Of a DNA stretch of 64,000 bases, positions 1 through 64,000 are shown piece by piece. Made by a program: the position numbers and the translations under genes. The stretch spans positions 24,176-88,175 of the forward strand of contig JAKSSP010000005.1 in assembly GCA_024403035.1 (NCBI GenBank), given 5' to 3'. Below the pieces are notes generated by a model, which was not told where the DNA came from, ran no database searches, and saw only the letters and a list, made by a program, of their open reading frames with translations. Within the stretch, counting starts at the first letter, position 1. Each line of letters begins with the position of its first letter. Source of the stretch: Mogibacterium sp. (GTDB lineage: Bacteria; Bacillota; Clostridia; Peptostreptococcales; Anaerovoracaceae).

Positions 1-1046
1 GTTGCTCCGTCACCGGCGATACTAATATCTATATATCTGTCCCTGAAAGCCCGGAGTGCTTTCAGGTCATAGCTGTCAGCGCAGACAGACTTTGCGAGTT
101 CTGCCGCATCTCTGAATACATAAGGCGCTATAGGTTCTGAATAGAAGTCGATATTAAGGCCTGTATTGCTGCTGTATTCATCAAGGTCATAAGCATAAAT
201 GAAGAGCGGCTTATCCGCAAGTGAAGATTCTATCACAAAGGATGAATAATCGCTTATGATGATATCCGCTGCCGCCAGCCAGTCGTTGGATGAAAAAGCT
301 TCATCAAAAATGACCGTATCAAACTCGCCTTCTGAACTTGTTGTCTGCCCCCTGTAGAGTGGGTGCAGTTTTACAACTATGTTGTATTTATCCGGACCAA
401 GCGCGTCTATCAGTTTCTGCGCTTCGACTGTCTTTCCTCTGCGGAAAGTCGGCGCGTAAAGTATAGTTTTTCTTCTGTTCTTCAGCTGCGGATATGTCCT
501 GAGTATCCTTTCCAGCTGTTCGTCATGCCTGCTGCCGGAAGCGACGCTCCTTATATAGTCGATTCGCGGCAGACCGTATTTTACGATCTTTTCCGGACTG
601 ACGCGGAATGCCTCACAGAAATGCTCTGCGGTTATGTCGCTCGCGGAGACAACATAATCATAGCCGCGATGCATCTTCATTAGCTTCGCGACTTTTTCGG
701 ATGATCCGTCTTCCTTGCCGACCGTCTGCCATCCAAACTTTTTTATGGCCCCAAGTGCGTGCCACATCTGTATGACCTTTGTGCCTTTACGGTGAGGGAT
801 CATGCTGGCCGGTATGCAGTAAGTATCCAGTACTACAACATCGGAGGCGAGTATTTCCGCCTCCTGTCTCATCACATGGCCTGCGTAGCCCAATGCTTTC
901 AGGGACTTCTCTTTAGTAAGCAGTTTGCTTAGTACTTTGACCTTGCAGCCCCGCTTAAGAAGTTCTGCCTCCAGCATCGCCACATCGAGCGTCTTGCTGT
1001 CGCTCTCCCGGCTTATTATGCTTATGCGTTTAACCCTGTTACTCAT
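1..1046 (-). CDS. CDP-glycerol glycerophosphotransferase family protein (TagB/TagF-like); 3' end lies off-window
   Basis: The minus strand is open from the window edge to the ATG at 1046-1044. My translation is MSNRVKRISIISRESDSKTLDVAMLEAELLKRGCKV...ILYAPTFRRGKT...ISDYSSFVIESS, which carries the LYAPT(F/W)R and DYSS motifs of the TagB/TagF family. It is absent from the ORF track only because no stop codon lies inside the window. Confidence 0.8.
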   Translation of the reverse strand, partial: MSNRVKRISIISRESDSKTLDVAMLEAELLKRGCKVKVLSKLLTKEKSLKALGYAGHVMRQEAEILASDVVVLDTYCIPASMIPHRKGTKVIQMWHALGAIKKFGWQTVGKEDGSSEKVAKLMKMHRGYDYVVSASDITAEHFCEAFRVSPEKIVKYGLPRIDYIRSVASGSRHDEQLERILRTYPQLKNRRKTILYAPTFRRGKTVEAQKLIDALGPDKYNIVVKLHPLYRGQTTSSEGEFDTVIFDEAFSSNDWLAAADIIISDYSSFVIESSLADKPLFIYAYDLDEYSSNTGLNIDFYSEPIAPYVFRDAAELAKSVCADSYDLKALRAFRDRYIDISIAGDGA

Positions 1047-1058
1047 TCCGGACCCCGG

Positions 1059-1616
1059 TCAGTTGCGGTTGTCGTAGAATTCGATCGCTTCGTCCAGATC
1101 GCCATCAAACAGCATCTTTCCTTTCTCAAGCACTATACCCCGCGTGCAGAAATCCCCTGCTGTCTTGAGGGCATGGGTAACGAAGAGCAGCGTCACGTTT
1201 GAGTCCGACATTATCTCGTTTACCTTTGCGGTACACTTTTTTCGGAACTCCTTGTCCCCTACGCTGAGAGCCTCATCTACGATCAGGATGTCAGGCTTCG
1301 AGTTTACACTGATGGCAAATCCGAGCCTTGCCTTCATGCCGCTTGAATAAGATCTGAGCGGCTGGTCTATGTATTCACCGATGTCTGCGAATTCGACGAT
1401 ACTCGGCAGTACTTCTTCTACCTCTTCATCTGTCATTCCCATGAGGCTGCACTTGAGTCTGATGTTTTCATAGCCGTTGGCTTCGACGTCGAATCCCGAG
1501 CTCAGTTCCAGCAAAGCGCTTATCTTACCGTCAACAAATATCTCTCCTTCAATCGGATAAGAAACGCCCGTTACCATCTTGAGAATGGTCGACTTTCCTG
1601 CGCCGTTGCGGCCTAT
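1059..1616 (-). pseudogene. 5'-truncated teichoic-acid export ATP-binding protein (TagH-like) fragment
   Basis: The 172-aa ORF aligns end to end with the C-terminal part of the intact copy at 11056-11790 (shared DQPLRSYSSGMKARLGFAISVN and PDILIVDEALSVGDK). The Walker A GRNGAGKST is still encoded in frame at 1578-1613. A TAA lies four codons upstream of it (at 1623-1625), and the first ~55 residues are missing. Confidence 0.8.
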
Positions 1617-1718
1617 GTTCTTCGATTATAAGTTTAAGGGTCTTTCCCATTAAGCGAACGCTTCCTTCCGTTACTTTACGGCAAGTATAACATATCTAAC
1701 TTGATATCCAATAGCACG

Positions 1719-2969
1719 TCAATCTGTATGGCTTTCATTGTTCAATGCTCTTTTCATAGAGCTTTCCATCAGGTAAGTATATATCTTGTGGGGCAAAACT
1801 CGCCTGGCAACAGCTATTGCCCGATTTCTTATGAGGACGCGCCTTTCCTGCTCTTCCCTGACAAACACTTTATCAAAAATAATCTCAGATGATTTCCCAT
1901 TTTCATATGTAAGATATTTTTTACAAAAGGCCTGTATTCTCTCACCGTGGATATCATAGAATGAGTCAAGATTTTCTATGGAGTCAATGACCTCATCCGT
2001 AGTCAGAGCAAGACATCCGGGGGCCTCCGTTGAGATATCAAAGTAACTGCCTCTTGTGTTTTCGGTATATTCCTTTAAATCATAGGCATAGAAGACCATC
2101 GGCTTTCCCGTAAGAGAAAAGTCGAACATTACCGACGAATAGTCCGTGATAAGCACGTCAGTTACAGGGAACAGGTCCTCGATAGTGCTTACATTGCCGG
2201 CATCAAAGATGAACTTTCCGTCTTCTGGCACCTTGTAATACTCTGCTACAAAGTAATGCGGCCTTATCAGTAAAACATACTCATCCGACAAAGCATTTCT
2301 CATTGCCTCGATATCAAGTTCCATGTCGAATCTATCAAGATCTCTCCAAGTAGGCGCATAGAGGATGACTTTTTTATCTTCCGGGATGCCCATTTCTTCC
2401 CTAAGCCCGGAGGCAGCATCCTCATCGGTATGAAAAAGCCTGTCTGTACGCGGATAGCCGGTCTCAAGGACATTGTTTCGGTACCTGAACCATCTCCACG
2501 CCATCCTTTTGGTGAACTCTCCCTGTGCCACCAAGTAATCCCACATTGCTGCTCTTTTTACAGCCCTGAGTCTTTCTTTGTCAGTAGATATCTCATCTTT
2601 CACATCCAGTCCGAATGTCTTGAAAGGTGTGCCATGCATGGTCTGGATTATCACTTGCCCTTCCCTTTTTACAAAAGATAAAGGGAGGTTCGTGTTATAC
2701 ACAAAATACTTGGCAGTTGCAAGATAGCGATAAAACTCCTCCGTCTTGCGCTCCACCTTTTTTGCATTGCCTTTGACTGGCGTGTCCGCATCATTAAGAA
2801 ACCAGACGCACTCATATTCAGGGTGGTTTTCAATAATAAACTCATAAAAAGCGGCGGGGCTGCAACTGTAGTTCCTTCCCCACAGCGATTCGAAAACTAT
2901 ACAGTTTTCTTTTATCGGCTCGTTTCGAAAACCGCGGTATTTTTCTTTTAAAGAATCGTTATTCCCCAT
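1719..2969 (-). CDS. CDP-glycerol glycerophosphotransferase family protein (TagF-like)
   Basis: 416-aa ORF with the motifs IQTMHGTPFK, LYAPTWRD and ITDYSSVMFDF, typical of the TagB/TagF family. It overlaps the upstream gene by 11 nt. Confidence 0.85.
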   Translation of the reverse strand: MGNNDSLKEKYRGFRNEPIKENCIVFESLWGRNYSCSPAAFYEFIIENHPEYECVWFLNDADTPVKGNAKKVERKTEEFYRYLATAKYFVYNTNLPLSFVKREGQVIIQTMHGTPFKTFGLDVKDEISTDKERLRAVKRAAMWDYLVAQGEFTKRMAWRWFRYRNNVLETGYPRTDRLFHTDEDAASGLREEMGIPEDKKVILYAPTWRDLDRFDMELDIEAMRNALSDEYVLLIRPHYFVAEYYKVPEDGKFIFDAGNVSTIEDLFPVTDVLITDYSSVMFDFSLTGKPMVFYAYDLKEYTENTRGSYFDISTEAPGCLALTTDEVIDSIENLDSFYDIHGERIQAFCKKYLTYENGKSSEIIFDKVFVREEQERRVLIRNRAIAVARRVLPHKIYTYLMESSMKRALNNESHTD

Positions 2970-4302
2970 CCTTCAGCCGTTCGTATTCAGCTCCGAACAC
3001 TCTGCGGACTACACGCTCTGTCGCATGGCCATCATCAAGATATGTGAACTTGTTTTCAAACGCTTCATACTTATCCTTCATTTCCGGTGTGGAGAACCAT
3101 TCATCCACCGTAGCAATGCTGTCAAACAGAGCTTCCTGATTCTCTATAACAGGCCCCGGCAGCTCATCGAGAGATATATAGAACCCTCTAAGCTCATCTC
3201 TGTAATATTCAAGATCATACATATAGAATATCTCAGGACGTTTCAAAATGCCGTAATCAAAGAATACGCTTGAGTAATCCGTGATCAGAATGTCTGATAT
3301 GATATACAGGTCATTGATCTCAGGGTACAGGCATGCGTCAATGACAAAGCCGTTATATTCTTCAAAATCAAAAGTGTTGCCGATAAAGTAATGTGCGCGG
3401 AAGAGCACAACATAATCATCGCCAAATCTCTTTTTCATCTCCGCAAAATCTATAGGACTCTCGTAAACATAACCAATGTATTGTTCATGCTGATTGTCCC
3501 TCCACGTAGGCGCATAGAGGATGACTTTCTTTTCTTCAGGAATGCCTAAAGATTCGCGGATTCTTTTAACATCTGCTTCTGTATGATTGACGATCTCGTC
3601 ATTTCTCGGATATCCCTCCTCTATAACGATATCTTCTTTGCCAAGGGCTTTGAGATTAAATGCGCTTATAAACTTTTCCGTGCAATATCGTGAAGGAGAT
3701 ACCATGTATGTATACCTGGAGGCATCATTCTCATATACCTCTCTGACGGTCTGAACGGTGTTGCGCGCTTCACTGGCAGCAACCTCGATATCAAAGCCAA
3801 GTCTCTTAAGCGGTGTTCCATGCCAGCACTGAACATAAGTCTGTCCGTCTTTGATGCCTATTTGTTTAGGGACCCTCGAATTTGTGATCCAGTAGCCTGC
3901 TCTGGCATATGTGCGGTAATAATCAGGTGAACCCCATAGCATCAGTTCTGTTCTTTCGTCCTCCTCAAGATACAGATATTCATCCATAATACGATCCTTG
4001 AAAAACCAAACGAAATGATAGTCCCTATATGCAGGATCTTTTAACATATACTCATATATGGCTTTGGGACTGTCCGCATACTTGCGCCCCATGAAAGATT
4101 CGAAAATGATCAGCTTTTTATCTATTTCCTGGCCGGCAAACCATCTGTATCTGAGACGTCTTTTTAAACGTATTGATGCGCGATAAGCCTTCTTAAAAGA
4201 ATCGCTTCTTCTGCTTATAGCTGATGCTGCCCGTTTTATTGGTCTTTTGATTGTTCTGATTATTCTGGAACTTGTGCTCCGCTTGCTCGAATAATTGCTC
4301 AT
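2959..4302 (-). CDS. CDP-glycerol glycerophosphotransferase family protein (TagF-like)
   Basis: 447-aa ORF with a basic N-terminus followed by QCWHGTPLKRLG, LYAPTWRD and ITDYSSVFFDY. The RBS AGAGGAAAAG lies upstream of the ATG. Confidence 0.85.
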   Translation of the reverse strand: MSNYSSKRSTSSRIIRTIKRPIKRAASAISRRSDSFKKAYRASIRLKRRLRYRWFAGQEIDKKLIIFESFMGRKYADSPKAIYEYMLKDPAYRDYHFVWFFKDRIMDEYLYLEEDERTELMLWGSPDYYRTYARAGYWITNSRVPKQIGIKDGQTYVQCWHGTPLKRLGFDIEVAASEARNTVQTVREVYENDASRYTYMVSPSRYCTEKFISAFNLKALGKEDIVIEEGYPRNDEIVNHTEADVKRIRESLGIPEEKKVILYAPTWRDNQHEQYIGYVYESPIDFAEMKKRFGDDYVVLFRAHYFIGNTFDFEEYNGFVIDACLYPEINDLYIISDILITDYSSVFFDYGILKRPEIFYMYDLEYYRDELRGFYISLDELPGPVIENQEALFDSIATVDEWFSTPEMKDKYEAFENKFTYLDDGHATERVVRRVFGAEYERLKDGE

Positions 4303-4325
4303 TGTCTTTTCCTCTTGTCCGTAAG

Positions 4326-5360
4326 TTAGAAGTAGTATCTCCAGGACTTTTCAATACTTACCTTGACTGTCTTTAATTCTGCCACAGAGATGCGGCACAT
4401 ATAGCCGGAATGTCTCATCTTGTGTGACTCTATTTTTGCCTGCGCTTCTTCACTCGTGTTGCGCAGCAATATGATGCCTTCAGTGTATCTGTTTCTATAT
4501 TTTAAAACTATTACAGCATTATGAACTTTTCCGATTTTTTCGGGATAAAGGTCGATATAAAAGCCCGTGCCGTCATAATTGTATTTGGCCGTCTCTCCCG
4601 TATATCTGTCCTTGGCAATACCTTTTTTGGATGTCAGTCGATCATTATCGAAATGCGTAACTGCCAGCGCTGTCTCTTCACCGGTATGTTCATCACATAA
4701 GAAAGCCTCTATCTGCTGGTCTTCCGGCGATGCGATGTCCATCTTGCCAAAATAAAGCTGTGATTTGAATCTTATTCTGCCTTTGTCACATTCTACATCC
4801 AGAACCCCCAGTCTTGGTATCCTGACGCTGGTGCTGATGGTATTATCCAGCAAATCTGTCCCGAACAGTTCACTAGGCACTTTTTTATATACGATGCCGT
4901 TCTTCTCTATGTTAAGACATTCTTTAGTTCTGTTTTTGCTGAAGTCTGCCAGCCTGATGAATCTGTCTTGATCGCCCTGCAGCATCGCTTCATACATAGC
5001 CCTATCTACTAGGTTGAGCCTCTGCATGGCTTTATCCGAAATGCTCTCCCGTATATAAGAGCCCATCTCTTGCATATATACTTCTACTTCCTGTGGGTCC
5101 ATATCGATACATGCGTGTGAGTATATTTTGAGATCTACCTTCAGTGCCTTGATCTGCTTTTCGATAAGGATCGCCTCGTCCGTGACTTCTGCGGCGTACA
5201 TTTTATCAAGGTCTCTTAAAATCTTTAGCCTTCCGCGGAGATTTTCGACTTCTTTTCGCTTCTGAGTGGTAGACTCGGACTCAAGCTCTCTGAACCTCCA
5301 CTTATAGCCTATACTCCTGATAATACTGATCCTCTTGGCACGAAGAATCACTCTTGTCAT
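4326..5360 (-). CDS. C-terminal portion of an amber-split GT2-domain protein (function of this part unknown)
   Basis: 344-aa ORF in the same reading frame as 5376-5924, separated only by a TAG plus 5 codons. Its N-terminus VILRAKRISII..YKWRFRE continues the usual GT2 C-terminal pattern. Confidence 0.6.
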   Translation of the reverse strand: MTRVILRAKRISIIRSIGYKWRFRELESESTTQKRKEVENLRGRLKILRDLDKMYAAEVTDEAILIEKQIKALKVDLKIYSHACIDMDPQEVEVYMQEMGSYIRESISDKAMQRLNLVDRAMYEAMLQGDQDRFIRLADFSKNRTKECLNIEKNGIVYKKVPSELFGTDLLDNTISTSVRIPRLGVLDVECDKGRIRFKSQLYFGKMDIASPEDQQIEAFLCDEHTGEETALAVTHFDNDRLTSKKGIAKDRYTGETAKYNYDGTGFYIDLYPEKIGKVHNAVIVLKYRNRYTEGIILLRNTSEEAQAKIESHKMRHSGYMCRISVAELKTVKVSIEKSWRYYF

Positions 5361-5368
5361 GACAGGTA

Positions 5369-5396
5369 TATCCTCCTACAGGCTTGTAGGAGGATA
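5369..5396. repeat. Perfect 12-bp-arm palindrome spanning the amber codon and the downstream RBS
   Basis: tatcctcctaca (5369-5380), loop ggct, tgtaggaggata (5385-5396). On the coding (minus) strand the TAG stop and the following GGAGGA lie at 5368-5378, in the palindrome arm at 5369-5380. Confidence 0.9.
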
Positions 5397-5924
5397 CTCC
5401 AGTTTGTTCTTCTCCCAGAAATCTCTGCGTATGAGTTTGTCCCATGAGACTGTGTCGTATATCAACTGAGGAGACTCTGATACACTGGTCACTTCCTTAA
5501 GGTTTCGAAACGCAATTTTATGGATAGAAGCCTGTGATTCCTTATTTGAATCAAACCGGATCGCATTGATCATTGCCACTTCGCTTTGATCATACTCTGC
5601 ACGGTCAAACATCTTCTCTAATGCGTCCGGCACCATCAGGTCATCTGCATCAAGGAATGCCAGATACTTTCCCTTTGCCCGCTTTATCGCAGTATTCCTT
5701 GCCGGACCCGCGCCTTGGTTTTCTGTATGAATTACCTGTATATTCTTGTGCCTCAATGCATATTCGTCCGCAACGGCCCCACAGCCATTGGAAGAACCAT
5801 CATCAGTGATTATTAGTTCAATGCCATCCTTCTTAGTCTGAGCAAGCAAAGATCCAATGCTCGCTCTCAAATATTCTTCCTCTACGTTGTACATAGGCAT
5901 AATAACGCTTATGTCTGTAATCAT
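5376..5924 (-). CDS. Glycosyltransferase family 2 catalytic domain, ending at a premature amber codon
   Basis: The 182-aa ORF reads ISVIMPMYNVEEYL...ELIITDDGSSNG...LAFLDADD, the GT2 DxD fold signature. It stops at TAG exactly where GT2 proteins of this type normally carry a Y-E-D motif. Confidence 0.8.
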   Translation of the reverse strand: MITDISVIMPMYNVEEEYLRASIGSLLAQTKKDGIELIITDDGSSNGCGAVADEYALRHKNIQVIHTENQGAGPARNTAIKRAKGKYLAFLDADDLMVPDALEKMFDRAEYDQSEVAMINAIRFDSNKESQASIHKIAFRNLKEVTSVSESPQLIYDTVSWDKLIRRDFWEKNKLEYPPTSL

Positions 5925-5995
5925 TCATATTTGATCCTCCCTACGCAGTATTTAGCCCCTCTCTTTTTAAACCTCTTAATAATTCCGTTTCATAC

Positions 5996-6424
5996 TCAGC
6001 CTTCATTATGTTTCTTTGTCTCTTCTTCATCACTATTGAAAGCGGCTGGTCCGAGAGTTATAAAGCAAATGAACGCTATGCCATTCGATGTAGGATAAAT
6101 CGTTACCTCAAGCATAGCTTGAATAAAGTATCCTATGATAGCAAGGACACTCAAAAGGTGTTCTTTTCGATAATGCGTTCTTTTGAAAAAGCACCTAACC
6201 GTATAGAATATTGCCGCCAGCAGCCATAGTATATACCCAGACATCGCAATATACCCAGAAACATATCCAATATCAAGCGCATTGTTATGAGCCCACTTGC
6301 TTGCTTCAAGTTCGGGCATCAACGGTCCGTGGAGACGACCATTCCCAAAAGGAGTAAGATGCTGTGAATACGCTCTCCACAAGAGAAGTCTACCGCTTGA
6401 TGCATTATTTATCTTTACTCGCAT
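5996..6424 (-). pseudogene. 5'-truncated O-antigen ligase/polymerase-like (Wzy_C) membrane protein fragment
   Basis: 142 aa reading SSGRLLLWRAY...FGNG...WAHNNALDIGYVSGY, followed by transmembrane segments. This matches only the C-terminal part of the O-antigen ligase family. The upstream reading frame runs straight into an IS3-type terminus at about 6436. Confidence 0.6.
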
Positions 6425-6435
6425 ATCGTCAGAAT

Positions 6436-6621
6436 TGTAGTGGTCAAGCGTTTTTGTAACACCACTGCCTAATTTGTTAAATTCCGTAGCGCACTTCGAA
6501 AGGTGTCATATAGTTGTTGTACGCATGCGGCCGCACCTGGTTGTACCAGTCGTAAGCATATTCTGAAACGGCTCGATACAAATCCGCCTCGGTGCGAAAG
6601 TAATAACGGTCAATCAATTCG
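6436..6621 (-). mobile_element. IS3-family element remnant (transposase 3' end plus terminus), cut by an IS21 insertion
   Basis: The minus-strand translation ELIDRYYFRTEADLYRAVSEYAYDWYNQVRPHAYNNYMTPFEVRYGI-stop is the conserved C-terminal tail of IS3/rve transposases. The outer end begins TGTAGTGGTC at 6436. Confidence 0.6.
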
Positions 6622-6827
6622 TGTTTTTTGCATAATGTAATTACCGAAAGTTGCAGCGCAAAATGGAGAATGATGCATCTCCAAAACGGAGAAAATTGCA
6701 GAGGATACGGAGATAGATGCTCCGGATCCTGATCTCCATCAGGCTATGAAAAATCCATTGCAGACATAACTATCAACCAATAACCTTATGTTATAGAAAC
6801 CACTCAATAACATAAGGAGGAAGGAGT

Positions 6828-8357
6828 ATGTTAACAATGGATCAGATACATCATATCAGAGCGATGTTCTATGAACAAGGATACAACATATCTGAAATCG
6901 CTAAGGCTACAGGCCGTGACTGGAAGACTGTAGCAAAGTACATCGACATGACAGATTTCAATGAGCCATTACCGGTCCCTGAATCAGAGAAGCAGTTCTG
7001 TCCTAAGCTTGAGCCGTACAAATCTCTGATCGACAGCTGGCTCAAAGAAGATCTCAATCACCCACGCAAGCAGCGCCATACAGCGACCAGGGTCTTCAAC
7101 AGACTCACCGATGAGGTCCCCGAATTTGACTGCTCATACCGTCTTGTTGCTGAATATGTGAAGTTCAGCAAGGAGCAGCTCGATCTTAAGCGTAACGAGG
7201 GATACCTTCCGCTCGAGCATGATCCGGGCGAAGCTCAGGCCGACTTCGGAAGTACTGAGTTTTATGAGCGCGGCAGGCTCATCTCCGGAAAGCACCTTGT
7301 ACTGTCGTTCCCATGGAGCAATGCCGCATATGTTCAGCTGTTCTACGGCGAGAACTCCGAGTGTCTGCTTGAAGGACTCAGCAGCATCTTCCGGTATCTC
7401 GGCGGCGTGCCGCGTGAGATATGGTTCGACAATGCCTCGTCAATGGTGATCAACGTCATCAAAGGCGGCGGCCGTGAGCTTACCGAGAGGTTCACCAGAT
7501 TCAAAGAGCATTACGGCTTCAAAGCCATATTCATGAATCGTGGTGAAGGTCACGAAAAAGGCAACGTTGAGAACAAGGTCGGATACTCCAGACGGAATTT
7601 TCTTGTTCCTGTACCCAGATTCGATGAGCTCATGTTCTACAACATGCAGATCCTTGAAGACTTTGACAGCGATCAGGATCGTGACCATTACTACAAACAG
7701 TCAAAGATAGCTGAATTGTTTGAAGCCGACAAGGCTGCGCTGCTTCCTCTTCCGTCTGTCTGGTTCGACACCAGCAGACTCATAACCGGGCTGAAGACCG
7801 ATGGATATGGGCGCTTCACTCTTGAGAATGGAAAGCACGAGTATTCATCAGCACCGAAATATGCTCTTAGAACTGTCAATGTGAGACTTGACTCAACATT
7901 TGTGACAGTCCTCGACAATGACTACCGCGAGATAGTCAGGCACCGCAGACTGTATGGTGATGAGCACCAGTCCAGCATGGAGTGGGTACCATACCTTGAC
8001 TACATATCCAGGCATCCGCGTTCTCTCAAGAACACAGGCATATATGCGATGATGCCGCAGACCATGCAGAGTTATCTCAATAATTGTGAGAGCGGTCAGA
8101 AGAAAGACGTTCTTCACATACTTTCAGAACTCACTGACAGGACCGGTTTCGACAGCGCGATCCGCACTGTTGAGCAAGCGATCCGTTATGAAGCTCATGA
8201 CCCGGACAGCCTTAAGAGCCTGTATAGCAGTCTCTTCTCGGATGTGCCGCAGCTGCCGCCTCTCGCAACAGGCAATATGATCCCTGAACTCGACCCGATG
8301 CCTGTGCACCTTGAAGAGTATGATCAGTTCCTCAAGGGAGGTGATCTGAGTGCCTGA
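6828..8357 (+). CDS. istA: IS21-family transposase IstA
   Basis: 509 aa with an N-terminal HTH and an rve/DDE core. It overlaps the downstream AAA+ helper gene by 8 nt, the typical IS21 layout. RBS AAGGAGGAAGGAG. Confidence 0.9.
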   Translation: MLTMDQIHHIRAMFYEQGYNISEIAKATGRDWKTVAKYIDMTDFNEPLPVPESEKQFCPKLEPYKSLIDSWLKEDLNHPRKQRHTATRVFNRLTDEVPEFDCSYRLVAEYVKFSKEQLDLKRNEGYLPLEHDPGEAQADFGSTEFYERGRLISGKHLVLSFPWSNAAYVQLFYGENSECLLEGLSSIFRYLGGVPREIWFDNASSMVINVIKGGGRELTERFTRFKEHYGFKAIFMNRGEGHEKGNVENKVGYSRRNFLVPVPRFDELMFYNMQILEDFDSDQDRDHYYKQSKIAELFEADKAALLPLPSVWFDTSRLITGLKTDGYGRFTLENGKHEYSSAPKYALRTVNVRLDSTFVTVLDNDYREIVRHRRLYGDEHQSSMEWVPYLDYISRHPRSLKNTGIYAMMPQTMQSYLNNCESGQKKDVLHILSELTDRTGFDSAIRTVEQAIRYEAHDPDSLKSLYSSLFSDVPQLPPLATGNMIPELDPMPVHLEEYDQFLKGGDLSA

Positions 8358-9135
8358 GAATTACCACGATGAGCTTGTTGCATTCTGCAAAAGGCTCAAG
8401 ATAGCATCTGCAATGGCTGACAGGGCCGAAACCACTGAAGGTGAGACTCACATAGAGTTCCTTTACAATCTCCTTAAAAGAGAGATCGAACTTCGTGATC
8501 AGGCGCACATCGACAACCTCATAAAAGATGCGAAGTTTCCGATACAGTATTCCTTCGATCAGTTCCGTACTGATGAAGTTGAGTTCCCGGAAGACTGTAC
8601 GATCGAGTCACTCAAGTCGCTTGAGTTCCTGCGCGAACACAAGAACATCATCATGTACGGCGGCACAGGTACCGGCAAGACCATGCTTTCAATATGTGTA
8701 GGCATGATCGCCTGCAGGAGGGATATCCCTGTACGGTTCTTTCGAACAGCATCCCTGGTCAACACCCTGTCTTCTAAGATGAAGGCCGGCAAGCTTGATG
8801 CATTCAGGGAGAAGCTAAACAAGACATCCATATTTGTGATCGATGAGTTCGGATATGTCCCGTATGACAGGGACGGCATCAATATATTGTTCGACTTCCT
8901 GTCTGAGATCAGTGATGATCCCGGCAAGGTGGTTATACTCAATACGAATCTGGAATTCTCCAGATGGGTCAATGTTCTGTACGATCAGAAGATGACCGCA
9001 GCTCTCATAGGAAGGCTGACTCATCATTGCCATCTGATCCTGTTCCCGGGCGAGAATAACCGCCTCAAGGAGTCAAGCATCAATATGCTTTACAGGAGTA
9101 TCGCTGATCGTCAGGAGAGGCTCCAGAAACACTAA
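8350..9135 (+). CDS. istB: IS21-family ATP-binding helper IstB
   Basis: 261 aa with Walker A GGTGTGKT and Walker B FVIDEFGY, as in the IstB/DnaC-like family. Confidence 0.9.
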   Translation: MPENYHDELVAFCKRLKIASAMADRAETTEGETHIEFLYNLLKREIELRDQAHIDNLIKDAKFPIQYSFDQFRTDEVEFPEDCTIESLKSLEFLREHKNIIMYGGTGTGKTMLSICVGMIACRRDIPVRFFRTASLVNTLSSKMKAGKLDAFREKLNKTSIFVIDEFGYVPYDRDGINILFDFLSEISDDPGKVVILNTNLEFSRWVNVLYDQKMTAALIGRLTHHCHLILFPGENNRLKESSINMLYRSIADRQERLQKH

Positions 9136-9278
9136 ACCAACTTAGCAACATGTCTGCAGTACTGTTCCGGCAGGGCCTAGGCAACACTGCCGGACGGTCT
9201 GCAACTTTCTCCAAAACGGAGATGCAGAATTCGCCATTTTTGTCTGCAAAATTAGGGAATTTGCTCTTGCAAAAAACA

Positions 9279-9400
9279 TCAGGTTTCCAAATTCTTTCAG
9301 ATTTTTCTCGTTTCAATTCTCCCCGAAATAAATGCTTCCCAAGGCATTAACCTCATAATATTCAGTTAAATCTAATAAATGTCTGTAATGTTTCACTTTA
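9279..9400 (-). pseudogene. Second piece of the IS3-family transposase remnant (frameshifted)
   Basis: The minus strand reads ..NALGSIYFGE(frameshift)LKREKSERIWKPD up to the IS21 end. This resembles the FFGxLKxE segment that precedes the tail found at 6477-6621. Confidence 0.45.
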
Positions 9401-9421
9401 CTATTATTACTTAGTATCTGC

Positions 9422-10831
9422 TCAATAAACCATTGTTAGAAAAGTTGGCTCGAAACTGAGGCCAACGTATGTACCTTGAAAAATCGATAACAAAAATCGC
9501 ATAGCTTCCTTGGTCAGGCGATCCACGTTCATCGCGATAATCGACAGAACGATGGAACTCCTGGTAGTCGTCTCGAGCTTGGTTGTGATCAACCCCAGCC
9601 CGAATGATCTTTTTGCAAGACTGAAGGCTCTCTCGACCTCAATGCGATCGACGGCATCCCGGTATTCGATTTTTTTGTCAGATCGCGGGTCCTTCTTCGG
9701 TCTTCCAAGTGCCGGTCCTGAAATGCGGATGCCGCGCATCTTGCAGTAAGAGATGTTCTTTCGTTTCCTGTAGATCTGGTCAACCAGGACTCGCTCAGGA
9801 TAATGACCATGACGCTTGTGGTAGTTTTCTACGGCGCTTATGAGCACTTCGCTCTCGTTGTATGGATCGAATGAGAGTTTCTCGATCCGTGCTAAGCCGT
9901 TATCCAGACTGATGTCGAGCTTGGCTCCGAATTCCGTCGGAGCCTTTGCCTTGCCTCTGATGATCGGTCTGACGTATGGCTGGCTGATGCTTACGATCCT
10001 GCCGGATACTACATGAGTGTTATTGCAGTACATGTAGTCCTGTTGCTCGTAGACCTTTCGGATGGTCTCGATGCGGTCCAGCTGCTTTTGTTCAAGCTCC
10101 AGGCTTTGTGCGATGAACTCATCGACATATCTGAGGTCTCTGCGAACATATTGCAGCTGTGCTTTAAGAGCTTTCCGGATTTTCTTTCCGGTCCGCTTCT
10201 TGCACTTCGCCAGCGAGAGATACTCTTTTCTGGCATTGACCCTGTACATCCTCGGCTTTTTGAGGTTGTATGAGTAGCAGATCTCATCGACTATGCCTTC
10301 CAGATCTTCTCTGCACTGGTTCAGCAGATTGATGTCCTGAGGATATTCGATGTTCTGTGGTGCACAGGTCGCGTCAAGGATCAGAGTGCCTGAGTTGCCG
10401 GAATCATCACCATCATCGTGATCGTCCGGAGTATTGTACTCGAGGATCATGTCGTTGATGTCACCGAGTATATCCTCGGTCAGTCTCTTGCGGAACTCGA
10501 CCAGCAAGGATGGAACATATGGCGCTTCCATCTGGTATCCCGGAAGTCCGATGAAATACTGGAAATACGGATTCTCTGTGATCTGCTCTACCAATTCGCG
10601 GTCAGAGCATCCGAGATGCTTCTGAAGGAGCAATGATCCGAATGCCATACGAAGTGGCTTTGCCGGAACTCCACGATTGCTTGGGAAGAGCTTTGCATAG
10701 CGCTCTTCGATGGCATCCCAGGGAATGGTCTCTGCTTTTTTGACCCAGCGGTTATCCGGATTGAGTTTGAGTCCAAGAGGCTGATCAAAATGCTCGAATG
10801 CGAGCTGTTTGTTACGATTTTTCTTATACAT
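9422..10831 (-). CDS. IS5/IS1182-type DDE transposase (DUF772 N-terminal domain)
   Basis: The 469-aa ORF starts FEHFDQPLGLKLNPDNRWVKKAETIPWDAIEERYAKLF...ENPYFQYFIG, which is characteristic of InsH-N/DUF772 transposases. I could not define the element ends. Confidence 0.8.
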   Translation of the reverse strand: MYKKNRNKQLAFEHFDQPLGLKLNPDNRWVKKAETIPWDAIEERYAKLFPSNRGVPAKPLRMAFGSLLLQKHLGCSDRELVEQITENPYFQYFIGLPGYQMEAPYVPSLLVEFRKRLTEDILGDINDMILEYNTPDDHDDGDDSGNSGTLILDATCAPQNIEYPQDINLLNQCREDLEGIVDEICYSYNLKKPRMYRVNARKEYLSLAKCKKRTGKKIRKALKAQLQYVRRDLRYVDEFIAQSLELEQKQLDRIETIRKVYEQQDYMYCNNTHVVSGRIVSISQPYVRPIIRGKAKAPTEFGAKLDISLDNGLARIEKLSFDPYNESEVLISAVENYHKRHGHYPERVLVDQIYRKRKNISYCKMRGIRISGPALGRPKKDPRSDKKIEYRDAVDRIEVERAFSLAKRSFGLGLITTKLETTTRSSIVLSIIAMNVDRLTKEAMRFLLSIFQGTYVGLSFEPTFLTMVY

Positions 10832-11055
10832 TGATGGCTCCAGGGTATTCCAGGTGCACGGTTGTTAGCCGTTTTCACTGCATTTCCTTGCACCTCTATT
10901 ATACCACAGGCGAGCCTCAACTTCAGTAATTTCAAGGATTTGAGCTGTATTTCAATGTGCGTGAGCACACACTAAATTAATATCTCGCAATGGTGCAAGC
11001 GTCTGTCGGGAACTTCCTCATGAAATACTTAGCTCCGTCCTATATATAATCTCTA

Positions 11056-11790
11056 TCAGTTCCTTGAATCATAGTACTCGATTGCATCTGTAATATTGCC
11101 ATCAAAAAGCAATCTTCCCTTTTCAAGAACGATTCCTCTCTTGCAGAATTCTTTTGCAGTATCAAGTGAATGTGTAACGAATAACAATGTAACATTTTTA
11201 TCAGCCATTATCTCATTGACTTTTTTCATGCACTTTTTTTTGAAATTTTTGTCACCTACACTGAGTGCTTCGTCTACTATCAGAATGTCAGGCTGTGCAT
11301 TTACGCTGATAGCAAATCCCAGCCTTGCCTTCATTCCGCTTGAATAAGATCTGAGAGGCTGATCAATATAATCTCCCAGGTCTGCAAATTTAATTATGTC
11401 ATCCTGGACCTCATCGATCTCGCTCTCAGTCATTCCCATCAAACTGCATTTGAATCTGATGTTCTCTTTTCCGGTAGATTCGGGCTCAAAGCCGGCTCCA
11501 AGTTCCAAAAGAGCGCTGACTTTGCCGTTCACGATGATTTCGCCTTCAGTTGGAAATGTCACTCCTGTTACCATCTTCAGAATTGTGGATTTGCCGGCAC
11601 CATTACGGCCGAGCAAGGCCACACTTTCTCCGCGAAAAATGTCAAACGACATGTCATTGACCGCTTTGTTTTCTTTATATGGCACTTTTTTGCTAAAAAG
11701 GCCCTTTAGTCGGGCCCTGTCAGATTTGTAAAGTTTGTAAAGTTTCGTAACGTGATCGAAACGAATAACTAAATTATTTCTTATATCCAT
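11056..11790 (-). CDS. tagH: Teichoic-acid/polysaccharide export ABC transporter ATP-binding protein
   Basis: 244 aa with Walker A GRNGAGKST, signature YSSGMKARL and Walker B ILIVDEAL. Same operon orientation as the ABC-2 permease at 14429-15238. Confidence 0.85.
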   Translation of the reverse strand: MDIRNNLVIRFDHVTKLYKLYKSDRARLKGLFSKKVPYKENKAVNDMSFDIFRGESVALLGRNGAGKSTILKMVTGVTFPTEGEIIVNGKVSALLELGAGFEPESTGKENIRFKCSLMGMTESEIDEVQDDIIKFADLGDYIDQPLRSYSSGMKARLGFAISVNAQPDILIVDEALSVGDKNFKKKCMKKVNEIMADKNVTLLFVTHSLDTAKEFCKRGIVLEKGRLLFDGNITDAIEYYDSRN

Positions 11791-11991
11791 TTTTGTTCTC
11801 CGATGGTAATCCTGCTTTCGTAGTCATCTTTGAATATTCCGACGTCCAGGAGCCACTCTCTCCGATGATGAGAGCCACCTAGTCCGAGTGGCAGAGCCAG
11901 TCGGAAACAATATTTATTCCGATGTTTAGAGCCACCCTTTAAAATTGAATCATGGGTAATACCAAATTCAATTGAAGGGAGGACAACATCA

Positions 11992-13545
11992 ATGTCCAAA
12001 GAAAAACAAATCCTGCAGCTACATGCTGACGGGACATCAAACCGGCAAATAGCAAATATTCTGTCGGTGTCAAGAAACAGGATCGCTTCAGTTGTAGACG
12101 CAGCTAAGCGTACCGGAATGACTTTTCCGGAGCTGCTGCGGCTCGATGAAGCTACTCTCTACAGGAAACTGTATCCTGAGAAAGCGGCCGAACCCGTGCA
12201 GGTAAAGCCGGATTTCGCTAAGATCCATAGCGATCTTCTTAAAGATGGAGTGACACTCACTTCACTATGGGAAGAGTATACAGATGCCTGCAAAGCAGTA
12301 AAGAAGCCGCCGTACATGTATTCTCAGTTCTGTAAGCTCTATTCAGACTATGTGAACAAGAACAAACTGACAATGCATATCCATCATAAGCCAGGTAACA
12401 AGCTGATGGTGGATTGGGCCGGAACTACATTCTCGTATTATGCTGCTGACGAAGACCGTGAACAAAAGTGTTATCTGTTTGTTGCTACATTACCTTTCAG
12501 TATGTACTGTTATGCAGAAGCATTCACGGATATGAAACAAAGATCCTGGATCAATGCACATATCCATGCCTACTCGTACTTTGGTGGCTCAACAAGGCTT
12601 CTGGTAAGCGATAATCTCAAGACAGGAGTCATACAGCATAAGAAGTATGATGATCCTGTTTTCAACAAGAGCTATGAGGAACTGGCTGAGCACTACAGGA
12701 CCGCACTTTTGCCGGCAAGAGTACTTGCCCCGAAAGATAAAGCCGCAGTAGAAGGATCTGTAGGGGTACTGACTAAGAGACTTGTCTCCAGATTCCGTAA
12801 CAAGCGGTTTTTCAGCCTGCAGGAACTCAATGAGGCGGTTCGGGCTGAATTAAAGGCTTTCAACGAGAAGCCATTTCAGAAGAGATCCGGATCCAGATAC
12901 TCTGTATATACCGAAGAAGAGCTGCCATTCATGAACCCATTGCCATTATTCGCATATGAGTTTGCAGAGTGGAAGGTCGCTACAGTACAGATGAACTACC
13001 ATATTTCCTTCGACAAGCAGAACTATTCTGTTCCTTATGCTTATGTAAGGAAGAAAGTAGATGTCCGAAGCACGAATAATGTCGTGGATATCTATTACCA
13101 GGGAACGCGCATATGCAGTCATAAGAGATTGCACGGCCGTCAAGGTCAGTATGCTACGAACATCGATCACATGCCTAAAAACCACCAGCTTTACAGCGAA
13201 TGGAATGGTGATCGTTTCAAAAGGTGGGCTGAGAGCATCGGTCCTCATACAAAAGAAGTTGTAGATAAATTGTTCGCATTCTATCGGGTGGAAGAACAGG
13301 CTTACAAGGGATGCCTGTCCCTCCTGAAACTGGCTGACAAATACTCCTCCAGCCGGCTTGAAAATGCATGCGCAGTTGCGCTCGTGCATATTCCGACTCC
13401 CCGATACAAAAATATTAGATTGATTCTGGAAGCCGGTCAAGACCTTCCTAAGCAGGATGAGTCAAAAGAACCGACAGAAGATTCAGCGAACAAATACACC
13501 CATCTTCGTGGTCCTGCATATTACGGAGGTGGTCATAATGAATAA
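11992..13545 (+). CDS. istA: IS21-family transposase IstA
   Basis: 517 aa with an N-terminal HTH (SNRQIANILSVSRNRI) and a DDE core. It overlaps the istB start through an ATGA overlap. Confidence 0.9.
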   Translation: MSKEKQILQLHADGTSNRQIANILSVSRNRIASVVDAAKRTGMTFPELLRLDEATLYRKLYPEKAAEPVQVKPDFAKIHSDLLKDGVTLTSLWEEYTDACKAVKKPPYMYSQFCKLYSDYVNKNKLTMHIHHKPGNKLMVDWAGTTFSYYAADEDREQKCYLFVATLPFSMYCYAEAFTDMKQRSWINAHIHAYSYFGGSTRLLVSDNLKTGVIQHKKYDDPVFNKSYEELAEHYRTALLPARVLAPKDKAAVEGSVGVLTKRLVSRFRNKRFFSLQELNEAVRAELKAFNEKPFQKRSGSRYSVYTEEELPFMNPLPLFAYEFAEWKVATVQMNYHISFDKQNYSVPYAYVRKKVDVRSTNNVVDIYYQGTRICSHKRLHGRQGQYATNIDHMPKNHQLYSEWNGDRFKRWAESIGPHTKEVVDKLFAFYRVEEQAYKGCLSLLKLADKYSSSRLENACAVALVHIPTPRYKNIRLILEAGQDLPKQDESKEPTEDSANKYTHLRGPAYYGGGHNE

Positions 13546-14281
13546 AGATACATACGAAAAGCTCCGTAAGATGAGACTGCCCGAGATGGCTGCTCAATAC
13601 CGAAAGCATTCTGAATCCCCGGAACTGTACGCGCCTATGACTTTCGATGAAGAATTCTCTCTGCTTGTAGATGCTGAATTCGATTCACGCATCAATAACA
13701 AGATCAAGAGACTCCTCAAGAAGTCCTGTATCCCTGACTCATCAGCACATCTGGGAGGAATAGAATTCCTTCCGGAAAGGCATCTGAACAGAGATCTGTT
13801 CAGCACACTTGAGACTAATGAATACATTCGTAAAGGTCTCAACATAATGCTCATAGGCGCTACCGGTTGTGGTAAGACATATATCTCATGTGCACTTGCA
13901 ACTCACGCATGCCGTCACGAATACCGTGTAAGATATTTCAGACTTTCCGAATTCTTCAGTGAGATGGAAGCTGCAAGGATCCAGGGCATCTACGATGAAA
14001 CGATCAATCGCTTCAGGCGTATACCACTCATGATCTTTGACGACTTCCTGTTACTTCCGACTACACTTGAAGAACAACAGGACCTGCTGATCCTGCTAAG
14101 AGCAAGAGACGAAGACAAGTCCTCAACAATACTCTGTTCACAAGTAGCAGTAGCTGGCTGGCACGAACGGCTTGGCAGCGGCGGTGTTGCAGATACATTA
14201 CTGGATCGCATCACAGCCAATGGTTACGAGATAAACATCGATGGTGATGTCTCAATGAGACGCCGTCACAGCAGGATTTAA
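13538..14281 (+). CDS. istB: IS21-family ATP-binding helper IstB
   Basis: Walker A GATGCGKT and Walker B MIFDDF. I prefer the ATG at 13538, which has RBS GGAGGTGG, over the ORF-track start at 13457. Confidence 0.85.
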   Translation: MNKDTYEKLRKMRLPEMAAQYRKHSESPELYAPMTFDEEFSLLVDAEFDSRINNKIKRLLKKSCIPDSSAHLGGIEFLPERHLNRDLFSTLETNEYIRKGLNIMLIGATGCGKTYISCALATHACRHEYRVRYFRLSEFFSEMEAARIQGIYDETINRFRRIPLMIFDDFLLLPTTLEEQQDLLILLRARDEDKSSTILCSQVAVAGWHERLGSGGVADTLLDRITANGYEINIDGDVSMRRRHSRI

Positions 14282-14428
14282 TTTTCAAGGTACGTGGATC
14301 AGCAGAGCTGCCCACCACGGGTGGCTCTCTGATCCGGAGCGCTGGCTCTCAATAACGGAACCAGTGGCTCTGTTTTAACAGAATGGGTGGTTCCGCCACC
14401 ACGGAATACTCAATCTTCGGTCTGAATG

Positions 14429-15238
14429 TTACAGAACATCAGGTATATCTTCTCTAAGCTTTTTATATGATCTAAGAGCCAAAATGATAAAAATGATGAA
14501 AGTTATCAGGAAGCAGCAAAGTGATACTTTGTCCTGCCAGAACCACTTTTTATATATAAATGCTCTGCGATAACCGCTCGAAATAACTGTAACGGGATTG
14601 AATTTTAATATTATTCTCAGTTTTCTGGACGGAATATCGTCCACGCTATAAATAATGCCCGACATCCAGAATACGACAGTTGAGAGTGATCTGACCAAAT
14701 TTTGAAAGTCCTTGCTGATTGCAGAAAGCATGCCCGTTAGAAGCGAATATACAATAAAAAAGGCAACCATCATTAACATGTATATCGGAATCTGAAGCAA
14801 ATATATGTCAGGCATGTGACCGGCGCATATAAACAATACCATTGTAATAATCAGCAATGCAAGGTGTATGTAGAGATGTGAAAGGTTATAGTATGTGGGA
14901 ATAATTGATATCGGAAATCTCATCTTAGTGACAAGATGACTGTATTTTCTGATACAACCTGCACCGCCTGTAATCAGTTCTTGCATATAGAACCATGGTA
15001 AAAAGCCTGCAGTGAGCCAAAGAAAGTACGAATATCCCTCAACAGGGTTGCCGTGTCTGAGTCCGATCGAAAACGCGAACCAAAACACAAACAGGGTTAT
15101 CATCGGCTTTATGATGGCCCAAGCCCATCCTAATGCAGCGCCACGATATGTTTTTATCAAATCTGATTTGGCCAGCATGAGGATTTGATTCTTGTATGTT
15201 TTGTGTTCTTTTATTATTTTTCTTATTGTTTCTGCCAT
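14429..15238 (-). CDS. tagG: Teichoic-acid/polysaccharide export ABC-2 type permease
   Basis: The multi-span membrane ORF reads LIKTYRGAALGWAWAIIKP.., typical of the ABC-2/TagG family. I prefer the ATG at 15238 (MAETIRK) to the TTG at 15259. No Shine-Dalgarno sequence is visible upstream. Confidence 0.8.
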   Translation of the reverse strand: MAETIRKIIKEHKTYKNQILMLAKSDLIKTYRGAALGWAWAIIKPMITLFVFWFAFSIGLRHGNPVEGYSYFLWLTAGFLPWFYMQELITGGAGCIRKYSHLVTKMRFPISIIPTYYNLSHLYIHLALLIITMVLFICAGHMPDIYLLQIPIYMLMMVAFFIVYSLLTGMLSAISKDFQNLVRSLSTVVFWMSGIIYSVDDIPSRKLRIILKFNPVTVISSGYRRAFIYKKWFWQDKVSLCCFLITFIIFIILALRSYKKLREDIPDVL

Positions 15239-15281
15239 ATTAGTATTTTTTGTCTGCAAATTGCATTAATAAGTTGAACAC

Positions 15282-16070
15282 CTAAGCAGCCCTCTTCGAG
15301 TAGATTTTGTCTAGTTCAGCTTCGAAGACTTTATCAGAAGTCTTGTATCCGAGTATTTTCCTCGGCAAGCTGTTGCACCAAACATCTATGTTGGATATCT
15401 GCTCAGGCGAGTAGTCATCAATGCGCTTTCCTTTAGGGATGAATCTCCGTATCAGTCCGTTATGCCTCTCGTTTGATCCTTTCTCACAGGATGTATAAGG
15501 ATGAGCATAATATACTAATGTTGAGGATATCTTCTCAAGGTCAGCAAATGACGAGAACTCTGATCCATTATCTGTGGTAACTGACTTGAATACTTCATTA
15601 GAATGGTCGCTGTAATCAGCAAGAAGTTTCTTAAAGGCATTCATTACAGTTTCCGGGCGACGGTCCTCAAGCGGAATCATCCAGTATCGACGACTGAGTC
15701 GTTCAATAAGAGTAAGAATAACATGGTCATCCTTGGTTTTATGACCAATTACCAAGTCGCATTCCCAGTGACCGAACTCTGAGCGATCATTGACTGCAGC
15801 TGAACGCTCTTCAATGCTGTGACCGAGCTTCTTCTTATTCTCGCGACCGGTCTTTTTAGCAGTTTTGCGTTTGAGTTTCTCTGGGAGATCAATAGCTTGA
15901 ATGCCTATGAGACCCTTATTAACATAGTTGTACAGGGTCTTAGTGTATACGATGTCTTCTCTTTTGAACTCGTTAGTAGCCAAAGCTCTGCCAACGCAGG
16001 CATCAAGTGACCAGTGCTCTTCTTCGAATTTGGTTTTCACATATGAGAAAAAGCTGTTTCTCTCAAGCAC
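15282..16070 (-). pseudogene. IS30-family transposase lacking its N-terminal HTH region
   Basis: The DDE region is recognisable (HWECDLV, TTDNGSEF, EKGSNERHNGLIRRFIPKG). The frame stays open upstream without an ATG. A well-placed RBS plus ATG at about 16152 (MNRKML..) is in another frame, which suggests an internal deletion or frameshift. Confidence 0.75.
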
Positions 16071-16226
16071 ATCATAATGCCTGCAACAGGATAATTCGTA
16101 ATTGCGATGTTTACCCTTGGAATGATGTGTGCTAACATTTTTCGATTCATAATGATTTCTCCTTTGGCAATGTTTTGTGCAACTACATCTTACCGTGAGA
16201 CACTATGGATTATTTTATATAATTGT

Positions 16227-18410
16227 TTAATTTGATTTTATAATCGGCCATTTTTTTCTTCCTCTTTTTTTGACTTTTTGTATTTTTTTCCTTCCTCTTC
16301 TTATATTGTCCAACACGTTCAGCAGGCCGATTTCCGCTGCCTTATCTATTTGAGTGCGTATCTCCTGGTAATAACGGCTATCCTGCTTCAGCAGTCTTAT
16401 ATCTTCATTCTCTTTGTCATAGAAAATTGCTGCCGCTACTCGTTTATACACATCGAATTGCAGCTGATGGTTTTCTATCAAGTGCTCGATTGCTTCTATC
16501 TCTTTTTTCTCTGCAAGCCCGTAATTAACTACTCGATTCCAGTCACAATAATCATATATGGCATTAATCAGCTTGGCTACAAGCATTTCCTGATTGTCTG
16601 CAAACTGTTGCTCCAGCAATTTTAACTTCTCAGAACAATGCTGTTCACCGTCTTTAATAGAATAATATTGTGCAGGTGGCACATATAGGTATATCTGACT
16701 GTATTTTCTGATGTATCCCTTGAGAAAACTAATGTCAAGACCTGCAAATGGCTCCTTAAGTATCTCCCCTTCTAATGATTTCAGTATCTCCTTGTGCCAT
16801 ACCTTGTTGATTAAACCATCAGTGCATTCATTGTTTAAATAATCTGATAGAAGCGGTATCTCAACTGTTTTACCATTTTCACCCTCAATCGTAGTATAAT
16901 GGCGAAGCGACAGGACAGGAAAGATGCTCCTTTTCATAATAACTGCTATCGCCTTTGTGACCAGAAATGCCGGATCACATGATTCCATCAGTAAAACAAA
17001 GTCATGCCCGTCATTCTGACAGGCGATCGCTTCTCTGTAAATATCTGTCTCTCTGAAAGATGATACCGCACATACATCGAAAGACGGATGGTATCTGTCA
17101 ATCCAACGTTTCATCCATCCTAACTCTTTATGCCAGCGTACTTCATTTTTCGTCCCTTTATACTTTTTCCTATAAGCGGACACCATTTCTCCGAGATTGC
17201 GCTTATCAAAAAATTCTCTGATATTTTTCAGATCATTCACCCTGTCAGTCAGTATGTGTATATTCGTGTGTATGTCAGCATTTCTGAATATACAGCTGTA
17301 AACATTGATAAACACCTCCGGAGTGAGGTCTCGTACAATCAGATAAACATCTATTTCGATTCTTTCATCGCTGATATCCTTCTTAATATAACTAACCAGC
17401 TCCTTTTTTGTGAACTCCGTCAGTTTAAGATATCTATATGCTTCTTTTGCGCATGTCAGGGTCGATAAACCCGTCGAATCAAATGTAACAAGCCGATCAA
17501 ACTTCCGATCTATGTAGTTTAGAGTTTCGATAGGGAAATCTTTAGGCAGTACCACGACATTATCTCCGCCGTAAACTCCGATATAGTTCCTCTCTGCGGG
17601 GTGAGGCTTGTAATACACCGTATTGCCTTTTTCAATCTCGCTTCTTATTATCTTTTTGCATAACAGGTAGTTCTCGCGGGCGTTGCAATACTGCGCACGA
17701 TCCAAAGGCTGACCGAGAAACAGTGAGCTGGGATTGTTGATCTCAATCTCGTTTATCCTAAAAATATAAAGCAGTGCTTTTTTGAACTTCTCCTCATTCA
17801 AAGAAACTATGTCTTTGTAGTCCCATACAACGATCTTTGATGAATAATAATCATCATCCATCTCTACGCTGCTGATGATTTTTGTTACTTTCTCATGTCT
17901 GTACAATGGCTCCGGAAAGTATCCTTTTTCTATAAAGGGTACAAGGTGTTTAGCATCACCTTTGAACTCATGGATTCCTAGCTGTCTTGGAATTGAGCAG
18001 TAGCCATCCTCTACTCCAACAATCCGCTCAAAGTGCTTGCATATGTAATAATAGTGGATTTGAAAATCATTGTAGATGAACAGTTCATCGCTGGTATCTG
18101 CGTCCTTGAAATATTCGGCATATTTCTCCTCAAGATACTCATCGAAGAGTGAGGTTCCGATGGCATCTATGGCATCGTCATCCAGATTACTTGTTTTCCT
18201 TAATTCTCTGGTAAAGCGTTGGTTTTCGCCTTTTTTTGTAATCCCGACCACTTTATTGAAAACACCGGTATCCCGGATCCTTTCAAGCAACGACTCATCA
18301 GGATTCAGATATTGCATCGAAAAGTATAGATTTGGTTTTTCTTCGAAGGTCAATGCCAGTGCAATAGAATGCATCATCTGATAATATGTCATTACAACTA
18401 GAGATTTCAC
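16227..18410 (-). CDS. Putative nonulosonic-acid (pseudaminic acid) transferase with an uncharacterised C-terminal half
   Basis: 727 aa. The N-terminal half carries VGVEDG (the D/E-D/E-G motif) and, about 135 aa later, YYKPHP (the HP motif). These are the two motifs shared by bacterial sialyltransferase families. It is the last gene of the pse-type operon. Confidence 0.5.
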   Translation of the reverse strand: MKSLVVMTYYQMMHSIALALTFEEKPNLYFSMQYLNPDESLLERIRDTGVFNKVVGITKKGENQRFTRELRKTSNLDDDAIDAIGTSLFDEYLEEKYAEYFKDADTSDELFIYNDFQIHYYYICKHFERIVGVEDGYCSIPRQLGIHEFKGDAKHLVPFIEKGYFPEPLYRHEKVTKIISSVEMDDDYYSSKIVVWDYKDIVSLNEEKFKKALLYIFRINEIEINNPSSLFLGQPLDRAQYCNARENYLLCKKIIRSEIEKGNTVYYKPHPAERNYIGVYGGDNVVVLPKDFPIETLNYIDRKFDRLVTFDSTGLSTLTCAKEAYRYLKLTEFTKKELVSYIKKDISDERIEIDVYLIVRDLTPEVFINVYSCIFRNADIHTNIHILTDRVNDLKNIREFFDKRNLGEMVSAYRKKYKGTKNEVRWHKELGWMKRWIDRYHPSFDVCAVSSFRETDIYREAIACQNDGHDFVLLMESCDPAFLVTKAIAVIMKRSIFPVLSLRHYTTIEGENGKTVEIPLLSDYLNNECTDGLINKVWHKEILKSLEGEILKEPFAGLDISFLKGYIRKYSQIYLYVPPAQYYSIKDGEQHCSEKLKLLEQQFADNQEMLVAKLINAIYDYCDWNRVVNYGLAEKKEIEAIEHLIENHQLQFDVYKRVAAAIFYDKENEDIRLLKQDSRYYQEIRTQIDKAAEIGLLNVLDNIRRGRKKIQKVKKRGRKKWPIIKSN

Positions 18411-18428
18411 GTTCCTAGTCCTCCTGTT

Positions 18429-19442
18429 TTATTTAATTGCATCAAAGGTAAGCGGTGTTCCCTTTTTCGCGTCATCACGAAATGTCCTTCCCAGCACATA
18501 CTCCAGATACTTAGGGGCAAGCCCATTTGAAGGACGCACACTTTTGACGTTTTCTTCGGTTATGACGTCACCGGCTTTGACGTCTTTAGCCACAAACAGA
18601 GAGCGCGCGTACTTACGACTGTTTATCTTTTTTTCAGTCAATTCGTAAGTTACCTCTCCGCGAATCTTTTCTACCATTCTGATTTTTCTGACCATTGTTT
18701 CGAATTCATCAGGAGTCATTGAAAAGGACGCATCCGGCCCGCCGATGGCTTTATCGAGGATGAAATGCTTTTCGACTACCGCAGCATCCATGGATGCTGC
18801 GACCACAGCCACCTCGTCTCCCGTGGTATGGTCCGAAAGACCTGTCTTGCAGCCGAATCGCTCCGCCATGTCCTGCATGGTTTCGAGATTAGCATCCTCA
18901 ATACTTGCCGGATATTCAGACGTGCATTTCAGCAGGTATACATCGTAATTTCCTATCTGATGGCATGCATGAACAGCATCCTGTATCTCTTCTTCAGTTG
19001 CGATTCCCGTCGAAATAATCATAGGTTTGCCAAAACTGGCAGCATATTTTATCAGTGGAATATCTGTGATTTCAAATGAAGCAATTTTATAAATCGGATT
19101 GCCGCATTTTTCGAGCAGATCTACTGCCGTTTTATCAAACGGAGTGGAAAACAGTGTAAAATCTATGCTTTTCGCATAATCGAACAGCTCTTCGTGCCAC
19201 TCCCAAGGCATATATGCTTCACTGTATAACTTGTACAGCGTCGTTCCATCCCAGATGGTCCCGGTGTTTATCTGAAAATATTCATTATCACAATCCAGTG
19301 TGATTGTGTCCGGCGTATACGACTGGATTTTTGCTGCGTCGCAGCCTATCTCCTTTGCCTTAAGAATGGATCTTTTCACGAGCTCTATATCGTGCCCGTG
19401 ATTAGCGGAAATTTCCGCAACTATCATCACTCTATTGCCCAT
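18429..19442 (-). CDS. pseI: Pseudaminic acid synthase (NeuB family)
   Basis: NeuB-type sequence MIVAEISANHGHDIELVKRSI..AKIQSY with a C-terminal SAF domain. I prefer the ATG at 19442, which sits behind GGAGGAG. Confidence 0.8.
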   Translation of the reverse strand: MGNRVMIVAEISANHGHDIELVKRSILKAKEIGCDAAKIQSYTPDTITLDCDNEYFQINTGTIWDGTTLYKLYSEAYMPWEWHEELFDYAKSIDFTLFSTPFDKTAVDLLEKCGNPIYKIASFEITDIPLIKYAASFGKPMIISTGIATEEEIQDAVHACHQIGNYDVYLLKCTSEYPASIEDANLETMQDMAERFGCKTGLSDHTTGDEVAVVAASMDAAVVEKHFILDKAIGGPDASFSMTPDEFETMVRKIRMVEKIRGEVTYELTEKKINSRKYARSLFVAKDVKAGDVITEENVKSVRPSNGLAPKYLEYVLGRTFRDDAKKGTPLTFDAIK

Positions 19443-20409
19443 TGTCTCCTCCGCGGAATGCCAGTTCATAAATAAAGTCTTTGCCGGATTTCATTGAATA
19501 AAATGTCTGCAGTTTTTCAAGTATGATTTTCCTTTTATCATACGAAAACATACGAGCCAGCGCATCCCTGTCATCCTCATACATTGCCTCAATATATCCG
19601 TTATCCGAGAGATATTTTGTATTGATCATTTGATTATCCACCACCGCGACCAGTACGGCTGGACACATCATCTTTATCAGCTCATTGGTCGTCTGCCCTG
19701 CTGAAGCAACTGCAAAATCGCAGCATTTCATCAGATCGCACATCTCGGAAGCTCCTATATTCAAATACAACCTGTCCTTTTCATTCAATTCCGCCTGAAT
19801 GAAGTTCAGATTTTGATATGCCTTGGTACATACCACATGGAGCCTGACCTCTTTTGACAGTTCCCTGATCATTCTGATGATTGATGCAGTCCTTCCCATA
19901 GGATCGGTCCCTCCCATCGTAATCAGAATGTCTGTAACCGTCTCTTTTATCTCCTTTTGTCCGTTTGAAGTGAACTCATCCCTCAGCAGTGTGTAATCTT
20001 TACCCAGAAACAGCTCGTTGTTCCTGTCCTGAGGATACTCGAGACAGATCGCAAAATAGTTTGGGTTAAGGATCTTCATGTCATGATAGTCCAGCCTGTT
20101 ATTGTCATCGATGACAACCATATCACGAACATGTTTTTGAAATTGCTCCAGGTCTTTAATATCTACATGATACGAATCGACCACAAGCGTAGTTTCAGAA
20201 TCGAGCAGCCCTTTAAATACATCCGGATCTTTCCACTCCACGAACCTGACATAGTCTCTGGTCAGGTTGGTCTTAGCTGCTTTGTCAGCCATAAGGTAAA
20301 AAATGACGTCTCCGCCCTCTCTTATGGCGTGTTCGCAGATACCGGACATTCTGTAAAAATGGCCGTATCCGTAATTGAATCCGGCCTCAGAAAAAATAGC
20401 TAATTTCAA
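19432..20409 (-). CDS. pseG: UDP-2,4-diacetamido-2,4,6-trideoxy-beta-L-altropyranose hydrolase-like (PseG/SpsG family)
   Basis: 325 aa with the N-terminal GxGHxxR-like segment (NYGYGHFYRMSGI) and a GT28-C-like fold pattern. It sits between the cytidylyltransferase and the synthase. There is no fused GNAT domain. Confidence 0.7.
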   Translation of the reverse strand: MKLAIFSEAGFNYGYGHFYRMSGICEHAIREGGDVIFYLMADKAAKTNLTRDYVRFVEWKDPDVFKGLLDSETTLVVDSYHVDIKDLEQFQKHVRDMVVIDDNNRLDYHDMKILNPNYFAICLEYPQDRNNELFLGKDYTLLRDEFTSNGQKEIKETVTDILITMGGTDPMGRTASIIRMIRELSKEVRLHVVCTKAYQNLNFIQAELNEKDRLYLNIGASEMCDLMKCCDFAVASAGQTTNELIKMMCPAVLVAVVDNQMINTKYLSDNGYIEAMYEDDRDALARMFSYDKRKIILEKLQTFYSMKSGKDFIYELAFRGGDNGQ

Positions 20410-21236
20410 TGATTTCTCCTCAGCAGCTCTGCTGCCCTGTCCATTTCCTGAAGTTTTAGAAGTTTTTCTGCCGCCTCGAGCTCTTCCTCCAGGGTATCGT
20501 ACTTTTTTTTCTGCATGATATCAGCGTTGATTGCGCTGATATACGGATGTCCGGCAAAACAGTCCAGTACGGTTCTGAATGAAAATCTATCCTTTTCGTT
20601 CCTGATAAGGTCTGTGATGATGCACGCCAAAGTATAGTCATTGACTGTGTCTACGGTAATCCTTACTTTGCTGTAATCCTCTCCGTCCAGTGTCAGACTG
20701 CCTACCCTGAATTCGTCCTGATGTGAGGTCACATAACTTGTGACATGCTCTCTGTAGAACTTCTCTTCGGTATTCTTGTGCATCCATTTCAGAACATCAT
20801 AGGTGAATATCTCGCAGTCAAGCCCATGCGGATAAGTCCTCCGGATGCAGTTGCTCGCGTACTGATAGTTTCCCTTGATGAAAAGCTCTATCAGCGCATC
20901 TATTACCGATGGATCAAGGAAAGGGCAGTCGCTCGTGATTCTAACAATATTATCGTAGCCGAACTCGTTCGCGGCACCATAAAATCTGTCCAGCACATCA
21001 TTCTCACTTCCGCGGAAGCACGCTATTCCTTCTCTTTTCGCATACTCTACCAACGGGTCATCATCTGAGTTTGTTGTGCATGCAATAAGAAAATGATCCA
21101 GTTTTTTTGCTGATCTGACCCTTTCGACAACACTTCCGAGGACGCTTTTTCCCTCTTGATAATCAATGGTACGCAGAACCTTGCCCGGTAGTCTGCTGGA
21201 CGTCATTCTGGCTTGAATGATGCAACCTGTTCTCAT
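20406..21236 (-). CDS. SpsF-type cytidylyltransferase (CTP_transf_3), putative CMP-nonulosonate synthetase
   Basis: The N-terminus reads CIIQARMTSSRLPGKVL, as in SpsF/COG1861 proteins. It overlaps pseG by 4 nt. Confidence 0.7.
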   Translation of the reverse strand: MRTGCIIQARMTSSRLPGKVLRTIDYQEGKSVLGSVVERVRSAKKLDHFLIACTTNSDDDPLVEYAKREGIACFRGSENDVLDRFYGAANEFGYDNIVRITSDCPFLDPSVIDALIELFIKGNYQYASNCIRRTYPHGLDCEIFTYDVLKWMHKNTEEKFYREHVTSYVTSHQDEFRVGSLTLDGEDYSKVRITVDTVNDYTLACIITDLIRNEKDRFSFRTVLDCFAGHPYISAINADIMQKKKYDTLEEELEAAEKLLKLQEMDRAAELLRRNH

Positions 21237-21248
21237 TATCGGTCCTCT

Positions 21249-22259
21249 CTACACTAGATGATATTCCTTCAGAAGTTTTTTGATATCCTCAACGGACAGC
21301 CACTCGGTATTGTTTCCAGAGCCGTATTCGAAACCTTCCTCAATCAAAGTTCCGCCTTCCTTGAAGGATTTTTTGAAATCGAACCATTCGAAGTTTGGAT
21401 AAATGATGTAGTAATTACCATAATCATATGTTGTTCTGGAATCGTCCTTCGTAATCATTACCTCATGGATCTTCTCACCCTCTCTGATTCCTACGATTTT
21501 CATCTTTGCGTCAGGGGCCATAGCCTTGCAAATGTCGGTTACATTGTATGAAGGGTTCTTGAATACAAAAGTCTCTCCGCCTGTCATGTTTTTGACTGCC
21601 ATAATAACAAGTTTTACGGCTTTGTCGAGAGTCATCCAGAATCTGGTCATTCTCTCGTCTGTTACAGGGAGTTCATCGAATCCCTTGTCGATAAGATCCT
21701 TAAAGAACGGGATGACAGAGCCGCGGCTTCCGGATACATTTCCGTATCTGACCAGAGCGAACTTTGTCCCGTTTGAGCCGGAGTAAGCGTTTGCGGAAAC
21801 GAACAACTTGTCGGATACGAGCTTTGTTCCACCGTAAAGGTTGATAGGGTTTACCGCCTTATCCGTTGAAAGAGCGACTACTTTTTCAACACCGCAGTCA
21901 AGAGCCGCGTCGATGATGTTCATGGCTCCGTTGATGTTGGTCTTGATAGCTTCTGTCGGGTTATACTCGCAAGCCGGCACCTGTTTCATAGCAGCTGCAT
22001 GAATGACTATGTCAACACCGTTAAAGGCTCTTTTAAGCCTGTCCTTGTCTCTTATATCACCAATGAAAAATCTGAACTTTTTCATTGCTTCAGCACCGTA
22101 CTTGGCGGTGAAATCCTTCTTCATAAGATCCTGCTTGAACTCGTCTCTGGAGAAGATGATGATTTTTCCGAAGTCATACTTTTCCAGTAATTCTCCCGAG
22201 AAGGCTTTCCCGAAAGACCCTGTTCCTCCGGTGATAAGAATCGTTTTGTCTTCAAACAT
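21249..22259 (-). CDS. pseB: UDP-N-acetylglucosamine 4,6-dehydratase (inverting)
   Basis: ILITGGTGSFGKAF...IIFSRDEFKQ...GDIRD, the pattern of the PseB/FlaA1/CapD short-chain dehydratases. Confidence 0.85.
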   Translation of the reverse strand: MFEDKTILITGGTGSFGKAFSGELLEKYDFGKIIIFSRDEFKQDLMKKDFTAKYGAEAMKKFRFFIGDIRDKDRLKRAFNGVDIVIHAAAMKQVPACEYNPTEAIKTNINGAMNIIDAALDCGVEKVVALSTDKAVNPINLYGGTKLVSDKLFVSANAYSGSNGTKFALVRYGNVSGSRGSVIPFFKDLIDKGFDELPVTDERMTRFWMTLDKAVKLVIMAVKNMTGGETFVFKNPSYNVTDICKAMAPDAKMKIVGIREGEKIHEVMITKDDSRTTYDYGNYYIIYPNFEWFDFKKSFKEGGTLIEEGFEYGSGNNTEWLSVEDIKKLLKEYHLV

Positions 22260-22307
22260 TTTTGTTTCCTCCGTATTATGATAAATAGCGTCTTAACATA
22301 TAAATAA

Positions 22308-23456
22308 TTACTTCTTGAATTTTTTTATAGTTTCAATAACAAATCCCTGTTCGTCCTCCGTCATGCTGTGATACATTGGGAGACTGAGTTCTCCGGCATA
22401 AAATGCTTCAGCTTCAGGATAATCTCCTTCTTTAAACCCATAATTGTCCATATAGTATGGATGCAGGTGCAGCGGCACGTAGTGGATTTGTGCGAATATC
22501 TTATTCTCGCGTAGATATGCGTGCAAAGCCTTGCGGATCTCTGCGGAGCAGCATCTGACAGTAAATAAATGATATGAATGGACTGTATCTCCCTGTGCAT
22601 CAAACCCCAGCCGAGGTGGGAGTTCCAGAAAACTGCAATCTTTTAATTCTTCGTGATATCTGGCAGCGATGGAGTTTCTTGCCGCAAGATTATCTTCAAG
22701 TCTTGAGAATTGACTTAGTCCCAAAGCTGCCTGGAAATCCGTCAGTCTGTAGTTGTAACCTAGAGACTGCATCTCATAATACCAAGGGCCATCATTCTTT
22801 CTAAGGCTCGCCGGATCTCTGGTGATGCCGTGAGTCCTGAAAAGTCTGAGTTTTTCATTCAGCTCGTCACTATTAGTGAGAACCATTCCTCCCTCGCCTG
22901 TTGTGACATGCTTGACCGGATGGAATGAAAGGATGGCCATATCCACATACTCCATCCCAAAAGTTCCGTCTCTTCTGCTGCCAAGAGCGTGGCATGCATC
23001 GTGTATTATCCCGCATCCTTTGTCCTTAGCTGTCTCATGGACGGCTTTCAGATCGACCGGATATCCTGCATATGAGACCGGCGTTATTACTTTTGTTTTG
23101 TCGTTGATCGCGTCTGCAATCTTATTGACATCAATGCAATTGGTCTCCGGATCCATGTCGACAAAACATGGGGTAGCTCCACAGTATATGCCGCCATTCA
23201 CAGAGGCAGCAAATGTAATCGGTGACGACAGTACTTCATCCCCCGGACAAGTGCCTAAGGCATTGTATGCGGCATGAAGAGCAGCAGTGCCGTTTGAAAA
23301 AGCTACGCCATACTTCGCTCCGTGGTATTCAGCAACTGTTCTTTCGAATTCAGGAAGAACCTCTCCCTGTGTGATCAACTCTGACTTGAGAACCTCTATT
23401 ACTTTTTCAATATCCTCTTCTGTAATGTCTTGTTTTCCGTATGGTATTTTGTTCAT
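22308..23456 (-). CDS. pseC: UDP-4-amino-4,6-dideoxy-N-acetyl-beta-L-altrosamine transaminase (DegT/DnrJ/EryC1 family)
   Basis: IPYGKQDITEEDIEKVIEVLKSELITQG..FSNGTAALH and SFHPVKHVTTGEGG (the PLP lysine region), as in PseC-type aminotransferases. Confidence 0.8.
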   Translation of the reverse strand: MNKIPYGKQDITEEDIEKVIEVLKSELITQGEVLPEFERTVAEYHGAKYGVAFSNGTAALHAAYNALGTCPGDEVLSSPITFAASVNGGIYCGATPCFVDMDPETNCIDVNKIADAINDKTKVITPVSYAGYPVDLKAVHETAKDKGCGIIHDACHALGSRRDGTFGMEYVDMAILSFHPVKHVTTGEGGMVLTNSDELNEKLRLFRTHGITRDPASLRKNDGPWYYEMQSLGYNYRLTDFQAALGLSQFSRLEDNLAARNSIAARYHEELKDCSFLELPPRLGFDAQGDTVHSYHLFTVRCCSAEIRKALHAYLRENKIFAQIHYVPLHLHPYYMDNYGFKEGDYPEAEAFYAGELSLPMYHSMTEDEQGFVIETIKKFKK

Positions 23457-23478
23457 CTCGCTCTCTCTTTCTAACTAT

Positions 23479-24630
23479 CTATATGCATGCTTTCAGTATT
23501 TTTTGAACAGCCTTGTTATCGAGTACCAGATATCCATTGATACTGCCCTTGCTGCATATAGATGCTGCCATGTCTTCTGCATCTATATTTTCAATGCCTG
23601 CACCCTTCAGCGTCGTTACCAGGCCCAGATCTCCGTATAAGAATTTTTCCAGATCTTCTACTGCTTCTTCCTCATCCGCCGATCCAAACACATTCCGCCC
23701 GAATTCTCTAAACCTGCTCCTTGTTTCAGGATCGGCCTCCATACAGTATCTCATCCATTTCGGAGTGATGACAGCCAGTCCGAGTCCGTGAGTCATGTTG
23801 TATCTGGCGGAAAGTTCGTGCTCTATCGGGTGGCAACTCCATACCTGTCTTGAGCCACCACCGAACAGACCATTGATAGCCCAGGATGCGGCCCACAGGA
23901 GATTGCCTCTGGCTTCATAGTTTTCAGGCTCTGCAAGCGCGATCTTCGCATTAGCCACGACAGTCTTCATGACCCCCTCCATCATCCTGTCCAGAAGACA
24001 GAAGTCCAGGTCTTTCTTGAAATAGCTTTCCATGACATGTGACAGTATGTCAGCGGCGCCGCAAGCGGTCTGAAATGCCGGCACAGAATACGTCAGCTCC
24101 GGATCCAGGAATGAAGCTTTCGGAAATACAGGGAACCCTCCGCGCCCCAGTTTTTCGCATGTTTCGTCATTGCTTATGACCGCGCCGCATGTCATCTCGG
24201 ATCCTGTTGATGCCATCGTGACGACAGTGAACAGCGGAAGCGCCTTTTCTATCATTCTGCGCGGACCACCGTAGAACTCCCATGGATCAAAGTCAACGCA
24301 AGCGCCTGCCGCGATAGCCTTGGATGCATCAATGACCGAACCCCCTCCCACAGCGAGCACAATATCTATACAGCTTTCTTTGCATTTCGCTGCGCCGCTG
24401 CGTATGGATGCGATTTTCGGATTAGGCTCTATTCCGCCGTGTTCAAACACCTCGAAATCATCCTTAAGCAGATCTTTGATCTTTGCCAAAAGCCCTGTTC
24501 TGATTACAGAGCCTCCTCCATATACTATAAGTATCTTACTGCCGAACGGCTTCATCTCGGTATTTAGCTTGCTGAGGCAGTCCTTCCCAAAGACCATTTT
24601 TGTAGGGATATGAAAAACGAAGTCATTCAT
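23479..24630 (-). CDS. Iron-containing (group III) alcohol dehydrogenase
   Basis: 383 aa with the GGGSVIDASKAIA motif and the histidine-rich metal-site region (HPIEHELS). It overlaps the upstream aminotransferase by 8 nt. Confidence 0.8.
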   Translation of the reverse strand: MNDFVFHIPTKMVFGKDCLSKLNTEMKPFGSKILIVYGGGSVIRTGLLAKIKDLLKDDFEVFEHGGIEPNPKIASIRSGAAKCKESCIDIVLAVGGGSVIDASKAIAAGACVDFDPWEFYGGPRRMIEKALPLFTVVTMASTGSEMTCGAVISNDETCEKLGRGGFPVFPKASFLDPELTYSVPAFQTACGAADILSHVMESYFKKDLDFCLLDRMMEGVMKTVVANAKIALAEPENYEARGNLLWAASWAINGLFGGGSRQVWSCHPIEHELSARYNMTHGLGLAVITPKWMRYCMEADPETRSRFREFGRNVFGSADEEEAVEDLEKFLYGDLGLVTTLKGAGIENIDAEDMAASICSKGSINGYLVLDNKAVQKILKACI

Positions 24631-25840
24631 TATTTGTCTCCTGCAGTTCTTCCAGGACTCTATCGAGCGTGTCGATTGCGAAGTCGATATCCTTTTCTTC
24701 TATGAGATAATCCGGCAAGAACCTTAGCGTGCGGCCACCATTAGTTCCTTGTATGATAACTCCGTTTTTGATCATCCTGTCATAGAGTGTTGCATAAAGA
24801 GGTCTGTAATCATCTACACCTTCGTAATAAAGGTCGCATCCCAGCATGAGACCGTGTCCACGGGCATCCTTTATATGCTCATTCTTTTCCTCAAGTCCTT
24901 TTAGTCTTGACAAGAAATAATTGCCTCTGGACGTAATTCCGGAAAGCACATCGTGTTTCTCAATGTACTCAACTGCAGTATTAATTATTGCTGCGGCAAA
25001 TGAGTCGTTCTGATGAGAACTATAATGTGACATTCTATATACATCGTCAGGTACGAACTCTTTTTTAAACATGGCTACTGAAACCGGAAAGCCCAGCCCA
25101 ACGCTCTTTGCAAGAATGACCATATCCGGAACAGTATCGAAAGCCTGATAAGCAAACCACTTTCCTGTCCTTCCGAAGCCCGTCTGGCTTTCGTCAAAGA
25201 TAAGGATCGTATCATTCTTGTCACAGACCTCGCGAAGCAGATCAAACCATTTCTTTGGCGGATACAGCATTCCTCCTACAGAAACAATTGGCTCGACTAC
25301 AACCGATGCATACTGTCCTGTAGAAAGCAATTTATCAAGTTCTGCAGCTGAACGGACAGCTTCTTCGTCAGTTGTCGGCACATTGACTGTCCCTATATCA
25401 TCGACATGTGGTTTTGCAAACTTTCCTCCGAAAGTAATGGTCTGTGAACCCAAAGTCAGTCCATGATAGCCTTTATCAAAGCAGACCACACCTTCTCTTC
25501 CTTTTATGAACTTGGAGAATCTCATGCAGAACTCGACAGCTTCAGACCCCGTGCTAAGCAGAATGCTGTAGGCATCCATGTCTCCGCTTAATTCATTCAA
25601 CTTATTTGAGCAGACCGCTACTTCATCTGTGTATATATTTGATGCTGTATGAACGATGTTACGAGCTTTTGCAAATATCTTATCTAAAACTTCCTCATTG
25701 GAATGACCCAGAGCAACACAAAACTGTCCGGAATTGAGATCAAGATATTTGTTGCCTTCTGTATCATATACCCAACTACCATCGCCCTTTGACATTACCT
25801 CTTCGGTAAAGTGAATGATAGGCAGCAAGTGATTGTCCAT
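24623..25840 (-). CDS. Class-III PLP-dependent aminotransferase
   Basis: 405 aa with STGSEAVE, IFDESQTGFGRTGKWFAYQ and ILAKSVG (the PLP lysine), the pattern of acetylornithine/GABA-type aminotransferases. Confidence 0.8.
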   Translation of the reverse strand: MDNHLLPIIHFTEEVMSKGDGSWVYDTEGNKYLDLNSGQFCVALGHSNEEVLDKIFAKARNIVHTASNIYTDEVAVCSNKLNELSGDMDAYSILLSTGSEAVEFCMRFSKFIKGREGVVCFDKGYHGLTLGSQTITFGGKFAKPHVDDIGTVNVPTTDEEAVRSAAELDKLLSTGQYASVVVEPIVSVGGMLYPPKKWFDLLREVCDKNDTILIFDESQTGFGRTGKWFAYQAFDTVPDMVILAKSVGLGFPVSVAMFKKEFVPDDVYRMSHYSSHQNDSFAAAIINTAVEYIEKHDVLSGITSRGNYFLSRLKGLEEKNEHIKDARGHGLMLGCDLYYEGVDDYRPLYATLYDRMIKNGVIIQGTNGGRTLRFLPDYLIEEKDIDFAIDTLDRVLEELQETNNE

Positions 25841-25846
25841 ATGTTT

Positions 25847-27085
25847 TTATACCTCCCTTATAACGAACTGTTTTTCTATCTCAGCGCAGATCGCCTTCGC
25901 GCTTTCTAAAGTGTCTGCCGCGACAACATAAAAGCCCCTGCCCATGACTGATCTGCCATCAGTGACCATCCCTATGGAATCGCCCGGCTTGAGATTGCAA
26001 TTATAACAAACTACATCCTCTCTGCTCTTTGTAGTCTCAGGATCTGGCAGCTTTTCTATTATTCCTTCCTTAAGGTCAAAGTATTTTATCAACATACTTT
26101 TTGCATTATATTGATAATCCATTTCAAAAGGCTTTCTCTCTTTCGAGGCAATGGCAAAATCAATATAACTGCCCAGCATATCAAACCCTGTTGCGTATCT
26201 TGTGAAATAGTTGTGCAGATAGTGCCCGGATGGACGGGGCGAGACCTCGATAACAAATGCCTCTCTTCCATCATCGAGTATGTCTGCATGCATAAGGCAG
26301 TTGTTCAATCCTAAAGCGTCTACTATTCCTTTCAAGAGAGTGTTTATTCTGTTGAATAATTCTTCCGTCTCACGATTGTATTCTATCGCAAAATAGCCAA
26401 CACACTGTCTATATGGCTCCGGTGTAAGGATCTTCTCTCTGAGCAAGATCAGATGTGTGGTTCCGTTGACAATAAATACATCAGCTCCGTATTCAATTCC
26501 TTTTTTACATGTCTCTGCAATAAAGTCTTCTTCTTTTGATACTATTTCACCGACATCTTCCGATAATTCCGCGTATGAGCCATACTTTTTTACCGCTCTG
26601 CTTCCTGATCCGAATCTGGGCTTTAGTATCAGCGGATAATCTATATCGGCAAGTTTTGAAACATTTTCATTGCTTTTGACCAAAAGAGCTTCGGCATTTC
26701 TAAGCCCTTTATTTGAAAGGGTTTCGTGGAACGCCCATTTATCTGTTGACAAATGCGCAGCGTTGAACCGGACCCCCGGCAAATCAAATCTGTCATTCAC
26801 AGCGCCTGTTGCAACAAGAATTCTCCCCACCGGTACCGGAAGAAGAAAATCAATCGGATTTTTACAAAAATAATCAAAAAGCGCCTCTTCATCATTGAGA
26901 TCAACGACTGCGCTCTGATTTGCATGCTCAAGCCCCGGAGCTTTTTCGTTCCCATCTACAGCTATCGTGTAGATTCCTCTTTTTTTTGCTTCTTCTATAG
27001 CATATATTGATTCGTTGCTGGCTCCAATTATTCCTGCGCTGGCTGCTATCTTCATAAATCTTTTCCCTTTTTGAATGCAACTCAT
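25847..27085 (-). CDS. ATP-grasp domain ligase
   Basis: 412 aa with DYPLILKPRFGSGSRAV and EVSPRPSGH, patterns typical of the ATP-grasp fold. It is the first gene of the operon. The start could instead be the ATG at 27055. Confidence 0.7.
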   Translation of the reverse strand: MSCIQKGKRFMKIAASAGIIGASNESIYAIEEAKKRGIYTIAVDGNEKAPGLEHANQSAVVDLNDEEALFDYFCKNPIDFLLPVPVGRILVATGAVNDRFDLPGVRFNAAHLSTDKWAFHETLSNKGLRNAEALLVKSNENVSKLADIDYPLILKPRFGSGSRAVKKYGSYAELSEDVGEIVSKEEDFIAETCKKGIEYGADVFIVNGTTHLILLREKILTPEPYRQCVGYFAIEYNRETEELFNRINTLLKGIVDALGLNNCLMHADILDDGREAFVIEVSPRPSGHYLHNYFTRYATGFDMLGSYIDFAIASKERKPFEMDYQYNAKSMLIKYFDLKEGIIEKLPDPETTKSREDVVCYNCNLKPGDSIGMVTDGRSVMGRGFYVVAADTLESAKAICAEIEKQFVIREV

Positions 27086-27179
27086 AATCTCTTAAATTTT
27101 AACATATGCCATTAATTCAGGCAATTATCATATGTACTTACAGCCGAAAGATAACGATATACAGGCTTTATGAACAAAC

Positions 27180-27216
27180 CAAAGATGAACTCCATCGCAC
27201 TGGATGAAGTTCATCT
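27180..27216 (-). terminator. Hairpin terminator between the FN3 pseudogene and the pse operon
   Basis: agatgaactccatcg / ggatgaagttcatct forms an imperfect 15-bp stem with a short loop and T-rich flanks. Confidence 0.5.
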
Positions 27217-27242
27217 CATTAAAAGATTTATTGATATAGTTC

Positions 27243-28401
27243 CTACTTGACTTTCACGGCAGTCGGGCAAGATATGTTGCCAATGTAGTTGATGCCGCCG
27301 ACTCTTCTTATCTCTCTGATCTGAACATAATATGTCACGCCGCTTCTTAAGCCTTTCTTGGTGAAGCTCGTTGCCGATGAGCTCACGTTATTGATGTTGT
27401 TTGCCGCACCTGCACCGTTTGAATTCGTTGTGTACATCACCTGATAGCTCGTGGCTTTAGGGTTTTTTGCCAACTGATCGTGAAGCTTCCCTTGCCGGTT
27501 GATGAGAGTCTGATATTCTGGGTCGTATGGAAATAGCGGTATACAGTATCCGACCATTGCTTCGCTCCTATACCGCCTTTCTTTGCCCTTACACGGATCT
27601 CATACAGATTCCCAACGGTAAGCCCGCTTGTTGTTCCTCTTGTTGTGACTCCAACTGTTCTGCTTGCCCAAGTAGAAACTCCCCAAGCTCTCCAGTTGAT
27701 CTCATATCTGTCCTCTCCTTTTACATTTGACTTGTCCCATATGACATCATTTGTCTTTTTAGCTGAATTAGCGATAGTATTGCGGATAACAGGCTTTCCA
27801 TAAGGACCTATATAAAAACGAACATTGATCCAATCATAATCCTCTTCCCAATAATTGTTATCTTCATAATACAAATTTGCGTCTTCATCACACGGCCAGT
27901 TGATCAGCCAGAAATAATATGTTCCTGAAGTGTAAGTGGATAAATGAAGTTTAGTGGACCCTGTGTATTCCGTCCATCCGTAAACATCCGCTGCTTTATT
28001 TCCTTTTAGAAACTCGACGCATTTACCGTTCGCATTAAAAATTGCTATTACCGGGCATGAATATGCGTAATTGTACTTATCACATATTTCAACATAAAAA
28101 TCCAGTGTATCTGCAAGCCAACAGCAACTGTCTTCTTTAGGATCCCCAATCCAGCAGCATTCTTCCTTCTCATCAAAGGATCTAAGATTGCTACCCGAAT
28201 CATTTTTTTAAACTGCTGTTAATTCCACTTTCGATAGCCTTTTTTGCTCCGTCCGTAAGCTGAATTGCATCCGACTGGTATGGCTTAAAGCCTGCGCTGC
28301 TTTCAGTCTCCCGACCCGATTCGCTGCCGGCAAACGTAAATACTGCAGAGAGCATCAGTATTAAAAGGCTTATGCTTCATCTTCTAACCAATTTCTTCAT
28401 A
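27243..28401 (-). pseudogene. Decayed secreted protein gene with a C-terminal fibronectin-type-III-like region
   Basis: Good RBS and ATG at 28401, then signal peptide MKKLVRR-TGA-SISLLILMLSAVFTFAG. The reading frame then breaks at two A-homopolymers. Track ORFs 27437-27874 and 27243-27557 are consecutive pieces of the same protein. Confidence 0.8.
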
Positions 28402-28414
28402 AGCATCCTCCTTT

Positions 28415-29326
28415 TTATATGATCACTTTGCCTTCCAAAACAGCCTTGAGGCGTTCGCCGTACGGGCTCTTGCCGTAGCGTTTGACGCTCTTCGCTAGCA
28501 TCTCATCATCGATCCATCCCATGTGGTATGCGATTTCTTCCGGTGATGAGATCGTCATTCCCTGATACTGCTCAATCATACTTACGAAGTCGGTGGCTTT
28601 CTGAAGACTGTCAAAAGTCCCGGCATCCATCCAGGTGTAGCCGCGGCCAAGCAGCTGGGCATTCAGTATGCCTTGTTGCAGATACATGTCGTTCAGGGTG
28701 GTGATCTCCAGCTCTCCGCGGGCAGAAGGCGTTACCTTGTCCGCCATATCGCTCACGCCCTTCGGGTAGAAATACAGACCGACTATGGCGTAATTGCTCT
28801 TAGGCTGTTTTGGCTTTTCTTCAACAGATATGACTTTTACCGACCGTTCTCCCGCTTCTCCTTTTTCAAACTCCATTATTCCAAAGCGTTTAGGATCTTC
28901 GACATAGTATCCGAATATTGTGGCCTTGCCGTTTTCCGCATCCTCGCGCGCGTCCATGAGTTTGTGGTTGAGACCGTTTCCATAGAAGATATTGTCACCC
29001 AGCACCATCGCGCAGGCGTCATCTCCTATAAAGTCCCTGCCAATGGTAAACGCCTGAGCGAGCCCTTCTGGCTTCGCCTGTACGGCATATGAAAGTTCGA
29101 CGCCGAATTTGGAACCATCACCAAGGAGTTCTTCGATCCTCGGTGTGTCCTCCGGTGTGCTGATTATCAGGATCTCTCTGATGCTGGCCAGCATCAGTGT
29201 CGATAAAGGATAAAAAATCATCGGTTTATCGTATACCGGAAGCAACTGCTTTGATGTCACTATCGTGAGCGGATAAAGCCTTGTACCGGCTCCGCCTGCA
29301 AGTATTATTCCTTTCATGTCTGTCAT
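28415..29326 (-). CDS. rfbA: Glucose-1-phosphate thymidylyltransferase
   Basis: MKGIILAGGAGTRLYPLT...YGNG...EKPKQPKSNYA, the RmlA family signature. Confidence 0.9.
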   Translation of the reverse strand: MTDMKGIILAGGAGTRLYPLTIVTSKQLLPVYDKPMIFYPLSTLMLASIREILIISTPEDTPRIEELLGDGSKFGVELSYAVQAKPEGLAQAFTIGRDFIGDDACAMVLGDNIFYGNGLNHKLMDAREDAENGKATIFGYYVEDPKRFGIMEFEKGEAGERSVKVISVEEKPKQPKSNYAIVGLYFYPKGVSDMADKVTPSARGELEITTLNDMYLQQGILNAQLLGRGYTWMDAGTFDSLQKATDFVSMIEQYQGMTISSPEEIAYHMGWIDDEMLAKSVKRYGKSPYGERLKAVLEGKVII

Positions 29327-29383
29327 CTCCTGATGTATTGAAGTAATACCTTAAGTTGATTGTACCACACTTTCCGGCTTGTT

Positions 29384-30118
29384 TTAATCATGCCGGGTAT
29401 CATCATCAAAGCATTCGCAAAACCTGGCTGCAAATGATGGTTCCTCGCCGTGAACATAAAGGTGCGTTGTCTCTCCGTAGGCAAGCATCCTGAATGTGGC
29501 AATGCCTTTTCTTCTCTCCTCGGTAACGAGCGTTGTGACTGATGTTGTCCGCGCGCAGAAATTCTGCCAGATGACTGCAGGCGATGTTCCGAAGAGATGG
29601 CTGAGCAGCACTGATTCGAGCCCAAAGTGACAGAACAGGACTATAGTGTCATGGTTCGGTCTCTCTGCGCGGTAGTATCCGCCGTCACGCACGTATCCGT
29701 GCCAGGCAAGAAGCTCGTCAAGCATCTCTGTGATCATGCGGTATTCTTCGCCTACTCCGGCCTCTGCCATTTGCTCATTCTCTGCCCAGTGGTCTTTATC
29801 ATAAAGCCGCGGGTCCTTTGTCCAGTCCTGCGGCAGCCAGTCCCAGGCGATATGCTCATTCATCGGGTCATCCGGCCTTTGTATGCGTATATCAAATTCC
29901 CTAAGCCAAGGCAGGATCACCGGTTTGCGGCCGGTTTTGCAGAGGGCGATCTCTGCCGTTTCTTTGGCCCTGCCGTATGGTGATGTGTAATAGTAAGTAG
30001 CCCCGCTTACCTGATCGCATAGCCAATCCGGAAGGCATTCGGCTTCGCGCCGGCCCTTTTCTGTCAAAGAGTCTTTCTTGTAGTCGGGCTCTCCGTGTCT
30101 GATTATCAATATCTTCAT
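29384..30118 (-). CDS. Histidine phosphatase (phosphoglycerate-mutase-like) family protein
   Basis: The N-terminal IIRHGE catalytic motif is present. 244 aa. It lies 29 nt downstream of the Fic gene on the same strand. Confidence 0.75.
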   Translation of the reverse strand: MKILIIRHGEPDYKKDSLTEKGRREAECLPDWLCDQVSGATYYYTSPYGRAKETAEIALCKTGRKPVILPWLREFDIRIQRPDDPMNEHIAWDWLPQDWTKDPRLYDKDHWAENEQMAEAGVGEEYRMITEMLDELLAWHGYVRDGGYYRAERPNHDTIVLFCHFGLESVLLSHLFGTSPAVIWQNFCARTTSVTTLVTEERRKGIATFRMLAYGETTHLYVHGEEPSFAARFCECFDDDTRHD

Positions 30119-30147
30119 AGCTCTATTCTCGGCGGTTTCACTGCGCG

Positions 30148-31329
30148 TTACAACCTATCGATCCTTAATTTGTAGTATTTTGCTCTATCTGTCATTTTTT
30201 CATCTAATAACCCCTTATCGCGGATCGTAGACAGGCGCTTATTCAAAGTTGGTCTGGATACATCAAAGATGCTCAGCAGTTCTTCCGTTTGTGCTCCTGA
30301 AGACGAAAAAAGGGTTGCCTGTATGAGGATATGAAACAACTTTTGCAGCTTTCCATCTTCTGTCAATTCGTTGGTTTTTTTGTATAGATACTGCAGGGCA
30401 ATTTCTTTCTGCAGCAGATCCTCCTCGATCTGCAGGCATGCTTTTTCTATCACATCAACAAACATGATGATGAACGGTGTTATATCTCCCTTATTCAGCT
30501 TTGCGTTGCATGCCTTAAAAGCCTTATAGTAGCTATTGATATCATCCTTGATCACATATGACAGTGTATATCCGGCAAGCGGGTGAAGTACCTTAGTCAG
30601 CATATAGCTGCTTATGAACCTGCTGAGCCTGCCATTTCCATCATAAAATGGATGTATATAGCCAAATAAATAGTGAAAAACAGCTGTCCTGATTATTATA
30701 TCTTCTATATCATCGTTAAGGTATCCCAACGCCTTGTCCATCGCTTCTATAATCGCCCTTTCAGGCATCACTCCTACATGGACCGCTTCCTGTGTAGGCG
30801 CAACTACCTTGACCGTTTCCTTTCGGAATAGCTCTCCATCCGGAAGATTCGATGGTTCCTGTTCTGCTATTTCTGCAGCAACCAGCTCATTATAAAGAGC
30901 CCTGACGTCCTTGCTGCTGCTAAGCTCTATCGTTTCACGATCATTGAGCATCCTGTACTTGTTTACCAGCCCATGAAAGCGATGTCTTCTATTCTTCTGT
31001 TCCAGATCAGACAGAACTTCTTCTATTTCCTTATGTGTGCTTTGGACCCCTTCTATTTCATTGGTGATCACGATCTCTTCGATCAGGCATTTATCTGCAT
31101 ACCGGTGCAAAGCAGCTGGCGGAAGCTTTTGGCATATTTCCAGAATATGTTCGTTTATTCGCTGGATGTTGATTATTTTTTTATATACTTCCACATCCTG
31201 AACATAGAAAGCCGGGTTTCCGTTGATCATGATCCCCAGCTTGATCCCTTCCGCAAACCGGGTGTTATATGTCTCCTCGTACTCTTCCCTGCTCTTATAG
31301 TATAGTTTTGACAATTGTTCGTATTTCAT
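30148..31329 (-). CDS. Fic family protein with an internal inhibitory motif and a C-terminal winged-helix
   Basis: Fic active site HPFYDGNGRLSR. N-terminal TNEIEG matches the (S/T)xxxE(G/N) auto-inhibition motif. The C-terminal RPTLNKRLSTIRDKGLL segment looks like a winged HTH. I prefer the ATG at 31329 (MKYEQ) to the ORF-track start at 31395. Confidence 0.8.
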   Translation of the reverse strand: MKYEQLSKLYYKSREEYEETYNTRFAEGIKLGIMINGNPAFYVQDVEVYKKIINIQRINEHILEICQKLPPAALHRYADKCLIEEIVITNEIEGVQSTHKEIEEVLSDLEQKNRRHRFHGLVNKYRMLNDRETIELSSSKDVRALYNELVAAEIAEQEPSNLPDGELFRKETVKVVAPTQEAVHVGVMPERAIIEAMDKALGYLNDDIEDIIIRTAVFHYLFGYIHPFYDGNGRLSRFISSYMLTKVLHPLAGYTLSYVIKDDINSYYKAFKACNAKLNKGDITPFIIMFVDVIEKACLQIEEDLLQKEIALQYLYKKTNELTEDGKLQKLFHILIQATLFSSSGAQTEELLSIFDVSRPTLNKRLSTIRDKGLLDEKMTDRAKYYKLRIDRL

Positions 31330-31378
31330 GTCTTGTACGCCTTGTTGATGCTCTATAAAAAACTTTACACTTGACGTT

Positions 31379-31442
31379 AAAAACGGGCATGACATTTAAA
31401 GTTTTATGGCAAAATTTTAAACGTCATGCCCGTTTTTGTCAA
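31379..31442 (-). promoter_or_regulatory. Putative sigma-A promoter of fic embedded in a 15-bp inverted repeat
   Basis: On the minus strand: TTGACA (31442-31437), a 17-nt spacer, then TAAAAT (31419-31414). The arms AAAAACGGGCATGAC (31379-31393) and GTCATGCCCGTTTTT (31423-31437) are perfect complements. One arm fills the spacer and the other lies downstream of the predicted start site. Confidence 0.55.
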
Positions 31443-31469
31443 TACAGTGCAATTTTTGCAATTATTTTA

Positions 31470-31507
31470 CATAAAATAGTGGAGGCCACAATTGCGGCGG
31501 CCTCCAC
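31470..31507 (-). terminator. Rho-independent terminator of rbr
   Basis: gtggaggcc (31479-31487) pairs with ggcctccac (31499-31507), followed on the minus strand by a T-rich tract. Confidence 0.7.
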
Positions 31508-31517
31508 TCATGCAGCA

Positions 31518-32057
31518 TCAATAGTTCTCTGCGTTTAGCTCAAAGTATGCCTGCGGATGAGCGCAAACCGGGCACATCTGCGGAGCTTTGGTTCCTACAA
31601 CGATATGTCCGCAGTTGCGGCACTCCCATACCTTGACTTCGCTCTTCTCGAAGACTTCCTGTGCCTCTACGTTGTGCAGCAGCGCGCGATAGCGCTCTTC
31701 ATGATGCTTCTCTATGGCTGCTACCATGCGGAACTTGGCTGCCAGTGCCTTGAAGCCTTCTTCCTCGGCTGTCTTCGCGAAGCCTTCGTACATGTCGGTC
31801 CACTCGTAGTTCTCGCCCTCTGCTGCTGCAAGCAGGTTCTCTGCTGTTGTGCCTATGCCTTCGAGCTCCTTGAACCACATCTTTGCGTGTTCTTTCTCGT
31901 TGTCGGCTGTCTTCTGGAAGAGCGCGGCGATCTGTTCAAAGCCTTCCTTCTTAGCCTTGGAAGCAAAATAAGTGTACTTGTTGCGTGCCTGTGACTCGCC
32001 TGCGAATGCTTCCATCAGGTTCTTTTCTGTCTGTGTTCCTTCGTATTTGTTTGCCAT
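31518..32057 (-). CDS. rbr: Rubrerythrin
   Basis: Ferritin-like ExxH motifs ([17 protein letters not shown]) plus a C-terminal rubredoxin CxxC...CxxC (CRNCGH, CPVCAH). Confidence 0.9.
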
Positions 32058-32223
32058 GACATTTCCCTCCTTATCTCTGTCTTGGATCCTTGATTATCAT
32101 ATGTATTATATCTATATGAGGCAGACATTCTCAACTAAAAACTTCCCGTTCCGGACTTTGCTAAATTCTTTATGCGCATGCCCTCTTTTGTGCTACAATT
32201 CGGGTGTAAGGGAGGCTTTGTAT

Positions 32224-32958
32224 ATGAATATTTTCAAGACAGGACCTAGATTCATAAGGGGATATATCGAGACTAAGAAATTCGCTTCGATCAAGAAGCA
32301 GGCTGAAGCGCTGCGCGCTGCCGGCGACCTTCGCGGCGAGAAGGAGCTGATCTGGGCCGCCCAGAAGCGCTGGGTAGAGGCTGTGACTCCTATACTGGGG
32401 CTCACTTATGAGGTCCGCGGAGAAGAGAACGTCCCGTCTCTTGAGGATGGTCCTTTCATGATGTACAGCAACCATCAGAGTTTCGCGGACATCTGCGCTA
32501 CACTGTGGCTGATGAAAGATCACGGCCCGATGGGATATGTCTCAAAGAAGGAATGGAGCAAGTATCCTATACTGGCTGACGTTGTCGAATACTCGCGCTC
32601 TATCTATCTGGTGCGCAACAATCCGAAGGAGGCAGTCAAGGCTCTAGGCGAAGCCAAGAAGATACTCGATCAGGGTTTCAGTCTTTGCATCTTCCCTGAA
32701 GGGACCCGCTCACATAAGCACGAGATGGGCGAATTCAAGGCCGGCGCTTTCAAGTTTGCGGAAAAGGCGAAGGTTCCTATCCTGCCTGTTACCATCGATG
32801 GAACTTATCATTTCTTTGAGGAGGACGGCAGCTGGAAACCTGCGCACATAAAGGTGACGGCTCATCCGCTGGTGCACATCGAAGATATGGACCGCGAGCA
32901 TCAGCACGAAGCGCAAAAGCAGATAGAAGCAACTATCCGCGCAGCATTAGACAAGTAA
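32224..32958 (+). CDS. plsC: 1-acyl-sn-glycerol-3-phosphate acyltransferase
   Basis: NHQSFADI (HX4D) and FPEGTRS motifs. I prefer the ATG at 32224, behind GGGAGG; the longer track ORF (31972) overlaps rbr. An extended -10 (TGCTACAAT) lies upstream. Confidence 0.8.
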   Translation: MNIFKTGPRFIRGYIETKKFASIKKQAEALRAAGDLRGEKELIWAAQKRWVEAVTPILGLTYEVRGEENVPSLEDGPFMMYSNHQSFADICATLWLMKDHGPMGYVSKKEWSKYPILADVVEYSRSIYLVRNNPKEAVKALGEAKKILDQGFSLCIFPEGTRSHKHEMGEFKAGAFKFAEKAKVPILPVTIDGTYHFFEEDGSWKPAHIKVTAHPLVHIEDMDREHQHEAQKQIEATIRAALDK

Positions 32959-32976
32959 TTTAAATAAGTAATGAGG

Positions 32977-33003
32977 AAGGGGACGGGCCTCCGTCCCTTT
33001 TTA
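32977..33003 (+). terminator. Rho-independent terminator of plsC
   Basis: aaggggacgg / ccgtcccttt stem with loop gcct, followed by a T run. Confidence 0.75.
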
Positions 33004-33021
33004 AGAAGAAAGGATATAGAA

Positions 33022-33468
33022 ATGCGTTTTGTGATACAGCGTGTTAAGCACGCATCTGTAAGTGTAGGCGGCGAGGTCGTCGGTAAGATAGGCCGCGGGT
33101 ATATGGTGCTTGTTGGCGTATGCGATGCCGATGATGAAGCTATCGCTGACAAGATGGTCAATAAGATGATCAATCTTCGCATCAACAGGGATTCCGAAGG
33201 AAAGACAAATCTTTCGCTTGCGGACGTAGAAGGTGAGCTGCTTCTGGTGTCGCAATTCACATTGTACGCGAACTGCAAGAAAGGCAACCGGCCGTCGTTC
33301 GTTGATGCCGGCTCGCCTGAGCACGCGAACGCGCTGTACGAGTATATTCTCGAGAAGTGCCGCGAGCGCGTTCCTGTAGTCGAGAAGGGAATGTTTGGCG
33401 AGGAGATGGCAGTCGAGCTACTGAACGACGGCCCTTTCACCATTATTTTGGATTCGGAAAAGCTATAG
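33022..33468 (+). CDS. dtd: D-aminoacyl-tRNA deacylase
   Basis: [15 protein letters not shown]...[10 protein letters not shown]...SQFTLYA..KGNRPSF, the Dtd family signature. Start taken at the ATG at 33022. Confidence 0.9.
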
Positions 33469-33497
33469 TTTTCCAAGTATTAAGGATGGTTTGACTA

Positions 33498-33548
33498 AGA
33501 TCCGGCAATAAATGACCGAAATCCGTCATTTATTGCACGGATCTTTTG
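33498..33548 (+). terminator. Rho-independent terminator of dtd
   Basis: A 19-bp stem, agatccggcaataaatgac / gtcatttattgc(a)cggatct, followed by TTTT. Confidence 0.8.
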
Positions 33549-33635
33549 TTTTGACTTATAAGTCAACATTTTTCACATGGAAAAGTCTGTACAGTTTTCT
33601 CTATGTTAATATGCCAAAATGAGCTCAGAAGTAAA

Positions 33636-33664
33636 TTGACAATATGGGATATATCCCATATACT
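33636..33664 (+). promoter_or_regulatory. Putative promoter with a 20-bp perfect palindromic operator
   Basis: TTGACA (33636-33641), a 17-nt spacer, then TATACT (33659-33664). The palindrome ATATGGGATATATCCCATAT (33642-33661) fills the spacer and overlaps the -10. Confidence 0.6.
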
Positions 33665-33682
33665 TGAAAGGAGAAAGCTTAT

Positions 33683-33808
33683 ATGCCTACCATAAGTTAT
33701 TTCTACGGTATTACCATAATAATGTATCCCCGAGTGAAAGAGCACAATCCTCACACATTTAAGGTAAAGGGCAGATATGGCACATGTACACAAAGAGTAT
33801 TATCATAA
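33683..33808 (+). CDS. DUF4160-like N-terminal fragment (41 aa)
   Basis: Strong RBS GAAAGGAG and ATG. MPTISYFYGITIIMYPRVKEHNPH resembles the conserved N-terminus of DUF4160 proteins, but the PPHFH histidines are lost (PHTFK) and the ORF stops early. It overlaps the next gene. Confidence 0.4.
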   Translation: MPTISYFYGITIIMYPRVKEHNPHTFKVKGRYGTCTQRVLS

Positions 33809-34313
33809 GGCCTTGCAGCTGAAATTTCTTGAAGATGTTTCTCTTAAAGTGACTTTTGAGGACGGTCTTGTCAAGCGATTTGATATGTCGTCTCTTTTTG
33901 AGGAACAGCCTGAATACAAAGCTTTGGAAAATCGGGCCTTGTTTGAATCAGGTCAGCTTCTTAGCTTTGTTATCGTCTGGAATGACTTATTGGATATTGA
34001 AACTGAGGAGATCTATGACTGTGGCACTACTGTTAAAAGAGTTGCTCCGTTTATGATGGGAAATGTTGGAAATCCCGTCAGTACCGCCCGTCGTTCCAGA
34101 GGGCTCTCTCAGACGGAACTTGCAGAAAAAGCAGCCATGGATCAATCTGACATATCAAAAATCGAGAGGGGTCTTGCGAACCCCTCTGTCAGAACTTTAC
34201 AGAAGATAGCAAATGCTCTCAACTGTACGCTTGTTATCAATTTTAAATCTAATGAACCTGATGACCCTCTCTTCTATCCTGAGCTTGAAGATAGTGGGTT
34301 TGAGATACGTTAG
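33777..34313 (+). CDS. DUF2442 domain fused to an XRE-family HTH
   Basis: The N-terminal part reads LKVTFEDGLVKRFDMSSL...IVWNDLLDIETEEIY (DUF2442 pattern). The C-terminal part reads RRSRGLSQTELAEKAAMDQSDISKIERGLANPSVRTLQKIANAL (XRE/Cro HTH). Confidence 0.7.
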   Translation: MAHVHKEYYHKALQLKFLEDVSLKVTFEDGLVKRFDMSSLFEEQPEYKALENRALFESGQLLSFVIVWNDLLDIETEEIYDCGTTVKRVAPFMMGNVGNPVSTARRSRGLSQTELAEKAAMDQSDISKIERGLANPSVRTLQKIANALNCTLVINFKSNEPDDPLFYPELEDSGFEIR

Positions 34314-35377
34314 AGTCCAGTCTTATTGTATCCCTGAGGGTTGTGGCTCTGCCAGTTCCAAGCGTCGCGACAGATCTCGTCTATGCCGCGGCTCGCCTCC
34401 CAGCCGAGCACGGCCTTTGCCTTTGAGGCGTCTGCCCAGCTGTCCTGCACGTCGCCGGCCCGGCGGGCGCCTATTTCATAGGCGACAGCGTGCCCGCACG
34501 CGCGTCCGAAAGCATCCACCATCTCGAGCACGCTGTAAGGCGAGCCCGTACCCAGATTGAACACTTCCGTACCCTTATGCGTGTCTGCATATTCCGCAGC
34601 TTTCACATGACCTTCCGCAAGATCCATCACGTGGATATAGTCTCTGCGGCAGGTGCCGTCCGGTGTATCGTAATCATTTCCAAAAACTGTCAGGTGATCA
34701 CGTCTGCCGACCGCTACCTGTGAGATGTAAGGCATCAGGTTGTTAGGGATGCCCTGAGGATCTTCGCCTATCAGGCCGCTCTCATGCGCGCCGACCGGGT
34801 TGAAGTATCTCAGAAGCACTACCGACAGTGGAGTCTTCCATCCATTGGCTGTGTTGGCGCTTCCGTCCGAAGCCTCGCTTGAGAACTGCGCATCTGTCAG
34901 CATCTGTTCCTGCATCCACTTGGTCCAGCCATACGGATTGGTGCACATGCCCTTTGTCGCGTCCTCAGTGAACGGAGGGATATGGTCTTCTCCATATACG
35001 GTAGCAGAACTGGAGAATACTATATTTGAAAGTCCCAGCTCTCTCATGCATTCAAGAAGAGTCAGCGTCGTGTCTATATTATTCCTGTAATATTCCACAG
35101 GCATCGCCACCGATTCGCCGACTGCCTTGAGTCCCGCAAAGTGGATTATGCAGTCAGGCATCTCCGCGCTGAGGATCTCCATCATGCTCTCTTTATCGGC
35201 AACGTCTGCATCGTAGAGCGACACCTTCTTGCCCGTAATCTTCTCTACACGCGATATCGCCTCCGCCGAGCTGTTAACATAGTTATCCACGACAGCGACT
35301 TCGTGGCCCGCCTCCAACATGGCTACTGCAGTATGCGATCCTATATATCCGGCACCGCCGGTAAGTAAAGTCTTCAT
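34310..35377 (-). CDS. galE: UDP-glucose 4-epimerase
   Basis: LLTGGAGYIGSH Rossmann motif, the YGWTK catalytic region and a length of 355 aa. Confidence 0.9.
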   Translation of the reverse strand: MKTLLTGGAGYIGSHTAVAMLEAGHEVAVVDNYVNSSAEAISRVEKITGKKVSLYDADVADKESMMEILSAEMPDCIIHFAGLKAVGESVAMPVEYYRNNIDTTLTLLECMRELGLSNIVFSSSATVYGEDHIPPFTEDATKGMCTNPYGWTKWMQEQMLTDAQFSSEASDGSANTANGWKTPLSVVLLRYFNPVGAHESGLIGEDPQGIPNNLMPYISQVAVGRRDHLTVFGNDYDTPDGTCRRDYIHVMDLAEGHVKAAEYADTHKGTEVFNLGTGSPYSVLEMVDAFGRACGHAVAYEIGARRAGDVQDSWADASKAKAVLGWEASRGIDEICRDAWNWQSHNPQGYNKTGL

Positions 35378-35426
35378 CCTGAAATGTCTCCTTTAAATAC
35401 AACCGATTCTGTTCTTACAGTTTATC

Positions 35427-36635
35427 TTAATCTCTTTCGATAGTAAACGGACTTTGAGTCTCCCTGCTGTAATTATCCTCAGATATGAGGTCTTCATCTA
35501 TGCCTCCCTTGTACGGATCGCCTGCGCCTGCATGTCCCAGCACATGCGGACCGTTTGCATCATATCTCGTAATTATCATTCTGTCTGTATAGATCTGCAG
35601 GACCGTTCCCGTAAGTGTCATGTCGGCAGCCGCATATTTGTCCGGATCGCCCTCATCGTATTGCGAAGCCGCACAGTTCATATAATATCCGGTGTAGCCC
35701 GCATTGAGATAAGTGAAGCGGAGTGTTTCCTCCGAGTACGTGTCCGTATCTATCTTGTATTCGTTGAATGACGGTATGAGAATGGTATCGCCGGCTGTCT
35801 TGAAGACACTGCTTCCTCCCATGTAGCAGTCCCATCCCTTTGAATGGTTGTGCCCATACAGATAGACTATGTCCAGCGACCCTGCTGCTTCATTCACCAC
35901 ATTGAAGATGAGTGATGAATACAGGTTATCTCCTGTCGAATGTTTCGAAGAAGTCCTTGCTGTAAAGTGCAGTGGTACATGTCCTGCTATGATGACCGGC
36001 CTTGTCTCCCCTTTCCGTATCAAATCATCAAGGTATTCTTTCATGGCCTCTGATGACTTCGTAACCTTTGCCAGGCAGCCGGACTTCTTCCCCTGCTTCC
36101 ACGGGAAATCCTCTTCAGCATTGAGTACGTAGATCAGGTAATCGCCTTCATCATGCAGACCGCTTTCTGTTATCTGTTCAGTTAGTCTGTCGTGATTGCC
36201 CTGCACAAAGATCATGTCATCATCGCTCATACCCGGGAACTCTTCCTTTGCAATCCCGCGTATCTCTTCAACGGATTCGTCCGGGCTCAGCTGATAATCA
36301 TGCAGAACTCTGTCATTCGTATAATCGCCGCAGATGACTATTCTGTCTATGGTCTTGCCGTCCGCCTTTACTGCCCTGATCAAAGCTCTCAATGTGTCTG
36401 CCGGTGCATCGAAGCCCGCTTCAGGCTGGTAGTCCGAGGCAAAGAAAACCGTCGCAAGAGGGCCTGCCTCTTCCTCTTCCTGCTGCTCTTCTGTTTGCTC
36501 TGTTACCGCTTCGGCAGTTTGCTCCTTCTGCCCTTCAGCTTTCGCTTTATTCGAACGGGCAATTCCAAAGGAAACCGCAGCTAACGCGATCAGCAGCGTG
36601 ATTATTAATATTATCCTGATGGTTTTCTTATTCAT
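35427..36635 (-). CDS. Membrane-anchored metallophosphoesterase
   Basis: An N-terminal transmembrane helix and an acidic linker, followed by the calcineurin-like motifs GDYTND, VQGNHD, GHVPLH and GHNH. Confidence 0.7.
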   Translation of the reverse strand: MNKKTIRIILIITLLIALAAVSFGIARSNKAKAEGQKEQTAEAVTEQTEEQQEEEEAGPLATVFFASDYQPEAGFDAPADTLRALIRAVKADGKTIDRIVICGDYTNDRVLHDYQLSPDESVEEIRGIAKEEFPGMSDDDMIFVQGNHDRLTEQITESGLHDEGDYLIYVLNAEEDFPWKQGKKSGCLAKVTKSSEAMKEYLDDLIRKGETRPVIIAGHVPLHFTARTSSKHSTGDNLYSSLIFNVVNEAAGSLDIVYLYGHNHSKGWDCYMGGSSVFKTAGDTILIPSFNEYKIDTDTYSEETLRFTYLNAGYTGYYMNCAASQYDEGDPDKYAAADMTLTGTVLQIYTDRMIITRYDANGPHVLGHAGAGDPYKGGIDEDLISEDNYSRETQSPFTIERD

Positions 36636-36647
36636 TGCTTTAAAGCA

Positions 36648-37442
36648 TTACAGCAGCCAGCCCTTTATGATTGCGTCTATCTTCTTCACATCGATCCCGC
36701 CATCATCCTGGTCATAAGTAATGATCAGATTGTCCCAAGGGGTGATTCCGATGTCTGCATATTCTCTCAGTTTACGGATGTTTTCTTCAAGGTACCTCAT
36801 GTCTGTTGTTCTTCCGAGATGCTCCCAATAGAATATCTTGCCGTCCCGCGGTCTTCTTATGGTAAAGTCCGGAACCCTGTTGACATCCGGATGTGGTATT
36901 CTCGCTTCATATCTGTATGGTATTCCGAAAAATTCCAATCTTGAAGCTATGATCAACTCTCCTTTGGATCTCATTCTATCCCCTAAAGAAGATGTTGATT
37001 TCAAACCATCTTCATAGAGACCCTCCGGCTTCCGATAATCCTCCATCCACTCCTCATTGCTCATATTACCATAATGAAGGCCTTCTTTGAGATCGGGATG
37101 CTTTTGGATATATTCTTTCATGACTGAGTCTTCATCTATCTCTTTATATTGCGCAAGTATTCCTTCCAGCAGTTGGAGGTCTTTATCGATCCTGCTGATT
37201 GCCCCATTCAGATATCGTTTCCGCACTAGTTTGTTTATTTGCTCTTTGTCTTTAGTAATTCCCTTTCGAAATGTCTTTTTTCGTCTTCCTCCTTTTGGGA
37301 TCTGCCATGTATAGTAACACTTTTCTTCATATGTTCTGATGTTCAGATAGCCATCTGGCAAATCACGCTGTTGCCTTTCAAGCAGATTCTTCTGCTTTTG
37401 CAGATCACTATAGATGTTCTGCAGTTGTTCTTTATAAACCAT
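36648..37442 (-). CDS. Orphan protein with a C-terminal PD-(D/E)xK (restriction-endonuclease-like) signature
   Basis: The C-terminal part reads SKGELIIASRLEFFGIPYRYEARI..VPDFTI..GKIFYWEHLG..NLIITY. This fits the E...PDF...E-x-(K/L)-G nuclease-core pattern seen in TnsA/Vsr-like and helicase-associated nuclease domains. The N-terminal half looks coiled-coil and basic. I prefer the ATG at 37442, behind AAGGAAGGAG. Confidence 0.5.
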   Translation of the reverse strand: MVYKEQLQNIYSDLQKQKNLLERQQRDLPDGYLNIRTYEEKCYYTWQIPKGGRRKKTFRKGITKDKEQINKLVRKRYLNGAISRIDKDLQLLEGILAQYKEIDEDSVMKEYIQKHPDLKEGLHYGNMSNEEWMEDYRKPEGLYEDGLKSTSSLGDRMRSKGELIIASRLEFFGIPYRYEARIPHPDVNRVPDFTIRRPRDGKIFYWEHLGRTTDMRYLEENIRKLREYADIGITPWDNLIITYDQDDGGIDVKKIDAIIKGWLL

Positions 37443-37472
37443 CTTCGCTGCTCCTTCCTTTTCTGTGAATAC

Positions 37473-37570
37473 TGCGCATTTTATACTGCCTTTGTGTTCC
37501 AAATGCGCAATTGTTGGATAAACGTTCATTTCTTGCGCATGTATATCTTTTTCATTGGGTGATATGCGCA
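37473..37570. repeat. Phased TGCGCA box array, block 1 (4 boxes)
   Basis: TGCGCA occurs at 37473, 37504, 37534 and 37565, with spacings of 31, 30 and 31 bp. Confidence 0.9.
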
Positions 37571-37678
37571 GTTTTAGTTGAAATTTCAGACCGTGAACCG
37601 TCCTTTGTTGGTTTCAGCTCCGGATAGCTCACTATACCTGTACGAATGGAGATTCCTGTGATTTGCATATGAAAAAAC

Positions 37679-37775
37679 TGCGCATTTCTTCATGGTAAAT
37701 GTGAAGATTTGCGCAATTTTTTCTGGCATTCCTCAGCTTTGCGCATATGTTTTTCATCAATTCTTCATATGCGCA
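37679..37775. repeat. Phased TGCGCA box array, block 2 (4 boxes)
   Basis: TGCGCA occurs at 37679, 37710, 37740 and 37770, with spacings of 31, 30 and 30 bp. The block starts 114 bp after the last box of block 1. Confidence 0.9.
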
Positions 37776-38040
37776 TTTTTTAGTCATTGAGTATAGGGGG
37801 TTGCTGTTTTTATCTTGCTTTGTGGGTTGCCGCTCGCCTCTCCTGGCTCGCGGGGCCTGCCAGGCCAATCGGCCTCGCCCTATAGCTGTCCTTGCGGGTG
37901 TGGCAGTGCCCGCAGGCCAGCGCGGGCCGCTTGGGGCAGGCCGGCAAGTCAGGAAACTGCAGTCTCAGCTTCTATGGAGACATTATGGCGCTGAATCCAC
38001 AGAAAATGTTACTGAATCCACGGGAAAATGGGGAATTAGA

Positions 38041-38080
38041 AAAAAGCTTCGGCTTTTCAGCTTTTCAGTCGAAGCTTTTT
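38041..38080. terminator. Bidirectional hairpin terminator downstream of the lipoprotein gene
   Basis: aaaaagcttcg (38041-38051) pairs with cgaagcttttt (38070-38080); the A and T runs lie at the outer ends of the two arms. Confidence 0.75.
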
Positions 38081-38111
38081 CTCTCTTTCATATGCCTTTA
38101 TCAGGCAGTCT

Positions 38112-38508
38112 TTATTCTGCATCGAAGACTGCGATGTATTCGGCATCCGTTTCATTGACCTCTATGGTTATGGTCTCTTCTGTAGAGTAGTCTTCGCCGT
38201 CCTTTGTCCATTTGATGAACTTCCAGCCTTCATCTGCCTTTGCGCCAACTGTGTATGTCTTTACTTCAGGCTCTCCGAGGTATGTTGACTGGGCAGGGGA
38301 ATTCATCGTTGAATTCCGGCTCTTCGCCTTCCTCTGCATAAGCGATCTGTCCCATACCTTCAGTGTTGATGAGTGCTGTGAACTGCGCGGTCTGCTCTTC
38401 TGCGCTTCCCGGATCAGCGCTGTCTTCACTGCCGGACCCTCCACCAGCACAGGCGGCAAGCGCTAACACCAGAACCGCCGTCAGTAATAATGCGAATACT
38501 TTTTTCAT
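38112..38508 (-). pseudogene. Small lipoprotein gene with a frameshift in a C4 run
   Basis: Lipobox LALAAC after MKKVFALLLTAVLV. Track ORFs 38266-38508 and 38112-38459 are consecutive pieces. The frame changes at GAATTCCCCTGCCC (the G4 run at 38296-38299 on the + strand). Confidence 0.7.
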
Positions 38509-38527
38509 TTTTCTCTGGGCCTTCCAT

Positions 38528-41041
38528 CTACACCAGTGTCAGCTGTTCGCTGCCGTCGGCTCCTACGTTAGGGTCCTTTGGCGCGTCAGCGGTAGGTTTC
38601 TGGGCTGAGTCCTCATCGACTACCTTCGCGACGGAGACGATGCGGTTGCCCTTCTCCACCTTCATGATCTTGACGCCCTGTGTGGTGCGGCCAAGCGTGC
38701 TGACCTCATCGGCGCGGATACGGATGATGACGCCGTTGGAGTTGATCACCATGACTTCGTCATCTTCGCTCACCAGGGTCGCTCCCACAAGCAGTCCGGT
38801 CTTGCTGAACTTGGTCTTGTCGTATGTCGCGACTCCCTTGCCGCCTCTGGCTTGCAGTCTGTACTCATCGAGCGGCGTACGCTTTCCGAAGCCGTTCTCT
38901 GTGATGACCAGCATCTTGCGGGTCTGATCGATGTCAAGTTCCATGGAAACGACTTCATCGCCCTTCTCCAGGAGTATCGCTCTGACTCCGCCGGCATTAC
39001 GGCCCATAGGTCTGACGTCGTCTTCGCTGAAGGCGATCGCCTTGCCCTGCTTGGTGACTACCAGTACGTTCTCCTTGCCGCTTGCAAGCGCTACACTTAT
39101 AAGCTTGTCGCCTTCCTTGAGCGTGATGGCTATGAGTCCGGCCTTGCGGTTGGTGTCGAACTCTGTCATAGGCGTCTTCTTGATGGTTCCCTGCTTGGTG
39201 ACCATCACTAGGCACTCGTTTGGCTTGAACTCTCTGACAGGGATCATGGCCGTTACGCGCTCTGTGCTGTTGAGGTTGAGGAAGTTGATGACAGGCGTGC
39301 CCTTGGCTGTCCTGCTTGCTTCCGGTATCTCGTAAGCCTTGATCTTGTAGACGCGTCCCATGTCGGTGAAGAACATCAGGTAGTCGTGCGTGCTGGTGAT
39401 AATGAGGTCGCGTACAAAGTCGCTCTCTCTCGTCGTCAGCCCGACTATACCCTTGCCTCCGCGGCGCTGCGCCTTGTATGTGTCGGCCGGTACTCTCTTG
39501 ACGTATCCGAGGTGCGTCAGTGTGATTGCAACGTCCTCTTCATCGATCAGAGCCTCTTCATCAAGCTCACCTTCGTCTGCAACGATCTTGGTGCGACGCG
39601 GGTCTCCCCACTTGTCCTTGATCTCCAGAAGCTCATCCTTGATGACTCCCATCAGCTTGTGTTCATCTGCCAGCAGGCTCTTGTAGTACGCGATCTTCTT
39701 GAGGAGCTCGTTGTACTCGTTCTCGATCTTCTCACGCTCGAGTCCCTGCAGCTTGGCAAGCCTCATGTCGAGTATGGCCTGCGCCTGGATCTCGGAGAGG
39801 CCGAATCTTATCATCAGCTTTTCCTTGGCGTCGTTGTATGCTGAGCGAATGGTCGCGATGACTTCATCGATGTTGTCGAGCGCTATGATCAAGCCCTCTA
39901 AAATGTGGGCTCTTGCCTCGGCCTTCGCGAGGTCGAAGCGCGTCCTTCTTGTGACTACTATCTTCTGATGCTTCAGGTACTCCTCGAGTATCTGCTTCAG
40001 GTTGAGGATCTTAGGCTCGCCGTCCACCAATGCCAGCATTATCATGCTGAACGATGTCTGGAGCGCTGTGTGCTTGTAGAGTCTGTTGAGGATGACGTTA
40101 GGGTTGGTATCCTTCTTCAGCTCTATGACTATGCGCGTGCCCTCACGGTTGGATTCGTCGCGGATCGCCGAGATGCCCTCTACCTTCTTTTCCTTTACAA
40201 GGTCTGCCATCGACTCGATGAGCCTTGCCTTGTTGACCTGGAACGGGATCTCGCTGACGATGATGCGCATGCGTCCGCGCTTGTCCTCTTCTATCTCGCA
40301 GACGGATCTGACGTTGACCTTGCCCTGGCCTGTCATGTAGGCCTCGCGGGCTGCGTGCTTGCCGAGGATTATGGCTCCTGTCGGGAAGTCCGGTCCCTTG
40401 ATGATGCGGGCCAGGTCCGGGATCGATGTGTCAGGCTCGTCTATCAGCTTGACGCAGGCGTCGATGGTCTCGCCCAGGTTGTGGGGCGGGATCGACGTGG
40501 CCATGCCGACCGCGATACCGTTGGATCCGTTGATAAGCAGGTTAGGTACTCTTGATGGGAGTACTTCAGGCTCCTGCTCTTCGCCGTCGTAGTTGTCCAT
40601 GAAATCGACGGTGTCTTTTTCGATGTCACGTACCATCTGCAGCGAGAACGGTGACATCCTGGCTTCTGTGTATCTGGAAGCCGCGGCCCCGTCGCCGTCG
40701 ACCGAACCGAAGTTTCCGTGTCCGTCAACCAGCGGATAGCGCGTCGAGAAGTCCTGAGCCATCTTGACCATCGCGTCGTAGATGGAGGAGTCTCCGTGCG
40801 GGTGGTATTTACCCATTACCTCACCGACGATACGCGCCGACTTCTTATGCGGTTTGTCCGGCGTGATGCCGAGGGAGTGCATGCCGTACAGGATACGCCT
40901 GTGCACCGGCTTTAATCCGTCGCGCACGTCCGGAAGAGCACGTCCTACGATTACGCTCATCGCGTAGTCGATGTACGAGTTTTTCATCTCATCGTATATC
41001 TCGTGCTCGATTATATTGCTGTTGTCCAACAAATTTGCCAT
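38528..41041 (-). CDS. gyrA: DNA gyrase subunit A
   Basis: 837 aa with [23 protein letters not shown] and the active-site region [11 protein letters not shown], plus C-terminal beta-pinwheel repeats. Confidence 0.97.
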
Positions 41042-41081
41042 GTGTTTTCCTTTTCAGGGCGCTTGCGCCCGTATTTATTGA

Positions 41082-43034
<1,953 letters not shown>

Positions 43035-43111
43035 TTATCGTTTTGTATCTCTTGAAATCAGTGCGCCGCATTAAAAAACGGGCATTGTATCCCTCTTGTG
43101 TGTTCGCCCGT

Positions 43112-43140
43112 ATTTTACCATATAAGCGATTTTATTGCAA
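43112..43140 (-). promoter_or_regulatory. Putative gyrB promoter
   Basis: On the minus strand: TTGCAA (43140-43135), a 17-nt spacer, then TAAAAT (43117-43112), about 105 nt upstream of the gyrB ATG. Confidence 0.5.
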
Positions 43141-43274
43141 GTTTTACCACAACATCTTGTATTTTCAAAAAAATCCCTTAAATCGCAAATTTTCGCCCCA
43201 AATCCGACACTGAACTCCCGAAAGCCTTGCAATTACTGTTCTTCAGACGCTCTCAAAAAAACATGGTTTTTCTG

Positions 43275-44003
43275 TTATCCGAAAAAGCGTTTCATCCCAT
43301 CGGAAATGTCCTTAAAATCTATTACGATAGCCCCTTCTGAGATACCCAGAGGTATCTGTTCTTCAAAGCCATAAGTAACCGGAGGCACCCCTTTTTCAAA
43401 CTGATAAACAGTCACTTCCTCTCCCTTTATGTCGATCAGCCAGTATTCGCGTACTCCCTTTTGCCAGTACTTATTCAGTTTTAGTGTTCTGTCATATTTT
43501 TCAGTTGATGGAGACAGCACCTCGGCCACATAGTCCGGAGCGCCTACTATAGTCTCTTCATCTTTAGTGTATTTTTCTTTGTCGCATACGATTAGCACAT
43601 CCGGGATAAAACCGTTTCTATCGTCGTTTTCATCCGGCTGTACTCCTGCCGGGCCAAGCACAAGACAAGGGCCTCCTTTTTCCTTTATTGCTATGCTTAG
43701 CTGTATTACAAGCTGCGACGCAATATACTGATGTCTCTTGGTAGGATAATTCCTGTCATAAAGCACTCCGTCTATCAGTTCCATCCATGCGCCATCCGGA
43801 AGGTTCTTCCAGTCCTCTATTTTGGAATGCAGCTCCGGAAAAAGGATGCACTCTATGCTCTGAAGCGTATTATATCTCGGCTTGGAGGTGGCCCCGCCAA
43901 AGAACTTCTGGACCGTCCCCAGCGGCACTCCGGAGAGTTTTGATACCATCTCGTTGGTATAGCCCAGCTCTTCCTTTCTTTTCTTCAGATCTTCTATCTT
44001 CAT
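43275..44003 (-). CDS. XRE-type HTH fused to a Uma2-family (PD-(D/E)xK) endonuclease domain
   Basis: N-terminal GYTNEMVSKLSGVPLGTVQKFFGG (HTH). C-terminal APDYVAEVLSPSTEKYDRTLKLNKYWQKGVREYWLID is the characteristic Uma2/DUF820 motif. I prefer the ATG at 44003, behind AAAGGAGG. Confidence 0.75.
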   Translation of the reverse strand: MKIEDLKKRKEELGYTNEMVSKLSGVPLGTVQKFFGGATSKPRYNTLQSIECILFPELHSKIEDWKNLPDGAWMELIDGVLYDRNYPTKRHQYIASQLVIQLSIAIKEKGGPCLVLGPAGVQPDENDDRNGFIPDVLIVCDKEKYTKDEETIVGAPDYVAEVLSPSTEKYDRTLKLNKYWQKGVREYWLIDIKGEEVTVYQFEKGVPPVTYGFEEQIPLGISEGAIVIDFKDISDGMKRFFG

Positions 44004-44149
44004 TTTCAGCCTCCTTTTCGCATTCAGACGCATATCCGGGCTTGCTTTCATTTATATTTTAAGCCATTTTAAAGCCGTTGTCAATCCATTTACGAGCCGT
44101 TTTAAAAAATGGTCTTTTTTGTGCATCAAAACTGTGCAATAATAGGCGC

Positions 44150-45361
44150 ATGAAGATAAACAGCATCATTTTGGAAAACTTCAGAAACTATAAACGCCTC
44201 GAGCTCGATTTTGACGACAGCCGCAATATTATCGTGGGCGAGAACGCCCAGGGCAAGACCAATCTCATCGAGGCGATCTACCTGACCGCTTTCGCCAAGT
44301 CATTCAGGACAAACAATACGGCCGACCTCATCAGCTTCGGCGAAGATCAGGGCCGCGTCAGTACATACCTCACGTCCGAGGACATCGACAAGAACATCAA
44401 CATAGTTCTGAGATCTGACGGCAAGAAGATGATCAAGAAGGACGGCAAGGTGATACGCAAGACCACAGAACTCCTCAACAATGTGGTGGTAATTATCTTT
44501 TCGCCGGATGATCTTCGCATCATCAAGGACAGCCCGGACAGACGCCGCAACTTCATCAACCGCGAGCTCTCGCAGATGAGACCGATGTACTATGACGCTT
44601 TAAAGCGCTACAACGAAGCTATCAGAGAGAAGAACGCTCTGCTCAAGGGCTACTTCAATGTAAAGAAAAAGACCTTCACGCGCGCTGACAACCTGAGCCT
44701 CAACGATCTGCAAAGCGGCGCGGCTGCAGCGGACGAGCGCAGTCCGTACGACAACAGCCGCCGGTTCAATGAAGAGATGATGGACATCTACGACCGGCAG
44801 CTGGCTGACTCAGGCTATGAGATCATAAGATTCCGCAAGGAATTCGTAGAGATGCTGAGCAGCGAAGCCGGCGAGATAATGCATAAGATATCCGGCGGCA
44901 GGGAAGATCTTAAGATAGAATACAAGACTACATGCGACTTCGTGACGGGGCCGGAAGGGCGCGAAATACTCTTCAGCCAGATCTACCACAACAGAGACCG
45001 CGACATATATAACGGTTACGCAAGCATTGGTCCGCACCGTGATGACATAGAGTTTTATATCAACGGAAAGGATGCCAGAAAGTATGGCTCGCAGGGTCAG
45101 CAAAGAACGATAGCTCTTTCGCTTAAGCTGGCGGAGATAAGGATAGCCAGACAGATGCTTGACGAACCTCCGGTCCTGCTTCTGGACGACGTGCTCTCGG
45201 AACTCGACCTCGACAGGCAGAAGTTCCTGGTGAGCGAGATAGATGACGTGCAGCTTTTCATCACATCAGCCGAACTGAACGACGAGGTCATAAGGGATCT
45301 TCGCGGCGGCACTCTGTTCCGTATTGAGGAGGGCTCGGTGACGCGCGTGGATAAATATTAG
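44150..45361 (+). CDS. recF: DNA replication and repair protein RecF
   Basis: MKINSIILENFRNYKRLELDF, Walker A GENAQGKTN, the signature GSQGQQRT and Walker B LLLDDVLSELD. Start taken at the ATG at 44150. Confidence 0.9.
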   Translation: MKINSIILENFRNYKRLELDFDDSRNIIVGENAQGKTNLIEAIYLTAFAKSFRTNNTADLISFGEDQGRVSTYLTSEDIDKNINIVLRSDGKKMIKKDGKVIRKTTELLNNVVVIIFSPDDLRIIKDSPDRRRNFINRELSQMRPMYYDALKRYNEAIREKNALLKGYFNVKKKTFTRADNLSLNDLQSGAAAADERSPYDNSRRFNEEMMDIYDRQLADSGYEIIRFRKEFVEMLSSEAGEIMHKISGGREDLKIEYKTTCDFVTGPEGREILFSQIYHNRDRDIYNGYASIGPHRDDIEFYINGKDARKYGSQGQQRTIALSLKLAEIRIARQMLDEPPVLLLDDVLSELDLDRQKFLVSEIDDVQLFITSAELNDEVIRDLRGGTLFRIEEGSVTRVDKY

Positions 45362-45443
45362 AAGCGAATACGCTTTATAATATGGTATACTTTTCACATC
45401 TGATAAATAATTTTCAATCATTTAGTTAATTCGGAGAAACACT

Positions 45444-45983
45444 ATGAACAACAAAAAGGGCGGATTTGGAGCAAAGTTTCTGCTTGTGCTCATTCTCATG
45501 ATCGCTTCGGCTGTAGGCGGCGCTTACGGCTACAGGATACTTGACGGCAAGATGGCCTCGCGTGACGCTCTCAAAGCCGTAGAGAACGTGGATATCTCGG
45601 ATTATGATACTGCCGAGCAGAGCATCATCCAGGGATATATCGACGATGCCAAGAAGGATCTTGAGACTGCTAAGACACGTAAGGATGTCTATGAGATCAT
45701 CAGCGACTTCGTAAAGGATGTCGACAAGGTGCAGACAAAGGCGGAAAAAGAACTTGAGGCTGCGCTGAAGGAGGCGGAAGAAGCCAAGAAGCGCTACGGT
45801 AATAATAACAGCAATAATAGCGATAACGACAGCAACAGTACAAACAGCAGCACCACCACTGACACTGATGACAGCGGCTATAAGAGCAACAGTCTCAACA
45901 GCGGCAGCGATGATGAAGAAGAAAGCGGCGGTCTGCTCAACAGCCTGTTTGGCGGAATGGCCAGCGGATCAGGCGGAAACTAA
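45444..45983 (+). CDS. Membrane-anchored protein with a coiled-coil region and an N/S/D-rich low-complexity tail
   Basis: An N-terminal transmembrane helix (FLLVLILMIASAVGGAYGY), a K/E-rich helix, then an NNNSNNSDNDSNSTNSS tract. I recognise no family. Confidence 0.5.
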   Translation: MNNKKGGFGAKFLLVLILMIASAVGGAYGYRILDGKMASRDALKAVENVDISDYDTAEQSIIQGYIDDAKKDLETAKTRKDVYEIISDFVKDVDKVQTKAEKELEAALKEAEEAKKRYGNNNSNNSDNDSNSTNSSTTTDTDDSGYKSNSLNSGSDDEEESGGLLNSLFGGMASGSGGN

Positions 45984-45998
45984 AAGGAGGGACCACTA

Positions 45999-46454
45999 AT
46001 GAAAAAGAAGGTATTACTCGTTCTTCTCGCCATGCTGGTAGGCATGACCATGATCATAGCCTCTTGCGGCGGTGGCAGCAGCACACCTGAAGAACCTATG
46101 ACACTGGAGAAGTACGTCAAGGATGACGCGGAAGTACAGAACGCTATCGACAGCGCCATGAACGATTCCAACGTTCTTGTTGAGATCAAGGAAAACGCCA
46201 TCATCTATACATTCGACCTTTCCACGATGGAGGGTTATACAGAGGAACTCGCACATAGCGAGGATATCCAGGCCGCGCTCCAGAGCGTGCTTGACTCGGC
46301 AGGCGGCACATTCGGCGGCATCGCGAAGAGCATAGAAGACGCGTCCGGCATCGCGGGCATAACCACAGTCGTCAATTACACATGGGGCGATGAGGTCGTT
46401 GTGACCAAGACGTTCACATCGGCAGACGCGCCGGCAGAATCAAGCGGAAATTAA
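45999..46454 (+). CDS. Small lipoprotein
   Basis: The signal peptide has the lipobox IIASCGG. 151 aa. RBS AAGGAGGG. Confidence 0.6.
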   Translation: MKKKVLLVLLAMLVGMTMIIASCGGGSSTPEEPMTLEKYVKDDAEVQNAIDSAMNDSNVLVEIKENAIIYTFDLSTMEGYTEELAHSEDIQAALQSVLDSAGGTFGGIAKSIEDASGIAGITTVVNYTWGDEVVVTKTFTSADAPAESSGN

Positions 46455-46466
46455 AGCTTAAGCAAT

Positions 46467-46496
46467 AAAAGAGCGCTCCTTCCGGAACGCTCTTTT
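46467..46496. terminator. Bidirectional terminator between convergent genes
   Basis: aaaagagcg....cgctctttt hairpin between the lipoprotein gene (+) and jag (-). Confidence 0.65.
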
Positions 46497-46504
46497 TATT
46501 TGTC

Positions 46505-47374
46505 TTACTTGTTCTCGATTATGACTTTGCGGTAAGGATCCTTGCCCTCGCTCCTTGTCTTTACGCTCGGGTGGTTCTGCAGTGTGCAGTGTATCACCTT
46601 TCTTTCGTAAGGATTCATTGGCTCGAGTGTCGTCGGTCTTCCTGTCCTCTCGACCTTGCCCGCCAGGCGGTTAGCAAGGTTGACGAGTGTCTTTTCTCTC
46701 TTGGCTCTGTAGTTCTCCGCATCGAGGATGACTCTGATGTACTTGTCGGAGTCCTTGTTGACCACGTAGCTTGCGAGGCACTGGACTGCGTCGAGAGTCG
46801 ATCCCCTCTTGCCGATTATGGTTCCGGTGTCCTTCCCGGTGATCTCTACGAATACCAGCTCATCGCCGGCCTTCACGCTGAAGTCGAGGTCGACGCCCAT
46901 CTGCTCCGCGATGTCCCTGAGGAACTTTTCAAGCGGATGATCCTCTGCGGGATCCAGCTTCTTGACTTCATACAGCATAGTGTCTTCAAGCGACAGGCTG
47001 TATCTCTTTTTCGATTTACTGCGGCTCTTCTCTTTGCTGCGGGCCTTTTCTCTTGCTCTTGCGTCTTCCCTTTCTTCTGCTTCGAACTTGTCGTATTCCG
47101 CTCTGACCTCGTCAGGCAGTTTCTGCGCCGAATTCTCCGGCAGCCCTGCGAGGATCGCGTCTATGTCGTCGAATGTAGCTTTCTCTCTTGTCTGCGGTTC
47201 AGCTTCCTTGGCCGTCACTCTTACTCTTGCCAGTTTGGAACCGATACCAAGGAATCCGTTGGAGGATTCCTCAAGGACTTCTATCTCTGCTTCGTCCCTG
47301 CTGATCCTGAGTTCTTTAAGCGCGAGATCCACTGCAGTCTCTACATCGACTCCCCATTTTTCTGAAGATCTCAT
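46505..47374 (-). CDS. jag: Jag/KhpB RNA-binding protein (KH and R3H domains)
   Basis: N-terminal Jag_N (VETAVDLALKEL), then KH-like IIGKRGSTLDAVQ, then R3H-like EPMNPYERKVIH. It sits in the conserved position after yidC. Confidence 0.85.
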   Translation of the reverse strand: MRSSEKWGVDVETAVDLALKELRISRDEAEIEVLEESSNGFLGIGSKLARVRVTAKEAEPQTREKATFDDIDAILAGLPENSAQKLPDEVRAEYDKFEAEEREDARAREKARSKEKSRSKSKKRYSLSLEDTMLYEVKKLDPAEDHPLEKFLRDIAEQMGVDLDFSVKAGDELVFVEITGKDTGTIIGKRGSTLDAVQCLASYVVNKDSDKYIRVILDAENYRAKREKTLVNLANRLAGKVERTGRPTTLEPMNPYERKVIHCTLQNHPSVKTRSEGKDPYRKVIIENK

Positions 47375-47377
47375 CTA

Positions 47378-48139
47378 TTAATAACTTCCTTTCATTCTTG
47401 CTCTCTTCTTCCTTGCAAGCTCCTTCTCGGCTCTCTCCAGCAGTTTCTTCTTTTCTTTCTCAACTTTCATTTCTTCTCTGATCTTATTGATCCTGAGGTT
47501 AAAGAAGATCTGCATGAACTGACCGCCGGCCCAGTAGATAGCGAGTCCTGCCGGATACGATCTTGCGAGCCAGAGGATGCTCAGCGGGAAGAAGTATTTC
47601 ATGATCGCGTTCATTGCCTTCTGCTGTCCCGGATTTGCTCCCGGCTGCTGCATGGTCATCGCGCTGTTCATGCTGAACGCGAAGAACGTGGCGAGGCCTG
47701 CGGCTATAGGCAATATTATGAGGTCCGGCTGAGCGAGGTCCTTGATCCAGAGGAAAGACTCGTGGTTCGCGAACATCAGCGCAGGATCGGACGGCATGTA
47801 CTTCATCGGATTTCTGAGGAGTGCGAACAATCCCATGATGATAGGGAACTGGATAAGCATTGGAAGGCAGCCGCTCATCGGATTGAATCCGGTCTCAGCG
47901 TACAGCTTCTGCATCTCTTCATTCATCTTCTCTTTGTCGTTGGCGTATCTGTTCTGGATCTCCTTGGCCTTTTCGGACATGTCTGACATGTCTGCTGTCG
48001 ACCTGATCTGCTTTGCATAGAGCGGATACAGAGCCAGCTTAACGATGACTGTGAGTATGATGAGCGAGATTCCGTAATTGCCTACCAGTTTGTATATCAG
48101 CGCAAGCAGATATCCGATAGGTTTTGCAACTATTCCCAT
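47378..48139 (-). CDS. yidC: YidC/Oxa1-family membrane protein insertase
   Basis: 253 aa reading KQIRSTADMSDMSEKAKEIQNRY...GFNPMSGCLPMLIQFPI, with a basic C-terminal tail. Confidence 0.9.
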   Translation of the reverse strand: MGIVAKPIGYLLALIYKLVGNYGISLIILTVIVKLALYPLYAKQIRSTADMSDMSEKAKEIQNRYANDKEKMNEEMQKLYAETGFNPMSGCLPMLIQFPIIMGLFALLRNPMKYMPSDPALMFANHESFLWIKDLAQPDLIILPIAAGLATFFAFSMNSAMTMQQPGANPGQQKAMNAIMKYFFPLSILWLARSYPAGLAIYWAGGQFMQIFFNLRINKIREEMKVEKEKKKLLERAEKELARKKRARMKGSY

Positions 48140-48178
48140 TTAATTCTCCGTTCTTGTGGTTGATTACTGTGTTTTGCC

Positions 48179-48409
48179 TTATGGTACGGGATCGTATCCT
48201 CCCGGATGGCCTGGGTGACACCTGAGTATCCTTTTGATACCCAGCCAGCTGCCTTTAAGCGCTCCGTACTTCTCTACTGCCTGTATGAAATACGCGCTGC
48301 ATGTCGGCGTATAGCGGCAATGAGCTCCGATGTACGGAGAGATGCCCAGCTGGTATGCCCTTACAAAGGCTATCAATATTCTTTGGCTTATTGATTTCTT
48401 ACTTTTCAT
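48179..48409 (-). CDS. yidD: Membrane protein insertion efficiency factor YidD
   Basis: [38 protein letters not shown], the YidD signature. Start taken at the ATG at 48409. Confidence 0.85.
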
Positions 48410-48764
48410 TGTTGTTACGGCTGTCCTCCAGGAGTCCGCAGTCCGCAAGTGTCTTTCTTATGCTTTTCTCGACCTCAGCTTCACCGCGTCCGTTGATAGT
48501 ATTGCGTGCCACAAAGATCACATCGTACCCGCTCCTGACTATAGGCGCAAGCGCCCTGTAAGACTCTCTCATGAGTCTGCGGGATCTGTTTCTTTCCACC
48601 GAATTGCCGACCTTGCGGCTCGACACGAATGCGGTCCTTGTGATATCCAGTCTGTTCTTTCTGTACAGGATCACCGTAAACCTGCCGCCTTTGGACTTGC
48701 CTTGCTTGTATATCCTGGCAAAGTCCCTCTGATTGCGCAATGTAAGTTCGCTGCGATCTCTCAT
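48399..48764 (-). CDS. rnpA: Ribonuclease P protein component
   Basis: [16 protein letters not shown]...[21 protein letters not shown], the RnpA RNR motif. The start is uncertain: the ATG at 48764 or the TTG at 48788. Confidence 0.85.
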
Positions 48765-48788
48765 CCGGACACCGTTCCAATCAAACAA

Positions 48789-48923
48789 TTAAACTGTAAG
48801 AGATTTTCTGCCTCTCGCTCTTCTTCTCTTGAGCACCTTGCGGCCGTTGGCTGTGGCCATTCTCTTACGGAATCCGTGTTCCTTAAGTCTCTGTCTCTTC
48901 TTAGGCTGATATGTCCTCTTCAT
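48789..48923 (-). CDS. rpmH: 50S ribosomal protein L34
   Basis: My translation of the minus strand gives [44 protein letters not shown] (44 aa). It is too short for the ORF track. Confidence 0.95.
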
Positions 48924-49057
48924 TTCATTCTCCTGTTCTGTTTATATATTATTGTAAGTAATTTATTCGTGCGCCCTCTGAATTCCATGGGCACATAGAC
49001 CGTGAAATTATAATCTACAAACATTCACAAGTCAAGGAAATGCAGTAATTAAGGGAC

Positions 49058-49241
49058 CTGTGGAATTTTTCTCATGTATGTCTAAATTAAATACAAAATG
49101 TCCAAAAATGGGGTTATACACAATATGTAGTGTAGCCTTATGGTTGTTCACAGTTTTATCAACAATATGTGGAAAACTTATTTTTTGAACAGCCTGGAAT
49201 ACCTGTTTTTAATGCTATTTTACCCTTTGCATATGTGGAAA
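49058..49241. other. oriC part 1: DnaA-box cluster between rpmH and dnaA
   Basis: 9-mers with one or two mismatches to TTATCCACA: TGTGGAATT 49058 (2 mismatches), TTATACACA 49113, TTGTTCACA 49143 (2 mismatches), TTATCAACA 49155, TGTGGAAAA 49167 and TGTGGAAAA 49233. Confidence 0.75.
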
Positions 49242-49282
49242 ACTTTGAGTAAAATTGGTTTACAAACGTATGGAGAGTAACC

Positions 49283-50626
49283 GTGGATAAGAACAAGATA
49301 TGGGGGACGACCCTCAATTTTCTTAAAGATAATAATACGACACTGAGTTACAATACCTGGCTGGCTCCTCTAAAGATACATCACATAGAGGAAGAGGCAG
49401 GTATTGTTTATCTTGCGTGGCCTGATCAGCCGCGTCTTATTACACATATCAACGATCACTATCTTACTCAGATCGAAAATGCCATCAACAGCAGCACGGA
49501 TAAACCGTTCCGCGTGGTGATAAAAAGCGATAAGGATTATGAAATAAGCAAGATCGATACAACAAAGATGAAGAATACTCTGAATCAAGAGAAACTCTTC
49601 AATCCGCGTTTTAATTTTGAGAATTTCGTAGTCGGTAATTCAAATAAGTATGCTCATGCTGTTTCGGTCGCAGTAGCTGAATCCCCTGGAGATATCTATA
49701 ATCCTTTGTTTATATATGGTGGATCCGGACTCGGCAAAACGCACCTGATGCAGGCTATCGGAGTACAGATAATCCGCAATAATCCTGAAACCAAGGTACT
49801 TTACGTGTCCGCGGAAATGTTCACAAACGAACTTATCACCGCGATCAACGATAATAAGACCAGAACTTTCAGAAATAAATACCGCAAGCTTGATGTACTT
49901 CTTATAGACGATATCCAGTTCCTTGAAGGAAAAGAGGCGACGCAGGAAGAATTCTTCCATACTTTTGAAGCTCTTTATCAGAACAATAAGCAGATAGTAA
50001 TTACAAGTGACTGTCCGCCGGTAAGTCTTAAAGGTCTTGATGAAAGACTGCGTACAAGATTCAGCTGGAACATGATAGCGGATATCCAGCCTCCTGATTA
50101 TGAGACAAGAGTAGCTATTTTAAGAAATCTTGCTGAAAAATCGGATATTGATATGACCCCTGAAGTAAGTGATGTACTTAATCTTATTTCAGATCAGGTA
50201 AAGGATAATATACGAGAACTTGAAGGAGCATATAACAGGGTAGTCGGTCTTTCACAGCTTCTGAATGAACCAATAAATGTGGATAACGCCAGGAGTATAC
50301 TGAAAGATATCATTAAAGATAATGAGCAGGCTGTTGCTCCTGAGAGAATAAGATCTATAGTAGCTAATCACTATAAAATAAAGATAGCGGATATGGATTC
50401 TCCAAAGAGAAATGCTGAAATAACTCTGCCAAGACAGGTTGCGATGTATCTTTGCAGAACTGAAACTGATCTTTCTCTTCCTAAGATAGGAAAGCTGTTT
50501 GGAGACAGACATTATTCAACTGTAATACATGCCATAGAAAAAATAGAAGATCAGCTTAAGTATGATGAGATACTCTATGAAAATATAGAAACAATTAAGG
50601 CAAAACTGCAGTCCAGAAAGATATAA
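49283..50626 (+). CDS. dnaA: Chromosomal replication initiator protein DnaA
   Basis: GTG start behind GGAGAG. AAA+ motifs GGSGLGKTHL and LLIDDIQF, plus the domain IV helix-turn-helix. The usual GRDHTTV signature reads DRHYSTV here. Confidence 0.95.
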   Translation: MDKNKIWGTTLNFLKDNNTTLSYNTWLAPLKIHHIEEEAGIVYLAWPDQPRLITHINDHYLTQIENAINSSTDKPFRVVIKSDKDYEISKIDTTKMKNTLNQEKLFNPRFNFENFVVGNSNKYAHAVSVAVAESPGDIYNPLFIYGGSGLGKTHLMQAIGVQIIRNNPETKVLYVSAEMFTNELITAINDNKTRTFRNKYRKLDVLLIDDIQFLEGKEATQEEFFHTFEALYQNNKQIVITSDCPPVSLKGLDERLRTRFSWNMIADIQPPDYETRVAILRNLAEKSDIDMTPEVSDVLNLISDQVKDNIRELEGAYNRVVGLSQLLNEPINVDNARSILKDIIKDNEQAVAPERIRSIVANHYKIKIADMDSPKRNAEITLPRQVAMYLCRTETDLSLPKIGKLFGDRHYSTVIHAIEKIEDQLKYDEILYENIETIKAKLQSRKI

Positions 50627-50752
50627 ATTCTTTTAAATAATCATTTGAAAATAGTATACAAATAATAATCAACATCGTATAAACAGTTTTTTAATATCAT
50701 TTTCAACTTTTAAAAATTTGAATTTTGATTCAAAAATCAGGTTATTCAGAAG

Positions 50753-50810
50753 TTATCCACATTATCAACAACACTTACTATTAATACTAATATCTAATAT
50801 ATAAATATAA
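50753..50810. other. oriC part 2: tandem DnaA boxes, trinucleotide-periodic tract and AT-rich unwinding region
   Basis: A perfect TTATCCACA (50753-50761) is followed directly by TTATCAACA (50762-50770). Next comes cttactattaatactaata (minus strand TAT TAG TAT TAA TAG TAA), then a nearly pure A/T tract up to about 50810. Confidence 0.7.
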
Positions 50811-50844
50811 GAGCTGCGGCAAGGTAAAAACGAAAGGATAAGCC

Positions 50845-51948
50845 ATGAAAATATATTGCAACAGAACAGAATTAAATAAAGCTTTGAATAATGTTTCTCA
50901 TTCTGTTCCGGTAAGAACTACATCAAATATATTGGAAGGAATTCTTATCAATGCAGAAGATAGTAAAATGAAACTTACTTCTACAGATACAAACATGACA
51001 ACTGAAACAGTCATAAATGTAAAGGCAGACGGTATCTGTGAATTTGTAGTATCTGCCAAGCTGTTCAGCGCTATCATCTCAAAGCTTCCTGAAGAAGATA
51101 TGATGATAGATTATGATAATGAAAAATTAAAAATAAACATAAAGAGCGGAGGATCGAATTCTGAAATCATATGTTTCAGAGGAGATGATTATCCGAAGAT
51201 CAGACTTGATGAGGGTGAAAAAGTATTCTATCTGGATAAAGAAGATGTAAAGAAGCTTATTAAAAAGACTGCTTTCAGTGCTTCAACTGATGAATTCAAC
51301 AGGATCATCACAGGAGTTCTTCTTGAGATCAAAGATGGAAAAATGAAGATGGTAGGAGTTGATCCTTACAGGATAGCTACTTATCAGATAGATGTTGATA
51401 ATAAAGAAAATGTAAATGTTATCATTCCGGCAAAATTGATCATTGAAGTATCAAAATTCATTGATGATGATGGTGATTCAAAGATGAGTTTTGAGATCAT
51501 AGATAATAAAGTTGTGATGAAGTTTGATAATAACAAAGTAATCATCAATACTTATTCAGGAAAATTCATTGATTATGAAAGGATCCTCAATAAAGAAGGA
51601 AACATCAATGTAAGAGTTAAAAAAGATGATCTTTTGAAGAGTACTGAAAGAGCATCACTTCTGGCATCAGTTCAGAATAATAACCTTATAAGATTCAATA
51701 TTGGAAAAAATATGATATATATCACTTCTCTGAATGAAGAGGGAAATATTGAAGAAAAGGTAGAAGTCATAAATGATGGAGAAGAATTGAATATAGGAAT
51801 CAATTCAAGATATTTAAAGGATGCTCTCAGTGTCATTGAAGATGAAGAAATAAACATCAACTTCAAAGACAGTGTAAGCCCGGCCATCATAAAGCCATTA
51901 AAAGGCGATAAATACACATATTTGATCCTTCCAATCAGAATGAATTAA
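50845..51948 (+). CDS. dnaN: DNA polymerase III beta sliding clamp
   Basis: 367 aa with the three-domain clamp pattern (LNKALNNVSHSVPVRTTSNILEGILI...PAIIKP...YLILPIRMN). It lies directly after dnaA. Confidence 0.95.
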   Translation: MKIYCNRTELNKALNNVSHSVPVRTTSNILEGILINAEDSKMKLTSTDTNMTTETVINVKADGICEFVVSAKLFSAIISKLPEEDMMIDYDNEKLKINIKSGGSNSEIICFRGDDYPKIRLDEGEKVFYLDKEDVKKLIKKTAFSASTDEFNRIITGVLLEIKDGKMKMVGVDPYRIATYQIDVDNKENVNVIIPAKLIIEVSKFIDDDGDSKMSFEIIDNKVVMKFDNNKVIINTYSGKFIDYERILNKEGNINVRVKKDDLLKSTERASLLASVQNNNLIRFNIGKNMIYITSLNEEGNIEEKVEVINDGEELNIGINSRYLKDALSVIEDEEININFKDSVSPAIIKPLKGDKYTYLILPIRMN

Positions 51949-51976
51949 AAAAATGCAGCCTTATGGATGCATTTTT
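51949..51976. terminator. Bidirectional terminator between dnaN and psuG
   Basis: aaaaatgcagcc ttat ggatgcattttt hairpin between convergent genes. Confidence 0.7.
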
Positions 51977-51994
51977 AATATGTATAACATATTT

Positions 51995-52906
51995 TTATTT
52001 ACATAATTCGCATGCTGTCTGTGCTGCGACTTTTGCGTTATTGAATACAAGCTGGATATTTGAATCGAGGCTGTCTCCTCCTGTGAGTTCTTTTACTCTT
52101 GCCAGAAGGAATGGGGTGGTCTCTTTTCCTTTTATTCCCATTTTTACACATTCATCTACAGCCTGAATAATTGCCGGATTTATTATATCCGGATCCATCG
52201 CATATTCTTCAGGTATAGGATTGCCTACCAAAATACCGCCTTTCATGCCAAGCTCCATATGTGTCTTGAAGAAATGAGCAAGCTCGGCCGGAGAATCAAC
52301 TTTATAATCAACACTGAATCCGCTCTTTGTAGTATAGAAAGCAGGCATGTCTTCAGTGCCCATTCCTATGACAGGGACTCCTTTTGTTTCGAGATATTCC
52401 AGAGTCAGACCTATATCCAAAATCGATTTACATCCTGCGCAGATGACCATGACAGGTGTCTGAGCAAGTTCTTCAAGGTCTGCGCTTATATCCATTGTGA
52501 CCTCGGCACCTCTGTGGACTCCGCCTATGCCGCCGGTCGCGAAGATATTGATACCTGCCATGTGAGCTATCATCATGGTAGTAGTAACTGTGCAGGCTCC
52601 GTCTTCACCTTTTGCGCAGAGCATGGCAAGGTCACGCCTTGAAGCCTTTATGATCTCAGGACCTTTCTTTCCAAAGTATTCGATTTCATCAGGTGTAAGC
52701 CCGGCTTTGAGTCTGCCTCCAATTATTGCGATCGTGGCCGGAGTTGCGCCATTGTCTCTTACTATCTTTTCAACTGCGAGCGCTGTCTCCACGTTCTGCG
52801 GATAAGGCATTCCATGCGAGATAATGGTTGACTCAAGAGCGACTACAGGCTTGCCGGTATCCAGAGCTTCTTTAACTTCTTTACTAATATCAAGGTATTT
52901 ATTCAT
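51995..52906 (-). CDS. psuG: Pseudouridine-5'-phosphate glycosidase
   Basis: VALESTIISHGMPYPQN and TGGIGGVHRG, motifs of the PsuG/IndA family. Confidence 0.9.
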   Translation of the reverse strand: MNKYLDISKEVKEALDTGKPVVALESTIISHGMPYPQNVETALAVEKIVRDNGATPATIAIIGGRLKAGLTPDEIEYFGKKGPEIIKASRRDLAMLCAKGEDGACTVTTTMMIAHMAGINIFATGGIGGVHRGAEVTMDISADLEELAQTPVMVICAGCKSILDIGLTLEYLETKGVPVIGMGTEDMPAFYTTKSGFSVDYKVDSPAELAHFFKTHMELGMKGGILVGNPIPEEYAMDPDIINPAIIQAVDECVKMGIKGKETTPFLLARVKELTGGDSLDSNIQLVFNNAKVAAQTACELCK

Positions 52907-52986
52907 AGAAATATCCTCCTTCTAATTGCTATCAGTTTATTATTGGCAGTCATCTGTCGATTTTTCAGATGATTTATCGAGTGATG

Positions 52987-53949
52987 CTATTTCATGTATT
53001 TGACTTCTTTAATTTCCACTTCATGATCATCAAGCATTTTTTCTATCAGCCCGCTGCTCATGGCAGGATGTATCGTAGGATCCACGGATATTGTTGCGGA
53101 GGCTGCGGCGTTCGCTGCCTTTACAGGTGCTTCCAGTCCGTCTCCACCGTCTTTGAGAGATGACCAGATTATGGCCGCCATCGCGGAGTCTCCTGCTCCG
53201 GTCGTGCACTTCACGTCAGCGGGATATCTGTCCGCCATTAAAGTGTGATCCTTGTCTGCCGCGATCATGCCGTTAGGGCCAAGAGAAATAAATACTCTTC
53301 TGACACCCTGGTCTATCAGGGCCTTGGCTGCTTCGAGACAGTCGTAGTCAGTTTCAATTATCGTGTCGGTCAGGAACTCGGCCTCAAGAAGATTCGGCTT
53401 GAGAGTGTCTATTCCGTCCAGATGACCTTTGATCTTGTCGGCCTGAGAAACCGATACCGTATCCATGTACAGAGGTACCTTACAGATCTCTTTTATCTTG
53501 AGAAAGGTCTCCTGCGTCAGATTACAGTCGGCGATCACTACAGCTGCGGAATTTATCACGTCGCTTAGTGATTCTATATATTCAGGCGTGATGTGCTTCA
53601 CTATGTCGACGTGCGACAGGGCAAGGTTCATCTCACCGTCATCGTCGTTGATGAAGAGGTATGTGGAGGTAGAAGCTTCAGGCACTATGAGCGAGAGGCT
53701 CGTGTCCATGCCTATGCTTTCGCATCTCTCAAGCATCTCTTTGCCGAGTGTATCATCGCCGATCGCGGTGATGAATTCGACTCTTACTCCGAGCAGGGCA
53801 AGATTATGGGCTATGTTTCTGCCCACGCCTCCGTAGCTCATCTTTATGACACCCGGATTGGAGTCGCCCGGAATGAGCGGCTTAAATGGGGTACCGCCTA
53901 AGTCGATGTTGGCGGCTCCGATCACTACTGCGTATCCTTTTTCTTCCAT
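52987..53949 (-). CDS. psuK: PfkB-family carbohydrate kinase, probable pseudouridine kinase
   Basis: VVIGAANIDLGG, the GGVGRNIA region and the C-terminal TTGAGDS motif of PfkB kinases. It is adjacent to psuG. Start taken at the ATG at 53949. Confidence 0.75.
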   Translation of the reverse strand: MEEKGYAVVIGAANIDLGGTPFKPLIPGDSNPGVIKMSYGGVGRNIAHNLALLGVRVEFITAIGDDTLGKEMLERCESIGMDTSLSLIVPEASTSTYLFINDDDGEMNLALSHVDIVKHITPEYIESLSDVINSAAVVIADCNLTQETFLKIKEICKVPLYMDTVSVSQADKIKGHLDGIDTLKPNLLEAEFLTDTIIETDYDCLEAAKALIDQGVRRVFISLGPNGMIAADKDHTLMADRYPADVKCTTGAGDSAMAAIIWSSLKDGGDGLEAPVKAANAAASATISVDPTIHPAMSSGLIEKMLDDHEVEIKEVKYMK

Positions 53950-53963
53950 AATAACCGGTTTCC

Positions 53964-54545
53964 TTATTTTCCCTGCTGTTCCTTGATGCGCTGCTTCCAG
54001 CACTTGTGGCACATGGCTGTATATCTGTCGTTGCCGCCAAGCACTACCTGATCACCTTCCGTGATTATGCGGCCGTTATCATCGAACCTCGCGTTAACGG
54101 TCGCTTTGCGTCCGCACTCGCATATAGTCTTGATCTCGGTGATGGAGTCGGCAATTTCCATGAGCCTTTTGGCTCCCGGAAAGAAGTGCGTGAGGAAGTC
54201 GGTCCTGAGGCCGAAGCAGAGAACAGGGATGTTCTTCTCATCGACCAGCCATCTTAGTCCATCGATCTGTTCAGGTGTCAGGAACTGCGCTTCATCAGCG
54301 ATGATGACATCGTAGTCGCCGGCCGCGTGATAGGCCGCTATGATATCCTCATCCGGGTGGATGACCTGAGCCTTTTGATGAAGACCGATGCGGCTTCTGA
54401 TGATGTCAGCGCCGTCGCGGGTATCGGTTCCCGGCTTGATCAGCCATACGGTCATGCCTTTTTCTTCATAATTGAACTTTGTGGTCAGAGCCTGAGCGGA
54501 CTTGGATGAGCCCATTGCTCCGTATTTAAAGTATAACTTGGCCAT
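53964..54545 (-). CDS. tdk: Thymidine kinase
   Basis: GAMGSSKS P-loop, DEAQF, and the zinc ribbon C-x2-C...C-x2-C (ICECG, CHKC). Confidence 0.9.
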   Translation of the reverse strand: MAKLYFKYGAMGSSKSAQALTTKFNYEEKGMTVWLIKPGTDTRDGADIIRSRIGLHQKAQVIHPDEDIIAAYHAAGDYDVIIADEAQFLTPEQIDGLRWLVDEKNIPVLCFGLRTDFLTHFFPGAKRLMEIADSITEIKTICECGRKATVNARFDDNGRIITEGDQVVLGGNDRYTAMCHKCWKQRIKEQQGK

Positions 54546-54694
54546 AAAATCCTCCTTAGGTCACGTTTAATTTTACTACATATTTTGATAAAAATGGTTT
54601 TTGTTTTAGCAGCTGTTAGGCTATAATTATCGCGTAGGGATCGACGGATCCCAAGGTTCACTATTTTAATCTAAAGTACTTTAGGAGGATTAAG

Positions 54695-55828
54695 ATGAAG
54701 AAATTTCTTGTATTACTCCTCGCAGCTCTGATGGTATTCTCATTTGCAGCTTGCGGGGGCGGCGGTGGTGACGAAGGCGCAGCTGATGATGGCGCAATGA
54801 AGGTAGCAATGGTTACTGACTATGGTGACATCACAGACCAGTCCTTCAACCAGACAACTTATGAGGCATGCAAGGCTTTCTGTGAAGGAAATGGGATTGA
54901 CTTCACATATAAGAAACCTGCATCCGACGCAGACGCTGACCGTGTCTCCTCGATCGAAGAGGCTATTGAGGAAGGCTATAACGTAATCGTAATGCCTGGT
55001 TATGCGTTCGCAAACGCTATCTACGAGGTAGCTCCGCTTTATCCTGACACCAAGTTCGTAGCACTCGACGTATCTGAGGGAGACCTCACAGCTTACGGCG
55101 ACAGAGAATTCGACGGACCTAACGTATACAGCGCTGTATATCAGGAAGAGCTCGCTGGCTACATGGCAGGATATGCCGCAGTCAAGATGGGCTTCACAAA
55201 GCTCGGATTCCTCGGCGGAATGGCAGTACCGGCTGTACAGAGATACGGCCACGGATTCGTTCAGGGCGCAGATGCTGCTGCTGCTGAGCTCGGAAAGAGC
55301 GACGTAGAGATCAAGTATGTCTACGGCGGACAGTTCTTCGGCGATGCTGACATCACAGCTGCTATGGACACATGGTATGGCGCAGGCACAGAAGTCGTAT
55401 TCGCTTGCGGCGGCGGAATCTACACATCTGCTGCTGAGGCTGCTGCTAAGGTTGGCGGCAAGGTCATCGGCGTTGACGTAGACCAGGCTGCTACAATCGA
55501 CGGCGCTTATGGCGAAGGCATGACAATTACATCGGCTATGAAGGGCCTTGGCGCAACAGTCAACACACTGCTCAGCGCTATCAAGGACGGCAACTGGGCT
55601 GACTATGCTGGCCAGATCCAGAACCTCGGACTCGTTTCCGAGACTCCGGAAGAGAACTACGTACAGCTGCCGGCTTCCACAGTATGGAACGACGGATTCG
55701 GCGAGGCTGATTATCAGGCTCTCGTTAAGGATCTCTTCGACGGAACAAGAACAGTTTCGAACGACATCGAGGCTATTCCTGCAACAACTGCTGTAAAGGT
55801 AGATGATCAGGGAGCTATCAAGGGCTAG
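54695..55828 (+). CDS. BMP-family (nucleoside-binding) ABC transporter substrate-binding lipoprotein
   Basis: Lipobox FSFAACGG and the BMP/PnrA-like sequence (VAMVTDYGDITDQSFNQ). It is followed by matching ATPase and permease genes. Confidence 0.8.
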   Translation: MKKFLVLLLAALMVFSFAACGGGGGDEGAADDGAMKVAMVTDYGDITDQSFNQTTYEACKAFCEGNGIDFTYKKPASDADADRVSSIEEAIEEGYNVIVMPGYAFANAIYEVAPLYPDTKFVALDVSEGDLTAYGDREFDGPNVYSAVYQEELAGYMAGYAAVKMGFTKLGFLGGMAVPAVQRYGHGFVQGADAAAAELGKSDVEIKYVYGGQFFGDADITAAMDTWYGAGTEVVFACGGGIYTSAAEAAAKVGGKVIGVDVDQAATIDGAYGEGMTITSAMKGLGATVNTLLSAIKDGNWADYAGQIQNLGLVSETPEENYVQLPASTVWNDGFGEADYQALVKDLFDGTRTVSNDIEAIPATTAVKVDDQGAIKG

Positions 55829-55968
55829 TAACAAGTTCTGAAAGAGCACAAGAAATAAAGGCGGTTCCTTATTGGATCGCCTTTTTTCTTGTACTCTTTC
55901 ATATTCTTTTTTTGTATAATGATCATGTATATGCTTATGCTATTTCATACATGGAGGGAAACGGTATT

Positions 55969-57564
55969 ATGGATGCACCTTATGCCATAGAAATGGTGAA
56001 CATCACCAAACGATTCCCCGGCATCATAGCAAATGACAACATCACTTTGCAGCTAAAGAGAGGCGAGATACACGCCTTGCTTGGTGAAAATGGTGCCGGT
56101 AAATCCACCCTCATGTCCGTCCTTTTCGGCTTATACCAGGCCGAAGAAGGAGTAATCAAAAAGGACGGCAAGGAGGTAAAGATCAACAACCCTAACGATG
56201 CCAATGACCTGGGCATCGGAATGGTACACCAGCACTTTAAACTGGTACAGTGTTTCACCGTTCTGGAAAACATCATCCTCGGAGTCGAAGAGACCAAGGG
56301 TGGAGTCCTTCAGATGGATGAGGCCAGAGCAAAGGTAAAAGCGCTGTCTGAAAAGTACGGACTGCAGGTCGATCCTGACGCAAAGATCGAAGATATCACT
56401 GTAGGAATGCAGCAGAGAACTGAGATCCTCAAGATGCTCTTCCGTGACAACGAGATCCTCATCTTCGACGAGCCTACCGCCGTACTTACACCGCAGGAGA
56501 TCGAAGAGCTGATGGAGATCATGAGAAACCTCAGAGCTGAGGGCAAGTCGATCCTCTTCATCTCACACAAACTGAATGAGATCATGTCGGTAGCGGACAG
56601 AGTTACGGTACTCCGCCGCGGCAAGTACATAGGCACTGTAGAAGTAAAGGACGTCACAAAAGAAGACCTCAGCCGCATGATGGTAGGCCGTGATGTACAG
56701 ATGGTAGTAGACAAGGAGCCGGCACATCCGGGTGAAGTCATCCTCAAGATAGAGAACATGACAGTCGCTTCCAAACTGCACTCCAACAACGCGGTCAAGA
56801 ATGTCAGCTTAACGGTGAGAGAGGGTGAGATCGTATGTATCGCCGGTATTGACGGAAACGGCCAGACCGAGTTCGTATACGGACTTACCGGAATGGAACC
56901 TCTCGTTGACGGAAAGATCACTCTCTGCGGAGAGGACATCTCGCACGACTCGATCCGCAAGAGAAGCAAGAACATGAGCCATATTCCTGAGGACAGGCAC
57001 AAACACGGACTCGTTCTTGACTATCCTCTTGAGTACGACATGATACTCCAGAGATACTATCAGTCAGAGTTCACATCGAAGGCCGGATTCCTCAAGAGGC
57101 CTGAGATCCGCGCTTACTCAGAGAGGCTGGAGAAAGAGTTTGACGTAAGATCCGGACAGGGACCTATCACAATCGCCAGAGCGATGTCCGGCGGTAACCA
57201 GCAGAAAGCGATCATCGCCCGTGAGGTCGATAAAGAGCACAAGCTGCTGGTAGCAGTACAGCCTACGAGAGGTCTGGACGTAGGAGCCATCGAAGGCGTA
57301 CACCGCAACCTGATCGCGGAAAGAGACCGCGGCAGAGCGGTACTGCTGATCTCACTCGAACTCGAAGAGGTAATGAACGTTCCTGACAGGATCCTCGTAA
57401 TGTACGAGGGCGAGATCGTCGGTGAGCTCGATCCTAAGAAGACGACAGTCGAAGAGCTTGGTCTGTACATGGCCGGCGCTAAGAGAAACGTCTTCATCGA
57501 TGCTGATACCAGCGAGATCGAAGAATCAGAATCCATCGATACAGCAAGGAAGGAGGAAGCGTAA
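55969..57564 (+). CDS. ABC transporter ATP-binding protein with two nucleotide-binding domains
   Basis: Walker A GENGAGKST is present in the first half and GIDGNGQT in the second. Start taken at the ATG at 55969, behind GGAGGG. Confidence 0.85.
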   Translation: MDAPYAIEMVNITKRFPGIIANDNITLQLKRGEIHALLGENGAGKSTLMSVLFGLYQAEEGVIKKDGKEVKINNPNDANDLGIGMVHQHFKLVQCFTVLENIILGVEETKGGVLQMDEARAKVKALSEKYGLQVDPDAKIEDITVGMQQRTEILKMLFRDNEILIFDEPTAVLTPQEIEELMEIMRNLRAEGKSILFISHKLNEIMSVADRVTVLRRGKYIGTVEVKDVTKEDLSRMMVGRDVQMVVDKEPAHPGEVILKIENMTVASKLHSNNAVKNVSLTVREGEIVCIAGIDGNGQTEFVYGLTGMEPLVDGKITLCGEDISHDSIRKRSKNMSHIPEDRHKHGLVLDYPLEYDMILQRYYQSEFTSKAGFLKRPEIRAYSERLEKEFDVRSGQGPITIARAMSGGNQQKAIIAREVDKEHKLLVAVQPTRGLDVGAIEGVHRNLIAERDRGRAVLLISLELEEVMNVPDRILVMYEGEIVGELDPKKTTVEELGLYMAGAKRNVFIDADTSEIEESESIDTARKEEA

Positions 57565-58727
57565 TGAAAAAGAAAGAACCGCTTATTAAAAATCCATCCT
57601 TCCAGTCGATACTGACATCACTGCTCTGTATCGTCCTCGGACTGCTGATCGGATACATCGTTCTGCTGATGATCAATCCGGCAGGCGCAGGACAGGCGAT
57701 CAAGACGATCCTGCTCAACTTCCTGAGCCGTTCTTCGCAGGCGGCACAGTTAAAGGCATTAGGAAATACCCTGGCCAAGACAGCGCCGCTGCTGATGTGC
57801 GCGCTTTCGATATGCTTCTGCTACAAGGTAGGACTGTTCAACATCGGAGCTCCGGGACAGTATGAGGCCGGCGCGTGCATCGGACTCTATGCTGCTCTCG
57901 CATGGCACTGCAACTGGGTGATATGCCTGCTGCTCGCTGCTCTCGCAGGAGCTGTAGTCGGAGCCATCTCCGGAACACTCAAGGCATACAGAAACGTAAA
58001 TGAGGTTATCTCGGGCATCATGCTCAACTGGATAATGCTCTACCTTACCAACATGGTGCTTACATCCAAGTCGGTAAAGGACCCTGCGAGCCCTTACACC
58101 ATCAAGCTGGCACAGGGCAACAAGGGAGCGCTGATCCCTTCACTGGGACTCAACAAACTCTTCGCAGGAAATACAACGGTCACACTGGCGATTCCTCTCG
58201 CGATCATCTTCGCGATACTCATCTGGATGATCCTGTCGAAGACCAAATTCGGCTACGAACTGCGCGCTACCGGTTTCAACAAGGAAGCAGCCAAGTATGC
58301 CGGAATGAAAGAAAAACAAAACATCATCGTGACACTGGCGATCGGCGGTGCCCTGGCGGGTATCGGCGCAGCGTTCCTCTTCCTCACAGGATATCAGGAA
58401 TGGTCCACGACACAGACATCTGTGCCGGGCATGGGATTCAATGGCATCGCGGCCACCTTCCTGGGAGGCCTGCATCCGATCGGAACGATCTTCGCATCGT
58501 TCTTCATCCAGTCCATCACAGACGGCGGAGCGCTTATCAACAAGTCGGTATATCCTTCGCAGATCTCTGACCTGATCTCCTCGATCATCATTTATCTGTG
58601 CGCGTTCGTACTGTTCTTCAAGTTTGCGCTCAACAACTGGATAGGCAAGAAAGACAAGGGAGGTCCGAACGTAAACGACGTACCTGTCACAGATGCTTCG
58701 GCTAAGTCGGAAGGAGGTGAGAAGTAA
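57564..58727 (+). CDS. ABC transporter permease (BMP-type system)
   Basis: 387-aa polytopic membrane ORF, start-overlapped with the ATPase stop. Confidence 0.8.
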   Translation: MKKKEPLIKNPSFQSILTSLLCIVLGLLIGYIVLLMINPAGAGQAIKTILLNFLSRSSQAAQLKALGNTLAKTAPLLMCALSICFCYKVGLFNIGAPGQYEAGACIGLYAALAWHCNWVICLLLAALAGAVVGAISGTLKAYRNVNEVISGIMLNWIMLYLTNMVLTSKSVKDPASPYTIKLAQGNKGALIPSLGLNKLFAGNTTVTLAIPLAIIFAILIWMILSKTKFGYELRATGFNKEAAKYAGMKEKQNIIVTLAIGGALAGIGAAFLFLTGYQEWSTTQTSVPGMGFNGIAATFLGGLHPIGTIFASFFIQSITDGGALINKSVYPSQISDLISSIIIYLCAFVLFFKFALNNWIGKKDKGGPNVNDVPVTDASAKSEGGEK

Positions 58728-59668
58728 TGGTACTGTTACTGCAATACACTATCATATTCGCCTCTGTACTTTGCCTCGTGGCGCTTGGCGGATGCTTCTC
58801 TGAGCACTCCGGCGTTATAAACCTTGGACTCGAAGGAATCATGGTAATGGGAGCTTTAGGCGGAGCTGTAACGATGTTCCTGCTTCCTGCCGGCACTGCA
58901 AAGATAGTCATCGTGCTGGCGACCACTCTCTTTGCCATCCTTGTGGGAATGATCTACTCCTGCCTGCTGGGCGTTGCCTGCATCAACTTCAAGGCTGACC
59001 AGACACTCGTAGGTACGGCTATGAACCTGCTGGCTACGGCTGCTGCAACCGTATTCGTCAGAGCGCTGAACACATCGATCAACCCTGACAACGTTTCCAG
59101 CTCCATCCAGTACATCCAGGAGAAGAAAGCTTTCCTGAAATATTTCGGAGGTTTTGAGTTCAACTGGTTCATGGTAATGGCGGTAGTCATGCTTGTACTT
59201 TCATGGTTCCTGCTTTACAAGACAAAGTTCGGACTGAGACTCATGGCCTGCGGCGAGAACCCTCAGGCTGCGGACTCCGTAGGTATCAACGTATACAAGA
59301 TGCGCTGGGCAGGCGTCCTGATCTCCGGCTTCCTCGGCGGACTCGGCGGAATCGTGTACATCACGGCCGGCGTATCCGAGTGGAAATTCGAGATGGGTGT
59401 CGCGGGCTTCGGCTTCCTGGCTCTGGCCGTAATGATCTTCGGTCAGTGGAAACCGACCAACATCGCTCTCGCGGCCCTGCTCTTCGGACTCTTCCGCGCG
59501 CTGTCGAACGTATACGCAGGTATCCCGTTCCTGGCTGCAATGAACATACCGAGCACGGTATACAACATGCTGCCGTACATCATCTCGCTGGTAGTACTTG
59601 CATTCACATCCAAGAACTCCAGAGCGCCTAAAGCGGAAGGTATTCCTTACGACAAGGGACAGAGATAA
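58727..59668 (+). CDS. ABC transporter permease (BMP-type system)
   Basis: 313-aa polytopic membrane ORF, start-overlapped with the previous permease stop. Confidence 0.8.
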   Translation: MVLLLQYTIIFASVLCLVALGGCFSEHSGVINLGLEGIMVMGALGGAVTMFLLPAGTAKIVIVLATTLFAILVGMIYSCLLGVACINFKADQTLVGTAMNLLATAAATVFVRALNTSINPDNVSSSIQYIQEKKAFLKYFGGFEFNWFMVMAVVMLVLSWFLLYKTKFGLRLMACGENPQAADSVGINVYKMRWAGVLISGFLGGLGGIVYITAGVSEWKFEMGVAGFGFLALAVMIFGQWKPTNIALAALLFGLFRALSNVYAGIPFLAAMNIPSTVYNMLPYIISLVVLAFTSKNSRAPKAEGIPYDKGQR

Positions 59669-59734
59669 TAACTATCATCAGGTGATAAAGGCGGGGCAGT
59701 TTGCTTCCGCCTTTATCAATAAAGGAGTCAAGTA

Positions 59735-60391
59735 ATGGATACAAAAGAAATTCTGAAATACTGCGACCACACCCTACTGGCCCAGACGGCTACATGGGAA
59801 GACATCAAGGCGATCATCGATGACGGCATCAAGTACGAGACGGCCAGTGTCTGCATCCCGCCGGGATATGTAGCGCAGGCTAAGGACTATGCCGGAAACA
59901 ACCTCAAGATCTGCACGGTCATCGGTTTCCCTAACGGATATAACACGACAGCGGTAAAGGCCTTTGAGACCAGTGATGCTCTCGACAACGGAGCTGATGA
60001 GATCGACATGGTGATCAACATAGGCTGGGTCAAGGACAAAAGATGGGATGACATCGAGAATGAGATCCGCATCCTCAAGGAGATCTGCGGCGATAACATT
60101 TTAAAGGTCATCATCGAGACCTGCATGCTGACCGATGAGGAGAAGGTGAAGCTTTGCGAGATCGTTACATTCGCTGGAGCTGACTTCATCAAGACTTCGA
60201 CGGGATTCGGCGGAGGCGGAGCGACCTTTGAGGACGTTGAACTGATGGTAAAGAACGTCGGCGAGGGCGTAAAGGTCAAAGCGTCCGGCGGGATCAGCGG
60301 ACTCGAGGACGCTGCTAAGTTCATTGAGATCGGAGCTAAGCGTCTGGGCACGAGCCGTGTCGTGAAGGCAGCAAAAGCCGCTGAAAAGTAG
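59735..60391 (+). CDS. deoC: Deoxyribose-phosphate aldolase
   Basis: CDHTLL, the VCIPP motif and the Schiff-base lysine region FIKTSTGF. Confidence 0.9.
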
Positions 60392-60457
60392 CATAATTTA
60401 TAATATCTTTACATATTTCGCAATATTATTACCGTTTTTAGAAAAGAGGTAAGGAAA

Positions 60458-61249
60458 ATGGTAGATTATACAGAAGGCGGAGGCTATCAGTATCACGTAG
60501 GTCTGAGGCCGGGAGATGTCGGTGAATATGTTATTTTGCCGGGCGATCCGCATAGAGTACCTAAGATCGCCGCATATTTCGATAACGCCGAAAAAGTAGC
60601 TGACAGCCGTGAGTACGTTACGTATACAGGTTATCTGGATGGCGTCAAGGTCAGCTGCACAAGTACCGGTGTAGGCGGCCCGTCCGCTTCCATCGCGCTC
60701 GAGGAAGTCGCCAATGTAGGAGGCAAGACCTTCATCAGAGTCGGTACATGCGGAGGCATGGATCTCGATGTGAAGGGCGGAGACGTCGTCGTAGCAACAG
60801 GCGCAGTCCGCATGGACGGAACATCGAAAGAATACTGCCCGATAGAATATCCTGCAGTATCCGATGTAACTGTTTCGGCTTCTCTTGCCAACGCGGCAAA
60901 GAAGCTTGGCGCTCCGTATCACACAGGTGTCGTTCAGTGCAAGGACGCTTTCTACGGACAGCACATGCCGGAGGCTCTTCCTAACAGCCACGAGCTCCTG
61001 GAGAAATGGGACGCCTGGCTGCGCATGGGATGCAAGGCTTCCGAGATGGAATCGGCGACCCTCTTCATCGTAGGCGCTTACCGCAGGCTGAGAGTCGGAT
61101 CGGTATTCCTGGTCGTAGCGAATCAGGAAAGAGAGAAGGTGGGCCTGCCTAATCCGCAGGAGCATGACACCGACCTGGCTATCCGCGTAGCCATCGAGGC
61201 GATCCGCATGATGATAGCCGAAGATAAAAGCAAGGAAGGAAAAGAATAA
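60458..61249 (+). CDS. udp: Uridine phosphorylase (PNP_UDP_1 family)
   Basis: [47 protein letters not shown], the Udp-like pattern. The assignment within the nucleoside phosphorylase family is tentative. Confidence 0.7.
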
Positions 61250-62412
61250 TGGGCAAGAGAGTATTCTGGATAGTGCTCGACAGCGCGGGCATCGGCGGCG
61301 CTCCTGACGCGGCCGACTTTGGCGATGCCGGAGCCGATACTTTCGGCAGCTGCTACAAGAGCGGCGGCATGGACGTGCCTGTCATGGAGAAGCTGGGCAT
61401 CAGGAACATCAAGGACACATCGTTCTATGATCCTAAAGAAGATATCGACGGCTGCTTCTGCCGCATGCACGAGAAGTCCCGCGGCAAGGACACGACAGTA
61501 GGCCACTGGGAGATGGCGGGCATGGTTTCGCCAAAGCCGCTTCCTACATACTACGAAGGCTTCCCGCAGGAGATCCTCGACAAGCTGTCAAAGGCTACCG
61601 GCAGAAACATAGTCTGCAACAAGACATATTCCGGGACTGATGTTATCAGGGACTACGGAAAGCATCATGTCGAGACCGGCGATCTTATCGTTTATACGAG
61701 CGCTGACAGCGTGATGCAGATAGCTGCTCACGAGGACGTCGTTCCTATCGAAGAGCTTTACGATATCTGCCACAAGGCAAGAGAGATCATGCAGGGCGAG
61801 CACGGTGTAGGCCGTATCATCGCGAGACCGTTCGAAGGCGAATGGCCTTACCAGAGAACGGTGAGACGCCACGACTACAGTCTGCAGCCGCCTCGTGAAA
61901 CAGTGCTTGACGCTCTCAAGGAGAAAGGCTTCATGGTCATTGGCGTAGGCAAGATCTACGATATCTTTGCCGGCAAGAGCGTCATGTTCAGCTATTCCAA
62001 CAAGGGCAACGAGGCCAACATGGTAAGGACGATAGATCTTGCGGACGCGGACTTTGAGGGAGTCTGCTATGTGAACCTGGTAGATACAGACATGATCTAC
62101 GGACACAGAAGAGATATCCCGGGCTACACAAATGCTCTGAATACTGCTGACAGACAGCTTGGCGAGCTTATGGAGAAGATGGGTCCTGAGGACATCCTGA
62201 TGGTCACGGCCGACCACGGCTGCGATCCGGGCTACAAGGGCACCGACCATACACGCGAGGACGTCATGTGCCTCGTATGGGGACCGTCCCTCAAGAAGGG
62301 CGTTGATCTCGGAACACGTGACACGTTTGCTGATCAGGCTGCTACCATTGCTGAATATTTCGGTATTGATTACCGCGGCGACGGAAAGTCGTTCCTCAGC
62401 GAGATATTGTAA
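61249..62412 (+). CDS. deoB: Phosphopentomutase
   Basis: RVFWIVLDSAGIG and TADHGCDP, motifs of the DeoB family. Confidence 0.9.
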   Translation: MGKRVFWIVLDSAGIGGAPDAADFGDAGADTFGSCYKSGGMDVPVMEKLGIRNIKDTSFYDPKEDIDGCFCRMHEKSRGKDTTVGHWEMAGMVSPKPLPTYYEGFPQEILDKLSKATGRNIVCNKTYSGTDVIRDYGKHHVETGDLIVYTSADSVMQIAAHEDVVPIEELYDICHKAREIMQGEHGVGRIIARPFEGEWPYQRTVRRHDYSLQPPRETVLDALKEKGFMVIGVGKIYDIFAGKSVMFSYSNKGNEANMVRTIDLADADFEGVCYVNLVDTDMIYGHRRDIPGYTNALNTADRQLGELMEKMGPEDILMVTADHGCDPGYKGTDHTREDVMCLVWGPSLKKGVDLGTRDTFADQAATIAEYFGIDYRGDGKSFLSEIL

Positions 62413-62428
62413 AGGACAATCCGACACA

Positions 62429-62461
62429 GGGCCGTCCGGCATTTGCCGGATGGCTCTTTTT
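62429..62461 (+). terminator. Rho-independent terminator of deoB
   Basis: gggccgtccggca tt tgccggatggctc hairpin followed by TTTTT. Confidence 0.7.
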
Positions 62462-62512
62462 ATGCGCGTGTGGTAGAATACAAGGCGTATCAAAGAAAGG
62501 GGAACATCCATC

Positions 62513-63922
62513 ATGGCGGATACGATTGCAGCGATATCAACAGCGCCTGGAGAAGGCGGTATAGGAATAGTGAGGGTAAGCGGACCTGAGAGCGAGGCGC
62601 TGATGAGGCGCCTTATGCTTGGCTGCCCGGAAGAGATAGAACCGCGCCACGCGTATACGGGCAAGGTAGTCAGGGACAATTCAGACCCAAAGGCGGAGAT
62701 CATAGACGAGGCCGTCTTCCTCTTCATGAAAGGACCGGCCTCATATACAGGTGAGGACATGCTTGAGATACAGGGACACGGCAGCAACGTGTCTCTGAAG
62801 GCCATTCTTTCGGCAGTACTCAGTTCCGGACTAGGCAATGTGCGCATGGCCGATCCGGGAGAGTTCACAAAGCTTGCGTTCCTGAACGGCAAAATGGATC
62901 TCTCGCAGGCAGAGGCTGTCATAGACATCATCAAGGCAAAAACGGACCTGTCTCTGGAGATAGCAGAGGAGCAGCGTGCCGGAAGGCTGGGTGACACCAT
63001 AAGGGAGATCAGAGAAACTCTCCTTGACGTACTGGCCGAGATGGCCGTGGATATCGACTATCCGGATGAGGACTACGGCGATGAGGAAAATGCCTACAGC
63101 CACATCATCAACGACCTCAGGTGGGTAGATGATGATGTCGAAAAACTCCTGGATACCGTCTCCATAGGAAGGATAGCCCGTGAGGGAGTCAGGGCAGTCA
63201 TAGTCGGCAAGCCAAACGCGGGAAAGAGCTCACTCATGAACGCCATACTCGGCGAGGGTCGTGTAATAGTGACCGATGTACCGGGAACGACACGCGACAC
63301 AGTCGAAGAAAGCGCTTCACTGGGAGGCGTTCCTATCGTGCTTATCGATACCGCGGGCCTTCGCGAATCTGATGACAAGGTCGAGAAGATCGGCATCGAG
63401 AGGACCACAAAGGCCATAGCGGGAGCTGACATACTCATACTCGTTCTTGACGGAAGCCAGGATCTCGATGAAGAGGATGAGAAGGTGCTTGAGTTCATCG
63501 AAAAGATGAGTACAGACCACATGCTGGTCGTAATAAACAAGCAGGACCTCGGAAGAGAGATCACCGAGGAAGAAGTGCATGAGAAACTGCCGGGAGTCAG
63601 GATCATTTCGACATCACTGGTCGGAACGGGCGCGATCGAAGCTGCGGAGAAGATCTCCGAGGCTATCGGCGAGATGCTGGACCTTGGCAATATCAACGTC
63701 CATGAGTCAAATATCATCACAAACGAAAGACATGTGCAGATGCTCAAAAGAGCCTCGAGAGAACTGGATGAGGCCATAAGCCTGCTGAAGAACGGCGAGC
63801 CGGTTGAAGTCGCGGAGCTTTCGGCACACTACGCATATGAAGCGCTCGGAAAGATCATCGGCGAGGAAGTCGGAGAAGAAATACTCGACACCGTCTTCAG
63901 TAAGTTCTGCCTGGGTAAATAA
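62513..63922 (+). CDS. mnmE: tRNA modification GTPase MnmE
   Basis: DTIAAISTAPGEGGIGIVRVSG, the G domain GKPNAGKSS / DTAG / NKQD, and the C-terminal FCLGK. Confidence 0.95.
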   Translation: MADTIAAISTAPGEGGIGIVRVSGPESEALMRRLMLGCPEEIEPRHAYTGKVVRDNSDPKAEIIDEAVFLFMKGPASYTGEDMLEIQGHGSNVSLKAILSAVLSSGLGNVRMADPGEFTKLAFLNGKMDLSQAEAVIDIIKAKTDLSLEIAEEQRAGRLGDTIREIRETLLDVLAEMAVDIDYPDEDYGDEENAYSHIINDLRWVDDDVEKLLDTVSIGRIAREGVRAVIVGKPNAGKSSLMNAILGEGRVIVTDVPGTTRDTVEESASLGGVPIVLIDTAGLRESDDKVEKIGIERTTKAIAGADILILVLDGSQDLDEEDEKVLEFIEKMSTDHMLVVINKQDLGREITEEEVHEKLPGVRIISTSLVGTGAIEAAEKISEAIGEMLDLGNINVHESNIITNERHVQMLKRASRELDEAISLLKNGEPVEVAELSAHYAYEALGKIIGEEVGEEILDTVFSKFCLGK

Positions 63923-64000
63923 AAAAGAGCTGCTTGCAGCTCTATAAGGATAGCTCGCGGATCAGTTCGTGAGGAAGGAGTGTCCTGAAGGGACACTTCT

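Follow-up and report, generated by a model that had tools for sequence, protein, structure and literature searches.

A pseudaminic acid operon with an ATP-grasp, transaminase and aldehyde-reductase module that probably installs a non-acetyl side group on a cell-wall polymer sugar

Precedents for the system described here come from nonulosonic acid and capsule biosynthesis. In E. coli O161, which makes Leg5Ac7Ala, a proposed 'alanyltransferase' replaces the acetyltransferase (PMC7685785), and C. botulinum makes an N-methyl-glutamyl legionaminic acid (PMC2674064). In S. oneidensis, the ATP-grasp_4 protein SfmE is present, PseH is not clearly so, and the pseudaminic acid (Pse) carries a single acetyl group (PMC3765264); these data suggest that a Pse whose amine is left free may be viable, and so lessen the force of the argument that the PseH step must be filled. 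In the C. jejuni HS:2 capsule, an ATP-grasp amide ligase is supplied with a transaminase-derived amine (PMC11800379). The C. jejuni ligase, Cj1438C, is described as TupA-like, whereas the Mogibacterium protein discussed below matches the ATP-grasp_4/_3 families and the fold of L-amino-acid ligases (LAL).

The locus lies in a 64-kb stretch of DNA (the window) from a Mogibacterium of the gut or rumen. Nine minus-strand open reading frames (ORFs) occupy 16227–27085, packed or overlapping as an earlier note on this DNA had listed them, and their coordinates and Pfam/NCBIfam families are confirmed. The operon and its surroundings comprise the following features.

1719..4302, minus strand: two TagF-type CDP-glycerol/ribitol phosphotransferase genes (Glyphos_transf)
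11056..11790, minus strand: TagH-like ABC ATPase, parted from the permease by an inserted IS21 element (11992–14281)
14429..15259, minus strand: TagG-like ABC-2 permease, probable exporter subunit; an rve fragment (15282–16070) stands between it and the operon
16227..18410, minus strand: 727-aa sialyltransferase-family protein (Pfam A-2_8-polyST and GT52, N-terminal)
18429..19469, minus strand: PseI, pseudaminic acid synthase (TIGR03586, 469.8 bits; cut-off 340.25)
19432..20409, minus strand: PseG-like UDP-sugar hydrolase, unfused and without a GNAT domain (TIGR03590, 134.6 bits, under the 153.55 cut-off)
20406..21236, minus strand: CTP_transf_3 cytidylyltransferase, 276 aa (Pfam PF02348)
21249..22259, minus strand: PseB, inverting UDP-GlcNAc 4,6-dehydratase (TIGR03589, 519.5 bits; cut-off 407.75)
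22308..23456, minus strand: PseC, UDP-4-amino-4,6-dideoxy-N-acetyl-beta-L-altrosamine transaminase (TIGR03588, 432.8 bits; cut-off 423.5)
23479..24630, minus strand: iron-type alcohol dehydrogenase (Fe-ADH) of the YqhD/butanol-dehydrogenase (aldehyde reductase) group (Pfam Fe-ADH and ADH_Fe_C)
24623..25840, minus strand: class-III (omega-type) PLP aminotransferase, distinct subtype (Pfam Aminotran_3)
25847..27085, minus strand: ATP-grasp carboxylate-amine ligase, L-amino-acid-ligase type (Pfam ATP-grasp_4/_3, weak LAL_C2)
27096..27124, minus strand: promoter-like site TTGCCT-17-TAAAAT with an extended -10 TG, directly upstream of the ATP-grasp gene (consensus match only)
27182..27217, minus strand: terminator-like hairpin of 15 pairs with a T-rich tail, ending the upstream broken fn3 gene

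Read from the ATP-grasp gene, the gaps are 6, -8, 22, 48, 12, -4, -38 and 18 nt. The predicted hairpin (27217–27182) is the marker of the operon's 5' boundary. With this terminator and the promoter-like site just 5' of the ATP-grasp gene, and with all following gaps at 48 nt or less, the ATP-grasp, aminotransferase and Fe-ADH genes (the trio) are predicted to be co-transcribed with the pse genes as one unit. A separate transcription unit for the trio, which the earlier note had named as a possible objection, is not supported, and the association of trio and pse genes is conserved across other genomes, in one case with rearranged order. The same eight-gene order recurs in three of them (L001/L006, L005 and L007; 60–93% amino-acid identity). 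An Erysipelotrichia MAG (L029/L088) has the trio joined to the pse genes in another order, PseB-CTP-PseG-PseI-PseC, and TagA, MnaA, a GT52-like gene and an ABC transporter are encoded at the same locus. A survey of 75 non-redundant loci with the ATP-grasp gene shows that 66 of them carry one or more Pse genes no farther than 10 kb away; counted before de-duplication, 25 loci encode three or all four of PseB, PseC, PseG and PseI. The association between trio and pse genes is not accidental.

The core Pse enzymes are recognizable. PseB and PseC are 52–57% and 44–48% identical, respectively, to their annotated counterparts. The PseG-like protein is more distant, 27–29% identical to the PseG halves of canonical PseG–GNAT fusions, and the alignment stops where GNAT begins. 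The cytidylyltransferase has no NCBIfam PseF match and no blastp match to annotated canonical PseF, which makes the earlier label 'SpsF-type' a fair one; it is presumed to be a CMP-nonulosonate synthetase outside the canonical PseF subfamily, and it keeps its operon position in L001, L007 and L029.

We propose, with a probability of about one half, that the operon makes a CMP-activated Pse derivative in which N-4 of the UDP-hexose (later N-7 of Pse) is acylated by the ATP-grasp enzyme and not by a PseH GNAT, its partners tailoring the added group. Going by their equivalog-level matches, PseB and PseC would convert UDP-GlcNAc to UDP-4-amino-4,6-dideoxy-beta-L-AltNAc. The ATP-grasp enzyme would then take a small acid, an amino acid or another, convert its carboxylate to an acyl phosphate and couple the acyl group to the 4-amine. 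The aminotransferase and the YqhD-like Fe-ADH would convert the amino-bearing end carbon of the attached group first to an aldehyde and then to an alcohol, giving an omega-hydroxyacyl-type side chain; this direction and timing are proposed, the alternative order being that the acid is made before ligation. The divergent PseG, followed by PseI and the SpsF-type cytidylyltransferase, would yield CMP-Pse5Ac7(acyl), which the polyST/GT52-like 727-aa enzyme may transfer or polymerise into a wall-teichoic-acid-type polymer for export by the TagGH-like ABC transporter. Across the whole ATP-grasp family, the choice of acid, the atom that accepts it and the sequence of steps are all inferred. The searchable literature yielded no description of this pathway or gene combination, in agreement with the earlier note, and we regard it as a variant of the known Pse pathway previously undescribed there.

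The proposal starts from a missing acetyltransferase. Pfam scans found no Acetyltransf_* or Hexapep domain in the ~57 ORFs of the whole window, and HMMs of genuine PseH domains found no PseH in its six-frame translation, the window being the part of the Mogibacterium genome searched; the earlier observation that no GNAT-like ORF is present, free or fused to PseG, thus holds across the 64 kb. Among the ATP-grasp loci, these HMMs, which were built from few seeds so that very divergent acetyltransferases could escape them, match only L034 and L032, leaving 73 of 75 without a detectable PseH. No GNAT family with two or more members was found among 126 cluster representatives from near-complete loci. 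PseG–GNAT fusions are present in L085 and L086, the canonical loci used as controls.

Could the product simply be Pse5Ac7Ac, with PseH or another N-acetyltransferase encoded elsewhere and the trio making a separate decoration (an O-linked aminoacyl ester or N-5 re-acylation) or serving another polymer component? The absence of PseH rests on 64 kb of a MAG. In many Butyrivibrio loci the 10-kb neighbourhood contains neither PseB nor PseC, which shows that Pse genes can be scattered, and GNAT and ATP-grasp occur together in L034, L095 and L032. However, PseH usually lies in a cluster with PseG or is fused to it, none of the 25 loci that combine the ligase with three or four core Pse genes has a detectable PseH, and PseG–ATP-grasp fusions exist. 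We consider this explanation very unlikely.

Sequence and structure both assign the ATP-grasp enzyme to the L-amino-acid-ligase type. The location and family given in the earlier note stand, but the start probably does not: the second ATG, at 27055 and with an RBS, is the likely true start, and the resulting 402-aa product is 100% identical to a Mogibacterium sp. MAG protein in the database. In Foldseek searches, its AF2 model (pLDDT 92) best matches 4dim, LAL BL00235 (TM 0.78), RizA and YwfE. The family comprises 188 clusters at 50% identity. The key evidence for a PseH role comes from two PseG–ATP-grasp fusion proteins (P0179 and P0257), which carry the ATP-grasp domain exactly where GNAT sits in canonical PseG–PseH(GNAT) fusions; the P0179 locus (L096) has the same aminotransferase subtype as the window. 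Together with the near-universal absence of PseH from ATP-grasp-bearing Pse loci and the LAL-like structure, these fusions suggest that the ligase is probably a functional substitute for PseH, as the earlier note had proposed. The substitution is not universal, however. In L034 a PseH-like GNAT adjoins the ATP-grasp gene, in P0189/L095 the two are fused, and a Pse locus of Aureibacter encodes a small acyltransferase in addition to an ATP-grasp; the ligase may therefore coexist with an acetyltransferase without necessarily replacing it. PseF–ATP-grasp and PseF–decarboxylase fusions also occur, and would be as compatible with action on the nonulosonate or its CMP form as with action on the UDP-sugar.

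A further feature of the family is the choice of partner. The ligase is accompanied by the aminotransferase in 13 loci, by a PLP decarboxylase in 45 and by both in none, and the ligase tree tracks partner type. The closest solved relatives of the decarboxylase are N-citrylornithine decarboxylase (best PDB match) and BtrK, whose substrates are already-conjugated amino acids, and in sister loci it is often fused to the cytidylyltransferase. From these four observations we argue that the partners probably tailor the appended group; sister lineages with the decarboxylase would presumably make a different, amine-terminated side chain.

The same data bear on carboxylate amidation, in which the ATP-grasp enzyme would activate C-1 of Pse or CMP-Pse, or another acidic polymer residue, and join it to an amine or diamino acid made or trimmed by the aminotransferase and Fe-ADH here and by the decarboxylase in sister loci. 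Mutually exclusive amine-handling partners fit this scheme naturally, the PseF fusions tie both ligase and decarboxylase to a carboxylate-bearing stage, and N-citrylornithine decarboxylase acts on a carboxylate amidated by a diamino acid. GNAT–ATP-grasp fusions are easily explained if PseH keeps its normal job. Yet we know of no C-1 amides of nonulosonic acids. Amidation has a verified precedent in C. jejuni HS:2 (Cj1438C, Cj1437, Cj1436 and Cj1435; PMC11800379), but from a TupA-like ligase. It leaves the absent N-acetyltransferase in 73 of 75 loci unexplained, and the PseG–ATP-grasp fusions place the ligase at a stage without a sugar carboxylate. On balance amidation seems unlikely.

Acylation of the 4-amine in place of PseH, which we favour, leaves the order of tailoring and ligation to be weighed. 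In the ordering of the earlier note, the aminotransferase and dehydrogenase would first interconvert free short-chain amino, oxo or hydroxy acids, and the ATP-grasp enzyme would ligate the finished acid; one such route could run from 4-aminobutyrate through succinic semialdehyde to 4-hydroxybutyrate. N-(4-hydroxybutanoyl) groups occur on amino sugars. PMC7281560 cites one example. The Fe-ADH has its best NCBIfam match, under cut-off, to YqhD-type PRK15138 (260 bits) and PDB matches to 7w9x, 1vlj and 1oj7 (YqhD), an aldehyde-reductase type that fits tailoring of the appended group. In favour of the free-acid order, 4-hydroxybutyrate dehydrogenase is among its relatives (132 bits). In L037, where the surrounding ~10 kb contains no Pse gene, the trio stands alone as a cassette, which is compatible with free-metabolite synthesis, and the missing-PseH and fusion evidence applies equally to this order. 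Against it, the decarboxylase found as the other partner is similar to decarboxylases of conjugated substrates and occurs fused to the cytidylyltransferase, and loci with the class-III aminotransferase only have no reductase. The aminotransferase itself retains D239, Q242, K268 and R398 (GabT numbering), but Leu replaces R141 and Val replaces E211, and the carboxylate-binding arginine and glutamate switch of the GabT/ArgD/OAT type are absent from all 13 orthologs. Pyruvate-type omega-transaminases likewise have neither residue and nevertheless accept omega-amino acids, so this absence is only suggestive against a free-acid substrate. Synthesis of a free acyl donor is no better supported than tailoring after ligation, and we judge it improbable.

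The last gene of the operon encodes what had been called simply a transferase; the type holds, and we refine it to a sialyltransferase-family protein. It has an N-terminal GT-B domain, sialyltransferase-like (GT52/GT38), followed by a less conserved alpha/beta domain, a helical region and a basic tail, and belongs to a family of about 50 members of ~720 aa with invariant E134-D135-G136 and H270-P271. No DxD motif is present in the C-terminal half. Its AF2 model (pLDDT 86) matches 2zwi, 5wcn/5wc6 and GT-A enzymes in Foldseek, and we assign it as a putative pseudaminyl-transferase or polymerase. The neighbouring TagF-type pair, ABC-2 permease and ABC ATPase agree with the polymerases and TagGH exporter noted earlier, although IS elements now split the permease and ATPase from each other and from the operon. 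The wall-teichoic-acid-like context proposed on that basis is supported by sister loci, which carry TagA, MnaA, TagG/H-like and TagF-type genes.

The operon is a compact assembly of nine minus-strand genes (16227–27085), encoding in order of transcription an ATP-grasp ligase (25847–27085), a class-III aminotransferase (24623–25840), an iron alcohol dehydrogenase (Fe-ADH; 23479–24630), PseC, PseB, a cytidylyltransferase, a PseG-like protein, PseI and a 727-residue protein. The nine ORFs lie where an earlier note, made from the sequence alone, had placed them, and the names given there hold in profile searches (Pfam and NCBIfam). The intergenic gaps are 6, −8, 22, 48, 12, −4, −38 and 18 nt, and all nine genes are intact and full-length against their homologues. 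The note also placed the first three genes, hereafter the trio, in one transcription unit with the pse genes. We agree, since the gaps are small and the ligase gene is preceded by two features:

27217–27182, minus strand: strong terminator-like hairpin closing the broken fibronectin-type-III gene upstream of the operon
27124–27096, minus strand: promoter-like site with an extended −10, just after the hairpin and ahead of the ligase gene

The preferred start codon of the ligase gene, an ATG at 27055, has a ribosome-binding site and gives a 402-residue product identical to a protein from a Mogibacterium sp. metagenome-assembled genome (MAG); a database record exists for this form and none for the 412-residue form.

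The operon shares with the canonical CMP-pseudaminic acid (Pse) pathway of the Campylobacter/Helicobacter type (PseB–PseC–PseH–PseG–PseI–PseF) the enzymes PseB, PseC and PseI, a PseG homologue and a CMP-transferase. PseB (inverting UDP-GlcNAc 4,6-dehydratase), PseC (DegT-type 4-aminotransferase) and PseI (pseudaminic acid synthase) all score above equivalog-level NCBIfam cut-offs (TIGR03589, 519.5 against 407.75 bits; TIGR03588, 432.8 against 423.5 bits; and TIGR03586, 469.8 against 340.25 bits, respectively). Four features set it apart. The protein that resembles the UDP-sugar hydrolase PseG scores below its cut-off (TIGR03590, 134.6 against 153.55 bits) and shares 27–29% identity with the PseG portions of annotated fusion proteins; the cytidylyltransferase has a CTP_transf_3 domain (Pfam) with no NCBIfam match to PseF, the CMP-Pse synthetase, and no blastp match to annotated PseF, which places it outside the canonical PseF subfamily; three extra enzymes head the operon; and PseH, the GNAT N-acetyltransferase, is present neither free nor fused to PseG.

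The absence of a GNAT ORF near the operon, remarked on in the earlier note, extends across the 64-kb window. A Pfam scan of the approximately 57 ORFs spanning it returned no GNAT or hexapeptide acetyltransferase domain, and searches of its six-frame translation with phmmer and with a PseH HMM resting on five seeds, three of them added later, gave zero matches. Two annotated canonical loci, on a Klebsiella plasmid (L085) and in Parabacteroides (L086), served as positive controls. Both are arranged pseB–pseC–pseF–pseG/GNAT–pseI and encode PseG–GNAT fusions of 510 and 486 residues; the unfused PseG of the window (325 residues) aligns with the PseG half of these fusions and ends where the GNAT begins. 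Among all ATP-grasp loci collected here, the PseH-domain HMMs match only L034 and, more weakly, L032, the L034 match being a 148-residue GNAT that adjoins the ligase. When 126 cluster representatives from near-complete loci were scanned with Pfam, no GNAT family appeared more than once; the scan covered one representative per cluster, so that a recurrent GNAT cluster could stay hidden from that scan alone, a gap that the HMM searches fill for the most part.

The ligase matches ATP-grasp_4/_3 in Pfam. Its predicted model (pLDDT 92) has as nearest structures in Foldseek the L-amino-acid ligases BL00235, RizA and YwfE (BacD), followed by PurK and PurT; TM scores of 0.74–0.78 to BL00235 and RizA and phmmer matches to L-amino-acid ligases support the fold and the domain organisation. 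These enzymes are thus the nearest neighbours in both structure and sequence, and the window protein probably shares with them ATP-dependent carboxylate–amine ligation through an acyl phosphate, although identity is only 14–22% and the LAL_C2 domain (PF18603) scores 25.2 bits, under the gathering score of 29.4. The predicted structure is consistent with activation of a small (amino) acid and its coupling to an amine, and the genomic context points to an amino sugar, rather than a second amino acid, as the acceptor.

Relatives of the ligase are numerous: 188 were found at E ≤ 1e-30 among representatives of 50%-identity clusters. Scanning a single genome of each GTDB species with a nine-sequence ATP-grasp alignment as query yielded 80 loci, mostly from Butyrivibrio, Lachnospiraceae or Eisenbergiella, three of them close relatives; ORFs in these loci were called by a simple greedy procedure and compared with the window proteins, and the remainder were clustered. 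The gene order of the window recurs at 60–93% amino-acid identity in L001/L006, L005 and L007, and in L001 TagF-type genes come after the eight-gene block. In an Erysipelotrichia MAG (L029/L088), the genes run PseB–cytidylyltransferase–PseG–PseI–PseC–ATP-grasp–aminotransferase–Fe-ADH, and the locus also encodes MnaA-like and TagA (WecG) proteins, an ABC ATPase and a 637-residue GT52/polysialyltransferase homologue of the 727-residue protein. The trio thus occurs with Pse genes in two independent arrangements, each within a teichoic-acid-style locus. At least one Pse gene lies within 10 kb of the ligase in 66 of 75 non-redundant loci, and 25 loci (before duplicate removal) combine the ligase with at least three of PseB, PseC, PseG and PseI. 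In L037 the trio is found by itself, flanked by signalling and ABC genes, and so behaves as a cassette.

In most Lachnospiraceae loci the partner of the ligase is a different enzyme, a fold-type-III PLP decarboxylase of the Orn/DAP/Arg family that is often joined to the cytidylyltransferase in one protein (Pfam and recurrent neighbour clusters); GtrA, an ABC exporter, a GT52-like protein and an Acyl_transf_3 protein are encoded there as well. The two partners exclude each other: among the 75 non-redundant loci, 45 have the decarboxylase only, 13 the class-III aminotransferase only, none both and 17 neither, several of the last being on short or truncated contigs. An approximate neighbour-joining tree of the ligases likewise parts aminotransferase-associated from decarboxylase-associated sequences. 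Among solved structures, the decarboxylase is best matched by N-citrylornithine decarboxylase, followed by DAP decarboxylases and after them BtrK (L-glutamyl-[BtrI ACP] decarboxylase), and the first and last of these act on amino acids already conjugated through their distal group. The decarboxylase loci may follow the logic of butirosin biosynthesis, in which an amino acid is ligated by the ATP-grasp enzyme BtrJ, to which we presume the window-type ligase to be linked, and the conjugate (γ-Glu-S-ACP) is then decarboxylated by BtrK, an Orn/DAP-type enzyme. The butirosin pathway differs in using a carrier protein, of which there is none here, and a decarboxylase is missing from the window. In Butyrivibrio loci (L009–L030; for example, the ORF after 10001–11146 in L012), we also observed a fusion of CTP_transf_3 and Orn/DAP/Arg-type PLP decarboxylase of about 640 residues, directly downstream of the ATP-grasp gene and upstream of PseI, in about 20 species.

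Gene fusions give a further view of where the ligase acts. P0179 (775 residues) and P0257 (754 residues) are PseG–ATP-grasp fusions, in which the ligase occupies the position of the GNAT in canonical PseG–GNAT proteins. The contig of P0179 (L096) encodes PseI, the fusion, an Aminotran_3 protein and CTP_transf_3, and its aminotransferase is of the window subtype (49% identity, same diagnostic residues). P0177 is a PseF–ATP-grasp fusion. P0189 (L095) joins a PseH-like GNAT to the ATP-grasp domain, and its aminotransferase is of a different subtype, common to L034. Because P0179/L096 carries the window aminotransferase subtype and P0189/L034 another, the window-type system corresponds to the GNAT-less architecture, the ligase working beside a PseH-like domain in another branch. 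This bears on a rival reading, in which the module would add an extra decoration beside an ordinary PseH: the coexistence in P0189 and L034 counts for it, and the PseH searches of the window and of the other loci count against it.

The main rival reverses the roles of the partners. In the Campylobacter jejuni HS:2 capsule, a TupA-like ATP-grasp enzyme (Cj1438C), a transaminase (Cj1437) and a phosphatase (Cj1435) carry out amidation (PMC11800379). In this verified precedent, an ATP-grasp amide ligase and PLP enzymes decorate a sugar of a surface polysaccharide, as would be the case here; the HS:2 sugar contributes the carboxylate, the amine comes from the PLP enzymes, and the system also requires a phosphatase. 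By analogy, the window ligase might amidate the sugar carboxylate with an amine made by its PLP partner, which would account well for the partner exclusivity and for the PseF and GNAT fusions. It leaves the absent acetyltransferase and the PseG fusions unexplained, and its precedent uses a different ATP-grasp subfamily: Pfam matches in the window ligase are to ATP-grasp_4/_3 and LAL_C2 only, with no TupA-like domain.

The best-supported reading shares with the earlier note the proposal that the ligase would acylate the 4-amino group made by PseC in place of PseH. In this reading, its PLP and redox partners would tailor the appended group, after which the product would be activated to its CMP form and incorporated into a wall polymer by the polysialyltransferase-like enzyme. 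Gene content, conservation, the lack of a detectable PseH, the fusion architectures, the exclusivity of the partners and the fold assignments are observed; the acceptor atom, the acid and the order and direction of the reactions are inferred from them. In its most novel form, to which we give a probability of about one in three, a portable ATP-grasp ‘aminoacylate-then-tailor’ module has replaced PseH across many Firmicutes (Mogibacterium, Lachnospiraceae/Butyrivibrio, Erysipelotrichia and some Clostridium) in two mutually exclusive flavours that would make undescribed pseudaminic acids. The transaminase flavour, with or without the aldehyde reductase, would give an ω-oxo or ω-hydroxyacyl side chain, and the decarboxylase flavour an ω-aminoacyl, zwitterionic one; in the window, a two-domain polysialyltransferase-like enzyme would incorporate the sugar in a teichoic-acid-like polymer of the wall that TagGH exports.

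Both tailoring enzymes of the window have informative relatives. The aminotransferase keeps the PLP residues K268, D239 and Q242, and also R398 (GabT numbering), in all 13 orthologues, and in the same 13 R141 is replaced by Leu and E211 by Val. In GabT, the C-terminal R398 binds the α-carboxylate, R141 binds the distal carboxylate of the substrate and E211 is the Glu switch. Because R141 and E211 are invariantly replaced, the enzyme is, judging by these residues, not a classical GABA, acetylornithine or ornithine:2-oxoglutarate transaminase. We had also read the loss of R141 as a sign of a substrate without a carboxylate, and have downgraded this since neither R141 nor E211 is present in pyruvate-dependent ω-transaminases or in dialkylglycine decarboxylase. 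Fe-ADH is nearest to the YqhD/butanol-dehydrogenase aldehyde reductases (NCBIfam and PDB), which suggests that the reactions may run from amine to aldehyde to alcohol.

Variants of the module were seen in other loci. In a flagellar glycosylation island of Clostridium tetani (L004), the ATP-grasp gene and a window-type aminotransferase gene lie between PseB/cytidylyltransferase and PseI, beside Maf and flagellin genes, with no DegT-type PseC within 10 kb; the idea this raised, that the aminotransferase substitutes for PseC, was rejected for the window, which carries both. In L095 (3111–4775) and L034 (6231–8348), the PseH-like GNAT is fused to or adjoins the ATP-grasp enzyme, respectively, and the class-III aminotransferase is of a distinct subtype (W141, no R398), making these a third variant. 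L034 also has an aldo/keto reductase, a FemAB-like protein and a DUF559–AP_endonuc_2 protein. We considered its aldo/keto reductase and aminotransferase as a non-homologous analogue of Fe-ADH and its partner that would fix the reductive direction, and rejected this as strong evidence because the L034 aminotransferase belongs to that other subtype (19% identity). An Aureibacter plasmid has a distant ATP-grasp gene between pseF and pseI, plus a small acyltransferase. In Acetoanaerobium noterae (L087, 6599–9919), a Pse cluster lacks both PseH and the ligase family of the window; between its cytidylyltransferase and PseI lie a different, PylC-like ATP-grasp protein (317 residues), two methyltransferases and a HAD hydrolase, which suggests that Pse pathways acquired ATP-grasp ligases on independent occasions.

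Nonulosonic acids with non-acetyl N-acyl groups (alanyl, glutamyl, hydroxybutanoyl and glyceroyl) are known from structural chemistry. Nonulosonic acids of the aminoacyl and hydroxyacyl kinds are established chemistry, and the locus extends a known pathway and is not a new kind of system. For aminoacyl-type groups, the literature searched either proposes an installing enzyme or assigns none. For Escherichia coli O161, whose lea1–7 genes make CMP-Leg5Ac7Ala, an ‘alanyltransferase’ (Lea3) has been proposed where a related pathway has an acetyltransferase (PMC7685785). This is likewise a nonulosonic-acid pathway with a dedicated enzyme and an aminoacyl group proposed to stand in place of the N-7 acetyl; it differs in making legionaminic rather than pseudaminic acid and in having no aminotransferase/dehydrogenase tailoring pair. 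The flagellin of C. botulinum bears N-methyl-glutamyl legionaminic acid (PMC2674064). In Shewanella oneidensis, which has no clear PseH, SfmE (a 412-residue ATP-grasp_4 protein of sfmABCDE) is needed for full modification of flagellin, and the sugar is a mono-acetylated Pse plus a further moiety (PMC3765264). This system resembles the window in placing an ATP-grasp_4 protein within an operon for nonulosonic-acid modification; its glycan is on flagellin rather than in a wall polymer, and SfmE is partnered by a reductase, a methyltransferase and a TPP enzyme. Such ligases go unmentioned in a survey of clostridial Pse loci from 2026 (PMC13317340). Searches on ATP-grasp enzymes with pseudaminic or nonulosonic acid, on teichulosonic acid and on hydroxybutyryl or aminobutyryl Pse returned no description of the module; nor did the searchable literature yield any account of the ligase family, of its two partner types or of the PseG–ATP-grasp fusion, in keeping with the earlier view of the gene combination as undescribed.

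The locus and its roughly 100 relatives thus offer a testable candidate, an ATP-grasp family with dedicated tailoring partners, and culturable carriers exist, such as Butyrivibrio hungatei and B. proteoclasticus. If the acylation reading is true, it adds an enzymatic route to pseudaminic-acid diversity, predicts new surface antigens for Firmicutes that are abundant in the gut, the rumen and the mouth, and provides enzymes for chemoenzymatic synthesis of Pse analogues; a ‘Pse pathway’ annotation of the locus then need not mean Pse5Ac7Ac.

The 727-residue protein belongs to a conserved family of about 720 residues. Over its first approximately 315 residues it matches the Pfam families of polysialyltransferases and of GT52 (PF07388, 41.4 bits, cut-off 23.3; PF07922, 39.3 bits, cut-off 26.1), and E134-D135-G136 and H270-P271 are invariant in 30 homologues, corresponding to the D/E-D/E-G and HP motifs that Freiberger et al. 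reportedly defined for bacterial sialyltransferases in 2007. The predicted model (pLDDT 86) matches GT-B sialyltransferases and polysialyltransferases (2zwi and 5wcn) and also GT-A enzymes (Foldseek), the latter apparently through the second domain, which is poorly conserved and in which a search for the DxD motif of a catalytic GT-A domain found none. Thus, the protein shares the GT-B fold and both motifs with the bacterial GT52, GT38 and GT80 sialyltransferases and differs in some 400 additional C-terminal residues (an α/β domain, a helical region and a basic tail) without family assignment. Its presumed donor differs as well: adjacency to the pse genes suggests a CMP-nonulosonate, a CMP-Pse derivative rather than CMP-Neu5Ac.

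The exporter (TagG/TagH) and a TagF-type polymerase of the ABC-transporter-dependent wall teichoic acid pathway are present in the window and are interrupted by insertion sequences (ISs):

1059–1577: truncated extra ABC ATPase
1719–4302: TagF-type polymerase genes (Glyphos_transf, Pfam)
6828–9135: first IS21-type istA/istB pair
9422–10831: DDE transposase
11056–11790: TagH-like ATPase (ABC_tran, Pfam)
11992–14281: second IS21-type istA/istB pair, not identical to the first
14429–15259: TagG-like permease (ABC2_membrane, Pfam)
15282–16070: rve fragment

The second IS21 element splits the permease from the ATPase. The linkage-unit enzymes TagO, TagA and MnaA were not found in a Pfam scan of the 64-kb window; the sister locus L088 carries WecG/TagA and Epimerase_2. 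The IS load is heavy between the operon and the other teichoic-acid-type genes (6828–16070), and a repeat search found no shared repeats around the elements. A TarS-like glycosyltransferase gene (4326–5924, minus strand) has an in-frame stop (...PPTSL*EDIPV...) and so falls into an ORF with a GT2 domain (5376–5924) and a remainder with a weak TarS_linker match (4326–5360); a pseudogene or an error in sequencing is the probable explanation. Given this stop, the split TagG/TagH pair and the IS-rich MAG window, the locus may be partly decayed. Upstream of the operon, the fibronectin-type-III surface-protein gene (27243–28400, minus strand) is a pseudogene broken into several frames or fragments. 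Further out, a Fic-domain protein (30148–31395) and an HTH–Uma2 protein (putative restriction endonuclease-like; 43275–44051) appear unrelated to the operon. Finally, the dnaA–dnaN region (49000–52200) has a G+C content of 26–41% in 400-nt windows, compared with 46–53% in its flanks and 54–56% in gyrB/gyrA; this is unusual in core replication genes and could reflect oriC-proximal AT-richness, a foreign origin or a chimera of MAG assembly.

Follow-up and report, generated by a model that had tools for sequence, protein, structure and literature searches.

Member-specific inverted box pairs upstream of genes for an unnamed family of predicted PD-(D/E)xK proteins in Clostridia

Upstream of a gene for an unnamed 264-aa protein in Mogibacterium sp., we found eight TGCGCA boxes that form a real, conserved, and non-random array. 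The boxes make up inverted pairs, and pairs with the same geometry recur upstream of genes for related proteins, with half-sites that differ from one family member to another. Because the sites are selected, family-wide, and member-specific, and have the family gene as their sole constant partner, we favor the reading that the boxes are the 264-aa protein's own sites and that they have at least an autoregulatory role. This reading is somewhat more probable than its negation. What is new here is the protein family, the unusual geometry of its half-sites, the way in which sites and proteins co-vary across the family, and an unclassified structured element near the array.

Results

The window, by which we mean the whole stretch of DNA that was analyzed, comprises 64,000 nt of Mogibacterium sp. 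(assembly GCA_024403035.1, contig JAKSSP010000005.1, positions 24,176 to 88,175 of the forward strand). An earlier reading of this DNA, made from the sequence only, had reported eight TGCGCA boxes in two blocks of four, and the positions and spacings that it gave match the sequence exactly (Table 1). Box starts are 31, 30, and 31 bp apart in the block proximal to the gene and 31, 30, and 30 bp apart in the distal block, with 114 bp from the last start of one block to the first start of the other. The hexamer had also been described as occurring elsewhere at background rate, and our counts bear this out: there are 17 copies outside the array in the remaining 63.7 kb, and the Poisson probability of at least eight copies per 303 bp at the background rate is 4e-14. 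The rest of the window contains no further pair of copies 15 to 45 bp apart. Among non-simple hexamers in the window, none clusters comparably to TGCGCA except GCTGCT, which is a coding repeat.

Table 1. Features of the box array and its surroundings in the window
Feature	Position	Strand	Remarks
gyrB	41082-43007	-	
gyrA	38528-41041	-	
Frameshifted lipoprotein gene	38112-38508	-	
Bidirectional terminator-like hairpin, AAAAAAGCTTCG...CGAAGCTTTTT	38040..38083	.	Seen directly in the sequence; closes the upstream unit
R1 structured element, 135 nt	37821..37955	-	72% GC; four helices, 39 pairs; 46 bp separate its end from the distal block downstream
Distal pair 1	37740..37775	.	TGCGCAT-N22-ATGCGCA; boxes start at 37740, 37770
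Distal pair 2	37679..37715	.	TGCGCAT-N23-(T)TGCGCA; boxes start at 37679, 37710; extended arms GAAAAAAYTGCGCAWWTCTTCA
Inter-block spacer, 108 bp	37571..37678	.	41% GC; includes partly conserved segment GTATAGTGAGCTATCC
Proximal pair 1	37534..37570	.	TGCGCAT-N23-ATGCGCA; boxes start at 37534, 37565
Proximal pair 2, nearest the gene start	37473..37509	.	TGCGCAT-N23-ATGCGCA; boxes start at 37473, 37504; box columns kept in L001, L003, L002
264-aa protein gene	36648..37442	-	Candidate binder of the boxes
Secreted metallophosphoesterase gene	35427..36635	-	Starts 12 bp past the stop codon of the nuclease gene

The orientation of the boxes differs from what had been proposed. They had been taken for direct repeats that read TGCGCA-W-W-T on the plus strand in seven of eight cases. 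That motif is actually present at six of the eight, and the flanks alternate between TGCGCAT and ATGCGCA in seven of the eight arms. Because of this alternation, we read the boxes as four inverted pairs, TGCGCAT-N22/23-ATGCGCA, with inner spacers of 23, 23, 23, and 22 bp and arm centers 30 to 31 bp, or three helical turns, apart. The phasing inside each block, at three turns, is robust. The broader claim that all eight boxes lie on one face of the helix is less secure, between blocks in particular: the phase coherence of the eight boxes is 0.84 to 0.94 at 10.2 to 10.3 bp per turn and 0.25 at 10.5 bp per turn.

Read along the minus strand, the gene order is gyrB, gyrA, the frameshifted lipoprotein gene, a hairpin, a GC-rich segment, the boxes, the 264-aa ORF, the metallophosphoesterase gene, and galE. 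The hairpin is likely the upstream limit of the module. The 12-bp junction between the nuclease and metallophosphoesterase genes is repeated in seven loci, and the two genes are possibly co-transcribed. On the other side, dnaA (49283-50626) and dnaN are 12 kb from the array. DnaA-box clusters at 49114-49290 and 50753-50770 place oriC about 11 to 13 kb away, in agreement with the earlier estimate of about 12 kb. A promoter of the form TGCGCA-N18-TATAAA had been suggested for the 264-aa protein gene; a sigma-70 consensus scan of the array region gave no convincing match, and TATAAA is not kept at the orthologous loci L003 or L002. We count both results against an operator role for the boxes. The proximal pair is 36 to 67 bp 5' of the ATG, a position expected for an operator.

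Two other kinds of repeat array were considered and rejected. A type III toxin-antitoxin array would need near-identical units, and just 6 to 9 bp are common to the units here. As for a CRISPR-like array, the DNA between the boxes is collinear and 71% identical between orthologs, that is, without spacer turnover.

Phased boxes are also present at the orthologous loci of four relatives (L002 to L005). L003 and L004, with 84% protein identity, have the same position between gyrA and the metallophosphoesterase gene and eight boxes, spaced 30, 30, and 31 bp, then 116 bp, then 31, 30, and 31 bp. L002, with 83% protein identity, has six exact boxes and two boxes with one mismatch, in register; the outer box of its proximal pair 1 is an in-register TGAGCA. 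The more distant L005 (66% protein identity) has eight boxes at 31, 20, and 30 bp, then 126 bp, then 31, 20, and 31 bp, and its flanks alternate as in the window. The block-to-block gaps given for L003 and L005 are measured from box start to box start. Since only the distance between pairs shrinks in L005, by one turn (from 30 to 20 bp), the unit is the 30- to 31-bp pair, and between-pair distances change by whole helical turns.

While the boxes are kept at these loci, the intervening DNA drifts. In the comparison of L003 with the window, 48 of 48 box columns are identical, against 71% of the other array columns (Fisher p 3e-7). For L002 the figures are 46 of 48 and 49% (Fisher p 5e-11). Judged from these alignments, selection acts on the hexamers and their spacing, not on the DNA between them. 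The view that spacing is maintained rather than a long repeat unit is borne out in both comparisons, in which box columns are retained and inter-box DNA diverges.

We asked how widely such sites occur by retrieving 84 loci that encode relatives of the 264-aa protein (individual loci carry L numbers), 77 of them with usable upstream regions. A recurrent pair was defined as an exact 7-mer and its reverse complement, 24 to 40 bp apart, with at least two occurrences. Recurrent inverted pairs were found upstream at 40 of 77 family loci, whereas the same definition picked out 2 of 143 control regions from the flanks and none of 1540 shuffles. The remaining 37 of 77 loci did not pass this strict exact-arm test, which we count against the own-site reading. 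Across the family the modal arm spacing is 30 to 31 bp, and the inner spacer is constant at 21 to 23 bp. Typically, a locus has a distal pair and a proximal pair separated by 110 to 270 bp. Some Lachnospiraceae-type members have four to seven tandem units with a period of 50 to 53 bp, and in L077, L076, and L083 five to seven tandem units cover more than 300 bp. Arrays of five to seven units exceed the needs of simple autorepression.

The half-sites have in common an inner ATG(T/C)(A/G) core, ATGTA-like, and differ in their outer bases. The window clade has ATGCGCA; other variants include ATGTACA, ATGTATA, ATGTAGA, ATGTAGG, ATGTAAC, ATGCATA, and GTTGAGAAA. The palindromy of TGCGCA is incidental, because most homologous half-sites in relatives, ATGTAGA, ATGTAAC, and GTTGAGAAA among them, are not palindromes. 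Paralogs in one genome have different arms, as in L015 (TGTACA) versus L023 (TGTAGG) and in L021 versus L042.

The genes around the family loci are gyrA, metallophosphoesterase, galE, glycine-cleavage, and similar housekeeping genes in conserved synteny. We found no neighboring gene that is conserved across the family loci, and therefore the family gene is the sole constant partner of the sites. Nor did we find a gene for a coupling protein, a type IV secretion system (T4SS), conjugation, or an integrase near the loci. A scan of JGI metagenome contigs and IMG/VR with the pattern TGCGCA-N24/25-TGCGCA-N24/25-TGCGCA gave many matches in both collections. Among the matches listed, none was near a family gene, and the densest arrays had spacings in multiples of 15 bp or were regular 30- to 31-bp tandem repeats. 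These densest arrays are probably tandem, coding repeats.

What kind of protein do the family genes encode? Searches of Pfam (E <= 0.1), NCBIfam, PHROGs, and PDB sequences with the 264-aa protein assigned it to no family, and the sole database match was between its C-terminal 125 residues and the C-terminus of the PADLOC candidate PDC-S68. An alignment-based AlphaFold model (pLDDT 84.7) has two parts. The N-terminal part, a prefoldin-like coiled coil, is modeled as helices at residues 2-26 and 66-98 on either side of a three-stranded beta region (32-61) that bears the basic loop PKGGRRKK. Its resemblance to prefoldin beta is weak, and in Foldseek a model of this part gave weak prefoldin-like matches only (E 0.3-1). 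The N-terminal fold had no significant match among known DNA-binding domains, which we also count against the own-site reading. An AP2 or lambda-Int arm-binding domain, suspected for the beta-beta-beta-alpha region from a likeness in sequence, was rejected when Foldseek gave no AP2 or Int match. The most variable segment of the protein is a beta-hairpin, residues 32-48, beside the invariant basic loop, and its variability would fit a specificity element.

The C-terminal part is an alpha/beta domain whose best Foldseek matches are R2 RLE, DrdV, AF1548, Bax1, and Hjc (E 0.01-0.2, probability up to 0.98). Its predicted fold is PD-(D/E)xK, or restriction-endonuclease-like, consistent with the earlier description of the gene as nuclease-like. 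Four residues are invariant in the family (E162, D192, E207, and H208), and the position of the canonical PD-(D/E)xK lysine reads E-H-L. The three acidic ones, E162, D192, and E207, suggest that the nuclease is active, an ability for which a plain repressor would have no use.

At E <= 1e-30 the family has 927 representatives (clusters at 50% identity), nearly all of them about 264 aa long and unnamed. We found it in MAGs of Anaerovoracaceae/Mogibacterium, Lachnospiraceae, and Oscillospiraceae; most of these derive from rumen and gut samples, and several have more than one paralog. The full-length family had no matches in PLSDB plasmids, phage genomes, or IMG/VR. A search with the N-terminal profile returned six fragments only and no new domain architectures.

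The GC-rich segment upstream of the boxes holds a structured element, R1, which aligns with segments of L001-L005, L010, and L015 and, in the opposite orientation, of L023 and L027. Across 11 sequences, compensatory changes are found in 19 of the 39 pairs, and 95.6% of cells are paired, compared with 85% in shuffles and 28-39% in slid controls; the alignment was fitted to the structure model, which favors structure. Counted by strand, there are three G-U cells versus two A-C cells, too close a count to favor either strand or to separate an RNA from a DNA role. R1 has 11 matches in 569 kb, all upstream of a family gene, with one copy in the window. The element is common to members with different boxes, is 40 to 90 bp from the first box pair, and occurs together with member-specific boxes in 10 loci. 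L002 has an inserted nucleotidyltransferase gene between two inverted copies, a truncated additional copy is present in L005, and in L003 the element begins directly after the gyrA terminator. Rfam 15 gave nothing for R1 at gathering scores in the window and, at E <= 10 in 37400-38130, no matches above chance level, and R1 core patterns had zero matches in IMG/VR.

Other loci have different hairpins upstream. A second conserved hairpin, with DnaA-box-like arms, is present in L009, L013, L017, L026, L040, and L051, and a third, GCACGCACGAGAG...CTCTCGTGCGTGC, in L006, L010, L023, L027, L042, and L043. Because strong upstream hairpins are found in only about one quarter of family loci, we regard the hairpin as a frequent companion and not as a universal part of the module, and the idea of a universal upstream hairpin was ruled out.

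Discussion

The simplest reading of the family-wide comparison is that each family protein recognizes the pairs upstream of its own gene. A protein-binding array, as the sequence-only reading had proposed, is still the best reading of the boxes. The simplest function would be autoregulation via looping. A dimer would span each inverted pair, each arm being contacted from the same helix face by its own DNA-reading module, and the distal and proximal complexes would meet across the 108-bp spacer to form a loop or a higher-order complex. The minimal outcome would be autoregulation of the nuclease gene and probably also of the metallophosphoesterase gene 12 bp downstream. In addition, the complex may bring the nuclease domain beside R1, 46 bp upstream of the distal block. 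The long arrays of some members and the seemingly intact active site suggest more than repression.

Dual-operator looping autoregulation and the controller (C) proteins of restriction-modification systems offer a precedent, since their sites are upstream of the regulator's own gene. The resemblance extends to distal and proximal operators, here 110 to 270 bp apart, and to a site that co-varies with the protein. The family differs in that its half-sites are three helical turns apart rather than adjacent and in that up to seven units are present. Moreover, unlike C-protein systems, the candidate binder has a seemingly intact nuclease domain and is without a methyltransferase or restriction partner.

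Could the boxes instead mark a place where DNA is cut? In this alternative they would dock the PD-(D/E)xK enzyme at a site-specific DNA-processing site, such as a transfer origin, a nickase site, or a recombination site, and the nick or cut would fall in or near R1, in the manner of the MOBC relaxase TraX at pAD1 oriT2. We consider this, the main alternative, doubtful. The closest known system is oriT2 of the Enterococcus plasmids pAD1/pAM373, with the MOBC relaxase TraX/Orf8 (Replic_Relax), although membership in that group fails. Reportedly, as described by Francia and Clewell in 2002, the large inverted repeat of the pAD1 and pAM373 oriT is homologous between the plasmids and the short repeats are plasmid-specific. 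A predicted PD-(D/E)xK protein together with a covarying 135-nt hairpin and member-specific short repeats follows the same logic, a striking resemblance. TraX is likewise about 260 aa long, PD-(D/E)xK, and related to restriction endonucleases, and the relaxase gene is downstream of a site made of a large homologous inverted repeat and specificity-setting short repeats. In both cases the binding site, here the candidate one, is tens of bp from the structured part; TraX is reported to bind repeats 70-120 bp from nic (PMC12857230). Other points in favor of DNA processing are the inverted R1 copies around the inserted nucleotidyltransferase gene of L002, the truncated extra copy of L005, and the invariance of the putative catalytic residues.

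Against a DNA-processing site, the 264-aa protein is without homology to the pAM373 MOBC (TraX-family) relaxase. Membership in Replic_Relax/MOBC was rejected because the protein had no Pfam match at E <= 0.1, PF13814 included, and because hhalign of the family profile with the pAM373 relaxase gave a probability of 0.1; the pAM373 relaxase itself matches PF13814. The two proteins have neither sequence nor profile similarity, and their domains are arranged differently: in TraX a winged helix is at the N-terminus and the nuclease domain is N-terminal or central, while in the model of the 264-aa protein the N-terminus is prefoldin-like and the nuclease domain is C-terminal. The repeats differ as well. 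In the pAM373 sequence they are direct repeats with 11-bp periodicity beside an inverted repeat of about 140 bp, and TraX repeats are direct, at 11 bp, whereas here inverted pairs are 30 bp apart. Conjugation genes are missing from the family loci, which have no coupling protein, T4SS, or integrase nearby and sit on the chromosome among housekeeping neighbors in conserved synteny. Plasmid (PLSDB), phage, and IMG/VR collections contain no full-length family member. Finally, a strong hairpin is present at just about one quarter of the loci and absent at many, and R1 occurs in either orientation (L023, L027).

A related and broader proposal is that the module as a whole, consisting of R1, a private inverted-pair array, and a solo PD-(D/E)xK protein, is a new chromosomal, sequence-programmable DNA-processing site. 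The nuclease, docked by its private half-sites, would nick or cut at the adjoining structured element. We rate this proposal as unlikely.

The boxes could also serve another, unlinked host regulator of the nuclease gene. With only about 64 kb of the genome in the window, a regulon elsewhere is conceivable, but no second TGCGCA pair was found in these 64 kb. Furthermore, the boxes differ between paralogs of the same genome and follow the family protein, and a separate regulator would be needed for each paralog. These points make an unlinked regulator improbable.

A centromere or an iteron replication origin, both of which the sequence-only reading had put forward, is very improbable. On this view, the two iteron blocks would seed a partition complex or open up the spacer, and the two-block layout does resemble plasmid R1 parC or a SaPI ori. 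The arrays of five to seven units in some relatives and the hairpins with DnaA-box-like sequences in L009 and L013 point the same way. However, a survey of ORFs and Pfam matches in the neighborhood found no partition NTPase (ParA/ParM/TubZ) and no Rep/helicase gene adjoining the array, the family was not found on plasmids or phages, the context is not a mobile one, and the array has a conserved chromosomal position 11 to 13 kb from a normal oriC. An origin is further contradicted by the spacer, with its 41% GC, by the absence of a DnaA box (with at most one mismatch) from 37400-38130, and by a protein without a Rep-like domain. In plasmid R1 parC, two iteron blocks flank a promoter and are bound by ParR. 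The array is similar in having two helically phased blocks of short repeats around a core, at the promoter region of the candidate binder's operon; it differs in that there is no partition NTPase and no small RHH binder, that it is not plasmid-borne, and that it consists of inverted pairs, not 11-bp direct iterons.

The pac site of phage P1, in which four plus three TGATCA hexamers flank the cleavage point under the control of Dam methylation, is another partial likeness. It has two clusters of palindromic hexamers around a central region and, in P1, a site-specific DNA-cutting protein; here there is no terminase, phage context, or methylase, and the boxes of relatives are mostly non-palindromic. 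A methylation-dependent epigenetic switch, suggested earlier since TGCGCA is palindromic (and is the FspI target), is hardly credible given that the half-sites of relatives are mostly non-palindromic, boxes differ among paralogs, the window shows no shortage of TGCGCA (25 copies versus 20 expected), and a crude scan found DNA methyltransferase motif pairs in no window ORF. Overall, the sequence-only reading described the array essentially correctly; it had the orientation of the boxes wrong, and its specific functional guesses went unsupported.

What would these sites mean for the bacteria that have them? If autoregulation is all that they do, the operator geometry is unusual, with half-sites three helical turns apart, and the biology is ordinary. 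If the nuclease acts on R1, we would be looking at a new system for site-specific DNA processing, housed at core positions of the chromosome and, in this case, next to gyrA and not far from oriC. Were the DNA-processing reading true, it would also imply functional convergence with MOBC relaxase/oriT, and the system might serve, for example, in chromosomal mobilization, in cassette insertion beside R1, or in the local initiation of replication or recombination; the family would then consist of natural dimeric nucleases whose half-sites are easily re-targeted. Through the sites, a large unnamed protein family from Clostridia of the gut and rumen, with more than 900 clusters at 50% identity, becomes accessible to study for the first time. 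Every member comes with a candidate recognition sequence upstream of its own gene, which makes the family directly testable, and together the members offer a natural series of proteins and half-sites from which a recognition code may be derived.

Structured elements upstream of the nuclease-like genes

R1, a GC-rich element with four covarying helices, shows compensatory changes in 19 of its 39 pairs and has no match in Rfam. Without exception, each copy lies upstream of a gene of the family, the relatives of the 264-aa PD-(D/E)xK nuclease-like protein. At locus L002, two copies in inverted orientation flank an inserted nucleotidyltransferase (NTP_transf_2) gene, and one copy at L005 is cut down to the 5' stem strand and the 3' hairpin.

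Two other conserved hairpin types occur upstream of family genes. The second type, about 150 nt long and unrelated to R1, is placed as R1 is, upstream of the box pairs (inverted half-sites). Its arms contain DnaA-box-like sequences, TTATCCACA among them, and the L017 version has the lowest dG (-86 kcal/mol). The third type is recurrent and at times adjoins R1. Distant family members carry long upstream tandem arrays, whose content across five loci comprises 52-bp units in at least six repeats and seven inverted TGTGTCA/TGACACA pairs; unrelated short tandem repeats, with periods of 11, 14 and 62 bp, are found in some distant members.

Features of the window and of loci encoding relatives (negative values, positions counted from the start of the family gene)
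Feature	Locus	Position	Strand
R1 (135 nt)	window	37821-37955	-
R1 copies	L002	315-449; 1274-1408	-; +
R1 copies	L005	2169-2222; 2438-2572	
R1 copies	L010, L015, L023, L027		
Second hairpin type	L009	about -480 to -330	
Similar hairpins	L013, L017, L026, L040, L051		
Third hairpin type, GCACGCACGAGAG ... CTCTCGTGCGTGC	L006	-130 to -85	
Third type	L010	-422 to -336	
Third type	L023	-603 to -516	
Third type	L027	-749 to -679	
Third type	L042, L043	-515 to -454	
Long tandem array	L076	-488 to -198	
Long tandem array	L077	-461 to -128	
Long tandem arrays	L054, L049, L032		
Direct repeat CTGAATCCAC	window	37991-38000; 38012-38021	
Lipoprotein gene, apparently frameshifted	window	38112-38508	-
Uma2-family putative endonuclease gene	window	43275-44051	
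RecF/SMC-like ATPase gene	window	44078-45361	
DnaA boxes	window	49114-49290; 50753-50770	
dnaA	window	49283-50626	+
dnaN	window	50845-51948	+

Gene layout near oriC

The gene layout near oriC (window 43275-52000) is unusual. gyrB and gyrA lie on the strand opposite to dnaA and dnaN, and the ATPase and endonuclease genes stand between the two pairs. GC content is only 31-32% at 50-52 kb, dnaN included, against 47% window-wide.

Variability upstream of family genes

Between gyrA and R1, the window has two overlapping ORFs, one of 80 aa with a lipoprotein-like signal and one of 115 aa with an InlB B-repeat/Flg_new_2 domain, which look like a single frameshifted lipoprotein gene. This slot varies, being empty in L003 and holding a nucleotidyltransferase gene in L002, and may be an insertion hotspot. 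Two copies of a direct repeat, 21 bp apart, lie between the terminator-like hairpin and R1. The complementary sequence, GTGGATTCAG, is loosely similar to a DnaA box, and the repeat is not present in L003.

Many contigs carrying family genes start merely 130-850 bp upstream of the gene (L301, L302, L028, L031, L034, L060 and others), within the box and hairpin region or just past it, which suggests assembly breaks from repeated or strain-variable sequence.
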